In this document: positions 1-64,000 of the stretch, in pieces
Layout: each line of letters opens with the position of its first letter
Numbering within the stretch: the first letter of the stretch is position 1
Source: Styela clava
Lineage: Eukaryota
NCBI RefSeq assembly: GCF_964204865.1
Contig: NC_135257.1
Location: forward strand, 9,424,001-9,488,000
Direction of reading: 5' to 3'
Length of the DNA: 64,000 nucleotides
Made by a program: the position numbers and the translations under genes
The notes under the pieces: generated by a model
What the model was told of the DNA's origin: nothing
What the model saw: the letters and a program-made list of their open reading frames with translations, nothing else
The model's database searches: none

Positions 1-354
1 AAAGGCATACTTTTTTTTATAGATTTGACTATTTTTTTTTTGAAAACATTCAGAATGACTTGGCTCAGGTCACTTCAGCAAAACTAGATTTTCACTGAAA
101 TCACAAAAAGCCTCAGGTTGGATGACTCGTACAGCCCCACAATGTATTGCCGTTGCCTGACTAAATAGACTCAAATCAGGACATATATGCATATATATAT
201 GCCAGATGGCCTTGAACTTAAATTAAACTTAAATAAGCGACTCAACTATAACTAAACAACAAAAAAATTTAATTGAACAAAATGTCAATTTTAAGCAACC
301 CAACCCATTCATAACTGCATTCTGTCACATGAAATATTCCAATATGATTCATAC

Positions 355-3300
355 CTGTATTCTTTCTTAGGTTTTTCTTTCTTCATTGCAAGCAAATATT
401 GCGAAACTGAACTGGTTGGTGATGATGTCATTGTTTCTTTGCTGGGGCTGTTAGAGCTGAGAAGCAAAATAGACATGATCAAATATTACATATGAATTAT
501 AAAAACAAAAACAACTAAAAAAGGAATAATAAAAATTAAGTTTCATATTATTTAAGCACTTCCCTGATGGAAATAAATATTGATTTTGATATAAGAATGA
601 GGCACACTCATTAAAGGTGCATGGCCAAGGAAAGCCTGGGTCTCGTATAATTTCGCATCTCAAGTACTTCTAGTGGGCGTAGCATAACAATTTTAGCACA
701 TGTCAATCCTAACCCCACCATTCAAAAATTACGCCCATTAGGAGTACTTGAGGTTCGAAACTGCACAAGACCTAAAAGACGCAACTATGTTGGTTTCGCA
801 GGTAAAGATATCAGGTTTCAAACCCCAGATTCACAATATCACCCAGGTAAATTGAGCTCGTAGATCAAATCAGAAAGATTTTGTCCTTCTGAAAATACTA
901 GTCGCTCTGATCAGATAAACATTGGTATTAATGAATCTCAATTAAACTGACCTTATATTTTTTGTCATGGAATACAAATGTTGTTCAACAGAAGTGGATG
1001 GCGATGATCTTCCGAGTATAATTGAACCGTATGGATTTTCCCCAGCTGGATGTCCATTTCTTGCGAAATATTCTGCAAGTGATTCATGGTCAATTAAATC
1101 ACCATCAGGTCCTGAGGAAAACACATTTGGCTTGATATAGGATTTAAGGATTGTATTTACCAAAATGGTAAATATTTGGAATTACTTGTTGGAAAATTAA
1201 ATAACAATGTTTGCAAAACTTCAAAAATAACCAATTTCTTATTATATTAAACTTTTTTATTCAAAATTTTCTACATATTTAGAAGCGTGGTGTCGTAATG
1301 GTTGAAGCGTTATACTCAACCATGATGGCATCGCAGGCTGAAATATCAGATTCAGATACCATGCCCACCAGTTTACTCAAGATGTAACAAATAGCGTAGG
1401 CCATGCCAAATCATAAAGATTCCATTCTATTCAAAATAAGGTAGCTCCTACCGTATCAGTAGTGGCTTGTGCAGAGCAAAAAAGCATATAAATATGTCAT
1501 ATAAATAATTTCTCTGGTTTACATGTATAGCCTACTAACCTTGCCCTTCACCATTCTGCAAAAGCATTTTCAAAGCTCCATTTCTGTGAGGATTTCCTTC
1601 ACCCAGGATATGATTTAGTCTGCTTTGGTTAGAAAATTCAATAAGTGCTCTTGTTGCTGGGTTACTATCTGAGTTCGCTTGCTCTCCATTGCCAGATGAA
1701 TTTTCTGCATTTTCTTGTTTGATCAAAAGCTGATCGAAAAATGAGAAGATATATTTGGTCATTATATCATCTATATGTGCCTATTTTTAAATATAAAGTT
1801 CTATCACATTACACTGAGCTCTTGGATGAATTGACTTGGTATTGTAGAGAAGCTCACATAAAAATTTTTCGAAACGTTCGAAGCATCTAGTAAAGAATTT
1901 TTCGAAATGGCCCTCAGTCCCCCAAGGAGCAGTTCTCTAGGAGCCACAAGCAAATGACATCGCCCATTTCGATGACTATATTAATTTAAAGTAATGGCTG
2001 TGATTTGTTTAATTAAGTATTTGACTGCATGCATGTACTTTATTGCTTTCATTTGCTGGCGTTTTTTATTATTACTGTAATTGTGACACATAAAATAACT
2101 GACGAAAATGTGTTGACAAAGTACTGAAGGTGTTTGACGGGGGCTTCATTTCATGAGAGTTTGAGGACCATTCCCATTCGAGTCAACATCACTAGCCAAC
2201 TTGATGTCTTAAACTTATTCATCCAAAATAATGTAAAGGGACTCTTAAATTGCTTTCAGCATCTGACCAACTGATGTTTAAGAACTTGTGAAATTTGGGT
2301 ATTTTAGGAATTATTTATAATACAAAATATTCATCCACACTGCGAAGAAAAACTCACATTGTCTGATTTTCCTTCAGGACTCAAATCATGAGGTTCATCA
2401 TTGACGATAGGTGATCCAACACCAGTTACATCTTCACCTCGATTACTGTTTGTTCCTGATTGATTACCAGGTGATGGAGGTGTGTTTATTAGCTCGCATT
2501 CCTATAGAAAGAATTATATAGGATATTATATTATATATATATTTATCAACATAACCAGTCTTAAAGTAGATGATGGTGATTTGATATGATGACAGTTTTG
2601 TAGTTCCTATGTAATGTAAAAGGCAGAAACTACAGGAAAGTTTGGAAATCTCTACCGTTTGAGCCTACTTCATACATGAATCCTTTGGTGCATTTGTGCT
2701 GACCAATGGATAAATTTGTCCCTCATAATCTTATATGGTTAATGTAATCATGTCAAAGAGTGCTAACCAATGTGCCTTGTTGAAAATTAAAAAAAAAATT
2801 TGAGACCCTTTCTGTTGGATATTCTCAGGTTTTAATGAACTCTTATAAATAAAAATATGAAAGCAACAAATTTACCACAAGAGGCCACAAGACATTTGAT
2901 AAAAAATACCCTTTATAAGAGCAATTTGAGACAGTGAAAAGTAACATAAGTAAGAAAGTGAAAAATGACAACTTTGCAAATTGAAAATTCCATTTGCGAA
3001 ATTGGATTTTCTGTAGTTTAATAAGGTTTCTATTAAATTTACCTGATTGTCAGAGTCTTTGTTAGGAAGATATCTCTGATCAGGTATTGCAGGAAATGTA
3101 TTCTGAGGTGATACATGGCCATGAGTTACAATAAATTCTTGGCATTTGTCAACAACATATGGAATCTGTAGGTAGCAAGCTGAACATAATACCTGAAATA
3201 CAAAATAATAACTTATTTAAATTAAATGTGTAAGTAGCGTTTCTCAGTAAATACTTTTTTTTGAGTGACAAATCATGTATAAAGAGTGAATCGAATGCTT

Positions 3301-6300
3301 AAACATTATATCACACATGCTTTCGTCATATAAAGCAATTTCATTGAATGACTAAAACCAGAGAATTTCCCCAAATTGGGAAAACTATTACATCTTCGAT
3401 ATTTATATTCTATGCATTACAACAATGTGTAACAATACAAATGAATGGAATCATAAGTTTTCTCTGTCAAAATTGTGAAATTTGATGTGACGTAAGCTAA
3501 CTTTATCGTCCGTCCGTATATATGTGGACCAAGCATATTATTAATCAATCAAGATATCGCCTTCAAAAATTGGGGGACAGCCAACTTTTTGCAGAAGTAA
3601 CAACAATATAGAACTACCCGATATACTGATTATGTTTGAGTTATGATTGAAAATTGCATCAAATCTACAATTTATGTAACTATATTTTACAAAGTTTAAG
3701 CTTTTTGTATTGACATATTCAAATCATAAGACAAAAGGTACAAAGTTCCAAGAAATCATAGGGAAATGCCAACCAAGATCAGCCAATTAGTCATGAATCA
3801 CGAGGGGTTTGTATGGTACATACAAATTTACATTAACAAATTTGAGATGAAAAAGACAATAGGCACAATTGACGCATTTGTGTAGGCACTGCACTTACTG
3901 CTTAAGGATAACGGAAATAAGGGTTATATGCATGCGTGAATTCCGTGTCATATTGAAATTACCTCATGCAAAGTAAAATATAGCTAACATAGAAACAGAC
4001 TTTGTCATATTTTTTTATCTATTGAAATAACAACTCATCAACCACCTTGCTTTATTATTAGACCATGAAACACCACTTATCGAATATAGATCATAGCAAA
4101 TTCAAGTAAATGTACAAGAAATGTTTTAACATCTCTGGGGATCTTCTCTAAAGCGAAAGCGGTTACTAGTTACTACTTAACAAATTTGTTCATTTACGGG
4201 GGATCATGTAATTCACAATCTATCATCAGCATAGCAGAAATAGGATGGGGTAAACCTGAAACAAACCGGATAAAAGTAAACTATAAACTTTTTTGAGCTT
4301 GGAGTTACCAAAATTAATGAAATCCCCTAGGTGTGCTTGAACAAAAAAGAATGATACACTGAATGACACAAAAATGTTCCCATATTTCCCATTGTCCCTT
4401 GGGCATGATATCTCCTGAATTTCTCACATATTTTCAACACCAACCAACTTATCATCAAATTAGTTTAATATAAATTTAGAGATATTCCATTTGGATACAA
4501 CTTGGTAGACGCAACATCATTAATGCCAAGTATATGCAAACCAGAATGCTATATATAGGCACTACTGGAAAATTATCTATATTTCCCCAATCTAAATGAT
4601 TGCATTATGACATGAAAAGACATGTTTTAAAATTTCCTCCTGCTATGTATGGACAATGGATAGAGCAGAAATTAGTATCACAAGAATTTTTATTTGAATC
4701 GACTAGCAGGGAAGCGTACCCATTTCACGCACAACAGCATGAAATGTCATTCTGAACTTTTTTGAGACGATTTTACATATTCTAGAATGATTCTACCTTA
4801 TGAAGTATTAAAAAAACTATTAATAAGCCCCAATTCTAACGCCCTATTAATATTGCTTTTCACAGTATTACATGACGAAACACATGAACAATATCGTGAA
4901 ATTTACATGCCTGAAGCCAAATTGCTCCCAAAATTGAATGTATTAAATAAAGGTTATAATTGACCATATGTGTCATGCAATTTGCATAGTAGTAGGTCAT
5001 ACGAATCATCAATCCCTGACAAAAATTTTACAGGAAAATCGAGGTCAAACATAGCGAAGTCAAGACTTGTTAAAACATGTTTATTATTCAATCGAAAGCG
5101 TTGGCATTATTATTGGCGAAAGAACGTTAAACGATTTATTCAACCTAACTGCATTGTCGTGGGTGTCCAAAGCGCTGTTAACCAGTTACAATACATAATA
5201 CTCCGTCCTGGTTTAACCAACTTAATGACCTAAAAACCTCAAACGACCTCACTGAAATAATATAAATTGATGAACAGCGAATTAACATGAATTTAGCTAT
5301 CAATGCTTGCATTTACATTTTCCCGCCAAACCAAGATGGTCGCGCTCTCATACCTGTATGACCGGCCATTGATGTAGGGCGACACCGCTGCTCTGCACAG
5401 TACAATAACAAAATTATATTAACCACACAATGTATGGTATATCATAAATGATGGCAAACGATACGATATTTTTAACAGTACAAAATATTTAATATTAAAT
5501 CTTGTTCTGAATGTTTTTTCGACGGGGAAGAACGCCAAAAATCGTGACGTTTGTTTTGCGGGTTTCCGGACGTCAAATTCCGGCAATGCTCTCTCGTGAC
5601 CTGGACACAATCATCATGTTAATTCAGTTTGATTCATATAACTTTGTCGAAAAAAGGTTAGAAAAATAATGGGTATAACTAAAGCAGTCCACTTTATATC
5701 GATGTTTTTCAAATATTATTGCGTGTAGCTCCAGACATTGCCCATGGGGTATAGTTGAAAACGTAAAATGTATAAACACGAGTTTTTATCTTTGACTATT
5801 CTGATCATTGACCAAGATAATTTATATTACTGTATTATCAAAGCCTGTTTTGTCGTAGAAATGTAAGGATACAAAAAATTCCGAATTAAATTCGTTAATT
5901 CGATCGCAGCCGATTTATTTGAACTAAGAAAGTTAACTTAAACGGTAATCGCGGCCTTGTCTACTTCGATTCGTAAATTAATTATTAAGGATATTTTGTC
6001 ATCACCAACTGCGATTGTACATGGCTATGTACCAGAACAAATGGGATAAAAAATAAATATGATAGACGATGCCAAAGTCTAGTTTTTTGATGATGCGAGT
6101 GAGTCGATGTACTAACACAGTGGCAAATGTTTTTAGCACAATGTTCCTGTTTTTCGCACTAAAATTTCATAGAACCGCCCCGGGGCCTAACCGCCACTTA
6201 CGCGTGGCCTTGATCACCCACACCAATGCCATATGACGAAACGTCATAAAATTCTGAAAACAGAAAAACAACTCCTAATTAGGAATTAGACAGCGTTTGT

Positions 6301-9300
6301 AAAATTAATTTCATCTCAGAAAAGACCGCGAGTCTGCGACTGGGTGACGGAAATGATGATGGTAAAATGAAAATCTATTCGGGCCGGTCTGTGGAAAAAG
6401 TCGCCGAAGTCGTGTTATGGGAATGGTCCTTGGGGCATAAAATGATCAAAAACTGTATTTAAAATTCATTTTGGTTATAAATATTTTTTTTACAAGTAAT
6501 CGGTGCAATGTAGAGATGGTAAACCATTACAATCTTGAAAACACAGGTTATCATGAAAAGCAAGTTTTCATAATGCTTCTTTTTCAATTATTCATTTTTC
6601 AATTCAAACAGTGAAAACACACAAGAATATGTAGTATTTCATTTTTATCGTAAATGAAAACAGCATATTCAAAAATTTACTGTTTAATTATGAATAACGC
6701 ATTTGTGACGACGAGTGAAAATATTGCCGTGATGGTTAATTAATATATTTCCAATCATGTTCCGATTATATTCAATACAACGAATATTTTGGTCCGGCGC
6801 GTGATGAGGCCAATCACAGAAAATTAAAATAGCTGGGTGCTTCAGTAGTTTGGGCATAATTAGACAAACGAAACCATTACATCGATAACAAACGCTTTTA
6901 ATATTAACAGGACACGATTTCAGTAGCACAAAAATGCCTTAATTGGTGGGGATTACAAAGTGTTCCTGTTAGCCTTATTCTCGTGATTTCTAGAAGTAAT
7001 TTAGGCTCACTCGGGGCGATTTTTCTACATGAGGAACACGCACGCGCTTCTCATAACTTAAGAGTAAGAATAGCCAGAGGGGTTGTCATGTTTTTGGGTG
7101 GTAAGAAAAAATAACTGACGTCGGTCTGGGTGCTTAACAAAGGTTTCTGCGGAAAACAACACTAACAGCATATACGATGCCCTAGAGCAGTGATTCTGAA
7201 ATTGTTTTCCGTATTCTGTCTGTGCCCACCTTAAGTTCTGAGTTCCAACAAACATTCCACTTTTCAAAATTTGAAAATTAAATAAGGGGAAAAAATATTT
7301 ATTACCTCGGATATGTTAAACAAATGGTGATAACCGACAAGTAAAAAAATGTCGATTCATTTTTTCGTGGGATCGCTATTTGAGAAACCTTTCTCCTACA
7401 ATCCACAACCAAAGACGCATTTCATATTTTACTGGGCACGTGTGCAAGGTGTGCACTTTAATCCGCCGACTTCATGTCAAGACCAACCCAGTAATTTTGA
7501 TTTTCAATTGGGTGACTGGCGGTAATAATTACAATTCGGAGAAAAATGTAGATAATTCGCGATCCTTGGCCTGTCTTCCTATAAAAATTTTACTTTGCGA
7601 TAGCCCGGGGCCAGAACATTTCCGTGACCCAATGAAAAAGTTTCAGCTGAAAAGTAAAAATTAAATTAATGACGTTTTAGATTGTGAATAGAATATAACG
7701 AAAAGTGAAGTTTCGATTTTAAATTTGGCAAACATCACATAATTTAAGTCTGAGACTATTCGTTTATATTATTATACTATATAAACGACCAAATACTCGT
7801 TCAATGCCCGTTTAGAGTTAATCCGAGTGCATCCATATAAGATTTATCCGCGCGGTATGCCCGTTACAATTAATCACAACGGCATCTTCGTTTGACCCTT
7901 CATATAAATCGAACCCTGCGGCAAGCCAATACGATCCAACCACTTCACGCATCCGCGCAGTATCCTTATTTTATTTACCGCGAATAGCCTGCTCAATATT
8001 ATTATAACAATGGTAAAATATAATAAAGAATATCATATTCACTCACTCCATATTAGCGATGCTTGTTTGAAACATGAGACGCTAAGGACCTCTCCCCCGT
8101 TTCCCATACAATTAGTTTGTCCCCTGTCGGCCACAAGAGATTTTTCGACCCATGAGGATAAAACATTGTTCACGGAACGGTTTGAGTAGATGCGAAAATA
8201 ATGCCAATATCGCAAAGGCCATCCTTGGCCAAACGTTTACAAATTGCCAAAATTGTAAGATTAGCCAACTTTTTCACATCCAATCTATGATTGGCCGCAT
8301 ATATAGGTGTGAACTAATTGTGACAACTTGGAAATAGTTATCGATTAACGGTACTTCGTTTAGAAATGGTCCTACGTGTGAATATTTTATGTTAGGCGCA
8401 ACTATAACACCCGACTAATGTTTTAAAAGCAATATGACGTTTCCTCCGCGGTACCAAAAGCTCCCACAATAAATATATCAATATTATGCCGCCCCACATA
8501 CCATTAACTGCAGGAAACGCTGTGTGAATAACAACCGCGCGCGAAATGGAGACGTTTTAGCGTGGGAGTGTTAAATTAGCTGCCGACGACACCCGTTGGC
8601 CTATCTACTATATTAATTTTGGCCTGTTAGAGGAGTAAAATGCATTCAATATTGTAATTATACTACACACGATAATCTATCATTATTTGTATTTACAAAA
8701 CCATAATTTTGTATTATTGAATGTAATCGACATAAAAATTTGAGACTAAAATAAACAAATTCTCTACCAGTGCGAGGTTGCAGATTTTCATACGAAATAT
8801 TTTTTTTGTTAAATTGGTTAAACAAAATGTACCAAATGTTAAGTGGTAAGTGGTAAACGGCCCCATTATTAGCCATGAGCTTGGTCCGAAATAATTTTAA
8901 TTGTGTTACTAAGTTCGAAGATGAAAATTCCTGCGTCAAAGAGGCTAAATTCTCCTAATTCATCACAACGCAGCATAAATAATAACGACCATAATAGAAA
9001 TAAATTCACACACATTTCCCCTCGAATTTCAAATTTCGAAATCACCATAAAGCGTTCAATTGGGTATGTATGTTGTAAGAACATAATATCAATTGCGTTG
9101 CCAGCTAGGAATATCTCACTACACCCTAGGGAGTGTGATACACTATCATGGGAACAACAACACATCGACAAAGTGGGGTTTTTATTGTACGATTGACTGG
9201 TAACTAAACGGACTGGTTGTTCTCAAACACTTGAAAGATATACGGAGCGAGCTAACAGCGTCCCACTCCTAGATAAAAGTTGAATACCCTGTAGAGTACG

Positions 9301-12300
9301 CCGGCACGATTGAAATAACAAGCAAGATTAGCTATGAATGGCGTATCAAAGAATATCGACAAGGCATGGCCGAATAGACAACATGGATTAAAATGAACTA
9401 TTCATCGCCAGAAAATATGGGACGATGCCGGTGTTGTATTAGGAATATATAAATATATAACATATGGCATATACTAACAGTGCATCATTGGCCCAGGTGT
9501 AGCGGGGTCCATTTCGACCATATTTTCTATTCTACTTACGCAGTTTTACAATGAGGGTGAGGTCGAGCAGAAGGCAAACAATGGCGCAGCAGTCGTTCCT
9601 CCCTCGCTTGGGTGCCTATTGTGTAGTCGGACACGCCATTGTGCTACCCGTGGGGTTGTGCCATACGCGTTTTGGCACAATGGGATATTCATAGAGTGGC
9701 CTTTGATTCACACTGAAACGGAATTCTTTTCTTTTTAATTGCCGGGAGTAACATCGACACGAATAGCTTTTGATAGAGGGTTTACCCATACTTCGGAATT
9801 CAAAAGTATCCATTCCAATAGGAAGACTAAATTACTGACAATAAATTGAATATATGTCGGGTGGCGCGGTAAAAAGGTTGAATAACGCAGCCAAATAAAC
9901 CTCCCTACGTGCTGTGGCACATGACTCCGACTGGTTGGTTGCCTTAGGGTAAATCCTATCCTTGTAAGAATGTGTTCATTTCATCAGCATATACATATAT
10001 ATATATACGTCATTTGGTATGATGAAATCCAATTTGAAGATGGACTTAAATGTTCATCGTACTTGGTCATCGTCGAGATAAGAGTTTTGGGGAGTTTTTG
10101 GTGACTGACTGATTTAAATTACTGTATAAGAAAAAAGAACATAGAATGATTGGGAAATCACGTTTACTTATAAAAATTCTACTCGCGTTGTTCTATATAA
10201 ATTACCCGACAAGGTGTTCACCGCATAGTATTAATAATTTTTGTTCAAAGGAAAAACGGAATCGAAATGTCATGATCAGACGCCTCTTACATTTTCAACA
10301 TATAAATTATGTAGAGAAATGAGCACACAACACTGGCGCATACAGATTTATCTAGAAAGCTAGAATTGAAAAATGTGAATACCATTGAGTCAATGATGGA
10401 ATCCCCATTTGAGGGACAAGTCAATTTTGATATTTGAATAATATTATGACGATATTTTTAGAGGCCTCGTTTATATATTACAATCGCAGAGCTAAGCGTT
10501 AATAGGTGTTCTTGGTTGATTTCGTCAGATTGGGCTGTACTTTCAAGATTAGTGTCCTCTATCTTATGTCTCAATATGGAATAATATGCGATAAATCAAT
10601 ACTAAAATCCAGTGCATAAATATAACAGTCATCGCCCGATTGTCTCTTATAAAATACAAATGACATAAAACGGAAATGACCCAGTGCCATATCTCTGTAC
10701 ATATGGGATGGGTAGTGAGCGGCGTGGGATATATGAATCATATCATAAAACGTACAGCGAACTCCCATACAGCAGGAAATCATTAGAGCACACACGAACA
10801 TCGGCGCCAAATGAATACTTTGCTCCCTGTTTCGATTCGCGTCGTGGGTGTGTTAGCAAGTGGTAAAACAAATTATTTTGGACTTTGGAAGGCATTTTTG
10901 GAAGGCCGATAATTTTTGTGGGACAGTTTTAAATACGTAAAAATCATAGATTAGGTCAAATTTCACACTTCTTGAACTTATTCAGATTTAGGCAAATTTT
11001 GAACAAAACCATATTCTCAAATATTGCTGTAAATGAAGATGCCTTTACTACGGTTCCATTCAACCTTTGCATGTACTTGATTGAAAACAACTTGCGCGCG
11101 TGAAATGTAACATCATTATGACATGCAAACCCCATGCTTGGTCGCAATTACTAAAGAGTGAAGTAAAGAATGAGGAAAATAGGATTTAGTGGGTGTCCTC
11201 CACTCCCCATGGGAGGTCGATTGGAATATAAATAACAAACGCAACGCGGGAGTGCTCCTATACAGTCCGTTCCCTTTTTCTATGCTCACGTTAATTATTG
11301 ATGAAGCCCTTTTCTGAGGTTCAACAACCCCCGTTCCGTACTTAAGTGGGAACCGCGCTGCGCTATCCCATCGCACGAGGCGCACATACCCGACAACACC
11401 CAATGCAAAGGTATTTCGAATTTCAGCAACTAAAAAAATGACTATTGAAAAGAGTGGTAAAGTCCAATACACCGGGATATGTACCGATATACCAAGTAAT
11501 TCCACTGAAAATATAAATGTGAAATAGTTAGCCGAACTATGTATTTTAATTATTCACTCATACTAAACCAACTGGCTAAATTACCGCAAATGTGTACATC
11601 TGTGCAATACCCAAAGCCCGTAATGAACACAGCTTGCGTGAAATGAAAAGGCTATCAAAGTTGGCCGCAGATGTGCTTTGTTATAACCAACCCCACAGCG
11701 GGTTCGATTTTTCAAGTGGCCTGGAATTTCGGATCTGTATACTTAACATTCACCAATATCCACCCTCTTTCCGCTACGCGCTTCGCAGACCTTTCCTTAA
11801 TTGGCGGAAATTGAAGCCACTTGGGGCCTGGTCTGCAATAACACTACACCCTTCGCCTATTACGCTTATTTATATTGCGCCGTGTGGCATCAGGTACTTA
11901 AAGTTAATTATACTACGAAACCCAGTTTTGATCGACTTTCAGCAATAAAAACTGACGAGCGTCCTTTTGCCCTTGTTTTCATATTGGATTCGTTTTATTG
12001 ACCCTGCACATTCCCCGGGGTGGTGAAAAACAGAATGGAAAGATCGATTGAATTCCTCGAAGTGACCATAGCACTGCCAAATGCAATGACGCAAAATTGA
12101 AGATGTGGTTGAATAAGCGTTTCCCCTGTATCACAAAGTATTGCATAATACAATGATAAATAAAGGTATCGATCAAATGTGAGAAATTACAACAGATCAT
12201 CATAAACATGTAACATTCAACTAGACAGGAGGCCCCGGTTATTTTACACCTGTCCCGAATATAATCATTTCGAAGAATCATTTTTATCGATTTACACCTC

Positions 12301-15300
12301 TTATATATACAAATATGTAACTTTATGTTCATCAAACCTAATTTTAATCGTAAAAAGATGGATTTAAAACACAGATGCGTAGTTTAGATATTGATCAAAC
12401 TTAGTTGGCGTTAGTTATAGTTGCCCGTTTCCGTGCAACGGCTAAACCGGGGTGTACACATAACACTACATCGAGTGTAGCGTTTTATCGTGCTCGCCTT
12501 TGGTCTACCGGAAATCGGGGTTACGCAAGTGAAACGCGATTTAGAACGTTCAAAATAGGCGCTTAACCTTGTACATACTGTATATGCATTATGGTACTGC
12601 CTACCAACAATGGGAGATCTAACAATAACGTAACGCGACAATGCCACGGTTTATCGAAATTTGAATATATGTGTTCGATGAAAAGTCTGACAGTGACTAT
12701 TTTCATTTAAATTATAATTGACTGTTGTATTACTGGAATGACGAAACTGCGACCAGTAAAGTTATCAGTTACGCAAAATATCTCCTATTGCACAATATTA
12801 ATGTTGCGTGTGGCGCATTAAAATTAAAACACGATTTCTGATTTCATTTTACATTTCGGGGATACTTTACCAAGAACGAAAAGACTGCTTGTTGGGCGAC
12901 ATTAAGATGAATGAGTCACCGAATATGGTTCAAATACCATATTGGGATATACCATACATGAGGTACTTATTGTCACAACGAAAACGGGAAATTCTGTAAG
13001 TTAGTTGGCCCGATGAACATGGGTTATCAATCTTTGTGAAAATCGTTACCATCTACCAAAAAGTTGATCTGAATGGTAAACTGACAACCCGGAAATGTCC
13101 TTTCCAACAAATGGCAATATTTCAATTTCTTAGATACACGAGATGGCCCACATATTTTGAAGAAAATCGAGTTACATAAAGATACTTCCAGCTACAGCCC
13201 ATATTCGGCAGTGCCAAAATAGGCGAAATTTTTCTCTTGATTGGAAAATTTTGCCTTTCTCCCGCATGCTCCAACTAAACCAGTTATAACTTGGAGGCAC
13301 GACAACACATATTTTTCACTTCCGATCATTAAATTAATCCTCAATCCATTAAGTTCAAAAATTTGCTTTGTCATTTTGACCCGATATTTCAAGTGTTTTG
13401 GGATAGCAATTTTGCACGCGATATGAAGTTTCGGTTTGTGACTGACCCGATCTAAATTTATCGTGTTTTATTAAGTTGGGTGAAAGCTTTGCGTCATATT
13501 TTCCATTCGCGTGTCAGAGAGACATAAAATTATAATTTTCTGATTAAAATTTATTACGGTAATTAAAATAAAATGCTGTAACTATTGTAATCCATATCGA
13601 TTACAGTTCTGGGAATGTTATAAACGGGATAATTTACATCGATATAAATATAAAGTTTCGTATTGCGGCGACAGTTGCAAAGTAATATTTTACAATTTGC
13701 AAATTACAATTAATAACTTTACTTAGTAGTTCATCGAAATAAATCATACCATGTAAAGCGTTAGAAAATAACCGAACAGGACATTTTCCTGGAGAGGATA
13801 AGGAGTGAGTACTTATCACAAAGAATTTACAAATTGAATTCATCCAAACTCACGTATTTCTGTATGCTATTTGACCGTGAATCAAAAACCGAACAAAAAC
13901 AGCACAGAGATGGAGAAAGGGTAAAAATGATACGCAGAGTAATAAATTTGAATGCCCACTTATTAGGTAAAAAGCAAAACGACATTACGCCCATGGGCGA
14001 AGAATCAACGAATTCGTTGCAATCGAATCAATAACCACGTGACCAGCTATGGTTAGAACAATCGAGAACTTCGGTGAGGTACTTGGAAAATTTTATTGTT
14101 TTTTAATTCGGACTACTTCCCTTGATAGCATGCAAATAGTTTTATATCGTAACAGGATTGCCTTTCTAAGGTTTTGGTAAACTTATGTCTATCCACATAA
14201 ACGTTATAATATATGAACAGTGTTTCAAGGATCCGTTAAAGTTCGAATCTGTAATACGTATTGTAACATACAAGACAAATTATTCACTTCGAGAGGTAAG
14301 TTCAATTAACCGATCTATTTAATAAGTAATATCTTCTAAACTGAAGATTGGATTATCTGCTCCACAAAAAGAATAACGTGAAATGTTGTTGTCAACAGCA
14401 GTGTCTGTTTTCCGACCCAAATCGATTGACTCTATTTTGAACTCAAAACGAACCGCAGACTTAATTAACTTACAAATCTGAGATAGAAAATTAAATGTTT
14501 GGTTAAACGCATACAGTCAAGTATAAATATCCTTAACTATAGATATTAAACTAGATATAGTGGAAAAGTCACAAAAAGGGTTCCAAATTTGAGGGTATTA
14601 ATTTTTTATATTTTTAATATATCGCATGATTGTCTAGCATAGGAAAAATCCACCAGAAATACCAGCGGAAATACCCCATTATGGAAACAATCCACGGAAG
14701 CTAACAAAATCGGGTACGCGCCCATTCAGATTGACTCATTCAACGCCAATACAATGCATAATACCATATGTGGAAAACATTTCAACCTCGGAAAGGGCCT
14801 TTCATTAGTATGACCGAGGTCGCGCAGGGTTATGAACCCCAGACCTCGAACCTAAATGTCCCAAATCAACCTCATCCGTTTATTCATTTTTCATAAATAA
14901 ATGGCTTCCGCGTTCGAAAATATCTAACTACCTAAAATATACATTGAATCGTCGATTAAGTGGACGTTTTTTTCCTGTAAAAATATAATGAAATGGAGTT
15001 TAAGGAGAACGGATTTTTTTTTCGAATTAACACGTCCATAACCAGGAGTAAATTTCGCATAAAAAAGGAATCATACGTAAAATTTGGTACTACAATCGTT
15101 TAAAAAAATCATCAATGCAAAATGGTGGTTATTTTGAATGATCATTAGAGACACTATATTTAGGAATTATGCTATCTTTTAAATTAACAAGTCCGATAAA
15201 CAAACAGCAACACGGGATTAAAAAACAAACTAAAATACTGCACACGTTTTTGAAAATTCACCGATACGCGATATGAAACTACGTGATGGCATTTTGGCAA

Positions 15301-18300
15301 AATCCATTATCCATATTCCAACAATATCTGATGGAAGGCATGACTGCACGAACAGTTGGGGTGAAGCGTCATTTCCCAGAAGATTAAATTTGCATATTAT
15401 AAACCTGCAGTCATATTTAAAAACAAAAGCAAATTTCATATTTCTGAGTTAATTCATATGAAAAAAACTAAAAAAAAAAACTGATAGCGAAACACCACAA
15501 GTATAAGTGTGCGAGCAAGAATGGCGTCACCATAAAAATGCTTGTTCATATACAATAGTATGGGGTATGGACTATTCATGTCGCGAAATGAAAAGGTTAA
15601 ATTTTGAACCTTTCCTATTAAAGTACACAGGATCAACAAATAAAAGGAACGCCAGTTATTTCCGTTTTATCCAATTTGACTAGTAGGTAGGTGATTGATA
15701 AAAACGTCAGGTAATTCAAAAAGAAATGTGGAAATTTTACCATTTTCTGAAAAGGTGACCTATCACTACAGGAGACAAGGGTGCAATATTTCGCAAGAGT
15801 TTGTCTCGTTGGGTAATCACGAAAATTCAAAGGTCGATATTGCCTGTCATTTGTCACGTGACAATGCGGTAATTCATCAATGTTATAATTATGTATGTTT
15901 CAATCACCACACTAAAAAGTCTCCAGTTCACAGATTATACCAAAAAGCTATATTGGTTGATGATATAAATAAAATACTAAGCGAAAATGTTTTAGAGACG
16001 CTAATGGCAATTTGAGGTAACAAATGTAAACTCCGCACCGAGTCCGATACACGTCGTCGGCGAATAGAAATATTGCATCTTAATATAAAACAAACAATAA
16101 CGAACAACAATATTTTCATACAGAGGTTGGAACAGAAAATTTATACCCGAATGGAAGCGACTGAAAAGAGCGCTTTCAAGTATTATATAAAAACAGTCGT
16201 CTATCCGCTTATATCGGCCTACAAACCTTTTGAATAGTACGTAAAAGCTCCCGTGGGGAGGTCCCTTGAAATGGAATCGCTATAAAACCAAGCGTAAGAA
16301 ATACCGAGAAAGGAAGGGCCATTACCCGCCTATGAGACATCTGGCGCCAAAATGAGCTTCCACGAAGAGTATGGATCGGGTCTTCCAAATCCCATGGGAA
16401 ATGTCGTTAAGTCATAAATAACAGTTTCCAAGTGGAACCAGGGTCGTTTGGGGATATGTACCAAATGCGACAGTTGCTCATTAACATTTTATAACAGAAA
16501 AATCAGCTGTGTCAGCGGCATATTGAGGTAATTAGTTGGTGGTAAAATTCGCAATTGCGATTTTATCCAATTTGATGTTTAATAGTTTTTCCATTCTTAT
16601 AAGTGTATCCAAAATTTTGAATTTATACACAAAAATTTCATATATAGCAAAGCTGAGATTATTTTCAAAGGCTTACAAAGAAAATGAATAACCTTCACGT
16701 AAAATCTGTAGGGTAAAATTAATCACGACTTGTCAAAATGCAGAAACTTTCAATCACCAGCGACTGGCCCATGTTTTGAAAAAGTTTCTCATTCATTAAT
16801 CTTTCTACCTTTAGCAAAGAACTCGAGACCTTGATTTAAGCAGTCCTGCATCAGAAAATGAAAATGTGGTGGCATCAGAAAACGTTTGATTACGACAGGG
16901 ATTTACTGTATACCATCTCGTAATTACCCCATATCTGATTTATTTATATGTTTTCTATGATTCTATTTATCTGAAGTTAGGATATGTGAGGTTACTCGAC
17001 TACCTTTTCACTTATCCTGACTTGACTTAAGATAAACACGATGAAAGGTGACAACTAAGATAATTAGAGGTGGGGCAGTAACAAGTTAGCGTCGAAAATA
17101 TATATCGAACTTCGTTCAATTAATCCAGTTCCTTGGTGCGACTTCGAACGCGCAATTCAACAAATGAACTGCGGTACAATTTTGCATCGTTATGGATAGC
17201 CAGGTGGACATTCTAACAGGTTCTAGCAAACACAAAGAATAAACGAAGAAAATTTGGTCACACCATTATTTAAAATTTTCGCATTTTTTTTTTAGAAATG
17301 TTTTTTCATCACATTTTATTGTAATTTCGTGAAAAGTACCAACTATGAGAACGCACGATACCACATGGTTTAATGTAATTCTTCAACATATCAAAATAAT
17401 ATTAACAGCACTGGTATTGAAACAGGAGAGGGCGTCATAGTTGTAGCGTACAAAGCATAGATCATGATTTCCGCCCCCACAGGCTGCGTCAACGCTTGTT
17501 CCATAAGAATTCGTGATAGAGGCTTGTATCGATCTATGCGCACGCCCTGCAGGGTCAGCTGCTTCATGCTTAAGATCAATAGAAGTTCTAAACCTTCCCA
17601 GGAATGACAATGCATGAATCAAGACCGAATATCATGATTCACATATGGGCCGTACATAAATGGGTCTAAGGAAGACTCGGGGTCGAAAGCTTTACGTGTT
17701 TATACATTTCACGAACGAATTTCATCAGCGCCGCGGGCGATCAATTTTGTTTTTGCGCTGGGGTCACAGCGGGCCTTTTGTAGTCGTAATTCTAATACAA
17801 AAACCATTTCGGGACGTTTACAAACGAACGAATCGTGGTGGGTACGGGTTTCACGACTCGTCAACGCGTTTTTAAGGCCCATAAATTTTTTATTACCTCG
17901 TGAGGGTGATAGTACCGATTGGCTAGCGAAAACATGAGTTGCGCCATATTTGTTGAACGACGAAACGACCCACTCAATGGGCGTTAGAACTATTTGTAAT
18001 GTAAAGAATATTTGCGAAATGGGGTTAGAAACGATATTGGCAAACACACTACACCCCTGGTAGAGAGGTATACTATGTGTTCAGCTAACAATAAATACGT
18101 CTGTTACTACATTTTGGCATAAATTTCTCCCTACCTTTTCAACCTTGGAGGGAATCGCTGGAAATACATTAATCGGGAATAGAAATACATTCGTAATATC
18201 TTACCGCATAAGGAATTCGCAATACCGTCATTTAATTTTGGTACTTGCGGTTATAGCCTTACAGAAAGAATACAAAATATATAACCTTCAAGGTTAATTA

Positions 18301-20989
18301 ATCATTCAACAACAGCCATATACTCTCATTTGGAAAAAAAAAATTATAATGTGTATATGATTACGAAATATTTCATTTCCAAGTAATTCATGATTTCAAG
18401 ATTTTGAGACATGGTCATGCCTGTTTGGTTAGAGTTATTCTGAGAAACATGGCTACATTGAAAATTACCAAATTAAAAAACGGCTCAAGATATTTAAATG
18501 CAGGACATGCGGTAATTAGCAAAACAATCGGAGCACGAAGCCGGCGACCACTGTCGTTTTAGGGCAAATTGGTAAAATCTATCCCCCAAAAATAGCCAAC
18601 ACTTCTTTTTCAGATATATATGAATACAACACTTGTTTTTATTTATACATTACCGGTTAACCGCAAACGGTCTTGTTAGCTATCATACACACGATTGTAT
18701 CCGATTTTCATTTTATTCATTTACATAAATTACATTTAAAATTAAACAAAACTTAGTTGAATTAAAATTAAACTAACTTGTAAGATTGAGGAAATTGTAA
18801 ACGGCATCCGTCTGTTTGCGTTTAAATATAACAAATAAAAACTGCCATCATATAGTCACTTCCCACGCATGTCAAAGTTAAATTTTTAGACAGGGGTGAA
18901 TAATAATCGTGTATGTACCATGACACATTTGCAACGATCGGTATTCTAGGTATTATGAGTATTCGAGTATGAAAAGTTTTTGAACTATAGTTGCACTTGG
19001 AATTAGAACTTAAACGTGAAATCTATTTTCGCTCAGATTGCGGTTTTAGCTCTAAAAAATGATCCGTATTTAAAACACGTTAGACAGTGCTTTTGAAGTG
19101 CTTTCCCGGGGACATAAAATGATATTATCGCGAAAAAAGAACCGTGGAAAGTCGAAGCATAAACTTTGTCCCGCAAAAATCCTCAATCATCTATCAGCTT
19201 TTGCAGCTAAATACGAACTGTTAAAAGGACTATGTTATTAAATTTGACAATTCCTGTGATACATATCGAAAAAGTAATTTACTCGAAAAAGCAAATAAAT
19301 TTCTGTTTTTTTTTTGTCTTGGCCATTACTCTTCCCTTCGGGATCATTTCAACGGTTACGGGGCGAAATTTTTTATCGTTATTTCCCCGGTAATAGAGGC
19401 AATCAAAGTGACCCTCAAGAACCACAATGCCTCGGGCGGCAGTAAAACACGATAAATTAAGTTTCAAGTACGGAGTTGTTTTCCAAACTATAGGTGTTTT
19501 TATGTACGCCTTTTAATATCAGGTAAAGAGCTATTTAAAAGCGATCACGTCACGAACCTATGCTTCCAAGTGCAAAAGTATGATACTAGTAACAAATCAC
19601 ACAAAATAACAAAAACACAAATCGCCGCAAGGGAACACTTAACGATGTCGAAAACTTTAAGATTTAGGATAACTGTATAATTATGCAAAGCCAGTCCCAA
19701 TCACTACTGATTGCCACAGCATAAATTCAGGTCTTTCCCAAATTGGATTCAGCTTGCTAAAAACTGCTGTGTGGTGCAGCAAATAATATAGCATCGATGC
19801 AAAGCATGGCGCTTCACTTATAGTTCTGACTTGACAAAGATTAATAAACAATAAAAATCCAATTAATGTCAGGAGGCCACAAATAATCAGTCATTGATAA
19901 AATATATCAAAATATCATATTGCCCGTGTGGCAAATTTAAAGCATAGCATTTTTGGAGCCTCTTCTCTTTTTCCTTCTTTACAACAAAAAGTTAGGGTTA
20001 GTAAACCCAGTGTTCAACATCCATAATACAAAATGTTGATGATTATTAAAAACTTGACAAATGACACATTTAAAATCATAATAACAACACCATCCTTTGC
20101 TAAAATAGAGTTCTTTTTAAAAATAAGGCAGGCATCCTCTAAATTGAATTTATTTGATTTATCAGTATATAAAAAATATGAAAACAAACCTGCATGACAG
20201 AACTTTGGCTGAGACATAACTGTGATGTGTAGATGAAATCAAGAACTTTTGCAAAGCCGACACTATTGACAATCATCGGAATTTCAATGACATCTTTCTT
20301 CACTTGTTTGTTAGGGTTCAGAAACAGATCCCTAAAAACGTATAAAGATTAACCCATTGTGCTAAGAATAAATTGAGGTGATAAAATATATATAAATATA
20401 TGTACTTCAATTACTTGATAGTAAGCACTTGGACACATCAGGTTCGGCTTGATTTACTGACCCCAAATTCATATAGTCTTCCACGAAAATGAAAACTATA
20501 TTCCCATATCATTAGACACTATAATTTTAAATACATAAATATTAAGTACCTGAAATAACCCATTGCAGATGCCAGTACATTTGTATGAGCTTTGAACAAA
20601 TGGCCTTGTACTCGAACTGTGATATCGCATAATTGACCCTGAAATATTAAAATATTAAAAGACTCAATGTGAAATAAATTATACCCGGTGTATTGAAGTC
20701 AGCAATTATCACAGAAAATCAACACCAATCAAGTGCTTAGGTCGGGTTAGGTTACTGTCCCGCCTTGTCCTGATTTATGATAGATAAACAGAATTAAAGA
20801 AAACCAGTAGGAAATTAATTAATGTTGGAGCAACGAGAAGAGCAATGACTAAACTCTGAAACTATGCAATAAAAAAATTATATACAAAACATATATTAAA
20901 TAAATCACCTGCAGCCTTTGTTCATTTAATCCCATTAACAAACTTGAAGGATGCTCAACTGATTCACAAACGTACATTCGGGTTGCCAT
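355..20989 (-). CDS. BTB/POZ-domain transcriptional regulator (ZBTB/NACC-like), multi-exon, 3' end beyond the left edge of the window
   Basis: Phase-consistent GT-AG exons 20989-20909, 20638-20550, 20331-20190, 3192-3043, 2501-2358, 1729-1540, 1111-952, 456-355. They splice to MATRMYVCESVEHPSSLLMGLNEQRLQ|GQLCDITVRVQGHLFKAHTNVLASAMGYFR|DLFLNP...GFAKVLDFIYTSQLCLSQSSVMQ|VLCSACYLQIPYVVDKCQEFI, a complete N-terminal BTB domain, followed by a low-complexity S/P/N linker containing an IKQE SUMO-type motif. The last visible exon ends KPKKEY(R/S), compatible with a C2H2 finger following, but that part is not in the window. Confidence 0.9.
638..772. mobile_element. Short MITE/foldback element in a BTB-gene intron
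   Basis: Imperfect inverted arms of about 43 bp: GGTCTCGTATAATTTCGCATCTCAAGTACTTCTAGTGGGCGTA ... TACGCCCATTAGGAGTACTTGAGGTTCGAAACTGCACAAGACC. Confidence 0.6.
1281..1480 (+). mobile_element. Possible degenerate tRNA-derived SINE fragment
   Basis: A-box-like head GAAGCGTGGTGTCGTAATGGTTGAAGCG resembles the SINE head at 54339; the B-box is degenerate and the boundaries are approximate. Confidence 0.3.
5300..19600. promoter_or_regulatory. CpG-retaining, non-coding, TF-motif-rich block inside the 17-kb BTB intron (putative enhancer region)
   Basis: CG dinucleotides are visibly frequent compared with the CpG-poor flanks (1-5000 and 19700-21300). No credible ORF and few recognisable transposons. 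Clusters of Sox, TCF, COE/EBF-like, CSL-like and TAATTA motifs. Function is inferred. Confidence 0.5.
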
Positions 20990-21579
20990 TTTTGTTTCCT
21001 TCTCAATCTTTCCCACTGCGAATTGTAGAAATATAAAGAATGCAGACTATTCAATCAACTTCTTTGTTGGTATGCACAAATATTTGCTCAGAGGTTCCAA
21101 CTATCACGTATCATGCATGTCTTTATACTGATATAAGCTATCTACACACCAATTTTTTTTATCAAATTATCTAAATATTAATGCTTTTGGTATTGGTTAC
21201 TCATAAACAGCAATGAAACCTTAATACAGTAATATGTACAAATGTTTAAAATTCTTCTGTTATTTCAGTATTTATCATTTTAAACGCTATCTATCTATGA
21301 TGGGGTCTTCAAAAAGTTATTAGTTATTGTCCCTTCATACTGAAAATATCTTTATAACGCTGTATTTTAGGAGCATTGTATCTATTGTCATCACGGATGC
21401 ACAATCATTCAACTTTAAATACCAGAACACATCCCCTAAAATATTGTTATAGCCTAATTCCCGAGTTAGGAAGAAGTCAAATCTTAGAAAACTTCTATTT
21501 CTGTAATGGATGTACGATGTACCCAAACCTCTGCATGTACACAACATTCTCTAAATTGTCATAGGCCTACCCATAATCA

Positions 21580-23300
21580 TCCCGTTATCGATCGTGTTGT
21601 CATTTCACATCTATTACCCTACTTAGCTCGGAGCTGAACGTTCGCACGGCCAACGCGATAACGAACGCGCACCCTGCTCGTTTCACCCTGCGCGTAAATT
21701 TAGGCTCAGGCGGTCTCGTCTGGTCGAGGATTATTGAGATTTGCAGATCTAACACGGGTCAGTAAACCCAAACGTAAACATGTAGTATTCTAGCTCTGTA
21801 TCGCCGCTTTCGGTAATATTTTCATCGGCATTGACTATGGCCGTCCGCAGTCAGCACAAAGCATTGACAAAAGCTAATGAACATTTCAAATATGACGATT
21901 CAACAATTGGCTAGTTTCACAAAAACTAAAATAGAACAATACCCAGATATCTCTCCACTGCGTAGGTACCGTAATTGTGTACCATGGCTATGCATGTGTT
22001 ACCCGGTTGACAAAAATAAACCCATACCTTCCTTAGTCGCTGATTTGGACAAATGATTATTTGAAATAAATTCATATGTAATTATATTTTCGGGACCTAA
22101 TATATTGCAATTTGAAGGCACATGTTATCAGAATCATTCTCAGTAAGAACCATTATGTCTTGTAATCAAAAATATGCCGATAAAAGGTGAATTCAAATCG
22201 TTGAACCATTGGCATACCGGTAACGAATTCATGATAAAAATTTGCGATAAAAGATTTCCGAAGCAATTGCCATTTGTGCTACCCGAAGCCAGTATTACTT
22301 TAATTTGATCCTGAACCTATTTCAAAATAAATATATCTGCAGCAAATAACATGGCAAGTTTTTCTCATTTATGAATTCCCGGTGACACTTTCAAAAAAAT
22401 TGTTATGCTGTTTTGTGAAGGGGAAGATGATATTACCAAGTTTAAAAAGTTAAAATATGCCTTGACAATACTACAATGGATGTTTCTTCGATCATCTAAG
22501 CATGGGTGTAAACATTGGCCCGTTTCGATTTGGGTTCTATTTGACAGTTTTTGGTTATGTTTTCAAAATTTAGGCATATATCGAACGACCTGAAAAAGCT
22601 TATAGCAACAAATATCTGAGATTACAATCAATGCCGTTACGTATATATGTGCTGCTCCAACTTGCATTAGTCAAAGATCCAATTACATTACATTAACATA
22701 TCAATGCCATTGAACAGTGGTGGTAATTGATTTTTGGGGTTATGTCTCTCGTCTTTTTGAATCAGTCTAGACATGAAAAACTATATTCATGATTTTTCTC
22801 ATCGGTGCGAATAAAAGGTTTCGAATGCCTTTTTTATTAATTTTTTTGAGTATTCTACATTGAAAATGTGAAACAATTAAATGTTAATTTGAATGCATTA
22901 GATTTTGAATAGTGGAATTTTATTTTTTTATTTTTATTTTAAGAAAATCGAGCCGTCGAGTATGTTATCATCCATGCGGAATCTCGCTCTAACTCTAACA
23001 TGTGTATTTTCCCATTATACCTGATGTAGTGTATTGTAGTTAAATTTACTGATTTTAATTAATAGCTGGACTTCGAAAAATGCTTTTCATATCATTTCTA
23101 CTCCATGTACTTAGATTCTACAATTGAAACGCGATAATTAGACAGGAGTATCGGGCGTCATGAAAACTATGAAAGGAAATGCATTGATATTCAGTGATAC
23201 AGGTAGGTCTGCGTGTTGATTGGGAACGCGGACAGGTAGGAGGAATTATTTTAGCTGATACCGGTAGGCCTAGTAGTCGGGAACAGTACAGTCATTACAC
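21580..23300. promoter_or_regulatory. Probable divergent promoter region for the BTB gene (-) and LRRC57/TGS1 (+)
   Basis: Lies between head-to-head start codons (20989 on -, 23672 on +). CpG-rich patches at about 21580-21860 and 23130-23290; reverse CCAAT box (TGATTGG) at about 23217-23223. Confidence 0.45.
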
Positions 23301-23605
23301 ATTTCTGCGTTTAGACATTGCTGCATTAGCTGTTTCAAACAGACTTGTTATTGTTTTGCGAATTATTTCGAGTTTATTGTCTTTACCCGATGGTAACTTG
23401 GTGCCATGGATACTGAAATGAGTTTTATTACAGGGATGAATGAAAGTTTGCAATTTATAGAAAGAGCAGAAGAGTGAGCCCAATCGAAAAAGATTAAGGC
23501 CTGGTTTAAATAAAGCTGTTTTCAGTGACCGAATTACAGTATTGGGAAGAGATTCATAATAAAGGTTGAAATTGGAGGTCAAAATAAAATTTCTAAGCTT
23601 ACTAA

Positions 23606-24391
<786 letters not shown>

Positions 24392-25300
24392 AAAAGATGA
24401 AATGCAATATCATAGTCTCTATATGACTGTTCATTGATTCAGATTATGGATTGAGCAATTGAGTCTTGTAGGAGGCTGTTGTTTATATAAAATTTATCAT
24501 TCATTTGTTATCAAGTCAGAATGTTTATTATCTCATGTTAATTTATGTAGAATGTTTTTAAGTATTAATAATTTAATATAATCAATCATTTAATTTACGA
24601 ATGTTACCGAACCCCGATTCAAAACTGAAAATAAAATTTATATAGAGAATCGATTTGATGAAATATGAAACTAACAAATTCGAATTTCTACAAGATTAAA
24701 ATGAGAGGATGACAAAACATGAAATTATCTTCAATTTCTCCTTTAGTATCTATTCAATAATGAGACAGCTCGTGCATGGAGGATTTTTGGATTCCTCTCT
24801 GTTGCGGGATGATTCATGCATGTAACTGACTTACTCTACTTTCAAAGTTCGTACATAGCAACAATTACCTGATAAGTATCTCTATATATTATGTCCAATT
24901 TAGAATCGTAACTAGCTGAGTTTTTTAGGTGACCTGGAATACTGCAAAGATTAAACTTTATATGATGGCTCTGTCAACAAGGACTGCAAACTTATTTTTA
25001 TTATTTTGTCATATTTTTGTGCTCTATAGAGATTTATATTCTCTCATGTAACAATTTGCTGCTGAAATAATCCTACAATTATTGAATTGATTTACATAAT
25101 ACATTTAAGATAGGATTAATCTGTTGAGTAATTTAAAAATGCCTGTATTTGATCTCAAGGAAAACATTACATATAGTTTGCCATAATTTATAAACTCCCA
25201 ATGCCCATTACATGACAGTGAGAGTAAATTTTTATTGTTGAAAATGCTCCTTTTTAATTTGTTTTAGGTACTTTTGTGTAAGAGTAAATGTGTTGTGTAT

Positions 25301-25322
25301 AATAAATGTTTTTTTTTATCAG
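25301..25322 (+). promoter_or_regulatory. Poly(A) signal directly followed by a splice/trans-splice acceptor (LRRC57-TGS1 junction)
   Basis: AATAAA(25301-25306)-TG-T9-ATCAG(25322), lying between the LRRC57 stop (24391) and the TGS1 ATG (25533). Confidence 0.6.
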
Positions 25323-25532
25323 CTGAAAAGAGTTGAGACTATTTTTGCTAAAATGACAAAAATCATATGTAAGCTTGAAATGGGGTCATATGTGTGAAAG
25401 TATTCAGATAATACCCAGAAATTCCAACAAGGAAGATAGTCAAGCACTTCTTTGTAACAAGAAAAAGGGAGAGGAAGACATAGCTTTAAATAATTTACAA
25501 CTTCGACCGTGGCACTGTCGGAAATATGCAAA

Positions 25533-37025
<11,493 letters not shown>

Positions 37026-37953
37026 CAGATGAAATTGAAACTCTTGTGGATATTTATATGATGATGTATTTTTGCACACGATTTTTGCAAGTCTTGCAAT
37101 GATTTTAAGAACAATCATAGTTACCTTCTTGTTTTACATTGTTCATATCACTATAATGATACATTGCTGGAATTAGTCTTAACCAATATTAATAAAAACA
37201 TAATATGCATTACATAGAGATATGCAGCTATTTTAGATATGCTTTGGTTTGCAAATGGTTGTAAAAATTATGAAATGAAACAGCAAAGTCCCGACGTCTG
37301 TCAATTGTACCATATGCAAGTCCATTTTTATTTGTCATCGTTTCAACTCGCCAAAGGATAAGTAGAACTTGCGTCTTTGATCCATTTGTGCGCCATTTTA
37401 ATTTGAGAGTCTGAGAATAAAATTTTAAATGAAATGAATATAAGAACCATATTTGACTTTCTGCACTTCTCAACACTTGAACACACTGGATACTACTGTA
37501 TTGTACGTCAACACAGCGTTAGAAACTCCCTAAACCGCGCGTGTCATCCGCGTCGACTCCGAAGTATAATCAATTTCTGAATTAAATCTTACTGACGGTT
37601 AGCTTGGCCCCAGTCATTTCATTTAGTTAGTCGAGTCTCTTGTGAGCTTCTATAATTCGTGACTCTGGCCCACGAGCCCCATCCAACGCTGGGTTACTAT
37701 AATGAGTGTATCAATCTCTAATAAAAGTGGGCCAAGAGAAGGTGACATCTGCACTTGATGCATTGGCTACTACATTACTAGCTGAACGAATACGGCACTA
37801 TGCCCTGTAATTTGATTTATGCGCGGGACTTCTCGCTTGCACGCTTAAAGAAATAAAACCAACGCTTACTTTTAAAATGGAACATGCTGCTGATATATTA
37901 GGTGATTACTAGTAGTTGATTTTGTCTTGAGCGTGAAATGACTATTCCTCTTG

Positions 37954-39000
37954 ATGCGTACCAATTGCGCAAGTTTGCGAAGCGATGTCAGTACCAACGA
38001 GTCAGTTGAAAGGACAGCGTGCCAGAATATGCCAGCATCCGATAAATATGGGGACAAAAATGCAACGATTTTCATTGTTAACTTTTCGGAACATATTGAT
38101 TTTGTATATGACTGGCATGCCGAGTATTTGACGATAAAGATAATAGAGTGCATATTTGCGTTACTCTGCTTCGTTTTATTTGTTGCTCAGCTGACATACT
38201 TCGTTTTACAAAAACGTGTTGATGAGAAGAAATGGAAAGAGACTGCTGCACCCAACCATAGAACAAAACTTCGAACGAAAAATGCTATGAACGTTTGTTT
38301 GTTTTTGGCTTGTCTTGCTGCGTGTGGAAGAGGAATCGTGTCTTTTTTACCGGAAGCAACAGATGACCGTACCTGCAATTCTCAAAGAAAAGCAATGATG
38401 TTCTTATTTTATGCTTGTGAAACTTTAACGTATCTTGTGCTTTGGATCAAGCAAAGAACGCTATACTCCGAACCTATATTGAGGCATTTGTCGTCGAAAT
38501 TCATTCGCTTTTGTAGTTGGTTTGTTCTCATAGTAATGATTGCTTGTCTATTCTTGGCAATAATTTTAGTGACCGTATTTCATCATTATGAGGCAACAAT
38601 GCACGGATGTGTTTCGACTCCTAGGATGACTGATGTTGAATATGGATTTGTCATATCGCTTTCTGTTACTTTCCAGGTCGGTCTTGTGTTTCTTTTTGCT
38701 TACCCCCTTATCAAACACCGGAGAGAGACCGAGTTAAATACGATAACAGGAGTAGTGAGGAGGGCTACAATTGCGACTGTTGTATGTGTTGTGAGTGAAG
38801 CAATAAGTGCATTATTTTCAATGTTACATCCTCGCCAAGAAGTTGAAATATTTTCCTTTGTATATTACATTAATGTTTTAATTAATATATTTGGCATATT
38901 ATTTTCTTTTACCGATTGGAGACATAGGCTTTTACCTTTGAGTTTACCAGCAAAAGAAAAAAGATGCGAAATCTATCACGTGAATGATCACAGTGGGTAA
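37954..39000 (+). CDS. Orphan seven-transmembrane (GPCR-like) protein, intronless
   Basis: 348-codon ORF from the first ATG (alternative ATG at 38029) with seven hydrophobic segments. Cys at the top of TM3 (DRTC) and in the second extracellular loop (HGC), basic intracellular loops, N-terminal NES/NAT/NFS sequons. No canonical DRY or NPxxY motif. Confidence 0.85.
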   Translation: MRTNCASLRSDVSTNESVERTACQNMPASDKYGDKNATIFIVNFSEHIDFVYDWHAEYLTIKIIECIFALLCFVLFVAQLTYFVLQKRVDEKKWKETAAPNHRTKLRTKNAMNVCLFLACLAACGRGIVSFLPEATDDRTCNSQRKAMMFLFYACETLTYLVLWIKQRTLYSEPILRHLSSKFIRFCSWFVLIVMIACLFLAIILVTVFHHYEATMHGCVSTPRMTDVEYGFVISLSVTFQVGLVFLFAYPLIKHRRETELNTITGVVRRATIATVVCVVSEAISALFSMLHPRQEVEIFSFVYYINVLINIFGILFSFTDWRHRLLPLSLPAKEKRCEIYHVNDHSG

Positions 39001-42000
39001 TCATAACTATAAAATAAAATAATCTTTTTCCATTGATCGATCCATTTGTATTATAATCTTGTTCTGTTTTTTTGTACATAAAATGTGTTAATAAATTAAT
39101 TACGGTAGCAATTTATACTATAACTAATTCTTCGAGGCTTCTGGACGTCTGACAAAATCAACAAACTTCAAGACAGGAAGAAGATATAGATATTGTAAGG
39201 AGATTATGTAGTGTGTACGATTCACGATTAGTCAAACATATGCTGACGTAATGTTTGGGAATTTTGTTTTGAGATGCGTCATTTTGATATCCATGACGCA
39301 TATAACGTCCTTGCCCAAATTAGTTCCGACAATAGAAACTGTAAAGACGAATTTTGATTACTCGTATATATATTTGAATGTTTATATTTTATTGCAAAAC
39401 CATACAATAGTTTTGGTCGAGACATTATAACAAACATCCGGTTAAGTCGAAATTTGACTCTCATCTCGAGGGTGGTATGACACGTCACCGTTTATGAAAT
39501 ATATGTATACAACAAATATATAAATATATGAAATAATGCTGAATATAGAAAATATTAATTTTGAGTCAAGCAGAATCATAATTCTTCAGAATGAACATGT
39601 TGTAGCCCAACGTTAATTGAATATTCGGTCTATGAAGTTAGATATCTGTTCTAAAAAAAATTTGAAATTCAATTTTAAAAGCGACTAGATATCATTGTTT
39701 GATCGATGCTATTCAATCGAAATACTGTATACCAGATCAAACCCAAAGTGAATAAGATGAGTTTCAAATTTGATATTTGACCTATTAATTTAAGTTATTC
39801 TTATTGGTTACATATTGCACAAATATCAACGTGAATTTATCATTGGATTCCGAGGGAACATAGATCTGAACAAACACAGCTACGATAATAGTGAGCAACA
39901 TGCTTCCTTATTTAGTTTTTTCATATTTATTCTAGTTCACTGTTCGTCATCCGCCTTCCTGAAACTTTGTGGATTGCTTGAGTGTGGGTCACAGGAGTCA
40001 CCTACAAATTTCAACCGATGGGCTTCATGTTTGATAATTGCAAAACGTGCAGTTTATAAAATTGAAGACTAGACTCTTGTAACGCCAAAAATATATCAAT
40101 CAACAGAATTTTGCAGATTACATAAAATTCAAAAAAAAACGGATTCTATGAACTGTTAATAAAACTATTAGGGTTTTTTCTTTTTTACATCATACCCATT
40201 GAAAATGTTTCTCAATACAAACAATGAATATAGGAACTTATGCGATGGCTCGAATGCAGATTTGCTTTTTTTGCGACGAGTATAAGCGAGTTGGCCAGCA
40301 GAATACAACTACCAACAATGAGCATCTGTAATGAATATACTTGTAACCGCGACCCGCTCTAGGTAGATGGTAACCCTGTATATAGGGCTTGCACACAAAA
40401 AAACATTCTATTTTTTTTTTCGTTTTTGTTAACTTATATCAGAAGAATATTTTTTTCCCGTAAACTATTTTTGAGGAAAGGTGATATAGTATGGAAGTCT
40501 TTGAATTTTCAGCATATAGAAGAAACATTTCACGTATGTTCAATCCGTTTTTTTTTATCTAAACCCTTCTGTTTGTGTTTTGAATGAACTTGAACGATCC
40601 TTATTGAAAGAAAAAAATCAGATAATATACTACTTTCCAACATATGCCGAATTACGAGAATTCTTGAAACGCTGACAAAATATCATTCATACTCAACGTC
40701 ATTGCACCTTGTTGTCCCAGTGAGTTCAATTGAAGACAAATAGTACGCCGTATTTTCAACTAATTATGGGTGTTTTCTTGGTATCAGCTAAGTATAGCAA
40801 CGTTTGCGTGCAATGCGGCCAGGTGTCTTTTTCTCATGACGAAAGCGCGATTCGTCATTATTTGGGTACACTGTATAACAAAATGATAGAAATAAGTTAA
40901 AATAATATGTATATATATATTAACTATTCTTACTCACCCGAATTGAAGATCTATTAAATCATGAATGTATCATATAGTGGCTAACGCTGTTTCTAATGAA
41001 GTCGAGCTTTATTGTATTATAATATTTCCGTTCGGATACATTCTGTCAACATAAAAAATATGGTCATCTAATTTTGAGGGCTCATGTGTTCAGTGACTCC
41101 ATTTGACCGTGATTTATAATAGGATCCTTTCTTGACGACGCTGCGCTGCCCTTGTTTGCAGCGCGGGTTCTCTGTTTTTGAACTTCCTTCCTTTGATGCA
41201 CACTGAGTTTGAATTTGTACCAGTCTTAAAGCCTGCGCTCAGTTTATTCTTTTCCGGCAAGAGGTCATATCTATTGAATACACAAAATGTTCGGGGAATA
41301 AAATAGTTGGTAACAATATGCAGGAAGTGATGTTTTACTTTCAACCTAAACATCACCTAGGTCAAATACATTACACTTGGTCGAAATGTTTGCTCACAGC
41401 ATAAAAACTGATTGAAATATGAGGGCATGGATTCAACAATGGTTAATAGTTAGTTCAATTTCAAAATTGGCAGAAAATAACAACTCAAAGTGTGAAGATG
41501 TTAATAATCACTTTCAAAATAAAAATGCCGCTAATTCTTTGAAGTATAGGTTGTAACTTCTTTAAATATTTTAAAACCAAAAAACTATTTCACGTGAAGA
41601 CTTTTGCATTCTTTTATTAATTTTATATTCAAAGACGAGGAAGTGAGCTGTTATGAAGGGCTTGTCACGTACGAAATGTGAGATTATTTATAACTTAATA
41701 CAGTATCCCTTTCGTGACTAAGATAAGTAATGATCATATATGAGATAATTTCCGTACACGCGCCTGATGTCACTACTATGCAAAACTACAATAAATGCGC
41801 AACAAGATTTTTCAAACAGATATTTCTTCTTTAAACCTATAAATGCGAGTAACTTTTATCGCATTTTTTCTCCCCTACCCTAATAGAGTTAGAGATAAGG
41901 TCAATATAATAGGAAGTGATCGATTGCCAGACATCATACTGACAAAACAGTAGGCAGAGATACCAGGTAGGCATGATAATTTGTATGGGGCAATTAAAAA

Positions 42001-42361
42001 AGATGAAAATATCTGCTAGTTTCTGAAAATAACTATGCATCCAGAGCAAATTGGAGCTGTAATAGAGTGATTTGATGAGGGTTTGCTCATACGCCCCAAC
42101 CCAATCGCGATTTGGTCTCTTTTGTAAATTAGATTTATGGCTTTGTATTTTAATTATTCAAGAAAGAATGAACCGTTTTTACTCACCCTGCCTAGAATGA
42201 CTCATTTGTGCCAATGCGATGATTCCGAATGTTAGAATGTCCATATCCGCGGTTAAGCAAAAAGTTGAATTCCCCTACCAGAAAAAAGTAGTTTTTTCCT
42301 ATCTGATAGAATCATAATATCATTATCAAGACTGTTCTTAACCCTTGTAAATTTTTCCAGG

Positions 42362-45300
42362 ATGAAGCTCTTGCTATTCTCAATCCTTTGCTGCATGATT
42401 GCTGCTACGTGTATAGAAGGTAGAATACTTATGTAAACTATAAAATTCGTGCATGTTTAGGAAAGTCTTTTCCAATCAAGAGTTAATACAAATAGCGTAT
42501 ATTTAAGTTATTAACATATTATATTAAGCGTTATTTAATTAAGCTACTACTCGACAATGAATCATTTCATATAATATTTTTTAGGCGTTGAACATGGAAA
42601 ATATTTTGTCTGCTATTTCACCAATTGGTCACAATATCGCCCCGGCACCGGAAAGTTTAAAGCTGATGATGATGTAGATCCGAATCTATGTACCCACATC
42701 GTGTATTCATTCGTTGAAATTGGCAGCAATAACGAGGTGAATTGGCTCACTGATTTTCATATAATATTTTTACTTAAAATTTATTTTTGTGATTTACTCT
42801 TCTATAATTTTGAATGATACTAAATGACCGTTTAAAAACTTTTTTGTCAGCTCAAACTCCGTGAATGGAATGGGGATCAGTTGATAAGACAATTAACGTC
42901 TCTTAAACAATCAAATCCTGAATTGAAAATTACGGCAGCTGTTGGAGGATGGAACTTCGGTACAAAGCAATTCAGCATTGTTTGTCAGAGCGAAGCAAAC
43001 ATGCGGGTAAATTTTTTTTCTGTATCGACAAAAATACCGCTCATCGTTTTATTACGACGTCCTGGATTTGAGAGTTTTCATTGTCTTAATTACAAATCAA
43101 CAAAATCTTGTAGAAAAACTTTATCTTTGATTATGCACTGATATGTTCGAATCTATACAAAACTTATTGAAATTTACTTAGTTATCGTCTTTTTTTTTAT
43201 AATATCGACAAGTCGCAATCCTAAGTCGAGATCGAGATACCTGTCCCAGTCGATGTCTTAAAGGCTAGTCCAGGGATGGGAAAATTACGGCCCGCGGGCC
43301 GGATAAGGCCCACCGAAGTGTTTCATCCGGCCTACTTGTACCTGCTAGAATTACGACTATAGTTTTTAAGGATATAAATTTCAGTTGAAAATTCCAATGA
43401 AACTAACGAAATTCAGCGGTTTAATAACTCAGGTAATAATTCAGTAATTCAGCGGTTCCCAAACGGCGAAAGAGAGAGAGGAGAGCCTCCGGCCCAGAAA
43501 GCGAGTCTAATGTCTGAAACAGGCCCACTCGTGAAATAATTGCCCACCCCTGGATTAGTCAAAATCCAACAGAGAATAACGCGTAAATGTATATATTCCT
43601 GTTCCAGCCAATTTAGTGCCAGAAGTAACAGTCGTTATAACTGCTGAGCTTACACAAAATATTTTTTCAGCATTTTGCCATCACATCAGTTTCGTTTTTG
43701 AGAGAATGGGGTTTTGATGGCCTTGATATGGACTGGGAATATCCAGGAAGTAGAGGATCTCCACCTGCAGACAAACAAAGATTCACACGTCTCCTAGAAG
43801 TAAGTTTCTAAACGATTAATTGATTGAAATTGAAAATAAATATTTGTAAATAAATATAGATTTTTTTTAATACGAACCAAAAACCACAATAATTGATGAG
43901 CTCAGTCGCTCACTAGAGTCTTTCATCTTAAGCTATTTTGAAAGGTAAACCAGGATTTAATAATTTATTGACAACATTCACATAGACATCGGAGCAATGT
44001 GCTTTGAGTTATTGGAAACGTGAGTGGACCTATGAATCTTTTCGATATTATGTTGTTGTTCTTGTTGATATTATTCTTCTTCGTCATGATAAAATCGCTT
44101 TTCTTTTTGAACACTGAACCAATTGCTTTGAAATTTTCAGTGGTGAAAGATTTTTTTTTTTGCCAGAAGGCTATTTATTTATTCCTAAATTTCCTATGAA
44201 TCTTATGAGATCTATTATTTCATCCAAAATTGCGCTGTTTTATTTTTTAATTATGGGAACACGGTTTTTAATCCGCCAAGCGTGACGGCTGACTGTGAAG
44301 ATTCTTGCGACTGGAAACTCGAAAGTTTTTTGAGGGTACGGTACCGGTAAGGACTGCTTCGCTCTGGTCCACGTGCATATATTTGAGCGTTGCTCTCTTG
44401 TTGCTACAACGCCCCTTTTCGATTCCCAATGCAGCCATAACGTACTTGGTAAATCGTATTTCATCGATCATATATATTTGCTATTTCAAAGACTGGCTCA
44501 AAGTGTATGTCGAGTCCTGAGTCACGCATCCCGGCTAGTTGACTTCGAGTCTCTTAGTTTTATAGATGGTGAATCGATTTGAGTAATAGGCTACTACAAC
44601 ATAAGACAGAAGAAAAGTCATTGCGTTGCAAAATTCCCCTTTCAGTCACAAATTTAACTCTGATTTTTAAATTCATGTTTGCAACCTGAAACTCAAACGC
44701 TTTGGGGTAGATTATTGTTCTTTTTATTCTCATTTTCTTGATATTTACATTCAAACGCGGAATTGTGGTTTTTGACAAAGAAAGTCTTTGACAAGTGCAT
44801 TTTCATTTTATTTTTCTCGTGCGATATTTTGAGACAATCATGTGTACATATACCACATGTTATCTATCATCTGCCTGTTCCCATCATCATACGTCAGACC
44901 ATTATAACAAACAAAACAAAGAAATGCCGTAATATTCCCACATGAAGATCCAAACTCGACGGCTTGACTCTGACCCCGTATTGTCCTGAAATAAAACTGG
45001 AAAGTAATTTGGCCATCTCTGGTGATATTTTGACTTATATAGCTTAGAATTGGTCGTAATATTGCCGCTTTTTTTAAAGTGCGATCGCATGGTAAACAAG
45101 AGAGCTATGCTCAAATATATGGACACGTAGCGCAATAATGGCAATAACCCAATGGCAATAATTTTGATGACGTCATAGCAAAAAAAAAAGTAATAGCCTT
45201 CTGGAGAAAAATTTTATCTTTAACCACTGAAAATTTCAAAGCAATTGGTCCAGTATTCGAAGAGAAAAGCGACTTTTTAAAAACGTGTCAAAGAACAAGA

Positions 45301-48300
45301 ACAACAACAACAACATAATATTGAAACGATCGTTATGTCCACTACGTGTCCAACAAGCCTTGTATTTAAACAATCTAAACTTGAAAATAATACTTTGATC
45401 AGCAGTCCTTCTCGTTAGTTCATTTACGGAATTTTTTTTGCGAACGACCTCTGTTAATTGTGAAAACGGATCGGAATGGAAGTTTTAAAATTAAATATAT
45501 TGAAACACTGCACTGACATACAATGAACTTTATAAAATGATAATATTTTAAAACCATATTGTTGAATTATTAATTTTAAAAAGACATTACTAATGAAAGT
45601 TATAATTTGTACATTTTCTTCAGAGAATAAAAATAGAATTGAAAGTCCGCTAACTGTTATCTGCATATATATATATATGATTCATGCTACCGTCAGCATA
45701 TTTTTATCACTTTTTTTTTACTTTTACAGATACTGATGGAAGAGTATGTGTATGAGGCTTCTACTACGGGGGAACCGCGGCTTCTCTTGACTGCAGCTGT
45801 TGCTGCTGGAGTACCAACTGTAGATGCCGGATATGAAATATCCAAAGTTTGCGAGTGAGGAAATACAAATCACCATTATTTTCTTCATAATCAAATTCAT
45901 AGTGGAATCCAACCACAGCAGCGAGGCATTTTATTTATGATGGTCATTAGAACATTTGGTCAGACAGTGAGAATAAATAACCACAAAAATACTTTATTAC
46001 TCAAGTTATTCAATTTTTTATAGAATTTTGGATCTCGTTCATTTAATGTCTTATGATTTGCACGGAGCCTGGGAAAATACAACTGATCATCACAGTGCAC
46101 TTTATCCAGGAACAGTGGATTACGGTAGCGACGACAGACGGAATTTCAATGTGGTATGATATCAAGCTGTTTGGTCATTATTCAATTTTCACTTTTCCGG
46201 TAAAGACCGATGCTATTAATCCTGGTTACAAAGAGAATAGCAACGTATCATATCGGCTCAATGGTACATGAGTAGGATTATGAATGTATGAATATCGCAA
46301 AGTTAGACATTTTGGATTGAAATTAGCAAATAGTAACAACTACAACCTTACGGCAAATTAGCTCCTTTCTAGGCAACTATACACCCTGAAGAGTTTATAC
46401 CGGAACTGAAGAATTATGACTGAAATCCTCATTTCGGGTATTGTCGTTGCTCAATCACCAGTTTTCTCATGACTTCAGTTTCTGATACGTTTTGCAAAAT
46501 ATTTATCACATATTTATCAATTTTTCCCGTTTACGTATTCACCACCGATTCCTGTATATATACCTATATTAATTCATTAGAGTGATTAGACTACGGGCGT
46601 GAAGGCTGAAATTGAGCTCCTGAGCTGTCCATGCAGATAAATCAGAATTCTCAGCTGCGATAACTACTATCAGTATGCCCAAACATAAAATAGCTGACAG
46701 AACGTTTATAATATCGTTTGGTAATTTCACAAAATTTTATATTTTTTGAATTTTATAGGATGACGCACTCAATCATTGGCTGGGTAATGGATGTTCACCA
46801 GAAAAGATGGTACTTGGCATACCTTTATATGGAAGGTTTGAAAATTTCTAGTTTTAGGTCATCTAATAACTAGAAATAACATTTTGTTTTGCATCGAAAA
46901 AAAGTCTGATGACATCATAAATAATGGCCACAAAATAGGCGGTAAAATGCCTTAGAATCGGGGTGCGAATCTCCAAACGATCAAAATGAGTTTATTTGTG
47001 GTATGACCAGGCGGATGGTGACTTTACCGCTTTGTAAGCTTCAGGCGTCTCTGTTCAAATGGGGTCTTCTTTTTCTCGCCATGGTAAATACTTACAATCG
47101 AGTCGTTTGTTAATCGACCTTCGACATTGAGTTTATAAAATGGGAAAATAAATCAGGTAATACGTGTTGAAGAACATAATATGCGTACCAAGTCGCATAT
47201 TCCCCGAAATCTGAATGGCTGAGCGAGTATAACTTATAAATATAAAATCTAACATTTGTCAATACCATTTTAGGGGTTACACATTGGCTGATCCCAGCAA
47301 AGGCGGATATGGAGCTCCCGCTAGTGGTGCATGTACAGCCGGAACGTATACAAGAGAAGCTGGTTTTCTGGCCTACTATGAGGTAATTATTACGTATCTT
47401 GAATTGTGCAATATTTTTTATAATGCGCTAGGACTAGAATATGACAAAAAGCTTCATATGCTTGTTTTTTAGATTTGCGCGAAGACGGGTACAATAAGTG
47501 TCAATTCTGACGCAGAAGCACCTAATATTGTCACCGGAGATCAATGGATTGGTTATGAAAATGTATTATCAGTCGGCAAAAAAGTATGTATAATTTAACG
47601 TTTGTGGAATGTAACTGTCATAATTTTTATTACTGATCAGATATACATAACTATTTATACACATATTATGTATACACAAACAAAAACGCTACTGCGACAA
47701 CTTTTTTGCATGTTACAACAACTGTTATGTTACACAACGAATTAAAAATATACACCTCGATTTGCATCCATTTATTTTCACTGACACACTGAAATGTTAC
47801 ATAGCCTATATCACGAGTATGATAACATAAAGACGCTTTTTCATGTATTATCAACCTTGATTGCATTGTCAAATTCTTCAAAAGGTCGACTACTTGAAAT
47901 CATACAATCTTGCCGGTGCTATGATCTGGAGTTTGGACCTTGATGACTTTGATGGTATTTGCCCAACTGCGAAGAAGTATATACTGTCCCGGTAAATATT
48001 ATCACCGTATGAGTAGACCAAGAAACAAATTTATAAAATCAATTTTCCGCCATGTAAAAAAGTGAACAAACATTTAATCTGCTCGCTAAGAATTTAACTT
48101 TGTCTACTTGCGGACCAAAGTAATGAAAGAGGTATTTTTTAAGATTTGAAAAAAGTCCAAACTAGTATAGTGTATTTAAACAACTTTGAACCTAGCATGA
48201 AACGAAATGTACTGTATTTTCTACTCTTCCACTCTAGTATATAATGCCCCTGTGTGTTCTTTTACTTGTTACAAACAGAGAAATTAAATCGAAACTACAT

Positions 48301-51204
48301 AATGGAGCAGCGGATGATAATGCGTGTTACCCTATGGTAACAACGACCGCGGTAACATGGTGGCCACCTGCAGTTCCACCCACTAGTCCCCCTATCCAAT
48401 ACGAGTGTTTCTACCCGGACGCGCCATGCAATTGTCTTTATGCGAGTAGTACACATGTACCACCAACGCAACCAAATGGAGGAACCACGACAATGTTCAC
48501 CACAACAACTCACGCACCATGCGAAGGTAAGCTCCACTAATATATATCACTTATATTGCAAAATAACTATAGATTTTTCTTTGCACTCATTAAAAAGTGA
48601 CTTATTAAAAACTTGCCTGTAACTAATAGTTCGCATTTCATGCAATTTAAAAATTTACATATATATGACATAACAATACATTTTGCATGTCGTGAACACG
48701 AAAAGACTGTTATGGCACCATAATAAATTCTATAGGCCTTATGAAGTAATTGTTTGAGAGGGGCAGAGGCCTCACAAATGGTATAGCCTACCTGAGGGCC
48801 GGATTTACCATAATACAAGGTAGACCCAACCTTAGCAGCTTCGACATTCAAATTATTATTCATTTTTAAGTCGATTTCAAATTTTGAAAGCTTGTTTCAG
48901 ATTTAAACCGATTTGAAATTTCATAAAACTGATATTTGTTCAATCGTGGTAATATTTCTTGACATAAATATTTAACTTACTTCAGTTTGTGTAAATTTGA
49001 AAACTTTACTCCTCAACAATAAAAAAGATATAGCAATTCAAGTTAATTGAGCAGTTTTAATGTAATACTGTAATGCCTTCATTTTTAGAAAATAAAAAAA
49101 TGTCGATATATATATAAGTATACCAATTCATTTAAGCAACAATGATTCTAAGATTAATATATTTTCCATTATTTCCGGATTTTTTTTTATCGCAGAATCG
49201 TTCACATTAAAAATGGAACGAAAATTCACCAACAAGGCTTTATTCATCAATAGGCTAATGGACCATGCTCCCCAGCCCCACCTCTCACAACTAGAGACGG
49301 ATATTATACTTCAGGTCTTAATATGACGTAATAATGATTTGTATAGAGCCCTATGACGTGTTCGTTAAAGAGGGCCCCATAAATGACAAAGCCTAGGGCT
49401 TCTTCCCATTGTCTAAACTCGAAATCTGGTCCTGGACTGAACCTGTCGTGAGATAGGTGAGGCGATGAGACAAATCTTTATACGCATATATTCTTAAATT
49501 TTGATTGAAACATTTTTGATAGGTGCTGATTGTGGACCACAGTGTCTAGGGGGAAACGGCTTTTATCGCGATGAAAGTGATTGTAGTTGTTTTTATCAAT
49601 GTAACAACGACGTCAGTGTTCACAGATGCTGTGATGTGAGTCAATAACCGCACTGTTGACTTCTGGTTATTAATATGCCAAGTCAATATATATATTTAAT
49701 ATATAGTTAGGCTTTCGGATCTATAAAATCAGCCCATTATAGTGATTGAACATGAAACTTTTACCTATAACTAAATGAAACGTATAAATTCTTTTTGCTT
49801 TCATTTTCTTGCGTGCAAAAACAATGTTCCTCTTGTATAATTTTCCAAGATAACTTGATTAATATCAAGTCAAGTACTGAAATTGAGAATAAAGGATCAT
49901 ATGACATTTAATCTTTTGCCCACTTCATGTCTCCAGCATGTAAAATACGAAAGATGTTTTCATATGTTTTGGACGTAAGACAAAATATATATATATATAG
50001 TATACACCTCTATATGGCTGCTAATAAAATAAATACCCTGGTGAATAACATGCTCATTTGTCTCGTTGAGACGCTGATCCATACTTAATCAACATTACTT
50101 ACAGCCAGAATTATATTTCGACGAAGAAAATCTTTTATGTGATTGGAAAGATAACGTTTACTGTCCCCTGGACGGCACTTCAACAACAACGTTAGCTGCT
50201 GAAACAACCACAACAGCTGGTGAGTTTTTGAGTAATCATAGGATTTAGCAGTCAGTAAGCGCTGTTCAACTGCCTACATTCATACTGATGACCACCAGTA
50301 TCCGCGGCAGACTTGTGTAGATTTTCAATATCTAATATTGTGCGTATACAGACATTCAGACAAGTAATTCGCTTTGGCATTTGCTGTATAATATGCACGA
50401 TAATGTGAATGCACGTTGCTGCTATGTAAATGTGTGCCAATATCCTATAGAATCATCGTCAAATGTATAGCTGTCTGTTAGCAATGAACTATATTTCTGA
50501 ACTATGCGAGTGATAGGATGCGATATAATTTTATCTCGCAGATGGCAGCTTGTATATATATGTAAGTAGACTCAAAAATTGGTATATATATTTGTATGTA
50601 CGCAAATAGATTTGAAACAAGTTCTAAACTAAATTCGAAATCGCTTATACACTAACCAGACTCACCTCCAGTACCAACGACCCCTCTTAGTACAACAACA
50701 AAAGGCAATATTATCATAAGCACGACTACAGCGGACTCCGCTACTACTACAAAATCCCCGTTAACCCCAACGACCTCAGGCGGAACGGATAAGTTTACGT
50801 GCGACGGGAAGCCTGACGGTGATTATGCTGATCCGAATGATAACACAATATTTCACAAATGCGACCACGGCAATGATAACGTTTTCCATTGTCAAAATGG
50901 TCTCGTGTATGATGGAAATGTCTGCAACTGGCCGTCAGCTATCACGACAACAGAGGGAATTTATGGAAGTCCTGGTCCCACTACTAAAACTACGAACGTC
51001 CCCGAGCATTCCGCACCAAGCACTACTTCTACCACGCCAGCCAATAATGACGAAAATCCTACTTGCGAAGGAAAGGCGAATGGCACAACCTTCCCTGATC
51101 CAAATGACAACACGGTATATCTGCAGTGCGTACACGGAGTGATAATTGTGCGTAACTGTCCTGCAGGTTTAGTGTATGACGGAAATGTTTGTACATGGCC
51201 ATAA
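42362..51204 (+). CDS. Secreted GH18 chitinase (CHIT1/CHIA-like), isoform with last exon 14a (three chitin-binding domains)
   Basis: Exons 42362-42419, 42585-42736, 42851-43006, 43671-43799, 45730-45854, 46024-46153, 46759-46835, 47274-47382, 47473-47583, 47885-47991, 48279-48526, 49523-49635, 50105-50219, 50660-51204, all phase-consistent. Signal peptide [20 protein letters not shown]; motifs [27 protein letters not shown], intact catalytic [38 protein letters not shown]; then Thr-rich linkers and CBM14-type domains. Confidence 0.95.
43271..43552. mobile_element. hAT (Charlie-type) MITE in a chitinase intron
   Basis: TIRs CAGGGATGGGAAAATTA / TAATTGCCCACCCCTG, subterminal GGCCCGCGGGCCGG, decayed 8-bp TSD GGCTAGTC/GATTAGTC. 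Confidence 0.8.
44012..44402 (+). mobile_element. Helentron-associated (HINE/DINE-1-like) non-autonomous element, copy 1
   Basis: 5' TTGGAAACGTGAGTGGAC, (TGT)n tract, 3' end CATATATTTGAGCGTTGCTCTCTTGTT with a short hairpin; homologous to 45095-45353 (inverted) and 62436-63107. Confidence 0.65.
45095..45353 (-). mobile_element. Helentron-associated (HINE/DINE-1-like) element, copy 2
   Basis: On the minus strand: subterminal inverted repeat TGGACACGTAG ... CTACGTGTCCA, then hairpin GAGC-ATA-GCTC and terminal TCTTGTT. Confidence 0.7.
48794..49434. mobile_element. hAT-like MITE (GGGCCGGATTT type) in a chitinase intron
   Basis: Ends GAGGGCCGGATTT ... AAATCTGGTCCTG with subterminal GGGGCCCC; TSD not evident. 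Confidence 0.55.
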
Positions 51205-51266
51205 AACCGCTTAAAAACACTATCCAATCGTCAAAATGTATGTTAAATATTGTTGTCTTGTTACAG

Positions 51267-51548
51267 TACTTATCGATCTTGATCGGTAAGTATGTTGATA
51301 GGTATTTGTCTGTCTGTCTGTATGTTAGAGACTTTCGTATGTTACGCAATATCTCACGAAAGCGAGGTTGAATCTGCTCCAAACTTTGCGTGTGCATTCA
51401 TCATATCTCTAACCAGAAGCCGATTGATTTTGGAATTATGTCGTATAATATCCGAGATATGATGAATGCACATGCAAAATCTTGAGCAGATTCAATCTCG
51501 CTTAGACAAATACCTACCAACATACTTACCGATTAAAATCGATGAGTA
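51267..51548. mobile_element. Foldback/palindromic element between the two chitinase last exons
   Basis: Outer arms TACTTATCGATCTTGATCGGTAAGTATGTTGATAGGTATTTGTCT / AGACAAATACCTACCAACATACTTACCGATTAAAATCGATGAGTA. Inner arms GCGAGGTTGAATCTGCTC...GTGCATTCATCATATCTC / GAGATATGATGAATGCAC...GAGCAGATTCAATCTCGC. Contains a (GTCT)n tract. Confidence 0.8.
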
Positions 51549-51610
51549 ACAAACAGATACTGATTATATTTTTACGTTCAGTATTAAAAATTTCCCCCAT
51601 TACATTTAAC

Positions 51611-51721
51611 GGACCTCCAGAAGTATGCGCACCAAGATGGCGCGCAACCAGAATATGGTATATGTGTACCGGTTAGGATTCAGGTTGTACGACATCTTGG
51701 TGCGCATACTTCTGGAGCACC
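51611..51721. mobile_element. MITE family 'GCTCCAGAAGTATG', copy 3 (short)
   Basis: Inverted arms CTCCAGAAGTATGCGCACCAAGATG / CATCTTGGTGCGCATACTTCTGGAG (25 bp, perfect). Confidence 0.8.
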
Positions 51722-52141
51722 CATTCAACTTTTACTCCTCTCAAATATGAACCGATTTAAGCTACCTCGTTTTTTAACTATCGAACCAAGTACCGGTATA
51801 CACGTTTTGTTTAATTAAAACTATAACATGAACATGAAAAAATTCCAGTTACGGTAATTTTCAGTCAGTAATTAGAGTAAGAGTAATTATAGACCAAGCG
51901 TAAAAAATTGAAAACCATGTTTCCGAAATTACCTCCAAATTAAACAGTAGGTGGACGTCGGCGAAGCGCATCGCAAACAATCATCGTGTCGCATTGAGGA
52001 CAATTGCTTCAATTCCAAAAATGAGCACAACAATCAGTTTAACGTTTTATTAGAACAAATTGTCCTTTCGTAGTTTGAACAAGTGGAATCAACACGCAAA
52101 TTATTAACTTATACATATTGTTCTTACTATTCGAATCCCAG

Positions 52142-52392
52142 CCTCTGGTGTCACCACTACAACCACTGCGGGTATTACTACCACCACCGGTGCTGCAGCT
52201 ACCACTACCACCACTTCGGCGACAACCACAACAGCTGCCACTTCAGTTTTTACTTGTGAAGGCAAACCAGACGGTAACTATGCCGATCCATATGACGACA
52301 CATTTTTCTACCAATGCTCCGGCGGTTTGACTACCATCCAACAATGTCCTCCGGGTACTGCATTCAACGGAGCGATTTGTGACTGGGCCTAA
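52142..52392 (+). CDS. Alternative terminal exon 14b of the chitinase (Thr-rich linker plus one chitin-binding domain)
   Basis: Acceptor CCCAG at 52141, phase 1 like the donor at 50219. Open frame ASGVTTTTTAG...FTCEGKPDGNYADPYDDTFFYQCSGGLTTIQQCPPGTAFNGAICDWA-stop; AATAAA downstream at about 52798 and 52831. Confidence 0.85.
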
Positions 52393-53687
52393 TTCCTAAT
52401 TCATGAAAATGCTGCTGCTTATGCTTGTTGCGCTTCGCTGTTAGGGCCTCTATGAAAATGCATAAATTGAACAAAAACACTGCTAAATTTTATGTGACAT
52501 GCCGCTTGAAAATTGTTGAATGTTTCAAAATACCCACGTAAAATTGATTTCAATTTATCATAAGAATTTTTCTTGAAAAAGTATTAGGCCTAGATTCTGA
52601 AATATACGTTTAAACAGAGTTGGAATGAGAACCCGAAGCAATTTGCTCAGATAATTTATTTGGCTCCTTTAAACAAAGTACAAGAATATGGGCTTTGAAT
52701 AATACGCTATCACTGTTTTCACTCTGCTGTTGCTGCGTCTGTGTGCTCGCTTGCGGTGTGCTTCCTCGGCGAGGTTAACTCGATAGATTCGAAGGCGAAT
52801 AAAAGAATCGTTAGTTGAGTAATTGATGCTAATAAATGTGCATAACTATGTTGCCAACCGCTTTGTTTTCATTTCTCATTGTTGGTGGCTCTTCTGCCCG
52901 TCTTCTTCCGCTACCTTATTGCTTCTCAATGTTTAAATGTGTTTTATGTCAGCGAAATACATAAGCTTGCTGGTGAATGTTAGTGTTTTTTTTATTGCAA
53001 TCTTCAGTTATTTAATTCAACATAATAAAAACAGTGTAATTATATTTAAACAACTCCGTACAAATATGAAAATTGTGTGACTTGAAGCCTACTCATACAA
53101 AGCATTTTATTGTGTATGTTTATAGTAACATTTGACCGGGAAAATACAATTCCTACAATTTCGTTCTGTACGTAAAATAGTTCTGTTAATCTGCATGCTT
53201 GTGCACATATTATCTGTCCTGCGTATTTGTGTTAGTTGTCCTGTCTATCTTTGTTGACCTCAAAATTCCGTGTGTTTACGAATATTGTCATGGTTTTGCT
53301 TTCATCTTGGAGAAACTTATCTACGAAAAATATTCAAGACACCCCGGTGTTTCACGGCCTGTTCAAGGTTTTATGTATGTACAGTATTTTCGTTATCGTT
53401 ACTTATGTCTGTAATTATTCTGTTTGTCATATATATTTGTCGTCAGCATCGTAACGCTAAAAGAGACAATCACTCGATCAGCTACAAATATTATGGAATT
53501 TCAAATTTTGCTATTTTTCTACTAATCAAATTGTTCATATTCAAGCAGGGGTCTTATGCCCTACAGCGTTTTGCGGACATTGAATAAATTTTCACTTTTT
53601 CGTCCAGAAATTACATGCCAGGGAATTTAACTAATTTGCAATACAACAATTAGTCTCAGTGTTTTAGGAAAAGCTTTTCCTACAGGC

Positions 53688-53900
53688 GGGACGGAGTCAT
53701 AACAGACAGCACATGTCCCGTTATGTATTACGATGCTGATTGTGTAAATGACGATCTTCGTGTTGTTTGTTTTGTTGTCTCAGTCTGTCTGAAATAACAC
53801 TTTTTCCACGTCGGGACGGGGAGTCATTGCAGACGGGCACATGTCTTTTATTAGATTATAATCGTGATGTTGTCTTGTGTAGTTTTGTATTTGTTTGATT
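53688..53900. repeat. Diverged two-copy direct repeat (about 125-bp period)
   Basis: CGGGACGG-AGTCATAACAGACAGCACATGTC at about 53687 recurs as CGGGACGGGGAGTCATTGCAGACGGGCACATGTC at about 53812, each followed by TG-rich sequence. Confidence 0.6.
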
Positions 53901-54338
53901 CTCAATGTCGCTTCAATTTGTGTCAGATTAAAATAGTGTGGACTCGGTCATATAATACAATAGCGATGGTAACATTCTTGATTTTACTTTAAGATAAAAA
54001 TCGCAGTTACTACTGTTTAATATCTCTAAAAGAAATTCTACATTCATTATATATATATAATGATTGAAATTTGACCTCACCACATATAATTGTTTATTGC
54101 TGTAAAAATTTCTTTGGTTGAATGTTTTAAAATTATCTGATGGGCGTGCATACACCCTTTTCATGTTTACTATATGGCCGGGGATAATGGCAATATATAT
54201 ATGTCAATAAATGTACCAGGAATTGAATATATGGGTTGAGTGTTGAATACTAACATATACAGCAAGAACACTGGGGTAAATAACTCACATCGTCAAATTT
54301 AAAATGGATGTATGCCCAACAAGAATAGAACAGACTGT

Positions 54339-54654
54339 GGAGTGTGGCGCATCGTGCTCAGCGTTAGGAATACGCTCACCAACGCACCTCCGATTACCCT
54401 GCGTAGGTTCGCAGCCCATGTAGTGACGAATATGTGCGAGTATTGCTGGACTCTCGCCGCCGTAGTGGTTCACGTAACCGCGGGTCGGTCAAGGCTTCCT
54501 GCACCATTAAGTTCATGCATCTGAAAATAAATAACAGGTCAACTAATCCTATACCCAACATGCACTGGTAACCGGACAAGAGGCCGTGGTTCGCCAGGTG
54601 ATTGAGCCGACTCGTGGGATTTTCTCTTCCCGGGATAAATATTAAATCCCATCC
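54339..54654 (+). mobile_element. tRNA-derived SINE
   Basis: Pol III A-box-like TGGCGCATCGTG near the start, B-box-like GGTTCGCAGCCC at 54406-54417, about 240 bp of GC-rich body and a short ATCCC/ATCC tail. It does not fold as a complete tRNA. Confidence 0.65.
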
Positions 54655-55298
54655 GAACTTTTTGCTACTAAGTCTTTTCAGTTAACGGTACATGGAAGGA
54701 TTGACCAGAAAATCCGAAACTGCGCTTCTTTTACCGCTCCATTCGACCGGCTGTGCCAATGGCCCAAATTTTTAAATTAAATGACGTATTTCTCTGCATA
54801 TACTGGCTGTAGAATAAACCTGATCGTTTCAGATAGGCGTGGGTGACAGAGAAAATAGCGATCAGCGTTTGCATGAATCAAGTCGGCGACAAGATGCCTA
54901 CCAGGTAATCATCTACATCAGGCCTGCCCAACCTTTTTCGGCCACTTTCACGTGACGAAATCGGTCGCGGGCAGCAAACCTTTGTACCAAACATTAATAC
55001 CAGATAAGTCCCGATTTTGGTGTAGGTAATCACAAAATACATAAAAGGCGAGTTCATTAACATAAAATCAATCAAATTAATAATTGCTTACTGGGTAGGG
55101 CTGGCAAATTATTCGGATATTAGAATAGCGGTTTACTATCCGAATATCTGGTAAACGGGGCGTGGACATAACACTCTCGGGCGACCGAATCAAAAAATCA
55201 ATCATCGCACAACACACTTGCGGTTTTTTGCGACGACGCAAGAAACACACACATCACGTCAAAGTTGAGTGTTTTATTGCAGTATATATAGTGTTTTT

Positions 55299-57512
55299 CA
55301 GTGGCGGCGCGTGGTCATTTTGACAACCGGGGCAAGCTACTGCGGGACCAAGTCACCACCTTCTACGGGGACAGGATGAGCGCTGTAAGTTCTCCCATCA
55401 TTTTATGAGTATAAAAACCATTCCATCGGTAACAACGAATCGGCAAAAGCGACAATTTTTAACGATAAGAAAGTGTCTTTAAAACCGGTCCAAGTCAAGG
55501 GATTAATAAATATAGACATAGTTTATTTTGAAACCTCTTTCAAAAGGAAAGGCAATATTTACCCAGATAAATACAATGACATATTAACAGAAACTTCGGG
55601 AAAGCAGACAAAACCTAAAATAAGGTTTAAAACGTTACTATGAAGAAAGGAAAGTTATGCAAAGATAAGGACATGCGTCGCTCACTCATAGATATATATG
55701 CTGCTAGACTTCTACTGCTTGAACATATAGGCAACACGCCGCGGTTTCTTGGAAGCAAAATGCTCAATAACGCGCTGATTAAAGTCATGCATCCCAGAAA
55801 TAACGTCTCTGTGAATGGATAAAACAGCCAAGGAATTTAATCTATCTTGCTTCATTGTGTTTCTGAGATACGCTTTAATACGCTTCAGCGTGCTGAATGT
55901 TCGCTCTGCGTCGGCGGAAGAAATAGGCGTCGTCAAAATGAGGTCCAGAAATTTTGCAGACGCCGCAAAGGTAGTTACTAGTGTGTTATCTATGAGGAAC
56001 CCATAGAGCGCGCAAGTTGATGTGATGTTCAAAAAAGTTTGATTGGTGTATATACATTGCAATTCATTTTCCAATTTACCCACGTTTATCATGGGGTAAA
56101 ATTTGGAGACAGTAGCCAACAAATGGATGGGAAATTGACGTGCAAATTTTGAAAAATTTTTGGGGTTCATCAAAGAGAACGCGGCAAGGTGTTCAGTGCG
56201 CAGACGATCGCCTATTTGATTCACCAGAATGTCACAGCATTCCTTTGCAGACAAAATCAAACGCTGCGTTGTTTGCCCGCGGCGTAAAGAAGCACTCCAT
56301 GTGTCGTCGTATTTTATTGTTTCCCGGATACGAGATACAGCATCGCAAAAGTCTGAAATACACGACTGCACAGACGCTCCATCCATTAGCCTTGACTGCA
56401 ATGCGCCGTATAATACATCCACGTGATAGAATATTGTGGAGAAAAAAGCGAGAAAAAATGAAAACTCACCATCTTCTAGCAGACGCTTTAGACCTGCCGC
56501 CTCCCTCACAGAAAGTTCGTCCCAAACCGGAGAGCTCTGAATGCCATTGGAACCGAGCTCAGACCTAATTTTGGACACGCCCTGCACCACGCGTGATTGG
56601 AAGTTCCAACGTGTTGGTGCACAAGCTGGGAGACGGCGGCTACATATCTGGCGAAGGAGGTCAGAGCGCTTCGGCGAAACGGAAAAAAATGAAGAAAACC
56701 CCGAAACATTTGCAAAAAATATACGGACGAGAGGGTTATCAAGACACATATTTTTAATAACGAGATTAAATTGGTGTGCATAACAATGTAAAAAATGCGC
56801 ATGAGGAAAATCTTCTTTTATATAAACTTGAACACCATGTTTCGACCCACTCATGACTGCCGCGCCGTCATAAGTTTGAGCTATCAATTTTGACTTCGCG
56901 TTGTAAGGCTGTAACACTTCTTTCAGTACAGCCGATATCCCGCAAGACGTGCGATCAACGATTGGTACAAAGCTGTGAAATCTCTCGGTAGGTTTACCAT
57001 CTTTCACAAACCGAAAAATCACAGCCAGTTGGGAAACGCACGTGATGTCAGTTGTCTCGTCAGACTGAATCGAAAGGAACTGGCAATTCTCAATTTCCAG
57101 AGCCAAATGTTGTAAATAAATTTTATACATTGAGTCGAGCAAATCATTTTGGATATCCTTAGATGTCCCTTTCGAAACAGTTGCGGCATCAAGATGATCT
57201 CTCAAACACGTTGTTGTAAGAAACGTCGGCATTGTGTCGTCATAATTTCGGGGCTAGCATGATGATTTAGTAAAAGAAACAGAAAACAAACGAGACAAAC
57301 GCGGCGAGTGGAAGATAAAAGAGAGAATACGATATACAATGAGCAACCGGGGCAAAATCGACGTCGCCCCGTCGACGTTCGGCGAAGGCTTTGCGAGCGA
57401 AAAATGAACCATGTCGGGAGAATATGGCTAGTGTAGACAGTCTGTGCAACCGATATTGAGGTATTTTTCGAATATTTTTTATTATACCGGCCCTATTGAC
57501 GCGCCGCCACTG
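55299..57512 (-). mobile_element. hAT transposon C (ZMYM1/DUF4371, Tip100-like), 2214 bp
   Basis: Perfect 14-bp TIR CAGTGGCGGCGCGT / ACGCGCCGCCACTG; subterminal CAACCGGGGCAA at both ends; encloses the transposase ORF. Confidence 0.9.
55712..57232 (-). CDS. hAT transposase, apparently N-terminally truncated
   Basis: 506-aa ORF with DUF4371-type SKDIQNDLL, catalytic SIQSDETTD, QTYDGAAVMSG, CYAH (CxxH), TRW, and dimerisation domain SSADAERTFSTLKRIKAYLRNTMKQDRLNSLAVLSIH. No N-terminal zinc finger. Confidence 0.9.
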   Translation of the reverse strand: MPTFLTTTCLRDHLDAATVSKGTSKDIQNDLLDSMYKIYLQHLALEIENCQFLSIQSDETTDITCVSQLAVIFRFVKDGKPTERFHSFVPIVDRTSCGISAVLKEVLQPYNAKSKLIAQTYDGAAVMSGSKHGVQVYIKEDFPHAHFLHCYAHQFNLVIKNMCLDNPLVRIFFANVSGFSSFFSVSPKRSDLLRQICSRRLPACAPTRWNFQSRVVQGVSKIRSELGSNGIQSSPVWDELSVREAAGLKRLLEDGEFSFFLAFFSTIFYHVDVLYGALQSRLMDGASVQSCISDFCDAVSRIRETIKYDDTWSASLRRGQTTQRLILSAKECCDILVNQIGDRLRTEHLAAFSLMNPKNFSKFARQFPIHLLATVSKFYPMINVGKLENELQCIYTNQTFLNITSTCALYGFLIDNTLVTTFAASAKFLDLILTTPISSADAERTFSTLKRIKAYLRNTMKQDRLNSLAVLSIHRDVISGMHDFNQRVIEHFASKKPRRVAYMFKQ

Positions 57513-58275
57513 TTTTTATTCATTTATTTTCAGTAGCTACGATACTGCTTTAATGTTCAAATGAGCATAATGTGCGTCAATGTCGCGGCAATATCAAGTT
57601 TTAGTGGGCCGTTTCGTAAAATTTGAAACATCAATACAAGTATTTAATGAAGTAAAATAACGAAGATTTCTGAACAAATAGTCGATATATACTGATTTGT
57701 GACTAATTCGTAGCAATGTCATTACGTCAATTTCATCAGAATTATTGACGAATATGCAGTGACGACATTTCCAAAATCTTATTTAACGCGAACATAACAT
57801 GAACAAAAGTACAAACATAAAAAGACAACGAGTCCGGGACCAGTACCCAGGATATTGTTGACTTTTCATTTTACGTTGGCGATAAAGACGATCAAAGCCG
57901 ACACGAAAGAAAGCAATCAGAATGGAATTAATTTGCAAACTTAGGCTCCAAGTTCACTCCTATATTTGCGCTCAGCGTTTGTTCCCAATGATCGCACAAT
58001 ATCTTTATAGTTAGTCGAAAAGAGTGCACAGTTTTGCGAGAAATGAAAAAAAAAATGACGTTGATGTCCACCAGGGTGCAAGACTTGACACATACCTAAT
58101 AATAAAAACCGGCATTTGATTTGAACGTAGATAGATGGCAGGAATAATCACACCAAAATCACCAAAGATACTTATGTATAGTAAAATGTATGTGAAAAGT
58201 CTGCTTACCAACTTTATAGGGCGGGCCGCAAAAAACACTTCAGCGGGCCGAATGTTGGGCAGCCTTGATCTACAT

Positions 58276-58670
58276 CACTGGTTCGCAAACTGGGGACCGC
58301 GAAGCAATTTTAGGGGGGCCGCGAGACAATTGAAACCTCGGCACAGAAGTAGTGGGATTTGAAGAAAAATTTAGATGTCATGCTTTTACAGCGTTTCTCC
58401 CATGCACGACACGCTCTCCGAAGACATTATTACGTAACAAACGTTGGTTTACGTAGCAAGTACCGTAAATCCGAGCGAGCGAGCGAAGGCGTGTGCAACA
58501 GATTGTACATTTTCTCGCTTCTCATTGAACTGTTTTAATGTCATTCAATAGATGAATGCTTGATATACCGCGTTGCTATTTGCTTTCATTGCTATAGTGG
58601 ACCGCTAGTCATCAGCAAAATCGAAAAGGGACCGTTATGCATAATTTTTCAAAAAGTTTGAAAACCACTG
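58276..58670. mobile_element. hAT (Charlie-type) MITE B, abutting element A
   Basis: TIRs CACTGGTTCGCAAACT / AGTTTGAAAACCACTG (13/16); flanked by ATCTACAT (58268-58275) and ATCTACAC (58671-58678); same TIR type as 34951-35252. Confidence 0.85.
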
Positions 58671-59625
58671 ATCTACACAATCATATAATAATATGTCTGC
58701 AAAGTACGCCAACCATTTAAGACTTTCAATATCTTCCAAATTATTATGGCGATTTACACACCCTCGCTATGTATTGTAGCAATACATTTCGCCAGGGAGA
58801 TGTTATAGCAAATTTTTAGGGCCATCCAAATTCACATTAAAGGAGAAACAACAAAGACGATTTATGAATACAACAAAGAGCAGCCAAGAGAATAATTTCA
58901 TATACAATATTCAAAGATAAAATTTATAGCTTGTCGAGGTTGACGAATAATTTTGTTCAGCATGATAACCTGCAAAATATAATCACGGCATGCTTGAAAT
59001 TTCAGCAATCACTAATAATTGCCAAATTATTCTGGTCCCAAGTTTCCAATTTTTTTTACTAAATTTCTTTGAGAATTTGACATTTGAGAATATTGAAATC
59101 ACTGTATTTTAATGCCAAACATATTAAACTGCATTGGGAAAAAGTGACCGAAGTCGACATCAGATACTGTTTATTTTATTTTCAAAAGAATTTGCTCAAA
59201 GCAAGGTCATGTATGCTCACTCAGAGAGAGAGGTAGAAATGTTGCAAAAACAGGATTCGAGACATCCCATTAACTTCATCACAGATTACAGAAACTAATG
59301 ATACAAATCCACCAATAATTTCTTCAAACTGCTGAAGTGAGCTCAGTTTCGAAAAACCAGCAGTGGTTTGAACTAAATAAAAAACAATGATGAGAATTGC
59401 TTGTGAGAGGCTGTTTATTCCAAGTTTCAGAGGAAGGTGATTCGATATGCGAACATTGAATGTAAAGGCACTTCAGTAAAATGAAGTTTATATAGTTTAA
59501 ATTAAACTAATGGTGAAAGTGAGACCAGTTTTCACGTTTTAATGAAGCCAGTAATAAGTAAACCTTTAGCAAAACTACATATGCGGGCCACTGGCTGAGC
59601 ATATGTCCTTCACATAAAAATAACA

Positions 59626-61026
59626 CTATCCACTGAAATCTCCATTACTGTAGTTTGACTCTGAAAATAAAGTTGCTTCAATCTGCCGTCCTCCAAACCA
59701 GCGGTTATTTAAACTTTCTACAGCAGTGGCTGTTGATGAACTCAATTCAAATTCAACGAAAATCTTGACAATACACGGTGCATCATCTTCTTCACCTTGT
59801 TTTTCTTTGTAAATAATAACTTTTTTAACCACACCAAACTTTCCACATTCTTCCGTTACCTCCGCTTCTAAATCTTCATCGATTTCTTCCACACTCACCA
59901 TATTGCAAAGTTTCATTATTTTTGATGTCACTGAAGTGTTTTCAACTGGTATTGTTATTACACCAGGCAGTTCCGCCAAGTTTCCTTGGAAATTTTGATG
60001 AGTTATACCGAGAGTGGGAGTAATTACCCCAGGTGGAGGCACAGATGCTACTTGTTGAGGCTGGGTTGGTAATATATTAGGGATCACTACTTTTGGTGGG
60101 GCAACTGTTGGGCGTATTATAGTTCCAGGCAGTGCGGATAGTGGCACTGTGATTGGCAAATTATCGGCAGGGGACTGAACTGCAGGTGTGTCAAGAAGAC
60201 TGGGAACACCCATCAAATTACTGGCTAATGAGTTTCCTTTCAACGTTGGGGGAGGTGGACCAATACCTCTGCCAACTCTAAGATTCTGTCCTCCTAGATC
60301 AAACAAGTTCATTGATGTAATAGCGTCTTTAGCTGACTGTAGGGTCTCATATTCTATGGATCCATATCCTTTATGTTTCCCAGATGTTGGATCTGGAGCA
60401 AGCGTGCATGATGTAATGTTACCAAATGCAGAAAACACAGATTTCAAATCTTCGATTGACAAATCTTCGTGAACAGAAGACACATATACCCTTTTTGAAG
60501 TTTTTGATTCCTCTAAAATTTGGTCAATAATCGGATGACTTTGTGGCATATTTGATGGTCGACCAACTTTAATTGGCCTGCCACCCAACAACATACCAGA
60601 CATCTGTTCCATCGCAAGTTGAGCAGCATCCGGTGTTTCATATTCAATAAATGCGAATCCTTTATGTTTGCCAGTTATTGGATCAAATGACATGTTAATA
60701 GTTTTTATCACTCCAAATTGTCCGAAAGCAGTACGGACGATCTCTTCTCTTAGGTCATAGAATATAGAACCAACATATACTCGACACATTAGTACGAGGG
60801 CTTGTTGTCTCTGTAATTGCATTGCTTGAGTCATTGTGCCATCCTCTCCAGGCTTTGGCAATAGTCCAGCTTCAATTTGTTGCTTTTTCAAAACATGCTT
60901 TACACTTTCCTGCATAGCATATTGCTTAGCTTTCATGAGAGCTCCTTGTTGTTCAGGTGATAACTGTGGAAGTGACTTTTTTGCAGCAATTGCTGAATAC
61001 TGTACAGTTCCAATTCCAGCAGCCAT
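59626..61026 (-). CDS. PUF60: Poly(U)-binding splicing factor PUF60 (half pint), 466 aa, intronless CDS
   Basis: KAKQYAMQESVKHVL and QRQQALVLMCRVYVGSI (RRM1, KHKGFAFIEY), IKVGRPSNMPQ, RRM2 ending AITSMNLFDLGGQNLRVG, Pro-rich linker, and C-terminal UHM (NMVSVEEIDEDLEAEVTEECGKFG...LNNRWFGGR). Confidence 0.97.
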   Translation of the reverse strand: MAAGIGTVQYSAIAAKKSLPQLSPEQQGALMKAKQYAMQESVKHVLKKQQIEAGLLPKPGEDGTMTQAMQLQRQQALVLMCRVYVGSIFYDLREEIVRTAFGQFGVIKTINMSFDPITGKHKGFAFIEYETPDAAQLAMEQMSGMLLGGRPIKVGRPSNMPQSHPIIDQILEESKTSKRVYVSSVHEDLSIEDLKSVFSAFGNITSCTLAPDPTSGKHKGYGSIEYETLQSAKDAITSMNLFDLGGQNLRVGRGIGPPPPTLKGNSLASNLMGVPSLLDTPAVQSPADNLPITVPLSALPGTIIRPTVAPPKVVIPNILPTQPQQVASVPPPGVITPTLGITHQNFQGNLAELPGVITIPVENTSVTSKIMKLCNMVSVEEIDEDLEAEVTEECGKFGVVKKVIIYKEKQGEEDDAPCIVKIFVEFELSSSTATAVESLNNRWFGGRQIEATLFSESNYSNGDFSG

Positions 61027-61245
61027 ATTGACAAAATTTACCTTGATTTTTGAGTAAAATTATATTTCCCAACTATTATTTACTGTTTTGAAGTGCTGAA
61101 GAAAAAATAGAATCAAACAAGTATCTGATTTGATTCCATAAATAACTGTTATAAGCAAATGATAAAATTAATTGCTCACATTTTCAGCCCAAGTTGAATA
61201 GTCTGATCAATGAAATATAAAATAATAAGATTACTCAAGATATAT

Positions 61246-61810
61246 CATTGATTTCCAACCTTTTCAAACCGCGGAACACTTCTAGATCATGAATTTTTCG
61301 AGGAACACAGAACAAAAATATCTGATTTTGTTGAAACTATCCGAATTATCAATAACTTCCATCAGATTTAGCGTACAAATGAAATTACAATAAGACTAAT
61401 TGACTTGAGTTGTAAATAGAAGCAACAAGTTTAGATTCCTGACTACCTACACAGAACAAGAGTACGTTGAAATACCAATGAAAATTATTTAAAATTCTCC
61501 CTGTACTTCTATCATTGACTAATTTTAGTGTTTCTTTAAGGAGTAAATTGTAAATAGCATCTGAGTCTGTGAGTGGCTTAATTTAATTTGGTACGGTACG
61601 TTTTCGTTAACGTTTTAGTGTTTAGCCACCGTTTCGGAAATAAACTAGGAAGTCTGTTCCTAGAGAAACGTTTGTTATGCAGAATCTTTTTAAAAACTAA
61701 ATACATGATCGGTGGATTTGAATTTCCTTCTGTTATCAAAAAATATGATAAAATTATTTAAAAAAATGGGGAACAACAATTTGACGCGAAACACCTGTTG
61801 AAAATCACTA
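61246..61810. mobile_element. hAT-like MITE upstream of the PUF60 CDS
   Basis: Ends CATTGATTTCCAACC ... GTTGAAAATCACTA with subterminal CGCGGAACAC/CGCGAAACAC; TSD not evident. Confidence 0.55.
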
Positions 61811-62435
61811 CTGCACTAGGCTATATCATGCTCATGGCCCGACTAAAGATTACAATATTTAATAAAAATCAACTAATACAGGTACGGTACTGAGAATTAC
61901 TCACATCTGCACAGGGAATTACGGTATAGCACGAGTTGAAAACAAAAATAAAAAACTTTTTTCATTGTCATCTGATTGTCAATTAACTCTTACTCTGAAC
62001 TTAACTCCAAAGACTTTAAGTGAACAGCAGGTTTTACACATGTGCAGTAGTATTAAGCACAAACAGGATTCAGAACTGGCAAAAGACAGGAGTCCCCGTC
62101 ACGTTTACGTTTCTGCTGGCCACCATACAGCAATACTTATGTGGCATTTTGTTGGGACAGGAGATGTCAGATTTGAAGCATAGCTTATTTCAGACACTTA
62201 AACATCTGAACAATGCTGAAACTATGCAGCATTTTTTTTTTTTTGTTTTTTTTTTATGATTCCACAATGTGGTTTATGCATTTGTTCATTACTGCATTAT
62301 CACGATGGCTGCCTATTTGGCTTGGCCACCCCCTGAATTTAGTGTTCACTGACCACTCATTTATTGCTCTGTCGATTGAATGAGTTAATTTGTCGAGGTC
62401 AAAGTTCGGGTAGGTAAGACCTAAGTGGTGGAAGC

Positions 62436-63107
62436 AGACACGAAATGAACTGAATCGTTTCGTTATTATGTTGTTGTTAGTGTATTTCTTCCAATCGTTA
62501 TGAAAAAATCATTCTCTTTAGTTATTAGACCAATTTCGGTTAAAGATTATATTTTTTGCAATGGACCTTTCCCCGAGCATCGACTTCCTTGTTTACTTCG
62601 TGACATTGGCCAATCAGCAAGATGCAAAAAGTGACGTAACAATGCCCCCTTTTCGCATCCGCTCAGACAGTTTTCTCACTCAGACAGATTTTCAAACGTG
62701 GTTGTAAACATTACCTCGTTTTTAAACTCTATTCGTTAGTTTTCAGTTGTGTTTCGGAAACTTAAATAAAAATCAGATAATTCAATGATCACTCTGTCTT
62801 CCCAGGAGTTTTATAATTTAATTGCAGTGATAAAAATTAGCGTAGAAATAGCTGTGATAGACTATCCTGAAATTCTTTACCGGTACTTTTAAAAAACAGA
62901 TTGTTGTGTGCGATGAATCATAATAATGGTTTGAAACATATACCCCATTTTACATGCGCCAACTCGCAAAAGCACTCCTAAAATAGCACTGAAAATTTTG
63001 CAATGGTAAAAAATAGGAAGAATTTTCCGGGGGTCAAAGTCCATTGCAGCGGTTACCTACTAGGTACGGTATTTCGTGTCCATATATTTGAGCATTAATC
63101 TCTTGTT
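62436..63107 (+). mobile_element. Helentron-associated (HINE/DINE-1-like) element, copy 3
   Basis: Subterminal inverted repeat GACACGAAAT(62437) / ATTTCGTGTC(63071), TTATGTTGTTGTT tract, and the family 3' end CATATATTTGAGCATTAATCTCTTGTT. Confidence 0.65.
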
Positions 63108-64000
63108 ATGTTGTTTTTCGTGTTGTGAGAAATCGCCTTTCTCTTTAATTAGAGTACTGGACGAATTGCTTTGTAATTTTCAGTGGTTCAAGATTGATGT
63201 TGTGGCTAGGAGGCTATTACTTTTATTTCTCAGTACAGTATTTCGAAAATATCTGCGAGTTCTGTGGATTTAATCTTTAGAAAAATATCGCGCATAAGTT
63301 TCTCGAGTGAAGATGACTAAACGACCTACGGTAGTCCTACTCTAATCTACAGTAACTAACCAAAACGTAAACCAGTTTTATTGTAGTCAAATTATTCCAA
63401 CTCCAAGCCAGGCCTTTGCCCCGTGACCTTCACAAATGAAACTCTATTTTAAAAATTTATTATTAATATGCAACTCACATAACGTGGGAACACAAAACAC
63501 ACGAAAAATCATATTGAAGAGATGTTTTGGATTAGGTAACAAATTGAAAAATATTATAAATTCTCGAATATCTTTGCAAATATACAAAACATAACTAAAC
63601 AGTGGGCGAGATATAGATATAAATCATATGAAATATAATCTGAAACACTAAAGACTATAAATTATTTCGTTTGTTTTCACAGTATATTTCCATTACGCTA
63701 TACTAAGTTATGTCAAATAAACACTTTTCAAACTATATAGTAAAACAAAATAAAAATAAACACTCTCTTATTTATTAACAATAACATATATATATATATA
63801 AAGTTGCACTAGCGGAACGGTTTATACTATAATACTTTATATCATTCAAATTCCACGACTGTTAATAGCTAAGAATGCGTGAATACCCTTTACGTCATAA
63901 ATTAAAGGATCAACATCACATTTCATTGGAATAGTAAATAAAATGTTGCCACCTTGATTCATTTTATGGTGATAGACCGGACATTTGAATATGTTTCTTA

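What the first reader, a model, noticed from the sequence alone, without database searches (positions are those of the whole stretch)
3193..20189. A 17-kb intron cuts through the BTB domain and holds a 14-kb CpG-retaining non-coding island
Seen: the BTB domain is complete only if exon 20331-20190 (...SSVMQ, phase 0) splices to 3192-3043 (VLCSACYLQIP...), giving a 16,997-nt intron, while the other introns of this gene are under 700 nt. The ORF track misses the BTB domain entirely. About 5300-19600 keeps many CpGs, has few recognisable transposons and no credible ORF, whereas the exon-bearing ends of the same gene are CpG-poor. Known: invertebrate gene-body methylation erodes CpG, and genomic regulatory blocks place enhancers of developmental genes inside bystander-gene introns. 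Inference: this is an unmethylated enhancer block, or a nested lncRNA locus, whose target may lie left of the window.
Basis: partly seen in the sequence, partly recalled or inferred. Interest (0 to 1): 0.7.

Follow-up and report, generated by a model that had tools for sequence, protein, structure and literature searches.

The report
Transposon-free regulatory intron in sea squirt
A sea-squirt transcription-factor gene really does splice out a 17-kb intron whose 14.6-kb core is single-copy, shows no detectable transposon and is rich in CpG, a layout also seen in a distantly related sea squirt, so the core is likely an unmethylated block of switches that controls this same gene, though that function is untested.

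Summary
The gene is Styela clava LOC120345327, a BTB protein with two zinc fingers. The 16,997-nt phase-0 junction is in 6 of 6 RNA-type runs laid (3 studies). The core (about 5,040-19,650) has CpG o/e 1.22 against 0.46-0.58 at the gene's ends.

CpG retention is not special in itself: o/e near 1 is this genome's default (median 0.96 in 40 tiles). What stands out is that the core lies inside a CpG-eroded gene and has no detectable repeat. It sits in the longest repeat-free run in 664 kb, like homeobox flanks (7 of 40 tiles repeat-free, against 0 of 40 background tiles).

A contig of a distant ascidian has the same exon and donor, no next exon within 10 kb, and the same CpG step (0.3 to 1.04) about 450 nt into the intron, with no alignable DNA.

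No outside target was found nearby, so the likeliest target is the gene itself. Methylation, enhancer activity and target are inferred, not measured. The scan's notes held nothing on this locus.

The parts
20909..20989 (-). First coding exon of the ZBTB gene (codons 1-27)
   Evidence: Model against P0001; the 270-nt joint downstream is in RNA contigs
20550..20638 (-). Second coding exon (BTB, codons 28-56)
   Evidence: joints
20190..20331 (-). Third coding exon (BTB, to codon 104); donor of the long intron, phase 0
   Evidence: the same exon borders appear in other ascidian genomic sequences P0003 and P0010
3193..20189 (-). 16,997-nt GT-AG intron
   Evidence: Joint in 6 of 6 RNA-type runs laid and 0 of 2 DNA-type runs
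19651..20189 (.). CpG-poor 5' shoulder of the intron (about 540 nt), inferred methylated
   Evidence: Change point at 19,650; o/e 0.23; the matching shoulder in L142 is about 450 nt
5040..19650 (.). CpG-retaining, single-copy core with no detected repeat; inferred unmethylated cis-regulatory block
   Evidence: o/e 1.22; 1 candidate in each; 0 dispersed hits in 1.464 Mb
9577..9690 (.). Four Sox-type sites (MACAATRG, motif recalled) within 130 nt; candidate enhancer
   Evidence: Only such cluster in 1.464 Mb; picked by eye, so post hoc. Three looser sites cluster in L142 (7155-7251), but the alignment is not significant
3193..5039 (.). CpG-poor 3' shoulder of the intron (about 1.8 kb), inferred methylated; single-copy where searched
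   Evidence: o/e 0.58-0.61; 1 candidate for 3193-4900
3043..3192 (-). Fourth coding exon (end of BTB); acceptor of the long intron
   Evidence: the same acceptor position appears in P0014, P0017, P0019, P0020
355..2501 (-). Coding exons 5-8 (2501-2358, 1729-1540, 1111-952, 456-355); six more exons, with the zinc fingers, lie up to about 4.1 kb left of the window
21580..23530 (.). CpG-retaining stretch between the ZBTB gene and the head-to-head LRR gene; inferred shared promoter region
   Evidence: Change points; LRR ORF at 23606-24391

Best explanation
This is a spliced 17-kb intron of a conserved ascidian BTB-zinc-finger gene, and its single-copy, repeat-free, CpG-rich 14.6-kb core is likely an unmethylated block of enhancers that likely acts on this same gene's promoter. 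Shown: the splice, the CpG step at both ends, the lack of detectable repeats, and the same intron position and 5' CpG step in a distant ascidian. Inferred: (1) the exon-dense ends carry germline gene-body methylation, which eroded their CpG; (2) factors bound in the core keep it open and keep methylation out, although polymerase reads through it; (3) insertions there are purged because they disrupt the elements; (4) the elements add stage- or tissue-specific control to a broadly expressed gene; (5) the elements have turned over in sequence between distant ascidians while the block stayed in place.
For: Splice and gene model. CpG step with the matching TpG/CpA excess at the ends.

Repeat absence: 1 candidate in each of 5 searches, against 4,657 in the control. 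The run 736-27373 (26.6 kb) is the longest repeat-free run in 664 kb; the next is 12.4 kb. Tiles of 10 kb with no hit: 7 of 40 beside homeobox genes and 0 of 40 background tiles (Fisher p 0.012). The 29 background tiles with o/e at or above 0.9 average 7.4 repeat intervals each.

Conserved layout: L141 and L142 (99.9% alike, one observation) carry the exon at 72% identity with AG/GT borders. None of the three neighbouring exons is found in the 5.9 kb upstream or 10 kb downstream (best scores 34-45, against 198-226 for the exon that is present). CpG o/e is 0.30-0.39 up to about 450 nt past the donor and 1.04 over the next 9.5 kb. The upstream intron there is at least 5.9 kb and stays CpG-poor, so that length alone does not give CpG retention. 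A Clavelina gene model starts exactly at the downstream exon (P0014), an indirect hint that the intron is long there too.

Self as target: the host is a BTB-ZF factor, and no other developmental factor was found nearby.

Published context: in Ciona, 94 of 103 regulatory genes are unmethylated and 7 are intermediate, and a promoter inserted into a methylated intron stays unmethylated (PMC3827831). Ciona conserved elements lie in introns of their own target genes, Meis and Hex (PMC3836708).
Against: There are no methylation, chromatin or reporter data. No conserved element could be aligned between Styela and L142: blastn gave no intron match better than E 0.65, nhmmer gave no hit at E 0.05, and there were 0 same-strand shared 14-mers. 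Only 10 kb of that intron is held.

A k-mer classifier of homeobox flanks is weak (AUC 0.56-0.60). The intron scores at or above the homeobox mean, but that carries little weight. Among 30 motifs none stands out clearly, and Fox sites are depleted. The Sox cluster is post hoc, and its L142 counterpart aligns no better than other windows (score 30 against a best of 31).

The repeat-free run also covers the neighbouring CpG-poor exonic DNA, so the lack of repeats is not confined to the core. The L142 core holds a probable small repeat element near 14.0-14.3 kb. The local repeat library is 0.39% of the genome, and I chose the homeobox loci (20 of 105 matches) and the background tiles (round coordinates) by hand. 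CpG o/e near 1 is the genome default.
Confidence: 0.55

Rival explanations
1. Neutral long intron: methylation only reaches 0.5-2 kb from exons, so the middle of any long intron keeps the genome's default CpG level, and the lack of repeats is local chance or a low insertion rate.
For: The core's o/e is near the default. The shoulders hug the exons. No sequence is alignable with L142. The repeat-free run extends beyond the core.
Against: 0 of 29 CpG-rich background tiles are repeat-free, with a mean of 7.4 intervals per 10 kb. An intron of at least 5.9 kb in the L142 gene stays at o/e 0.31-0.39. Length at this position and the 5' step recur in a distant ascidian. In Ciona, gene bodies are reported as almost wholly methylated or wholly unmethylated, introns included (PMC3827831 section 6; passages).
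Confidence: 0.17
2. The core is kept unmethylated by an internal promoter: a nested lncRNA, a small-exon gene, a tunicate-specific small RNA, or an alternative start that gives a zinc-finger isoform without an intact BTB domain.
For: In Ciona, a promoter inside a methylated intron creates an unmethylated patch (PMC3827831). Short unspliced RNA-type contigs lie scattered across the intron. A nested-gene arrangement was noted about 17 kb left of the window (note e1-9556107; pentraxin and cupin hits).
Against: 0 of 300 ORFs reach a Pfam cut-off. The best codon-usage segment scores 10.3, inside the simulated null (mean 8.6, maximum 13.1), although only 6 of 11 true exons score that high. There is no Rfam match at a gathering score and no tRNA. 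The published promoter patch is about 1.8 kb, far shorter than 14.6 kb.
Confidence: 0.14
3. Genomic regulatory block with the ZBTB gene as bystander: the enhancers act on another gene outside the window.
For: The host looks broadly expressed, as bystanders are: it is spliced in 6 of 6 runs, has CpG-eroded exons and sits head-to-head with an LRR gene. Bystander introns often hold conserved elements (PMC5728398 passages). Several regulator classes (nuclear receptors, T-box, Ets, signalling ligands) were not scanned genome-wide.
Against: The nearest homeobox match on C9 is 3.2 Mb away (150 of 170 candidates scored) and the nearest bHLH match is a weak one 2.9 Mb away. Forkhead and HMG matches are farther. 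Flanking ORFs with Pfam hits are pentraxin, cupin, lipid-binding, chitinase, acyl-CoA dehydrogenase, HDAC, TAF-like, CYFIP-like, GAPDH, sulfotransferase and integrator families. The left flank is repeat-rich and tandemly duplicated.
Confidence: 0.11
4. Artefact or foreign DNA: a mis-assembly, two paralog halves, or a large transposon or viral insertion.
For: The DNA runs may be the assembly's own source, and no single listed contig spans the whole intron.
Against: The exact junction is in 6 runs. A DNA contig bridges exon 4 and 10 kb of the core, and overlapping contigs continue past it. The core is single-copy, has no transposon or viral Pfam domain, and the layout recurs in another species.
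Confidence: 0.03

Closest known systems
RefSeq LOC120345327 (XP_039270670; earlier name 'ZBTB8A-like'); orthologues Ciona NP_001072024.1, Phallusia 'ZF(BTB/POZ)' CAB3267864.1, Clavelina LOC143448623
   Same: The window's exons give P0001 letter for letter; the automatic annotation already holds the joined protein.
   Different: I found no description of the intron's content, CpG pattern or conservation in the library. The vertebrate orthologue is not settled; PDB hits span many BTB-ZF proteins.
Mosaic gene-body methylation in Ciona, including 7 of 103 'intermediate' regulatory genes (PMC3827831: passages, section 6, supplement 2 read)
   Same: Sharp CpG-poor and CpG-rich domains; a regulatory gene only partly covered.
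   Different: Here the CpG-rich part is a 14.6-kb internal intron core with CpG-poor exons on both sides. What I read does not say where the unmethylated part lies in those 7 genes, and no BTB gene is named in its Table S2.
Intronic conserved non-coding elements of Ciona Meis, Pax6 and Hex (PMC3836708: passages read; supplements searched, no BTB or POZ entry)
   Same: Non-coding intronic DNA of a transcription-factor gene proposed to act on that gene.
   Different: Those elements are defined by alignment between two Ciona species, and some were tested in reporters. Here nothing is alignable at the distance available and nothing is tested.
Genomic regulatory blocks (PMC5728398: passages read) and transposon-free regions (term seen in search listing 88 only; definition recalled)
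   Same: A long stretch without detectable transposons at a transcription-factor gene.
   Different: No array of conserved elements and no separate target or bystander pair is shown.

Membership tests
BTB-zinc-finger (ZBTB) gene | N-terminal BTB domain plus C2H2 fingers in one spliced reading frame | tested here: met
   Pfam BTB 21-128 and zf-C2H2 on P0001; exon model; junctions
Genomic regulatory block | Array of non-coding elements conserved in sequence between species | tested here: inconclusive
   None alignable with the one distant ascidian, of which 10 kb is held; no close relative's genome was available
Genomic regulatory block | A developmental target gene in cis | tested here: inconclusive
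   The host is a transcription factor, but its developmental role is unknown; no other candidate found
Genomic regulatory block, bystander form | A separate target gene near the host | tested here: not met
   Four factor families absent within 2.8 Mb; ranked flanking ORFs are housekeeping, metabolic or immune. The scans are partial: 150 of 679 ORFs, and 140 drawn from lists of 1,599 and 1,120
Genomic regulatory block | Synteny of target and neighbours kept across species | not testable with these tools
   The rest of the L141/L142 records could not be searched; no other ascidian genome is held
Transposon-free region (definition recalled: 10 kb or more without transposon sequence) | At least 10 kb without detectable interspersed repeats in a repeat-rich genome | tested here: met
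   against control 32. Old, diverged repeats could be missed
Unmethylated domain of a mosaic methylome | CpG o/e near 1 with sharp borders to CpG-poor, TpG-rich gene body | tested here: met
   L142
Unmethylated domain of a mosaic methylome | Measured absence of 5mC | not testable with these tools
   No bisulfite or nanopore data
Enhancer cluster | Open chromatin and reporter activity | not testable with these tools
   Only weak sequence proxies
Nested lncRNA or nested gene | An independent transcript with its own start inside the intron | tested here: inconclusive
   Contigs show presence, not absence; coding and Rfam scans negative with limited sensitivity

The most novel reading that the evidence does not exclude
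A position-conserved methylation-exclusion domain: across distant ascidian lineages, one intron of a transcribed, body-methylated gene has kept a domain of over 10 kb free of germline methylation, with a border about 0.5 kb past the same splice donor, while its sequence turned over completely. The boundary would then be set by regulatory function or splice-site position rather than by conserved sequence, and the locus would be a natural test bed for what targets invertebrate gene-body methylation.
Probability: 0.3. Interest if true: 0.62.

Novelty: new member of a known kind. Interest (0 to 1): 0.4.

Why it matters
If right, it marks an uncharacterised, ascidian-wide BTB-zinc-finger gene as having a regulatory landscape as large and as insertion-free as those beside homeobox genes. 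It also gives one transcription unit that holds both CpG-eroded and CpG-retaining domains with sharp, apparently conserved borders. That makes it a clean place to test whether transcription alone directs gene-body methylation or whether bound regulatory DNA excludes it. The separate ingredients (mosaic methylation, intronic enhancers, transposon-poor regulatory DNA) are all known.

Tried and rejected
Nested transcript in RNA contigs. No canonical splice joint inside the intron, and none from inside it to the 3192 acceptor, appeared in the 6 RNA-type runs. Only short unspliced pieces at depth about 2-5 were seen, which may be pre-mRNA or DNA. Contigs cannot show absence, so this counts neither way. 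No listed run is on record as RNA; I treat six as RNA because their contigs are spliced.

Odd joints, rejected as short chance matches or artefacts: 7670/3189, the 17357/17419 fold-back, 16026/16071, 10006/16096 and 7797/9989.

RNA families. Rfam gave 1 match at E 0.79, far under its gathering score. ARAGORN found no tRNA. The hairpin scan of 110-nt windows gave a best MFE index of -0.93 in an AT-rich stretch near 6593, with no shuffle control, and was not pursued.

Cross-species alignment. Six-frame blastp, nhmmer, shared k-mers and windowed alignments between the two introns gave nothing above background.

Sequence signature. The k-mer classifier and 30-motif table were too weak to use.

Constraint from polymorphism. 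Not measurable, because the DNA runs are nearly identical to the assembly from 1,500 to 18,139.

Expression. The Styela transcription-factor supplement (PMC8122590; passages and supplement rows seen) has a row with the same generic Ciona name, but I could not tie it to this gene, so I took no expression data from it.

Other. The whole-intron genome search was not scored. The remainder of the L141/L142 records was not searchable, so that intron's full length and 3' border are unknown. The bacterial promoter scan was irrelevant. PMC13345969 (passages) gives context on gene-body methylation in Nematostella but has nothing on this locus.


Full report
Identity. The window is G000:C9:9,424,001-9,488,000 of a 377-Mb genome. 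The exon at 20190-20331 retrieves P0001, RefSeq LOC120345327 of Styela clava, on a contig of the same length as C9. P0001 has a BTB domain (21-128) and C2H2 fingers. Orthologues occur in Ciona, Phallusia, Clavelina and unnamed sources.

Gene model. A GT/AG-constrained fit reproduces P0001 with 14 coding exons and introns of 270, 218, 16,997, 541, 628, 428, 495, 735, 461, 472, 779, 409 and 676 nt. The long one is phase 0, after codon 104. Three introns interrupt the BTB domain, so the split itself is unremarkable.

Splice evidence. Contigs skip exactly 16,997 nt with CT..AC ends in 4 of 4 runs and 2 of 2 more. These are 6 of the 9 RNA-type runs listed, from three studies. The two DNA-type runs do not show the joint and cover 30 of 30 bins; one contig runs 1500-15515 with one difference and the next continues to 18139. 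They may be the assembly's source, so they show consistency rather than independence. Mis-assembly and paralog halves are very unlikely.

CpG. Change points fall at 5,040 and 19,650. CpG o/e is 1.22 inside, 0.58 and 0.46 in the stretches on either side, and 0.48 over 1-4650. TpG/CpA o/e is 1.08 inside and about 1.3 outside, the pattern expected from deamination of methyl-C (the chemistry is established knowledge). A second CpG-retaining stretch, 21,580-23,530, lies between this gene and a head-to-head LRR gene. CpG o/e near 1 is the default here: median 0.96 in 40 background tiles, 29 of them at or above 0.9, and most of the 120 kb left of the window is the same. So the core is a hole in an eroded gene body rather than a CpG island above background.

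Repeats. Five own-genome searches covering 3193-20100 each returned only the locus itself, while a 4-kb control gave 4,657 candidates. Against a local library of 1.464 Mb the intron had 0 dispersed hits. It lies in a 26.6-kb run, the longest in 664 kb; the next is 12.4 kb. Fully repeat-free 10-kb tiles were 7 of 40 beside homeobox genes, 0 of 40 background and 2 of 66 in the 664 kb, one of them this intron (Fisher p 0.012 for the first two). Limits: the library is 0.39% of the genome, the tiles were hand-chosen, old repeats can be missed, and the run extends over neighbouring exonic DNA.

Nested content. 0 of the 300 longest of 313 ORFs of 30 aa or more reach a Pfam cut-off; 12 had sub-threshold matches. 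The best codon-usage segment is within the null, with a test that only 6 of 11 true exons pass. There is no Rfam match at a gathering score and no tRNA. A short-exon gene or a non-coding RNA is not excluded.

A second species. A scan of metagenome contigs gave L141 and L142, which are 99.9% alike and count as one observation. The exon has AG/GT borders and a peptide 72% identical to Styela's, scoring closest to Phallusia among the three named orthologues tested (226, against 206 and 198). No neighbouring exon lies in the 5.9 kb upstream or the 10 kb downstream. CpG o/e is 0.39 upstream, 0.30 over the exon and the first 450 nt or so of the intron, and 1.04 over the remaining 9.5 kb. In Styela the step lies about 540 nt past the same donor. 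The upstream intron there is at least 5.9 kb and stays CpG-poor. No DNA or six-frame similarity between the two introns rises above background. The same intron position shows in genomic ORFs P0003, P0017, P0019 and P0020 and in a Clavelina model that begins at the downstream exon; these give position, not length. The 3' border in the second species is unknown.

Sequence signature. Four Sox-type sites at 9577-9690 form the only such cluster in 1.464 Mb, but I picked them by eye. Three looser sites cluster in L142, at a background rate of 10 clusters per 1.464 Mb, and they do not align significantly. A homeobox-flank classifier reached AUC 0.56-0.60 only. These are leads, not support.

Target. 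No homeobox (150 of 170 candidates scored), Forkhead, bHLH or HMG match lies within 2.8 Mb on C9. Pfam on 150 of 679 ORFs in the left 120 kb and on 140 more ranked ORFs from both flanks found pentraxin, cupin, lipid-binding, chitinase, acyl-CoA dehydrogenase, HDAC, bromodomain/TAF-like, CYFIP-like, BTB-PHR, GAPDH, sulfotransferase and integrator families. The only sequence-specific factor found is the host itself. Other regulator classes were not scanned genome-wide.

Mechanism. Most likely (0.55) the core is the gene's own cis-regulatory block. Broad or germline transcription would methylate the exon-dense ends, bound factors would keep the core open and unmethylated, and selection would remove insertions. 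Each of these steps is inferred. Rivals are a neutral long intron (0.17), an internal promoter or nested RNA (0.14), a bystander block (0.11) and an artefact (0.03).

Literature seen. PMC3827831 (passages, section 6, supplement 2): sharp methylation domains, 94 of 103 regulatory genes unmethylated and 7 intermediate, and a promoter protected inside a methylated intron. PMC3836708 (passages; supplements searched): intronic elements of Ciona Meis, Pax6 and Hex. PMC5728398 (passages): definition of regulatory blocks. PMC8122590 (passages, supplement rows): 12 ZBTB genes in Styela. PMC13345969 (passages). Eight searches (listings and abstract starts only) showed no paper on this locus. The library lacks most subscription journals, so Ciona browser tracks and older expression catalogues may already cover the orthologue.

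Verdict. A real, annotated long intron with a constrained-looking, probably unmethylated core whose layout is shared with a distant ascidian. It is a new member of a known kind, with interest 0.4.

Noticed in passing
window 37942-39000 (+) and L001:14-796 (+): A multi-pass membrane-like ORF (receptor-like by eye; no Pfam match at the thresholds) has a close paralog about 10 kb left of the window. Chitinase genes (GH18; a chitin-binding domain at window 50.7-51.2 kb) also occur on both sides (window 42.8-51.2 kb; L007), which suggests a local duplication around the ZBTB gene.
   Followed up: partly
window 59626-61059, 23606-24391; L011:7902-9230; L037-L038; L041:6055-9927; L051-L052: Several housekeeping-type genes here are long uninterrupted ORFs (RRM protein, LRR protein, acyl-CoA dehydrogenase, bromodomain/TAF-like, CYFIP-like, integrator subunit 1), while the ZBTB gene has 13 coding introns.
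   Followed up: no
window 55712-57253 (-): A 513-aa ORF with hAT dimerisation and DUF4371 matches, a hAT-like transposase.
   Followed up: no
window about 44010-44400 and 45180-45360: A high-copy element of about 400 nt with matches on most chromosomes; the 4-kb stretch that holds it gave 4,657 candidates.
   Followed up: partly
window 1500-18139 versus 18140-21499: Both DNA-type runs match the assembly almost perfectly up to 18139 and show many second alleles after it, like the edge of a homozygous tract.
   Followed up: no
window 952-1111: RefSeq isoform X2 (P0005) lacks 13 residues at the start of this exon, consistent with an alternative acceptor.
   Followed up: no
window 21015-21450: One RNA contig joins 21015 to 21350 with non-canonical ends, while others stop at 21061-21172; the 5' end of the gene is unresolved.
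   Followed up: no
L142:3-293, 1444-1700, about 14000-14360: Two palindromic elements of about 270-290 nt in the CpG-poor upstream intron and one probable small repeat element in the CpG-rich core of the second species.
   Followed up: partly
window 17340-17445: A short inverted repeat coincides with a fold-back joint in one low-depth RNA contig; probably a library artefact.
   Followed up: no

What the first reader, a model, noticed from the sequence alone, without database searches (positions are those of the whole stretch)
24392..25532. LRRC57-TGS1 looks like a spacer-less trans-spliced operon
Seen: same strand, 1.14 kb from stop to start, no CpG-rich promoter-like patch between them, and AATAAA (25301) 16 nt before a strong acceptor (T9-ATCAG, 25322), so the expected poly(A) cleavage site coincides with the acceptor. 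Known: in Ciona operons the upstream mRNA 3' end abuts the SL trans-splice site of the downstream gene. Inference: TGS1, which trimethylates snRNA caps (and SL RNA caps in nematodes), would itself depend on snRNP-mediated trans-splicing to become an mRNA, a possible feedback loop. The SL cap chemistry in this species is unknown to me.
Basis: partly seen in the sequence, partly recalled or inferred. Interest (0 to 1): 0.7.

Follow-up and report, generated by a model that had tools for sequence, protein, structure and literature searches.

The report
Gapless two-gene operon in sea squirt
In a sea squirt, transcript data show the message for one gene (LRRC57) ending on the very base after which a short leader RNA is spliced onto the next gene (TGS1, the RNA-cap methylating enzyme), so both messages are likely cut from one shared transcript, an arrangement already known from the sea squirt Ciona.

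Summary
Confirmed, with transcript support. LRRC57 (intronless CDS 23672-24391) and TGS1 (ATG 25533; 18 exons, 911 aa) lie head to tail in an ascidian. In one run, one contig ends at G25322 followed by 26 A, and another starts at 25323 with a 24-nt leader identical to the published Halocynthia spliced leader. This was seen in 1 of 6 runs laid; one other run has a contig across the junction. The leader is absent from the window; its candidate genes form a tandem array on another chromosome. So this is a Ciona-type operon without intercistronic DNA. Two twists: it lies in a stolidobranch-type ascidian, where my searches found no such report, and it carries AATAAA, which 16 of 18 Ciona cases lack, yet poly(A) sits on the AG's G, favouring a splice-made 3' end. 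The TGS1 feedback loop is untested. The scan had noted this genome's SL array and similar operon ideas elsewhere, not this locus. Side find: the leader sits in both LTRs of Ty3/Gypsy elements.

The parts
21500..21900 (.). CpG-rich patch between a divergent BTB gene and LRRC57; candidate shared promoter of the operon (inferred)
   Evidence: 30 CpG in 21501-22000, G+C 0.40-0.48; the divergent gene's contig in X4 reaches 21449. No start site mapped.
23624..23646 (+). Candidate splice acceptor 25 nt before the LRRC57 ATG (cis or trans; unproven)
   Evidence: Seen in the sequence; no leader or joint was seen here.
23672..24391 (+). LRRC57 coding sequence, 239 aa, no intron; first cistron
   Evidence: Best named hits are tunicate LRRC57-like proteins at 61-64%; LRR_8 E 1e-27; next best match in the genome 37%; contigs cover it without a joint.
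24392..25322 (+). LRRC57 3' UTR, 931 nt, filling the whole space up to the acceptor
   Evidence: X2 contig 23693-25322 plus 26 A; X3 and X4 contigs end at 25317, X1 at 25289, X6 at 25222, X9 runs through.
25301..25306 (+). AATAAA poly(A) signal, overlapping the only TnAy branch-like A (25302) within 15-40 nt of the acceptor (branch use predicted)
   Evidence: Intact in X2: all 13 substitutions and 6 gap letters of that contig are listed at other places.
25309..25322 (+). T9 tract and CAG: trans-splice acceptor whose final G is also the poly(A) addition site
   Evidence: Loose ends at 25321 (leader, before) and 25322 (poly(A), behind) in run X2.
25323..25532 (+). TGS1 5' UTR, 210 nt, joined to the 24-nt spliced leader; five upstream ATGs (25353, 25367, 25380, 25390, 25526)
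   Evidence: X2 contig 25321-25436 with leader; uORFs of 14, 1, 5, 76 and 13 codons; single copy in the genome.
25533..37025 (+). TGS1 coding region, 18 exons, 911 aa, intact methyltransferase motifs; second cistron
   Evidence: 8 introns from transcript joints and the ninth from a loose end; exons 11-18 are my prediction; all GT-AG, no internal stop; PF09445 over cut-off on three exons.

Best explanation
LRRC57 mRNA carries its poly(A) on G25322 and TGS1 mRNA carries the spliced leader at 25323, so the two are likely cut from one dicistronic pre-mRNA by spliced-leader trans-splicing, which likely also makes the LRRC57 3' end. Steps: (1) inferred: one promoter, probably the CpG-rich patch near 21500-21900, drives transcription through both genes. 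(2) shown in one run: the 24-nt leader is joined at 25323; inferred: it comes from the SL RNA gene array on contig C8. (3) inferred: the second splicing step frees the upstream RNA ending in the AG, branched to the SL intron probably at A25302. (4) inferred: after debranching, AAUAAA 16 nt upstream recruits the poly(A) machinery, which adds the tail to the ready-made end (shown: the tail follows the G, not the CA one base earlier). One transcript could then give both mRNAs. About 0.9 for the operon architecture, about 0.6 for the splice-made 3' end.
For:: run X2 has a contig 23693-25322 with 26 A behind it (the genome continues CTGAAAAG, not an A run) and a contig 25321-25436 with the leader before it. 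The leader equals the Halocynthia roretzi SL row in a supplement of PMC3795323. It has no match in the window at up to 3 mismatches. The leader-exon junction has no match in the genome at up to 1 mismatch, and the junction region is single copy, so there is no retrocopy. Candidate SL genes: 94 of the first 100 listed leader+GT copies lie on C8; the unit has a TATA box, the leader, a GTAAG donor and an Sm-like site. The 8 visible letters beyond the leader continue a reverse complement of 25410-25420, a fold-back that marks the leader's first base as the molecule's end; one X9 contig covers 23409-25619 and goes on spliced, so reads cross the junction. Ciona operons show exactly this geometry in 19 of 19 mapped cases and 41 of 55 cDNAs (PMC1488885 section 14), and 60% have a single-exon first gene (PMC2760879 section 10).
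Against: Leader and poly(A) were each seen in only 1 of 6 runs laid (one sample, one study), as assembled contigs, not raw reads; the loose-end table was cut, so X1 and X9 were not seen in full. The runs are only guessed to be RNA (their GT-AG joints argue for it). A contig across two genes shows no single transcript. No start site was mapped. AATAAA at the usual distance plus a U-rich stretch at 25340-25347 fit ordinary cleavage as well. The candidate SL RNA folds only weakly better than shuffles (z -1.61, 15 of 200) and has no Rfam match. Branching at A25302 and debranching were not observed.
Confidence: 0.85

Rival explanations
1. Same operon, but the LRRC57 end is cut by the ordinary cleavage and polyadenylation machinery using AATAAA 25301. 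Each transcript then gives either LRRC57 or TGS1, and the two machineries compete because the hexamer overlaps the predicted branch site, as proposed for C. elegans SL1-type operons.
For: Canonical hexamer 16 nt upstream and a U-rich stretch 18-25 nt downstream. Hexamer intact in X2. PMC1488885 section 17 says the three characterised SL1-type operons have AATAAA and that the outcomes may be mutually exclusive.
Against: The tail follows G25322, the bond that splicing cuts, not the CA at 25320-21 that cleavage usually prefers (recalled preference). 16 of 18 Ciona junctions reach the same end without AATAAA. X1's loose end suggests an allele lacking the U-rich stretch (one contig end).
Confidence: 0.3
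2. TGS1 has its own promoter inside the LRRC57 3' UTR, makes a short outron and is trans-spliced as a monocistronic gene; the LRRC57 poly(A) site only coincides with the acceptor.
For: Many ascidian genes are trans-spliced without being in operons (PMC1488885, passages). No start site could be mapped here.
Against: Needs two independent events on one bond. No CpG in 25001-25500. Contigs are continuous across the interval.
Confidence: 0.07
3. The leader or the tail in X2 is an assembly or library artefact, for example a chimera with a transposon that carries the leader.
For: One run only; 326 exact leader copies lie in the genome, many in transposons; the contig has extra letters beyond the leader.
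Against: The join falls exactly on the predicted AG. The visible extra letters are a fold-back of the same UTR and are not found before any genomic leader copy. No genomic leader-TGS1 junction exists.
Confidence: 0.04
4. The arrangement is a feedback circuit: TGS1 trimethylates the SL RNA cap, and the supply of capped SL snRNP sets how much TGS1 mRNA is released from the operon.
For: TGS1 has intact motifs and no second full-length match was seen in the genome. The candidate SL RNA has an Sm-like site. Sm binding is thought to license Tgs1 hypermethylation, and C. elegans SL RNAs are TMG-capped (PMC2200864 passages), as is the Oikopleura leader (PMC6883708 passages).
Against: About a fifth of Ciona genes are in operons and at least 58% are trans-spliced, so TGS1 being one needs no special reason. 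Cap chemistry in this species is untested. Conservation of the pairing could not be checked. The loop would be positive, not homeostatic.
Confidence: 0.12

Closest known systems
Ciona intestinalis SL-resolved operons without intercistronic DNA (Satou 2006, PMC1488885, sections 14 and 17 read; Satou 2008, PMC2760879, section 10 read)
   Same: Poly(A) on the G of the acceptor AG, leader on the next base, two genes, coding-intronless first gene, no obvious functional link.
   Different: The leader is the 24-nt Halocynthia/Botryllus/Styela type, not Ciona's 16-nt one. AATAAA is present, which 16 of 18 Ciona cases lack.
C. elegans SL1-type operons (as described in PMC1488885 section 17; the original paper was not held)
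   Same: No intercistronic DNA, general-purpose leader, AATAAA in the upstream cistron.
   Different: A minor class in a nematode that resolves most operons with SL2; here one leader type was seen.
Oikopleura dioica operons (PMC1488885 and PMC6883708, passages)
   Same: Tunicate; one SL for operon and single genes; TMG-capped leader there.
   Different: 23-30 nt spacers and no AATAAA in Oikopleura; zero spacer and AATAAA here.

Membership tests
Ciona-type operon without intercistronic DNA | Same-strand neighbours whose mRNA ends abut | tested here: met
   Poly(A) behind 25322 and leader before 25323 in run X2, 1 of 6 runs.
Ciona-type operon without intercistronic DNA | Poly(A) added on the G of the acceptor AG | tested here: met
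   X2 contig matches through G25322, then 26 A; one contig.
Ciona-type operon without intercistronic DNA | Downstream gene carries a spliced leader encoded elsewhere | tested here: met
   Leader equals a published ascidian SL, absent from the window, arrayed with donor sites on C8 while the operon is on C9.
Ciona-type operon without intercistronic DNA | Unresolved dicistronic precursor exists | tested here: inconclusive
   One X9 contig bridges the junction, but a contig is not a single molecule.
Ciona-type operon without intercistronic DNA | One promoter, none for the downstream gene | not testable with these tools
   Only indirect: no CpG patch in the interval. Contigs cannot show starts.
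Ciona-type operon without intercistronic DNA | Usually no AATAAA within 40 nt of the junction (typical, 16 of 18; not defining) | tested here: not met
   AATAAA at 25301-25306; matches the Ciona minority and the SL1-type operons.
TGS1 cap guanine-N2 methyltransferase | C-terminal PF09445 domain with SAM-binding and SPPWGG motifs in an open frame | tested here: met
   Three exons over the Pfam cut-off; motifs at residues 697 and 759 of 911. Activity not tested.
LRRC57 | About 238-aa LRR protein, full-length match to LRRC57 | tested here: met
   378 hits at E<=1e-40; named top hits are LRRC57(-like).
SL RNA gene (C8 array) | Leader, GT donor, Sm site, stem-loops, multicopy | tested here: inconclusive
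   Leader, GTAAG donor, Sm-like site, TATA box and tandem copies seen; fold z -1.61; no Rfam match; expression not tested.
SL RNA gene (C8 array) | Trimethylguanosine cap on the SL RNA | not testable with these tools
   Known for Oikopleura and C. elegans; no statement for ascidians seen in the passages read.

The most novel reading that the evidence does not exclude
The junction is a one-bond switch: the poly(A) signal and the branch site share the same bases, so polyadenylation factors and the SL spliceosome contend for each transcript, and because TGS1 makes the trimethyl cap of the SL snRNP, TGS1 activity sets its own mRNA output. That would be a self-reinforcing loop in trans-splicing, and the zero-spacer design would be shared by both main ascidian lineages.
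Probability: 0.12. Interest if true: 0.78.

Novelty: new member of a known kind. Interest (0 to 1): 0.45.

Why it matters
The architecture is known: Ciona has about 1310 candidate operons. Two things add value. First, the leader type places this animal with Halocynthia, Botryllus and Styela, and my searches listed no paper reporting gapless operons there, so the design may be old within ascidians. Second, how the upstream 3' end is made was left open in PMC1488885. This junction has both a canonical AATAAA and a tail on the AG's G, so two point mutations in one reporter would separate splice-made from cleavage-made ends and show whether one transcript can yield both mRNAs. The TGS1 link gives a testable but unsupported regulatory idea.

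Tried and rejected
No RNA holder listed on record: all 9 candidate RNA runs are guesses and are kept as contigs; 6 of 9 were laid and no DNA run was laid. Contig depths were not used to rank genes. Upstream poly(A) at AATAAA 24630: rejected, A>G in all 6 runs and contigs run through. Cis exon spliced to 25323: no joint. Genomic or retrocopy source of the leader junction: none. Motif enrichment: none genome-wide (1038 against 996). The loose end before 23409 in X2, X3, X4 and X9 is not an upstream exon: no acceptor there, no match in the window, and it matches a repeat with 539 copies, so it is likely an insertion allele. No leader was seen at the LRRC57 acceptor candidate 23646; absence in contigs proves nothing. 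Rfam: 0 matches in L030, L025 and the window. Conservation of the gene pair in other tunicates: no relative genome available; TGS1/LRRC57 names not found in 2 supplementary files of PMC1488885, and file 2 was not searchable. Papers not held: PMC312621, PMC83895, PMC2860165. ANISEED papers and a tunicate review mention operons only for Ciona or as browser tracks (passages). A search for TGS1 with spliced leader, trans-splicing and operon listed 2 papers; the one read in passages does not describe autoregulation. One search used mis-set exon ends and was redone.

Full report
Setting. The window is G000:C9:9424001-9488000 of a 376.8-Mb genome. The ORF 23672-24391 is LRRC57; its best named relatives are tunicate proteins at 61-64% identity. 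The downstream gene is TGS1: 18 exons from ATG 25533 to 37025 give 911 residues, all introns GT-AG, no internal stop. Eight introns come from transcript joints and the ninth from a loose end; exons 11-18 are my prediction. PF09445 passes its cut-off on three exons. In the genome the two best of 6 PF09445 matches are this gene; the other four cover only profile positions 2-60. The leader type (below) points to a stolidobranch ascidian; earlier scan notes name Styela clava, which I did not test.

Observation. The coordinates hold: AATAAA 25301-25306, T9 25309-25317, AG 25321-25322, no CpG in 25001-25500 against 30 in 21501-22000. The motif by itself is not special: 1038 genomic matches against 996 for the reversed control, and 7 of 195 T-rich YAG sites in the window have an upstream AATAAA.

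Transcript evidence. No holder is on record as RNA; 9 runs are guessed RNA, all as contigs. I laid 6 of them (X1, X2, X9, X4; X2, X4, X3, X6). Their contigs skip the TGS1 introns at GT-AG ends. In X2 one contig covers 23693-25322 and continues with 26 A, where the genome continues CTGAAAAG. All 13 substitutions of that contig are listed at other places, so G25322 and the AATAAA are matched. A second X2 contig covers 25321-25436 and is preceded by 49 loose letters, of which the last 22, with the shared AG, form a 24-nt leader. The other runs show neither feature: LRRC57 contigs end at 25317 (X3, X4), 25289 (X1) and 25222 (X6); TGS1 contigs align from 25350 (X1, X4), 25355 (X3) and 25463 (X6), X1 with a loose end that resembles 25326-25336 behind an adapter-like remnant (adapter identity recalled). 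One X9 contig runs 23409-25619 through the junction and on into spliced exons. The loose-end table was cut. Short leader and tail tips are easily lost in assembly (my inference). No joint leads into 25323 from upstream.

The leader. It is identical to the Halocynthia roretzi row and matches Botryllus, Boltenia and Styela plicata rows in supplements of PMC3795323 (passages and supplement rows). It has no match in the window. The genome holds 326 exact copies; 122 copies of its last 20 bases are followed by GT(A/C/T), and 94 of the first 100 listed lie on C8. The 1634-bp unit there has a TATA box 32 nt upstream, the leader, a GTAAG donor and an Sm-like site; folding support is weak (z -1.61) and Rfam has no match. 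The 8 visible letters beyond the leader, with its first three bases, are the reverse complement of 25410-25420 and do not precede any genomic copy: a fold-back artefact, which implies that the molecule ended at the leader's first base. No genomic leader-TGS1 junction or second copy of the region exists.

How it likely works. One pre-mRNA spans both genes (inferred; the promoter is probably the CpG patch shared with a divergent BTB gene). The SL spliceosome uses T9-ATCAG and joins the leader to 25323 (shown once). The upstream piece ends in AG and is tailed on the G (shown once). PMC1488885 (sections 14 and 17) found this geometry in 19 of 19 mapped Ciona operons and argued that splicing itself may make the end, leaving a branched RNA to be debranched, or that the two outcomes exclude each other. 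Here the only TnAy branch-like A within 15-40 nt is 25302, inside the AATAAA. I favour a splice-made end with AAUAAA serving tail addition (0.6) over ordinary cleavage (0.3), because the tail follows the G and not the CA before it. Both readings keep the operon (0.9).

Feedback. The leader is TMG-capped in Oikopleura and C. elegans (passages of PMC6883708 and PMC2200864); I saw no statement for ascidians, and three relevant papers were not held. Since about 20% of Ciona genes are in operons and at least 58% are trans-spliced, TGS1 being among them is unremarkable. I give the loop 0.12.

Novelty. A new member of a known kind. Searches for operons in stolidobranchs (listings, with passages of three papers) showed no such report, but most subscription journals are outside the library. 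Earlier scan notes had found this genome's SL array and leader-bearing LINEs, and operon-like ideas in other genomes; none touched this locus.

Side finding. Among the first 100 listed leader copies, 49 form 25 same-strand neighbour pairs 5.0-7.1 kb apart, with no opposite-strand neighbours within 12 kb. The 2 pairs examined are the two LTRs of Ty3/Gypsy-order elements (717 and 238 bp, over 99% alike). Element RNA is likely trans-spliced and the leader likely became fixed in the repeat. A flatworm paper suggests the same origin for partial leaders in LTR and LINE loci (PMC12582326 passage), while C. elegans Cer1 genomic RNA avoids SL1 (PMC3315495 passages).

Verdict. Interest 0.45.

Noticed in passing
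L031 (G000:C1:14846500-14855500), L032 (G000:C1:23216500-23223800), L006-L015: The full 24-nt spliced leader lies inside both LTRs of at least two Ty3/Gypsy-order retrotransposon families (position 543 of 717 and 90 of 238); 49 of the first 100 listed leader copies form such pairs. One family has forms differing by a 9-nt piece ending in AG after the leader, like two alternative acceptors. A leader fixed in both repeats would keep trans-spliced element RNA fit for strand transfer (hypothesis). Searches listed no tunicate report. Possibly more novel than the finding itself.
   Followed up: partly
L030 and L023-L029 (G000:C8, about 4.23-4.59 Mb): Tandem array of candidate SL RNA genes, 1634-bp unit; the copies sampled at the array's low end have other sequences right after the donor GT, in line with earlier notes on LINE insertions there.
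   Followed up: partly
window 25323-25532: The TGS1 leader is long (210 nt) and holds five upstream ATGs, two of whose frames overlap the main start; translation may be damped.
   Followed up: partly
window 23409: Four of six runs carry a piece of a 539-copy repeat just upstream of this base, absent from the assembly: likely an insertion allele 260 nt before the LRRC57 ATG.
   Followed up: partly
window 20188-21449, minus strand: Spliced BTB/POZ gene divergent from the operon across the CpG patch; contig ends differ between runs (21061, 21143, 21449).
   Followed up: partly
window 59626-61059, minus strand: Intronless RRM protein resembling the splicing factor PUF60 (name recalled; Pfam RRM_1); a candidate first gene of another operon.
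   Followed up: no
window 37942-39000, plus strand: Single long ORF with several hydrophobic segments and no Pfam match, about 0.9 kb after the TGS1 stop; AATAAA at 37191 and CpG-containing DNA between suggest a separate unit rather than a third cistron.
   Followed up: no
window 55712-57253 (minus) and 50656-51204 (plus): A hAT transposase-like ORF and a chitin-binding peritrophin-A exon.
   Followed up: no
window 28141-28144: Two acceptors 3 nt apart are both used in TGS1 intron 5 in run X4.
   Followed up: no
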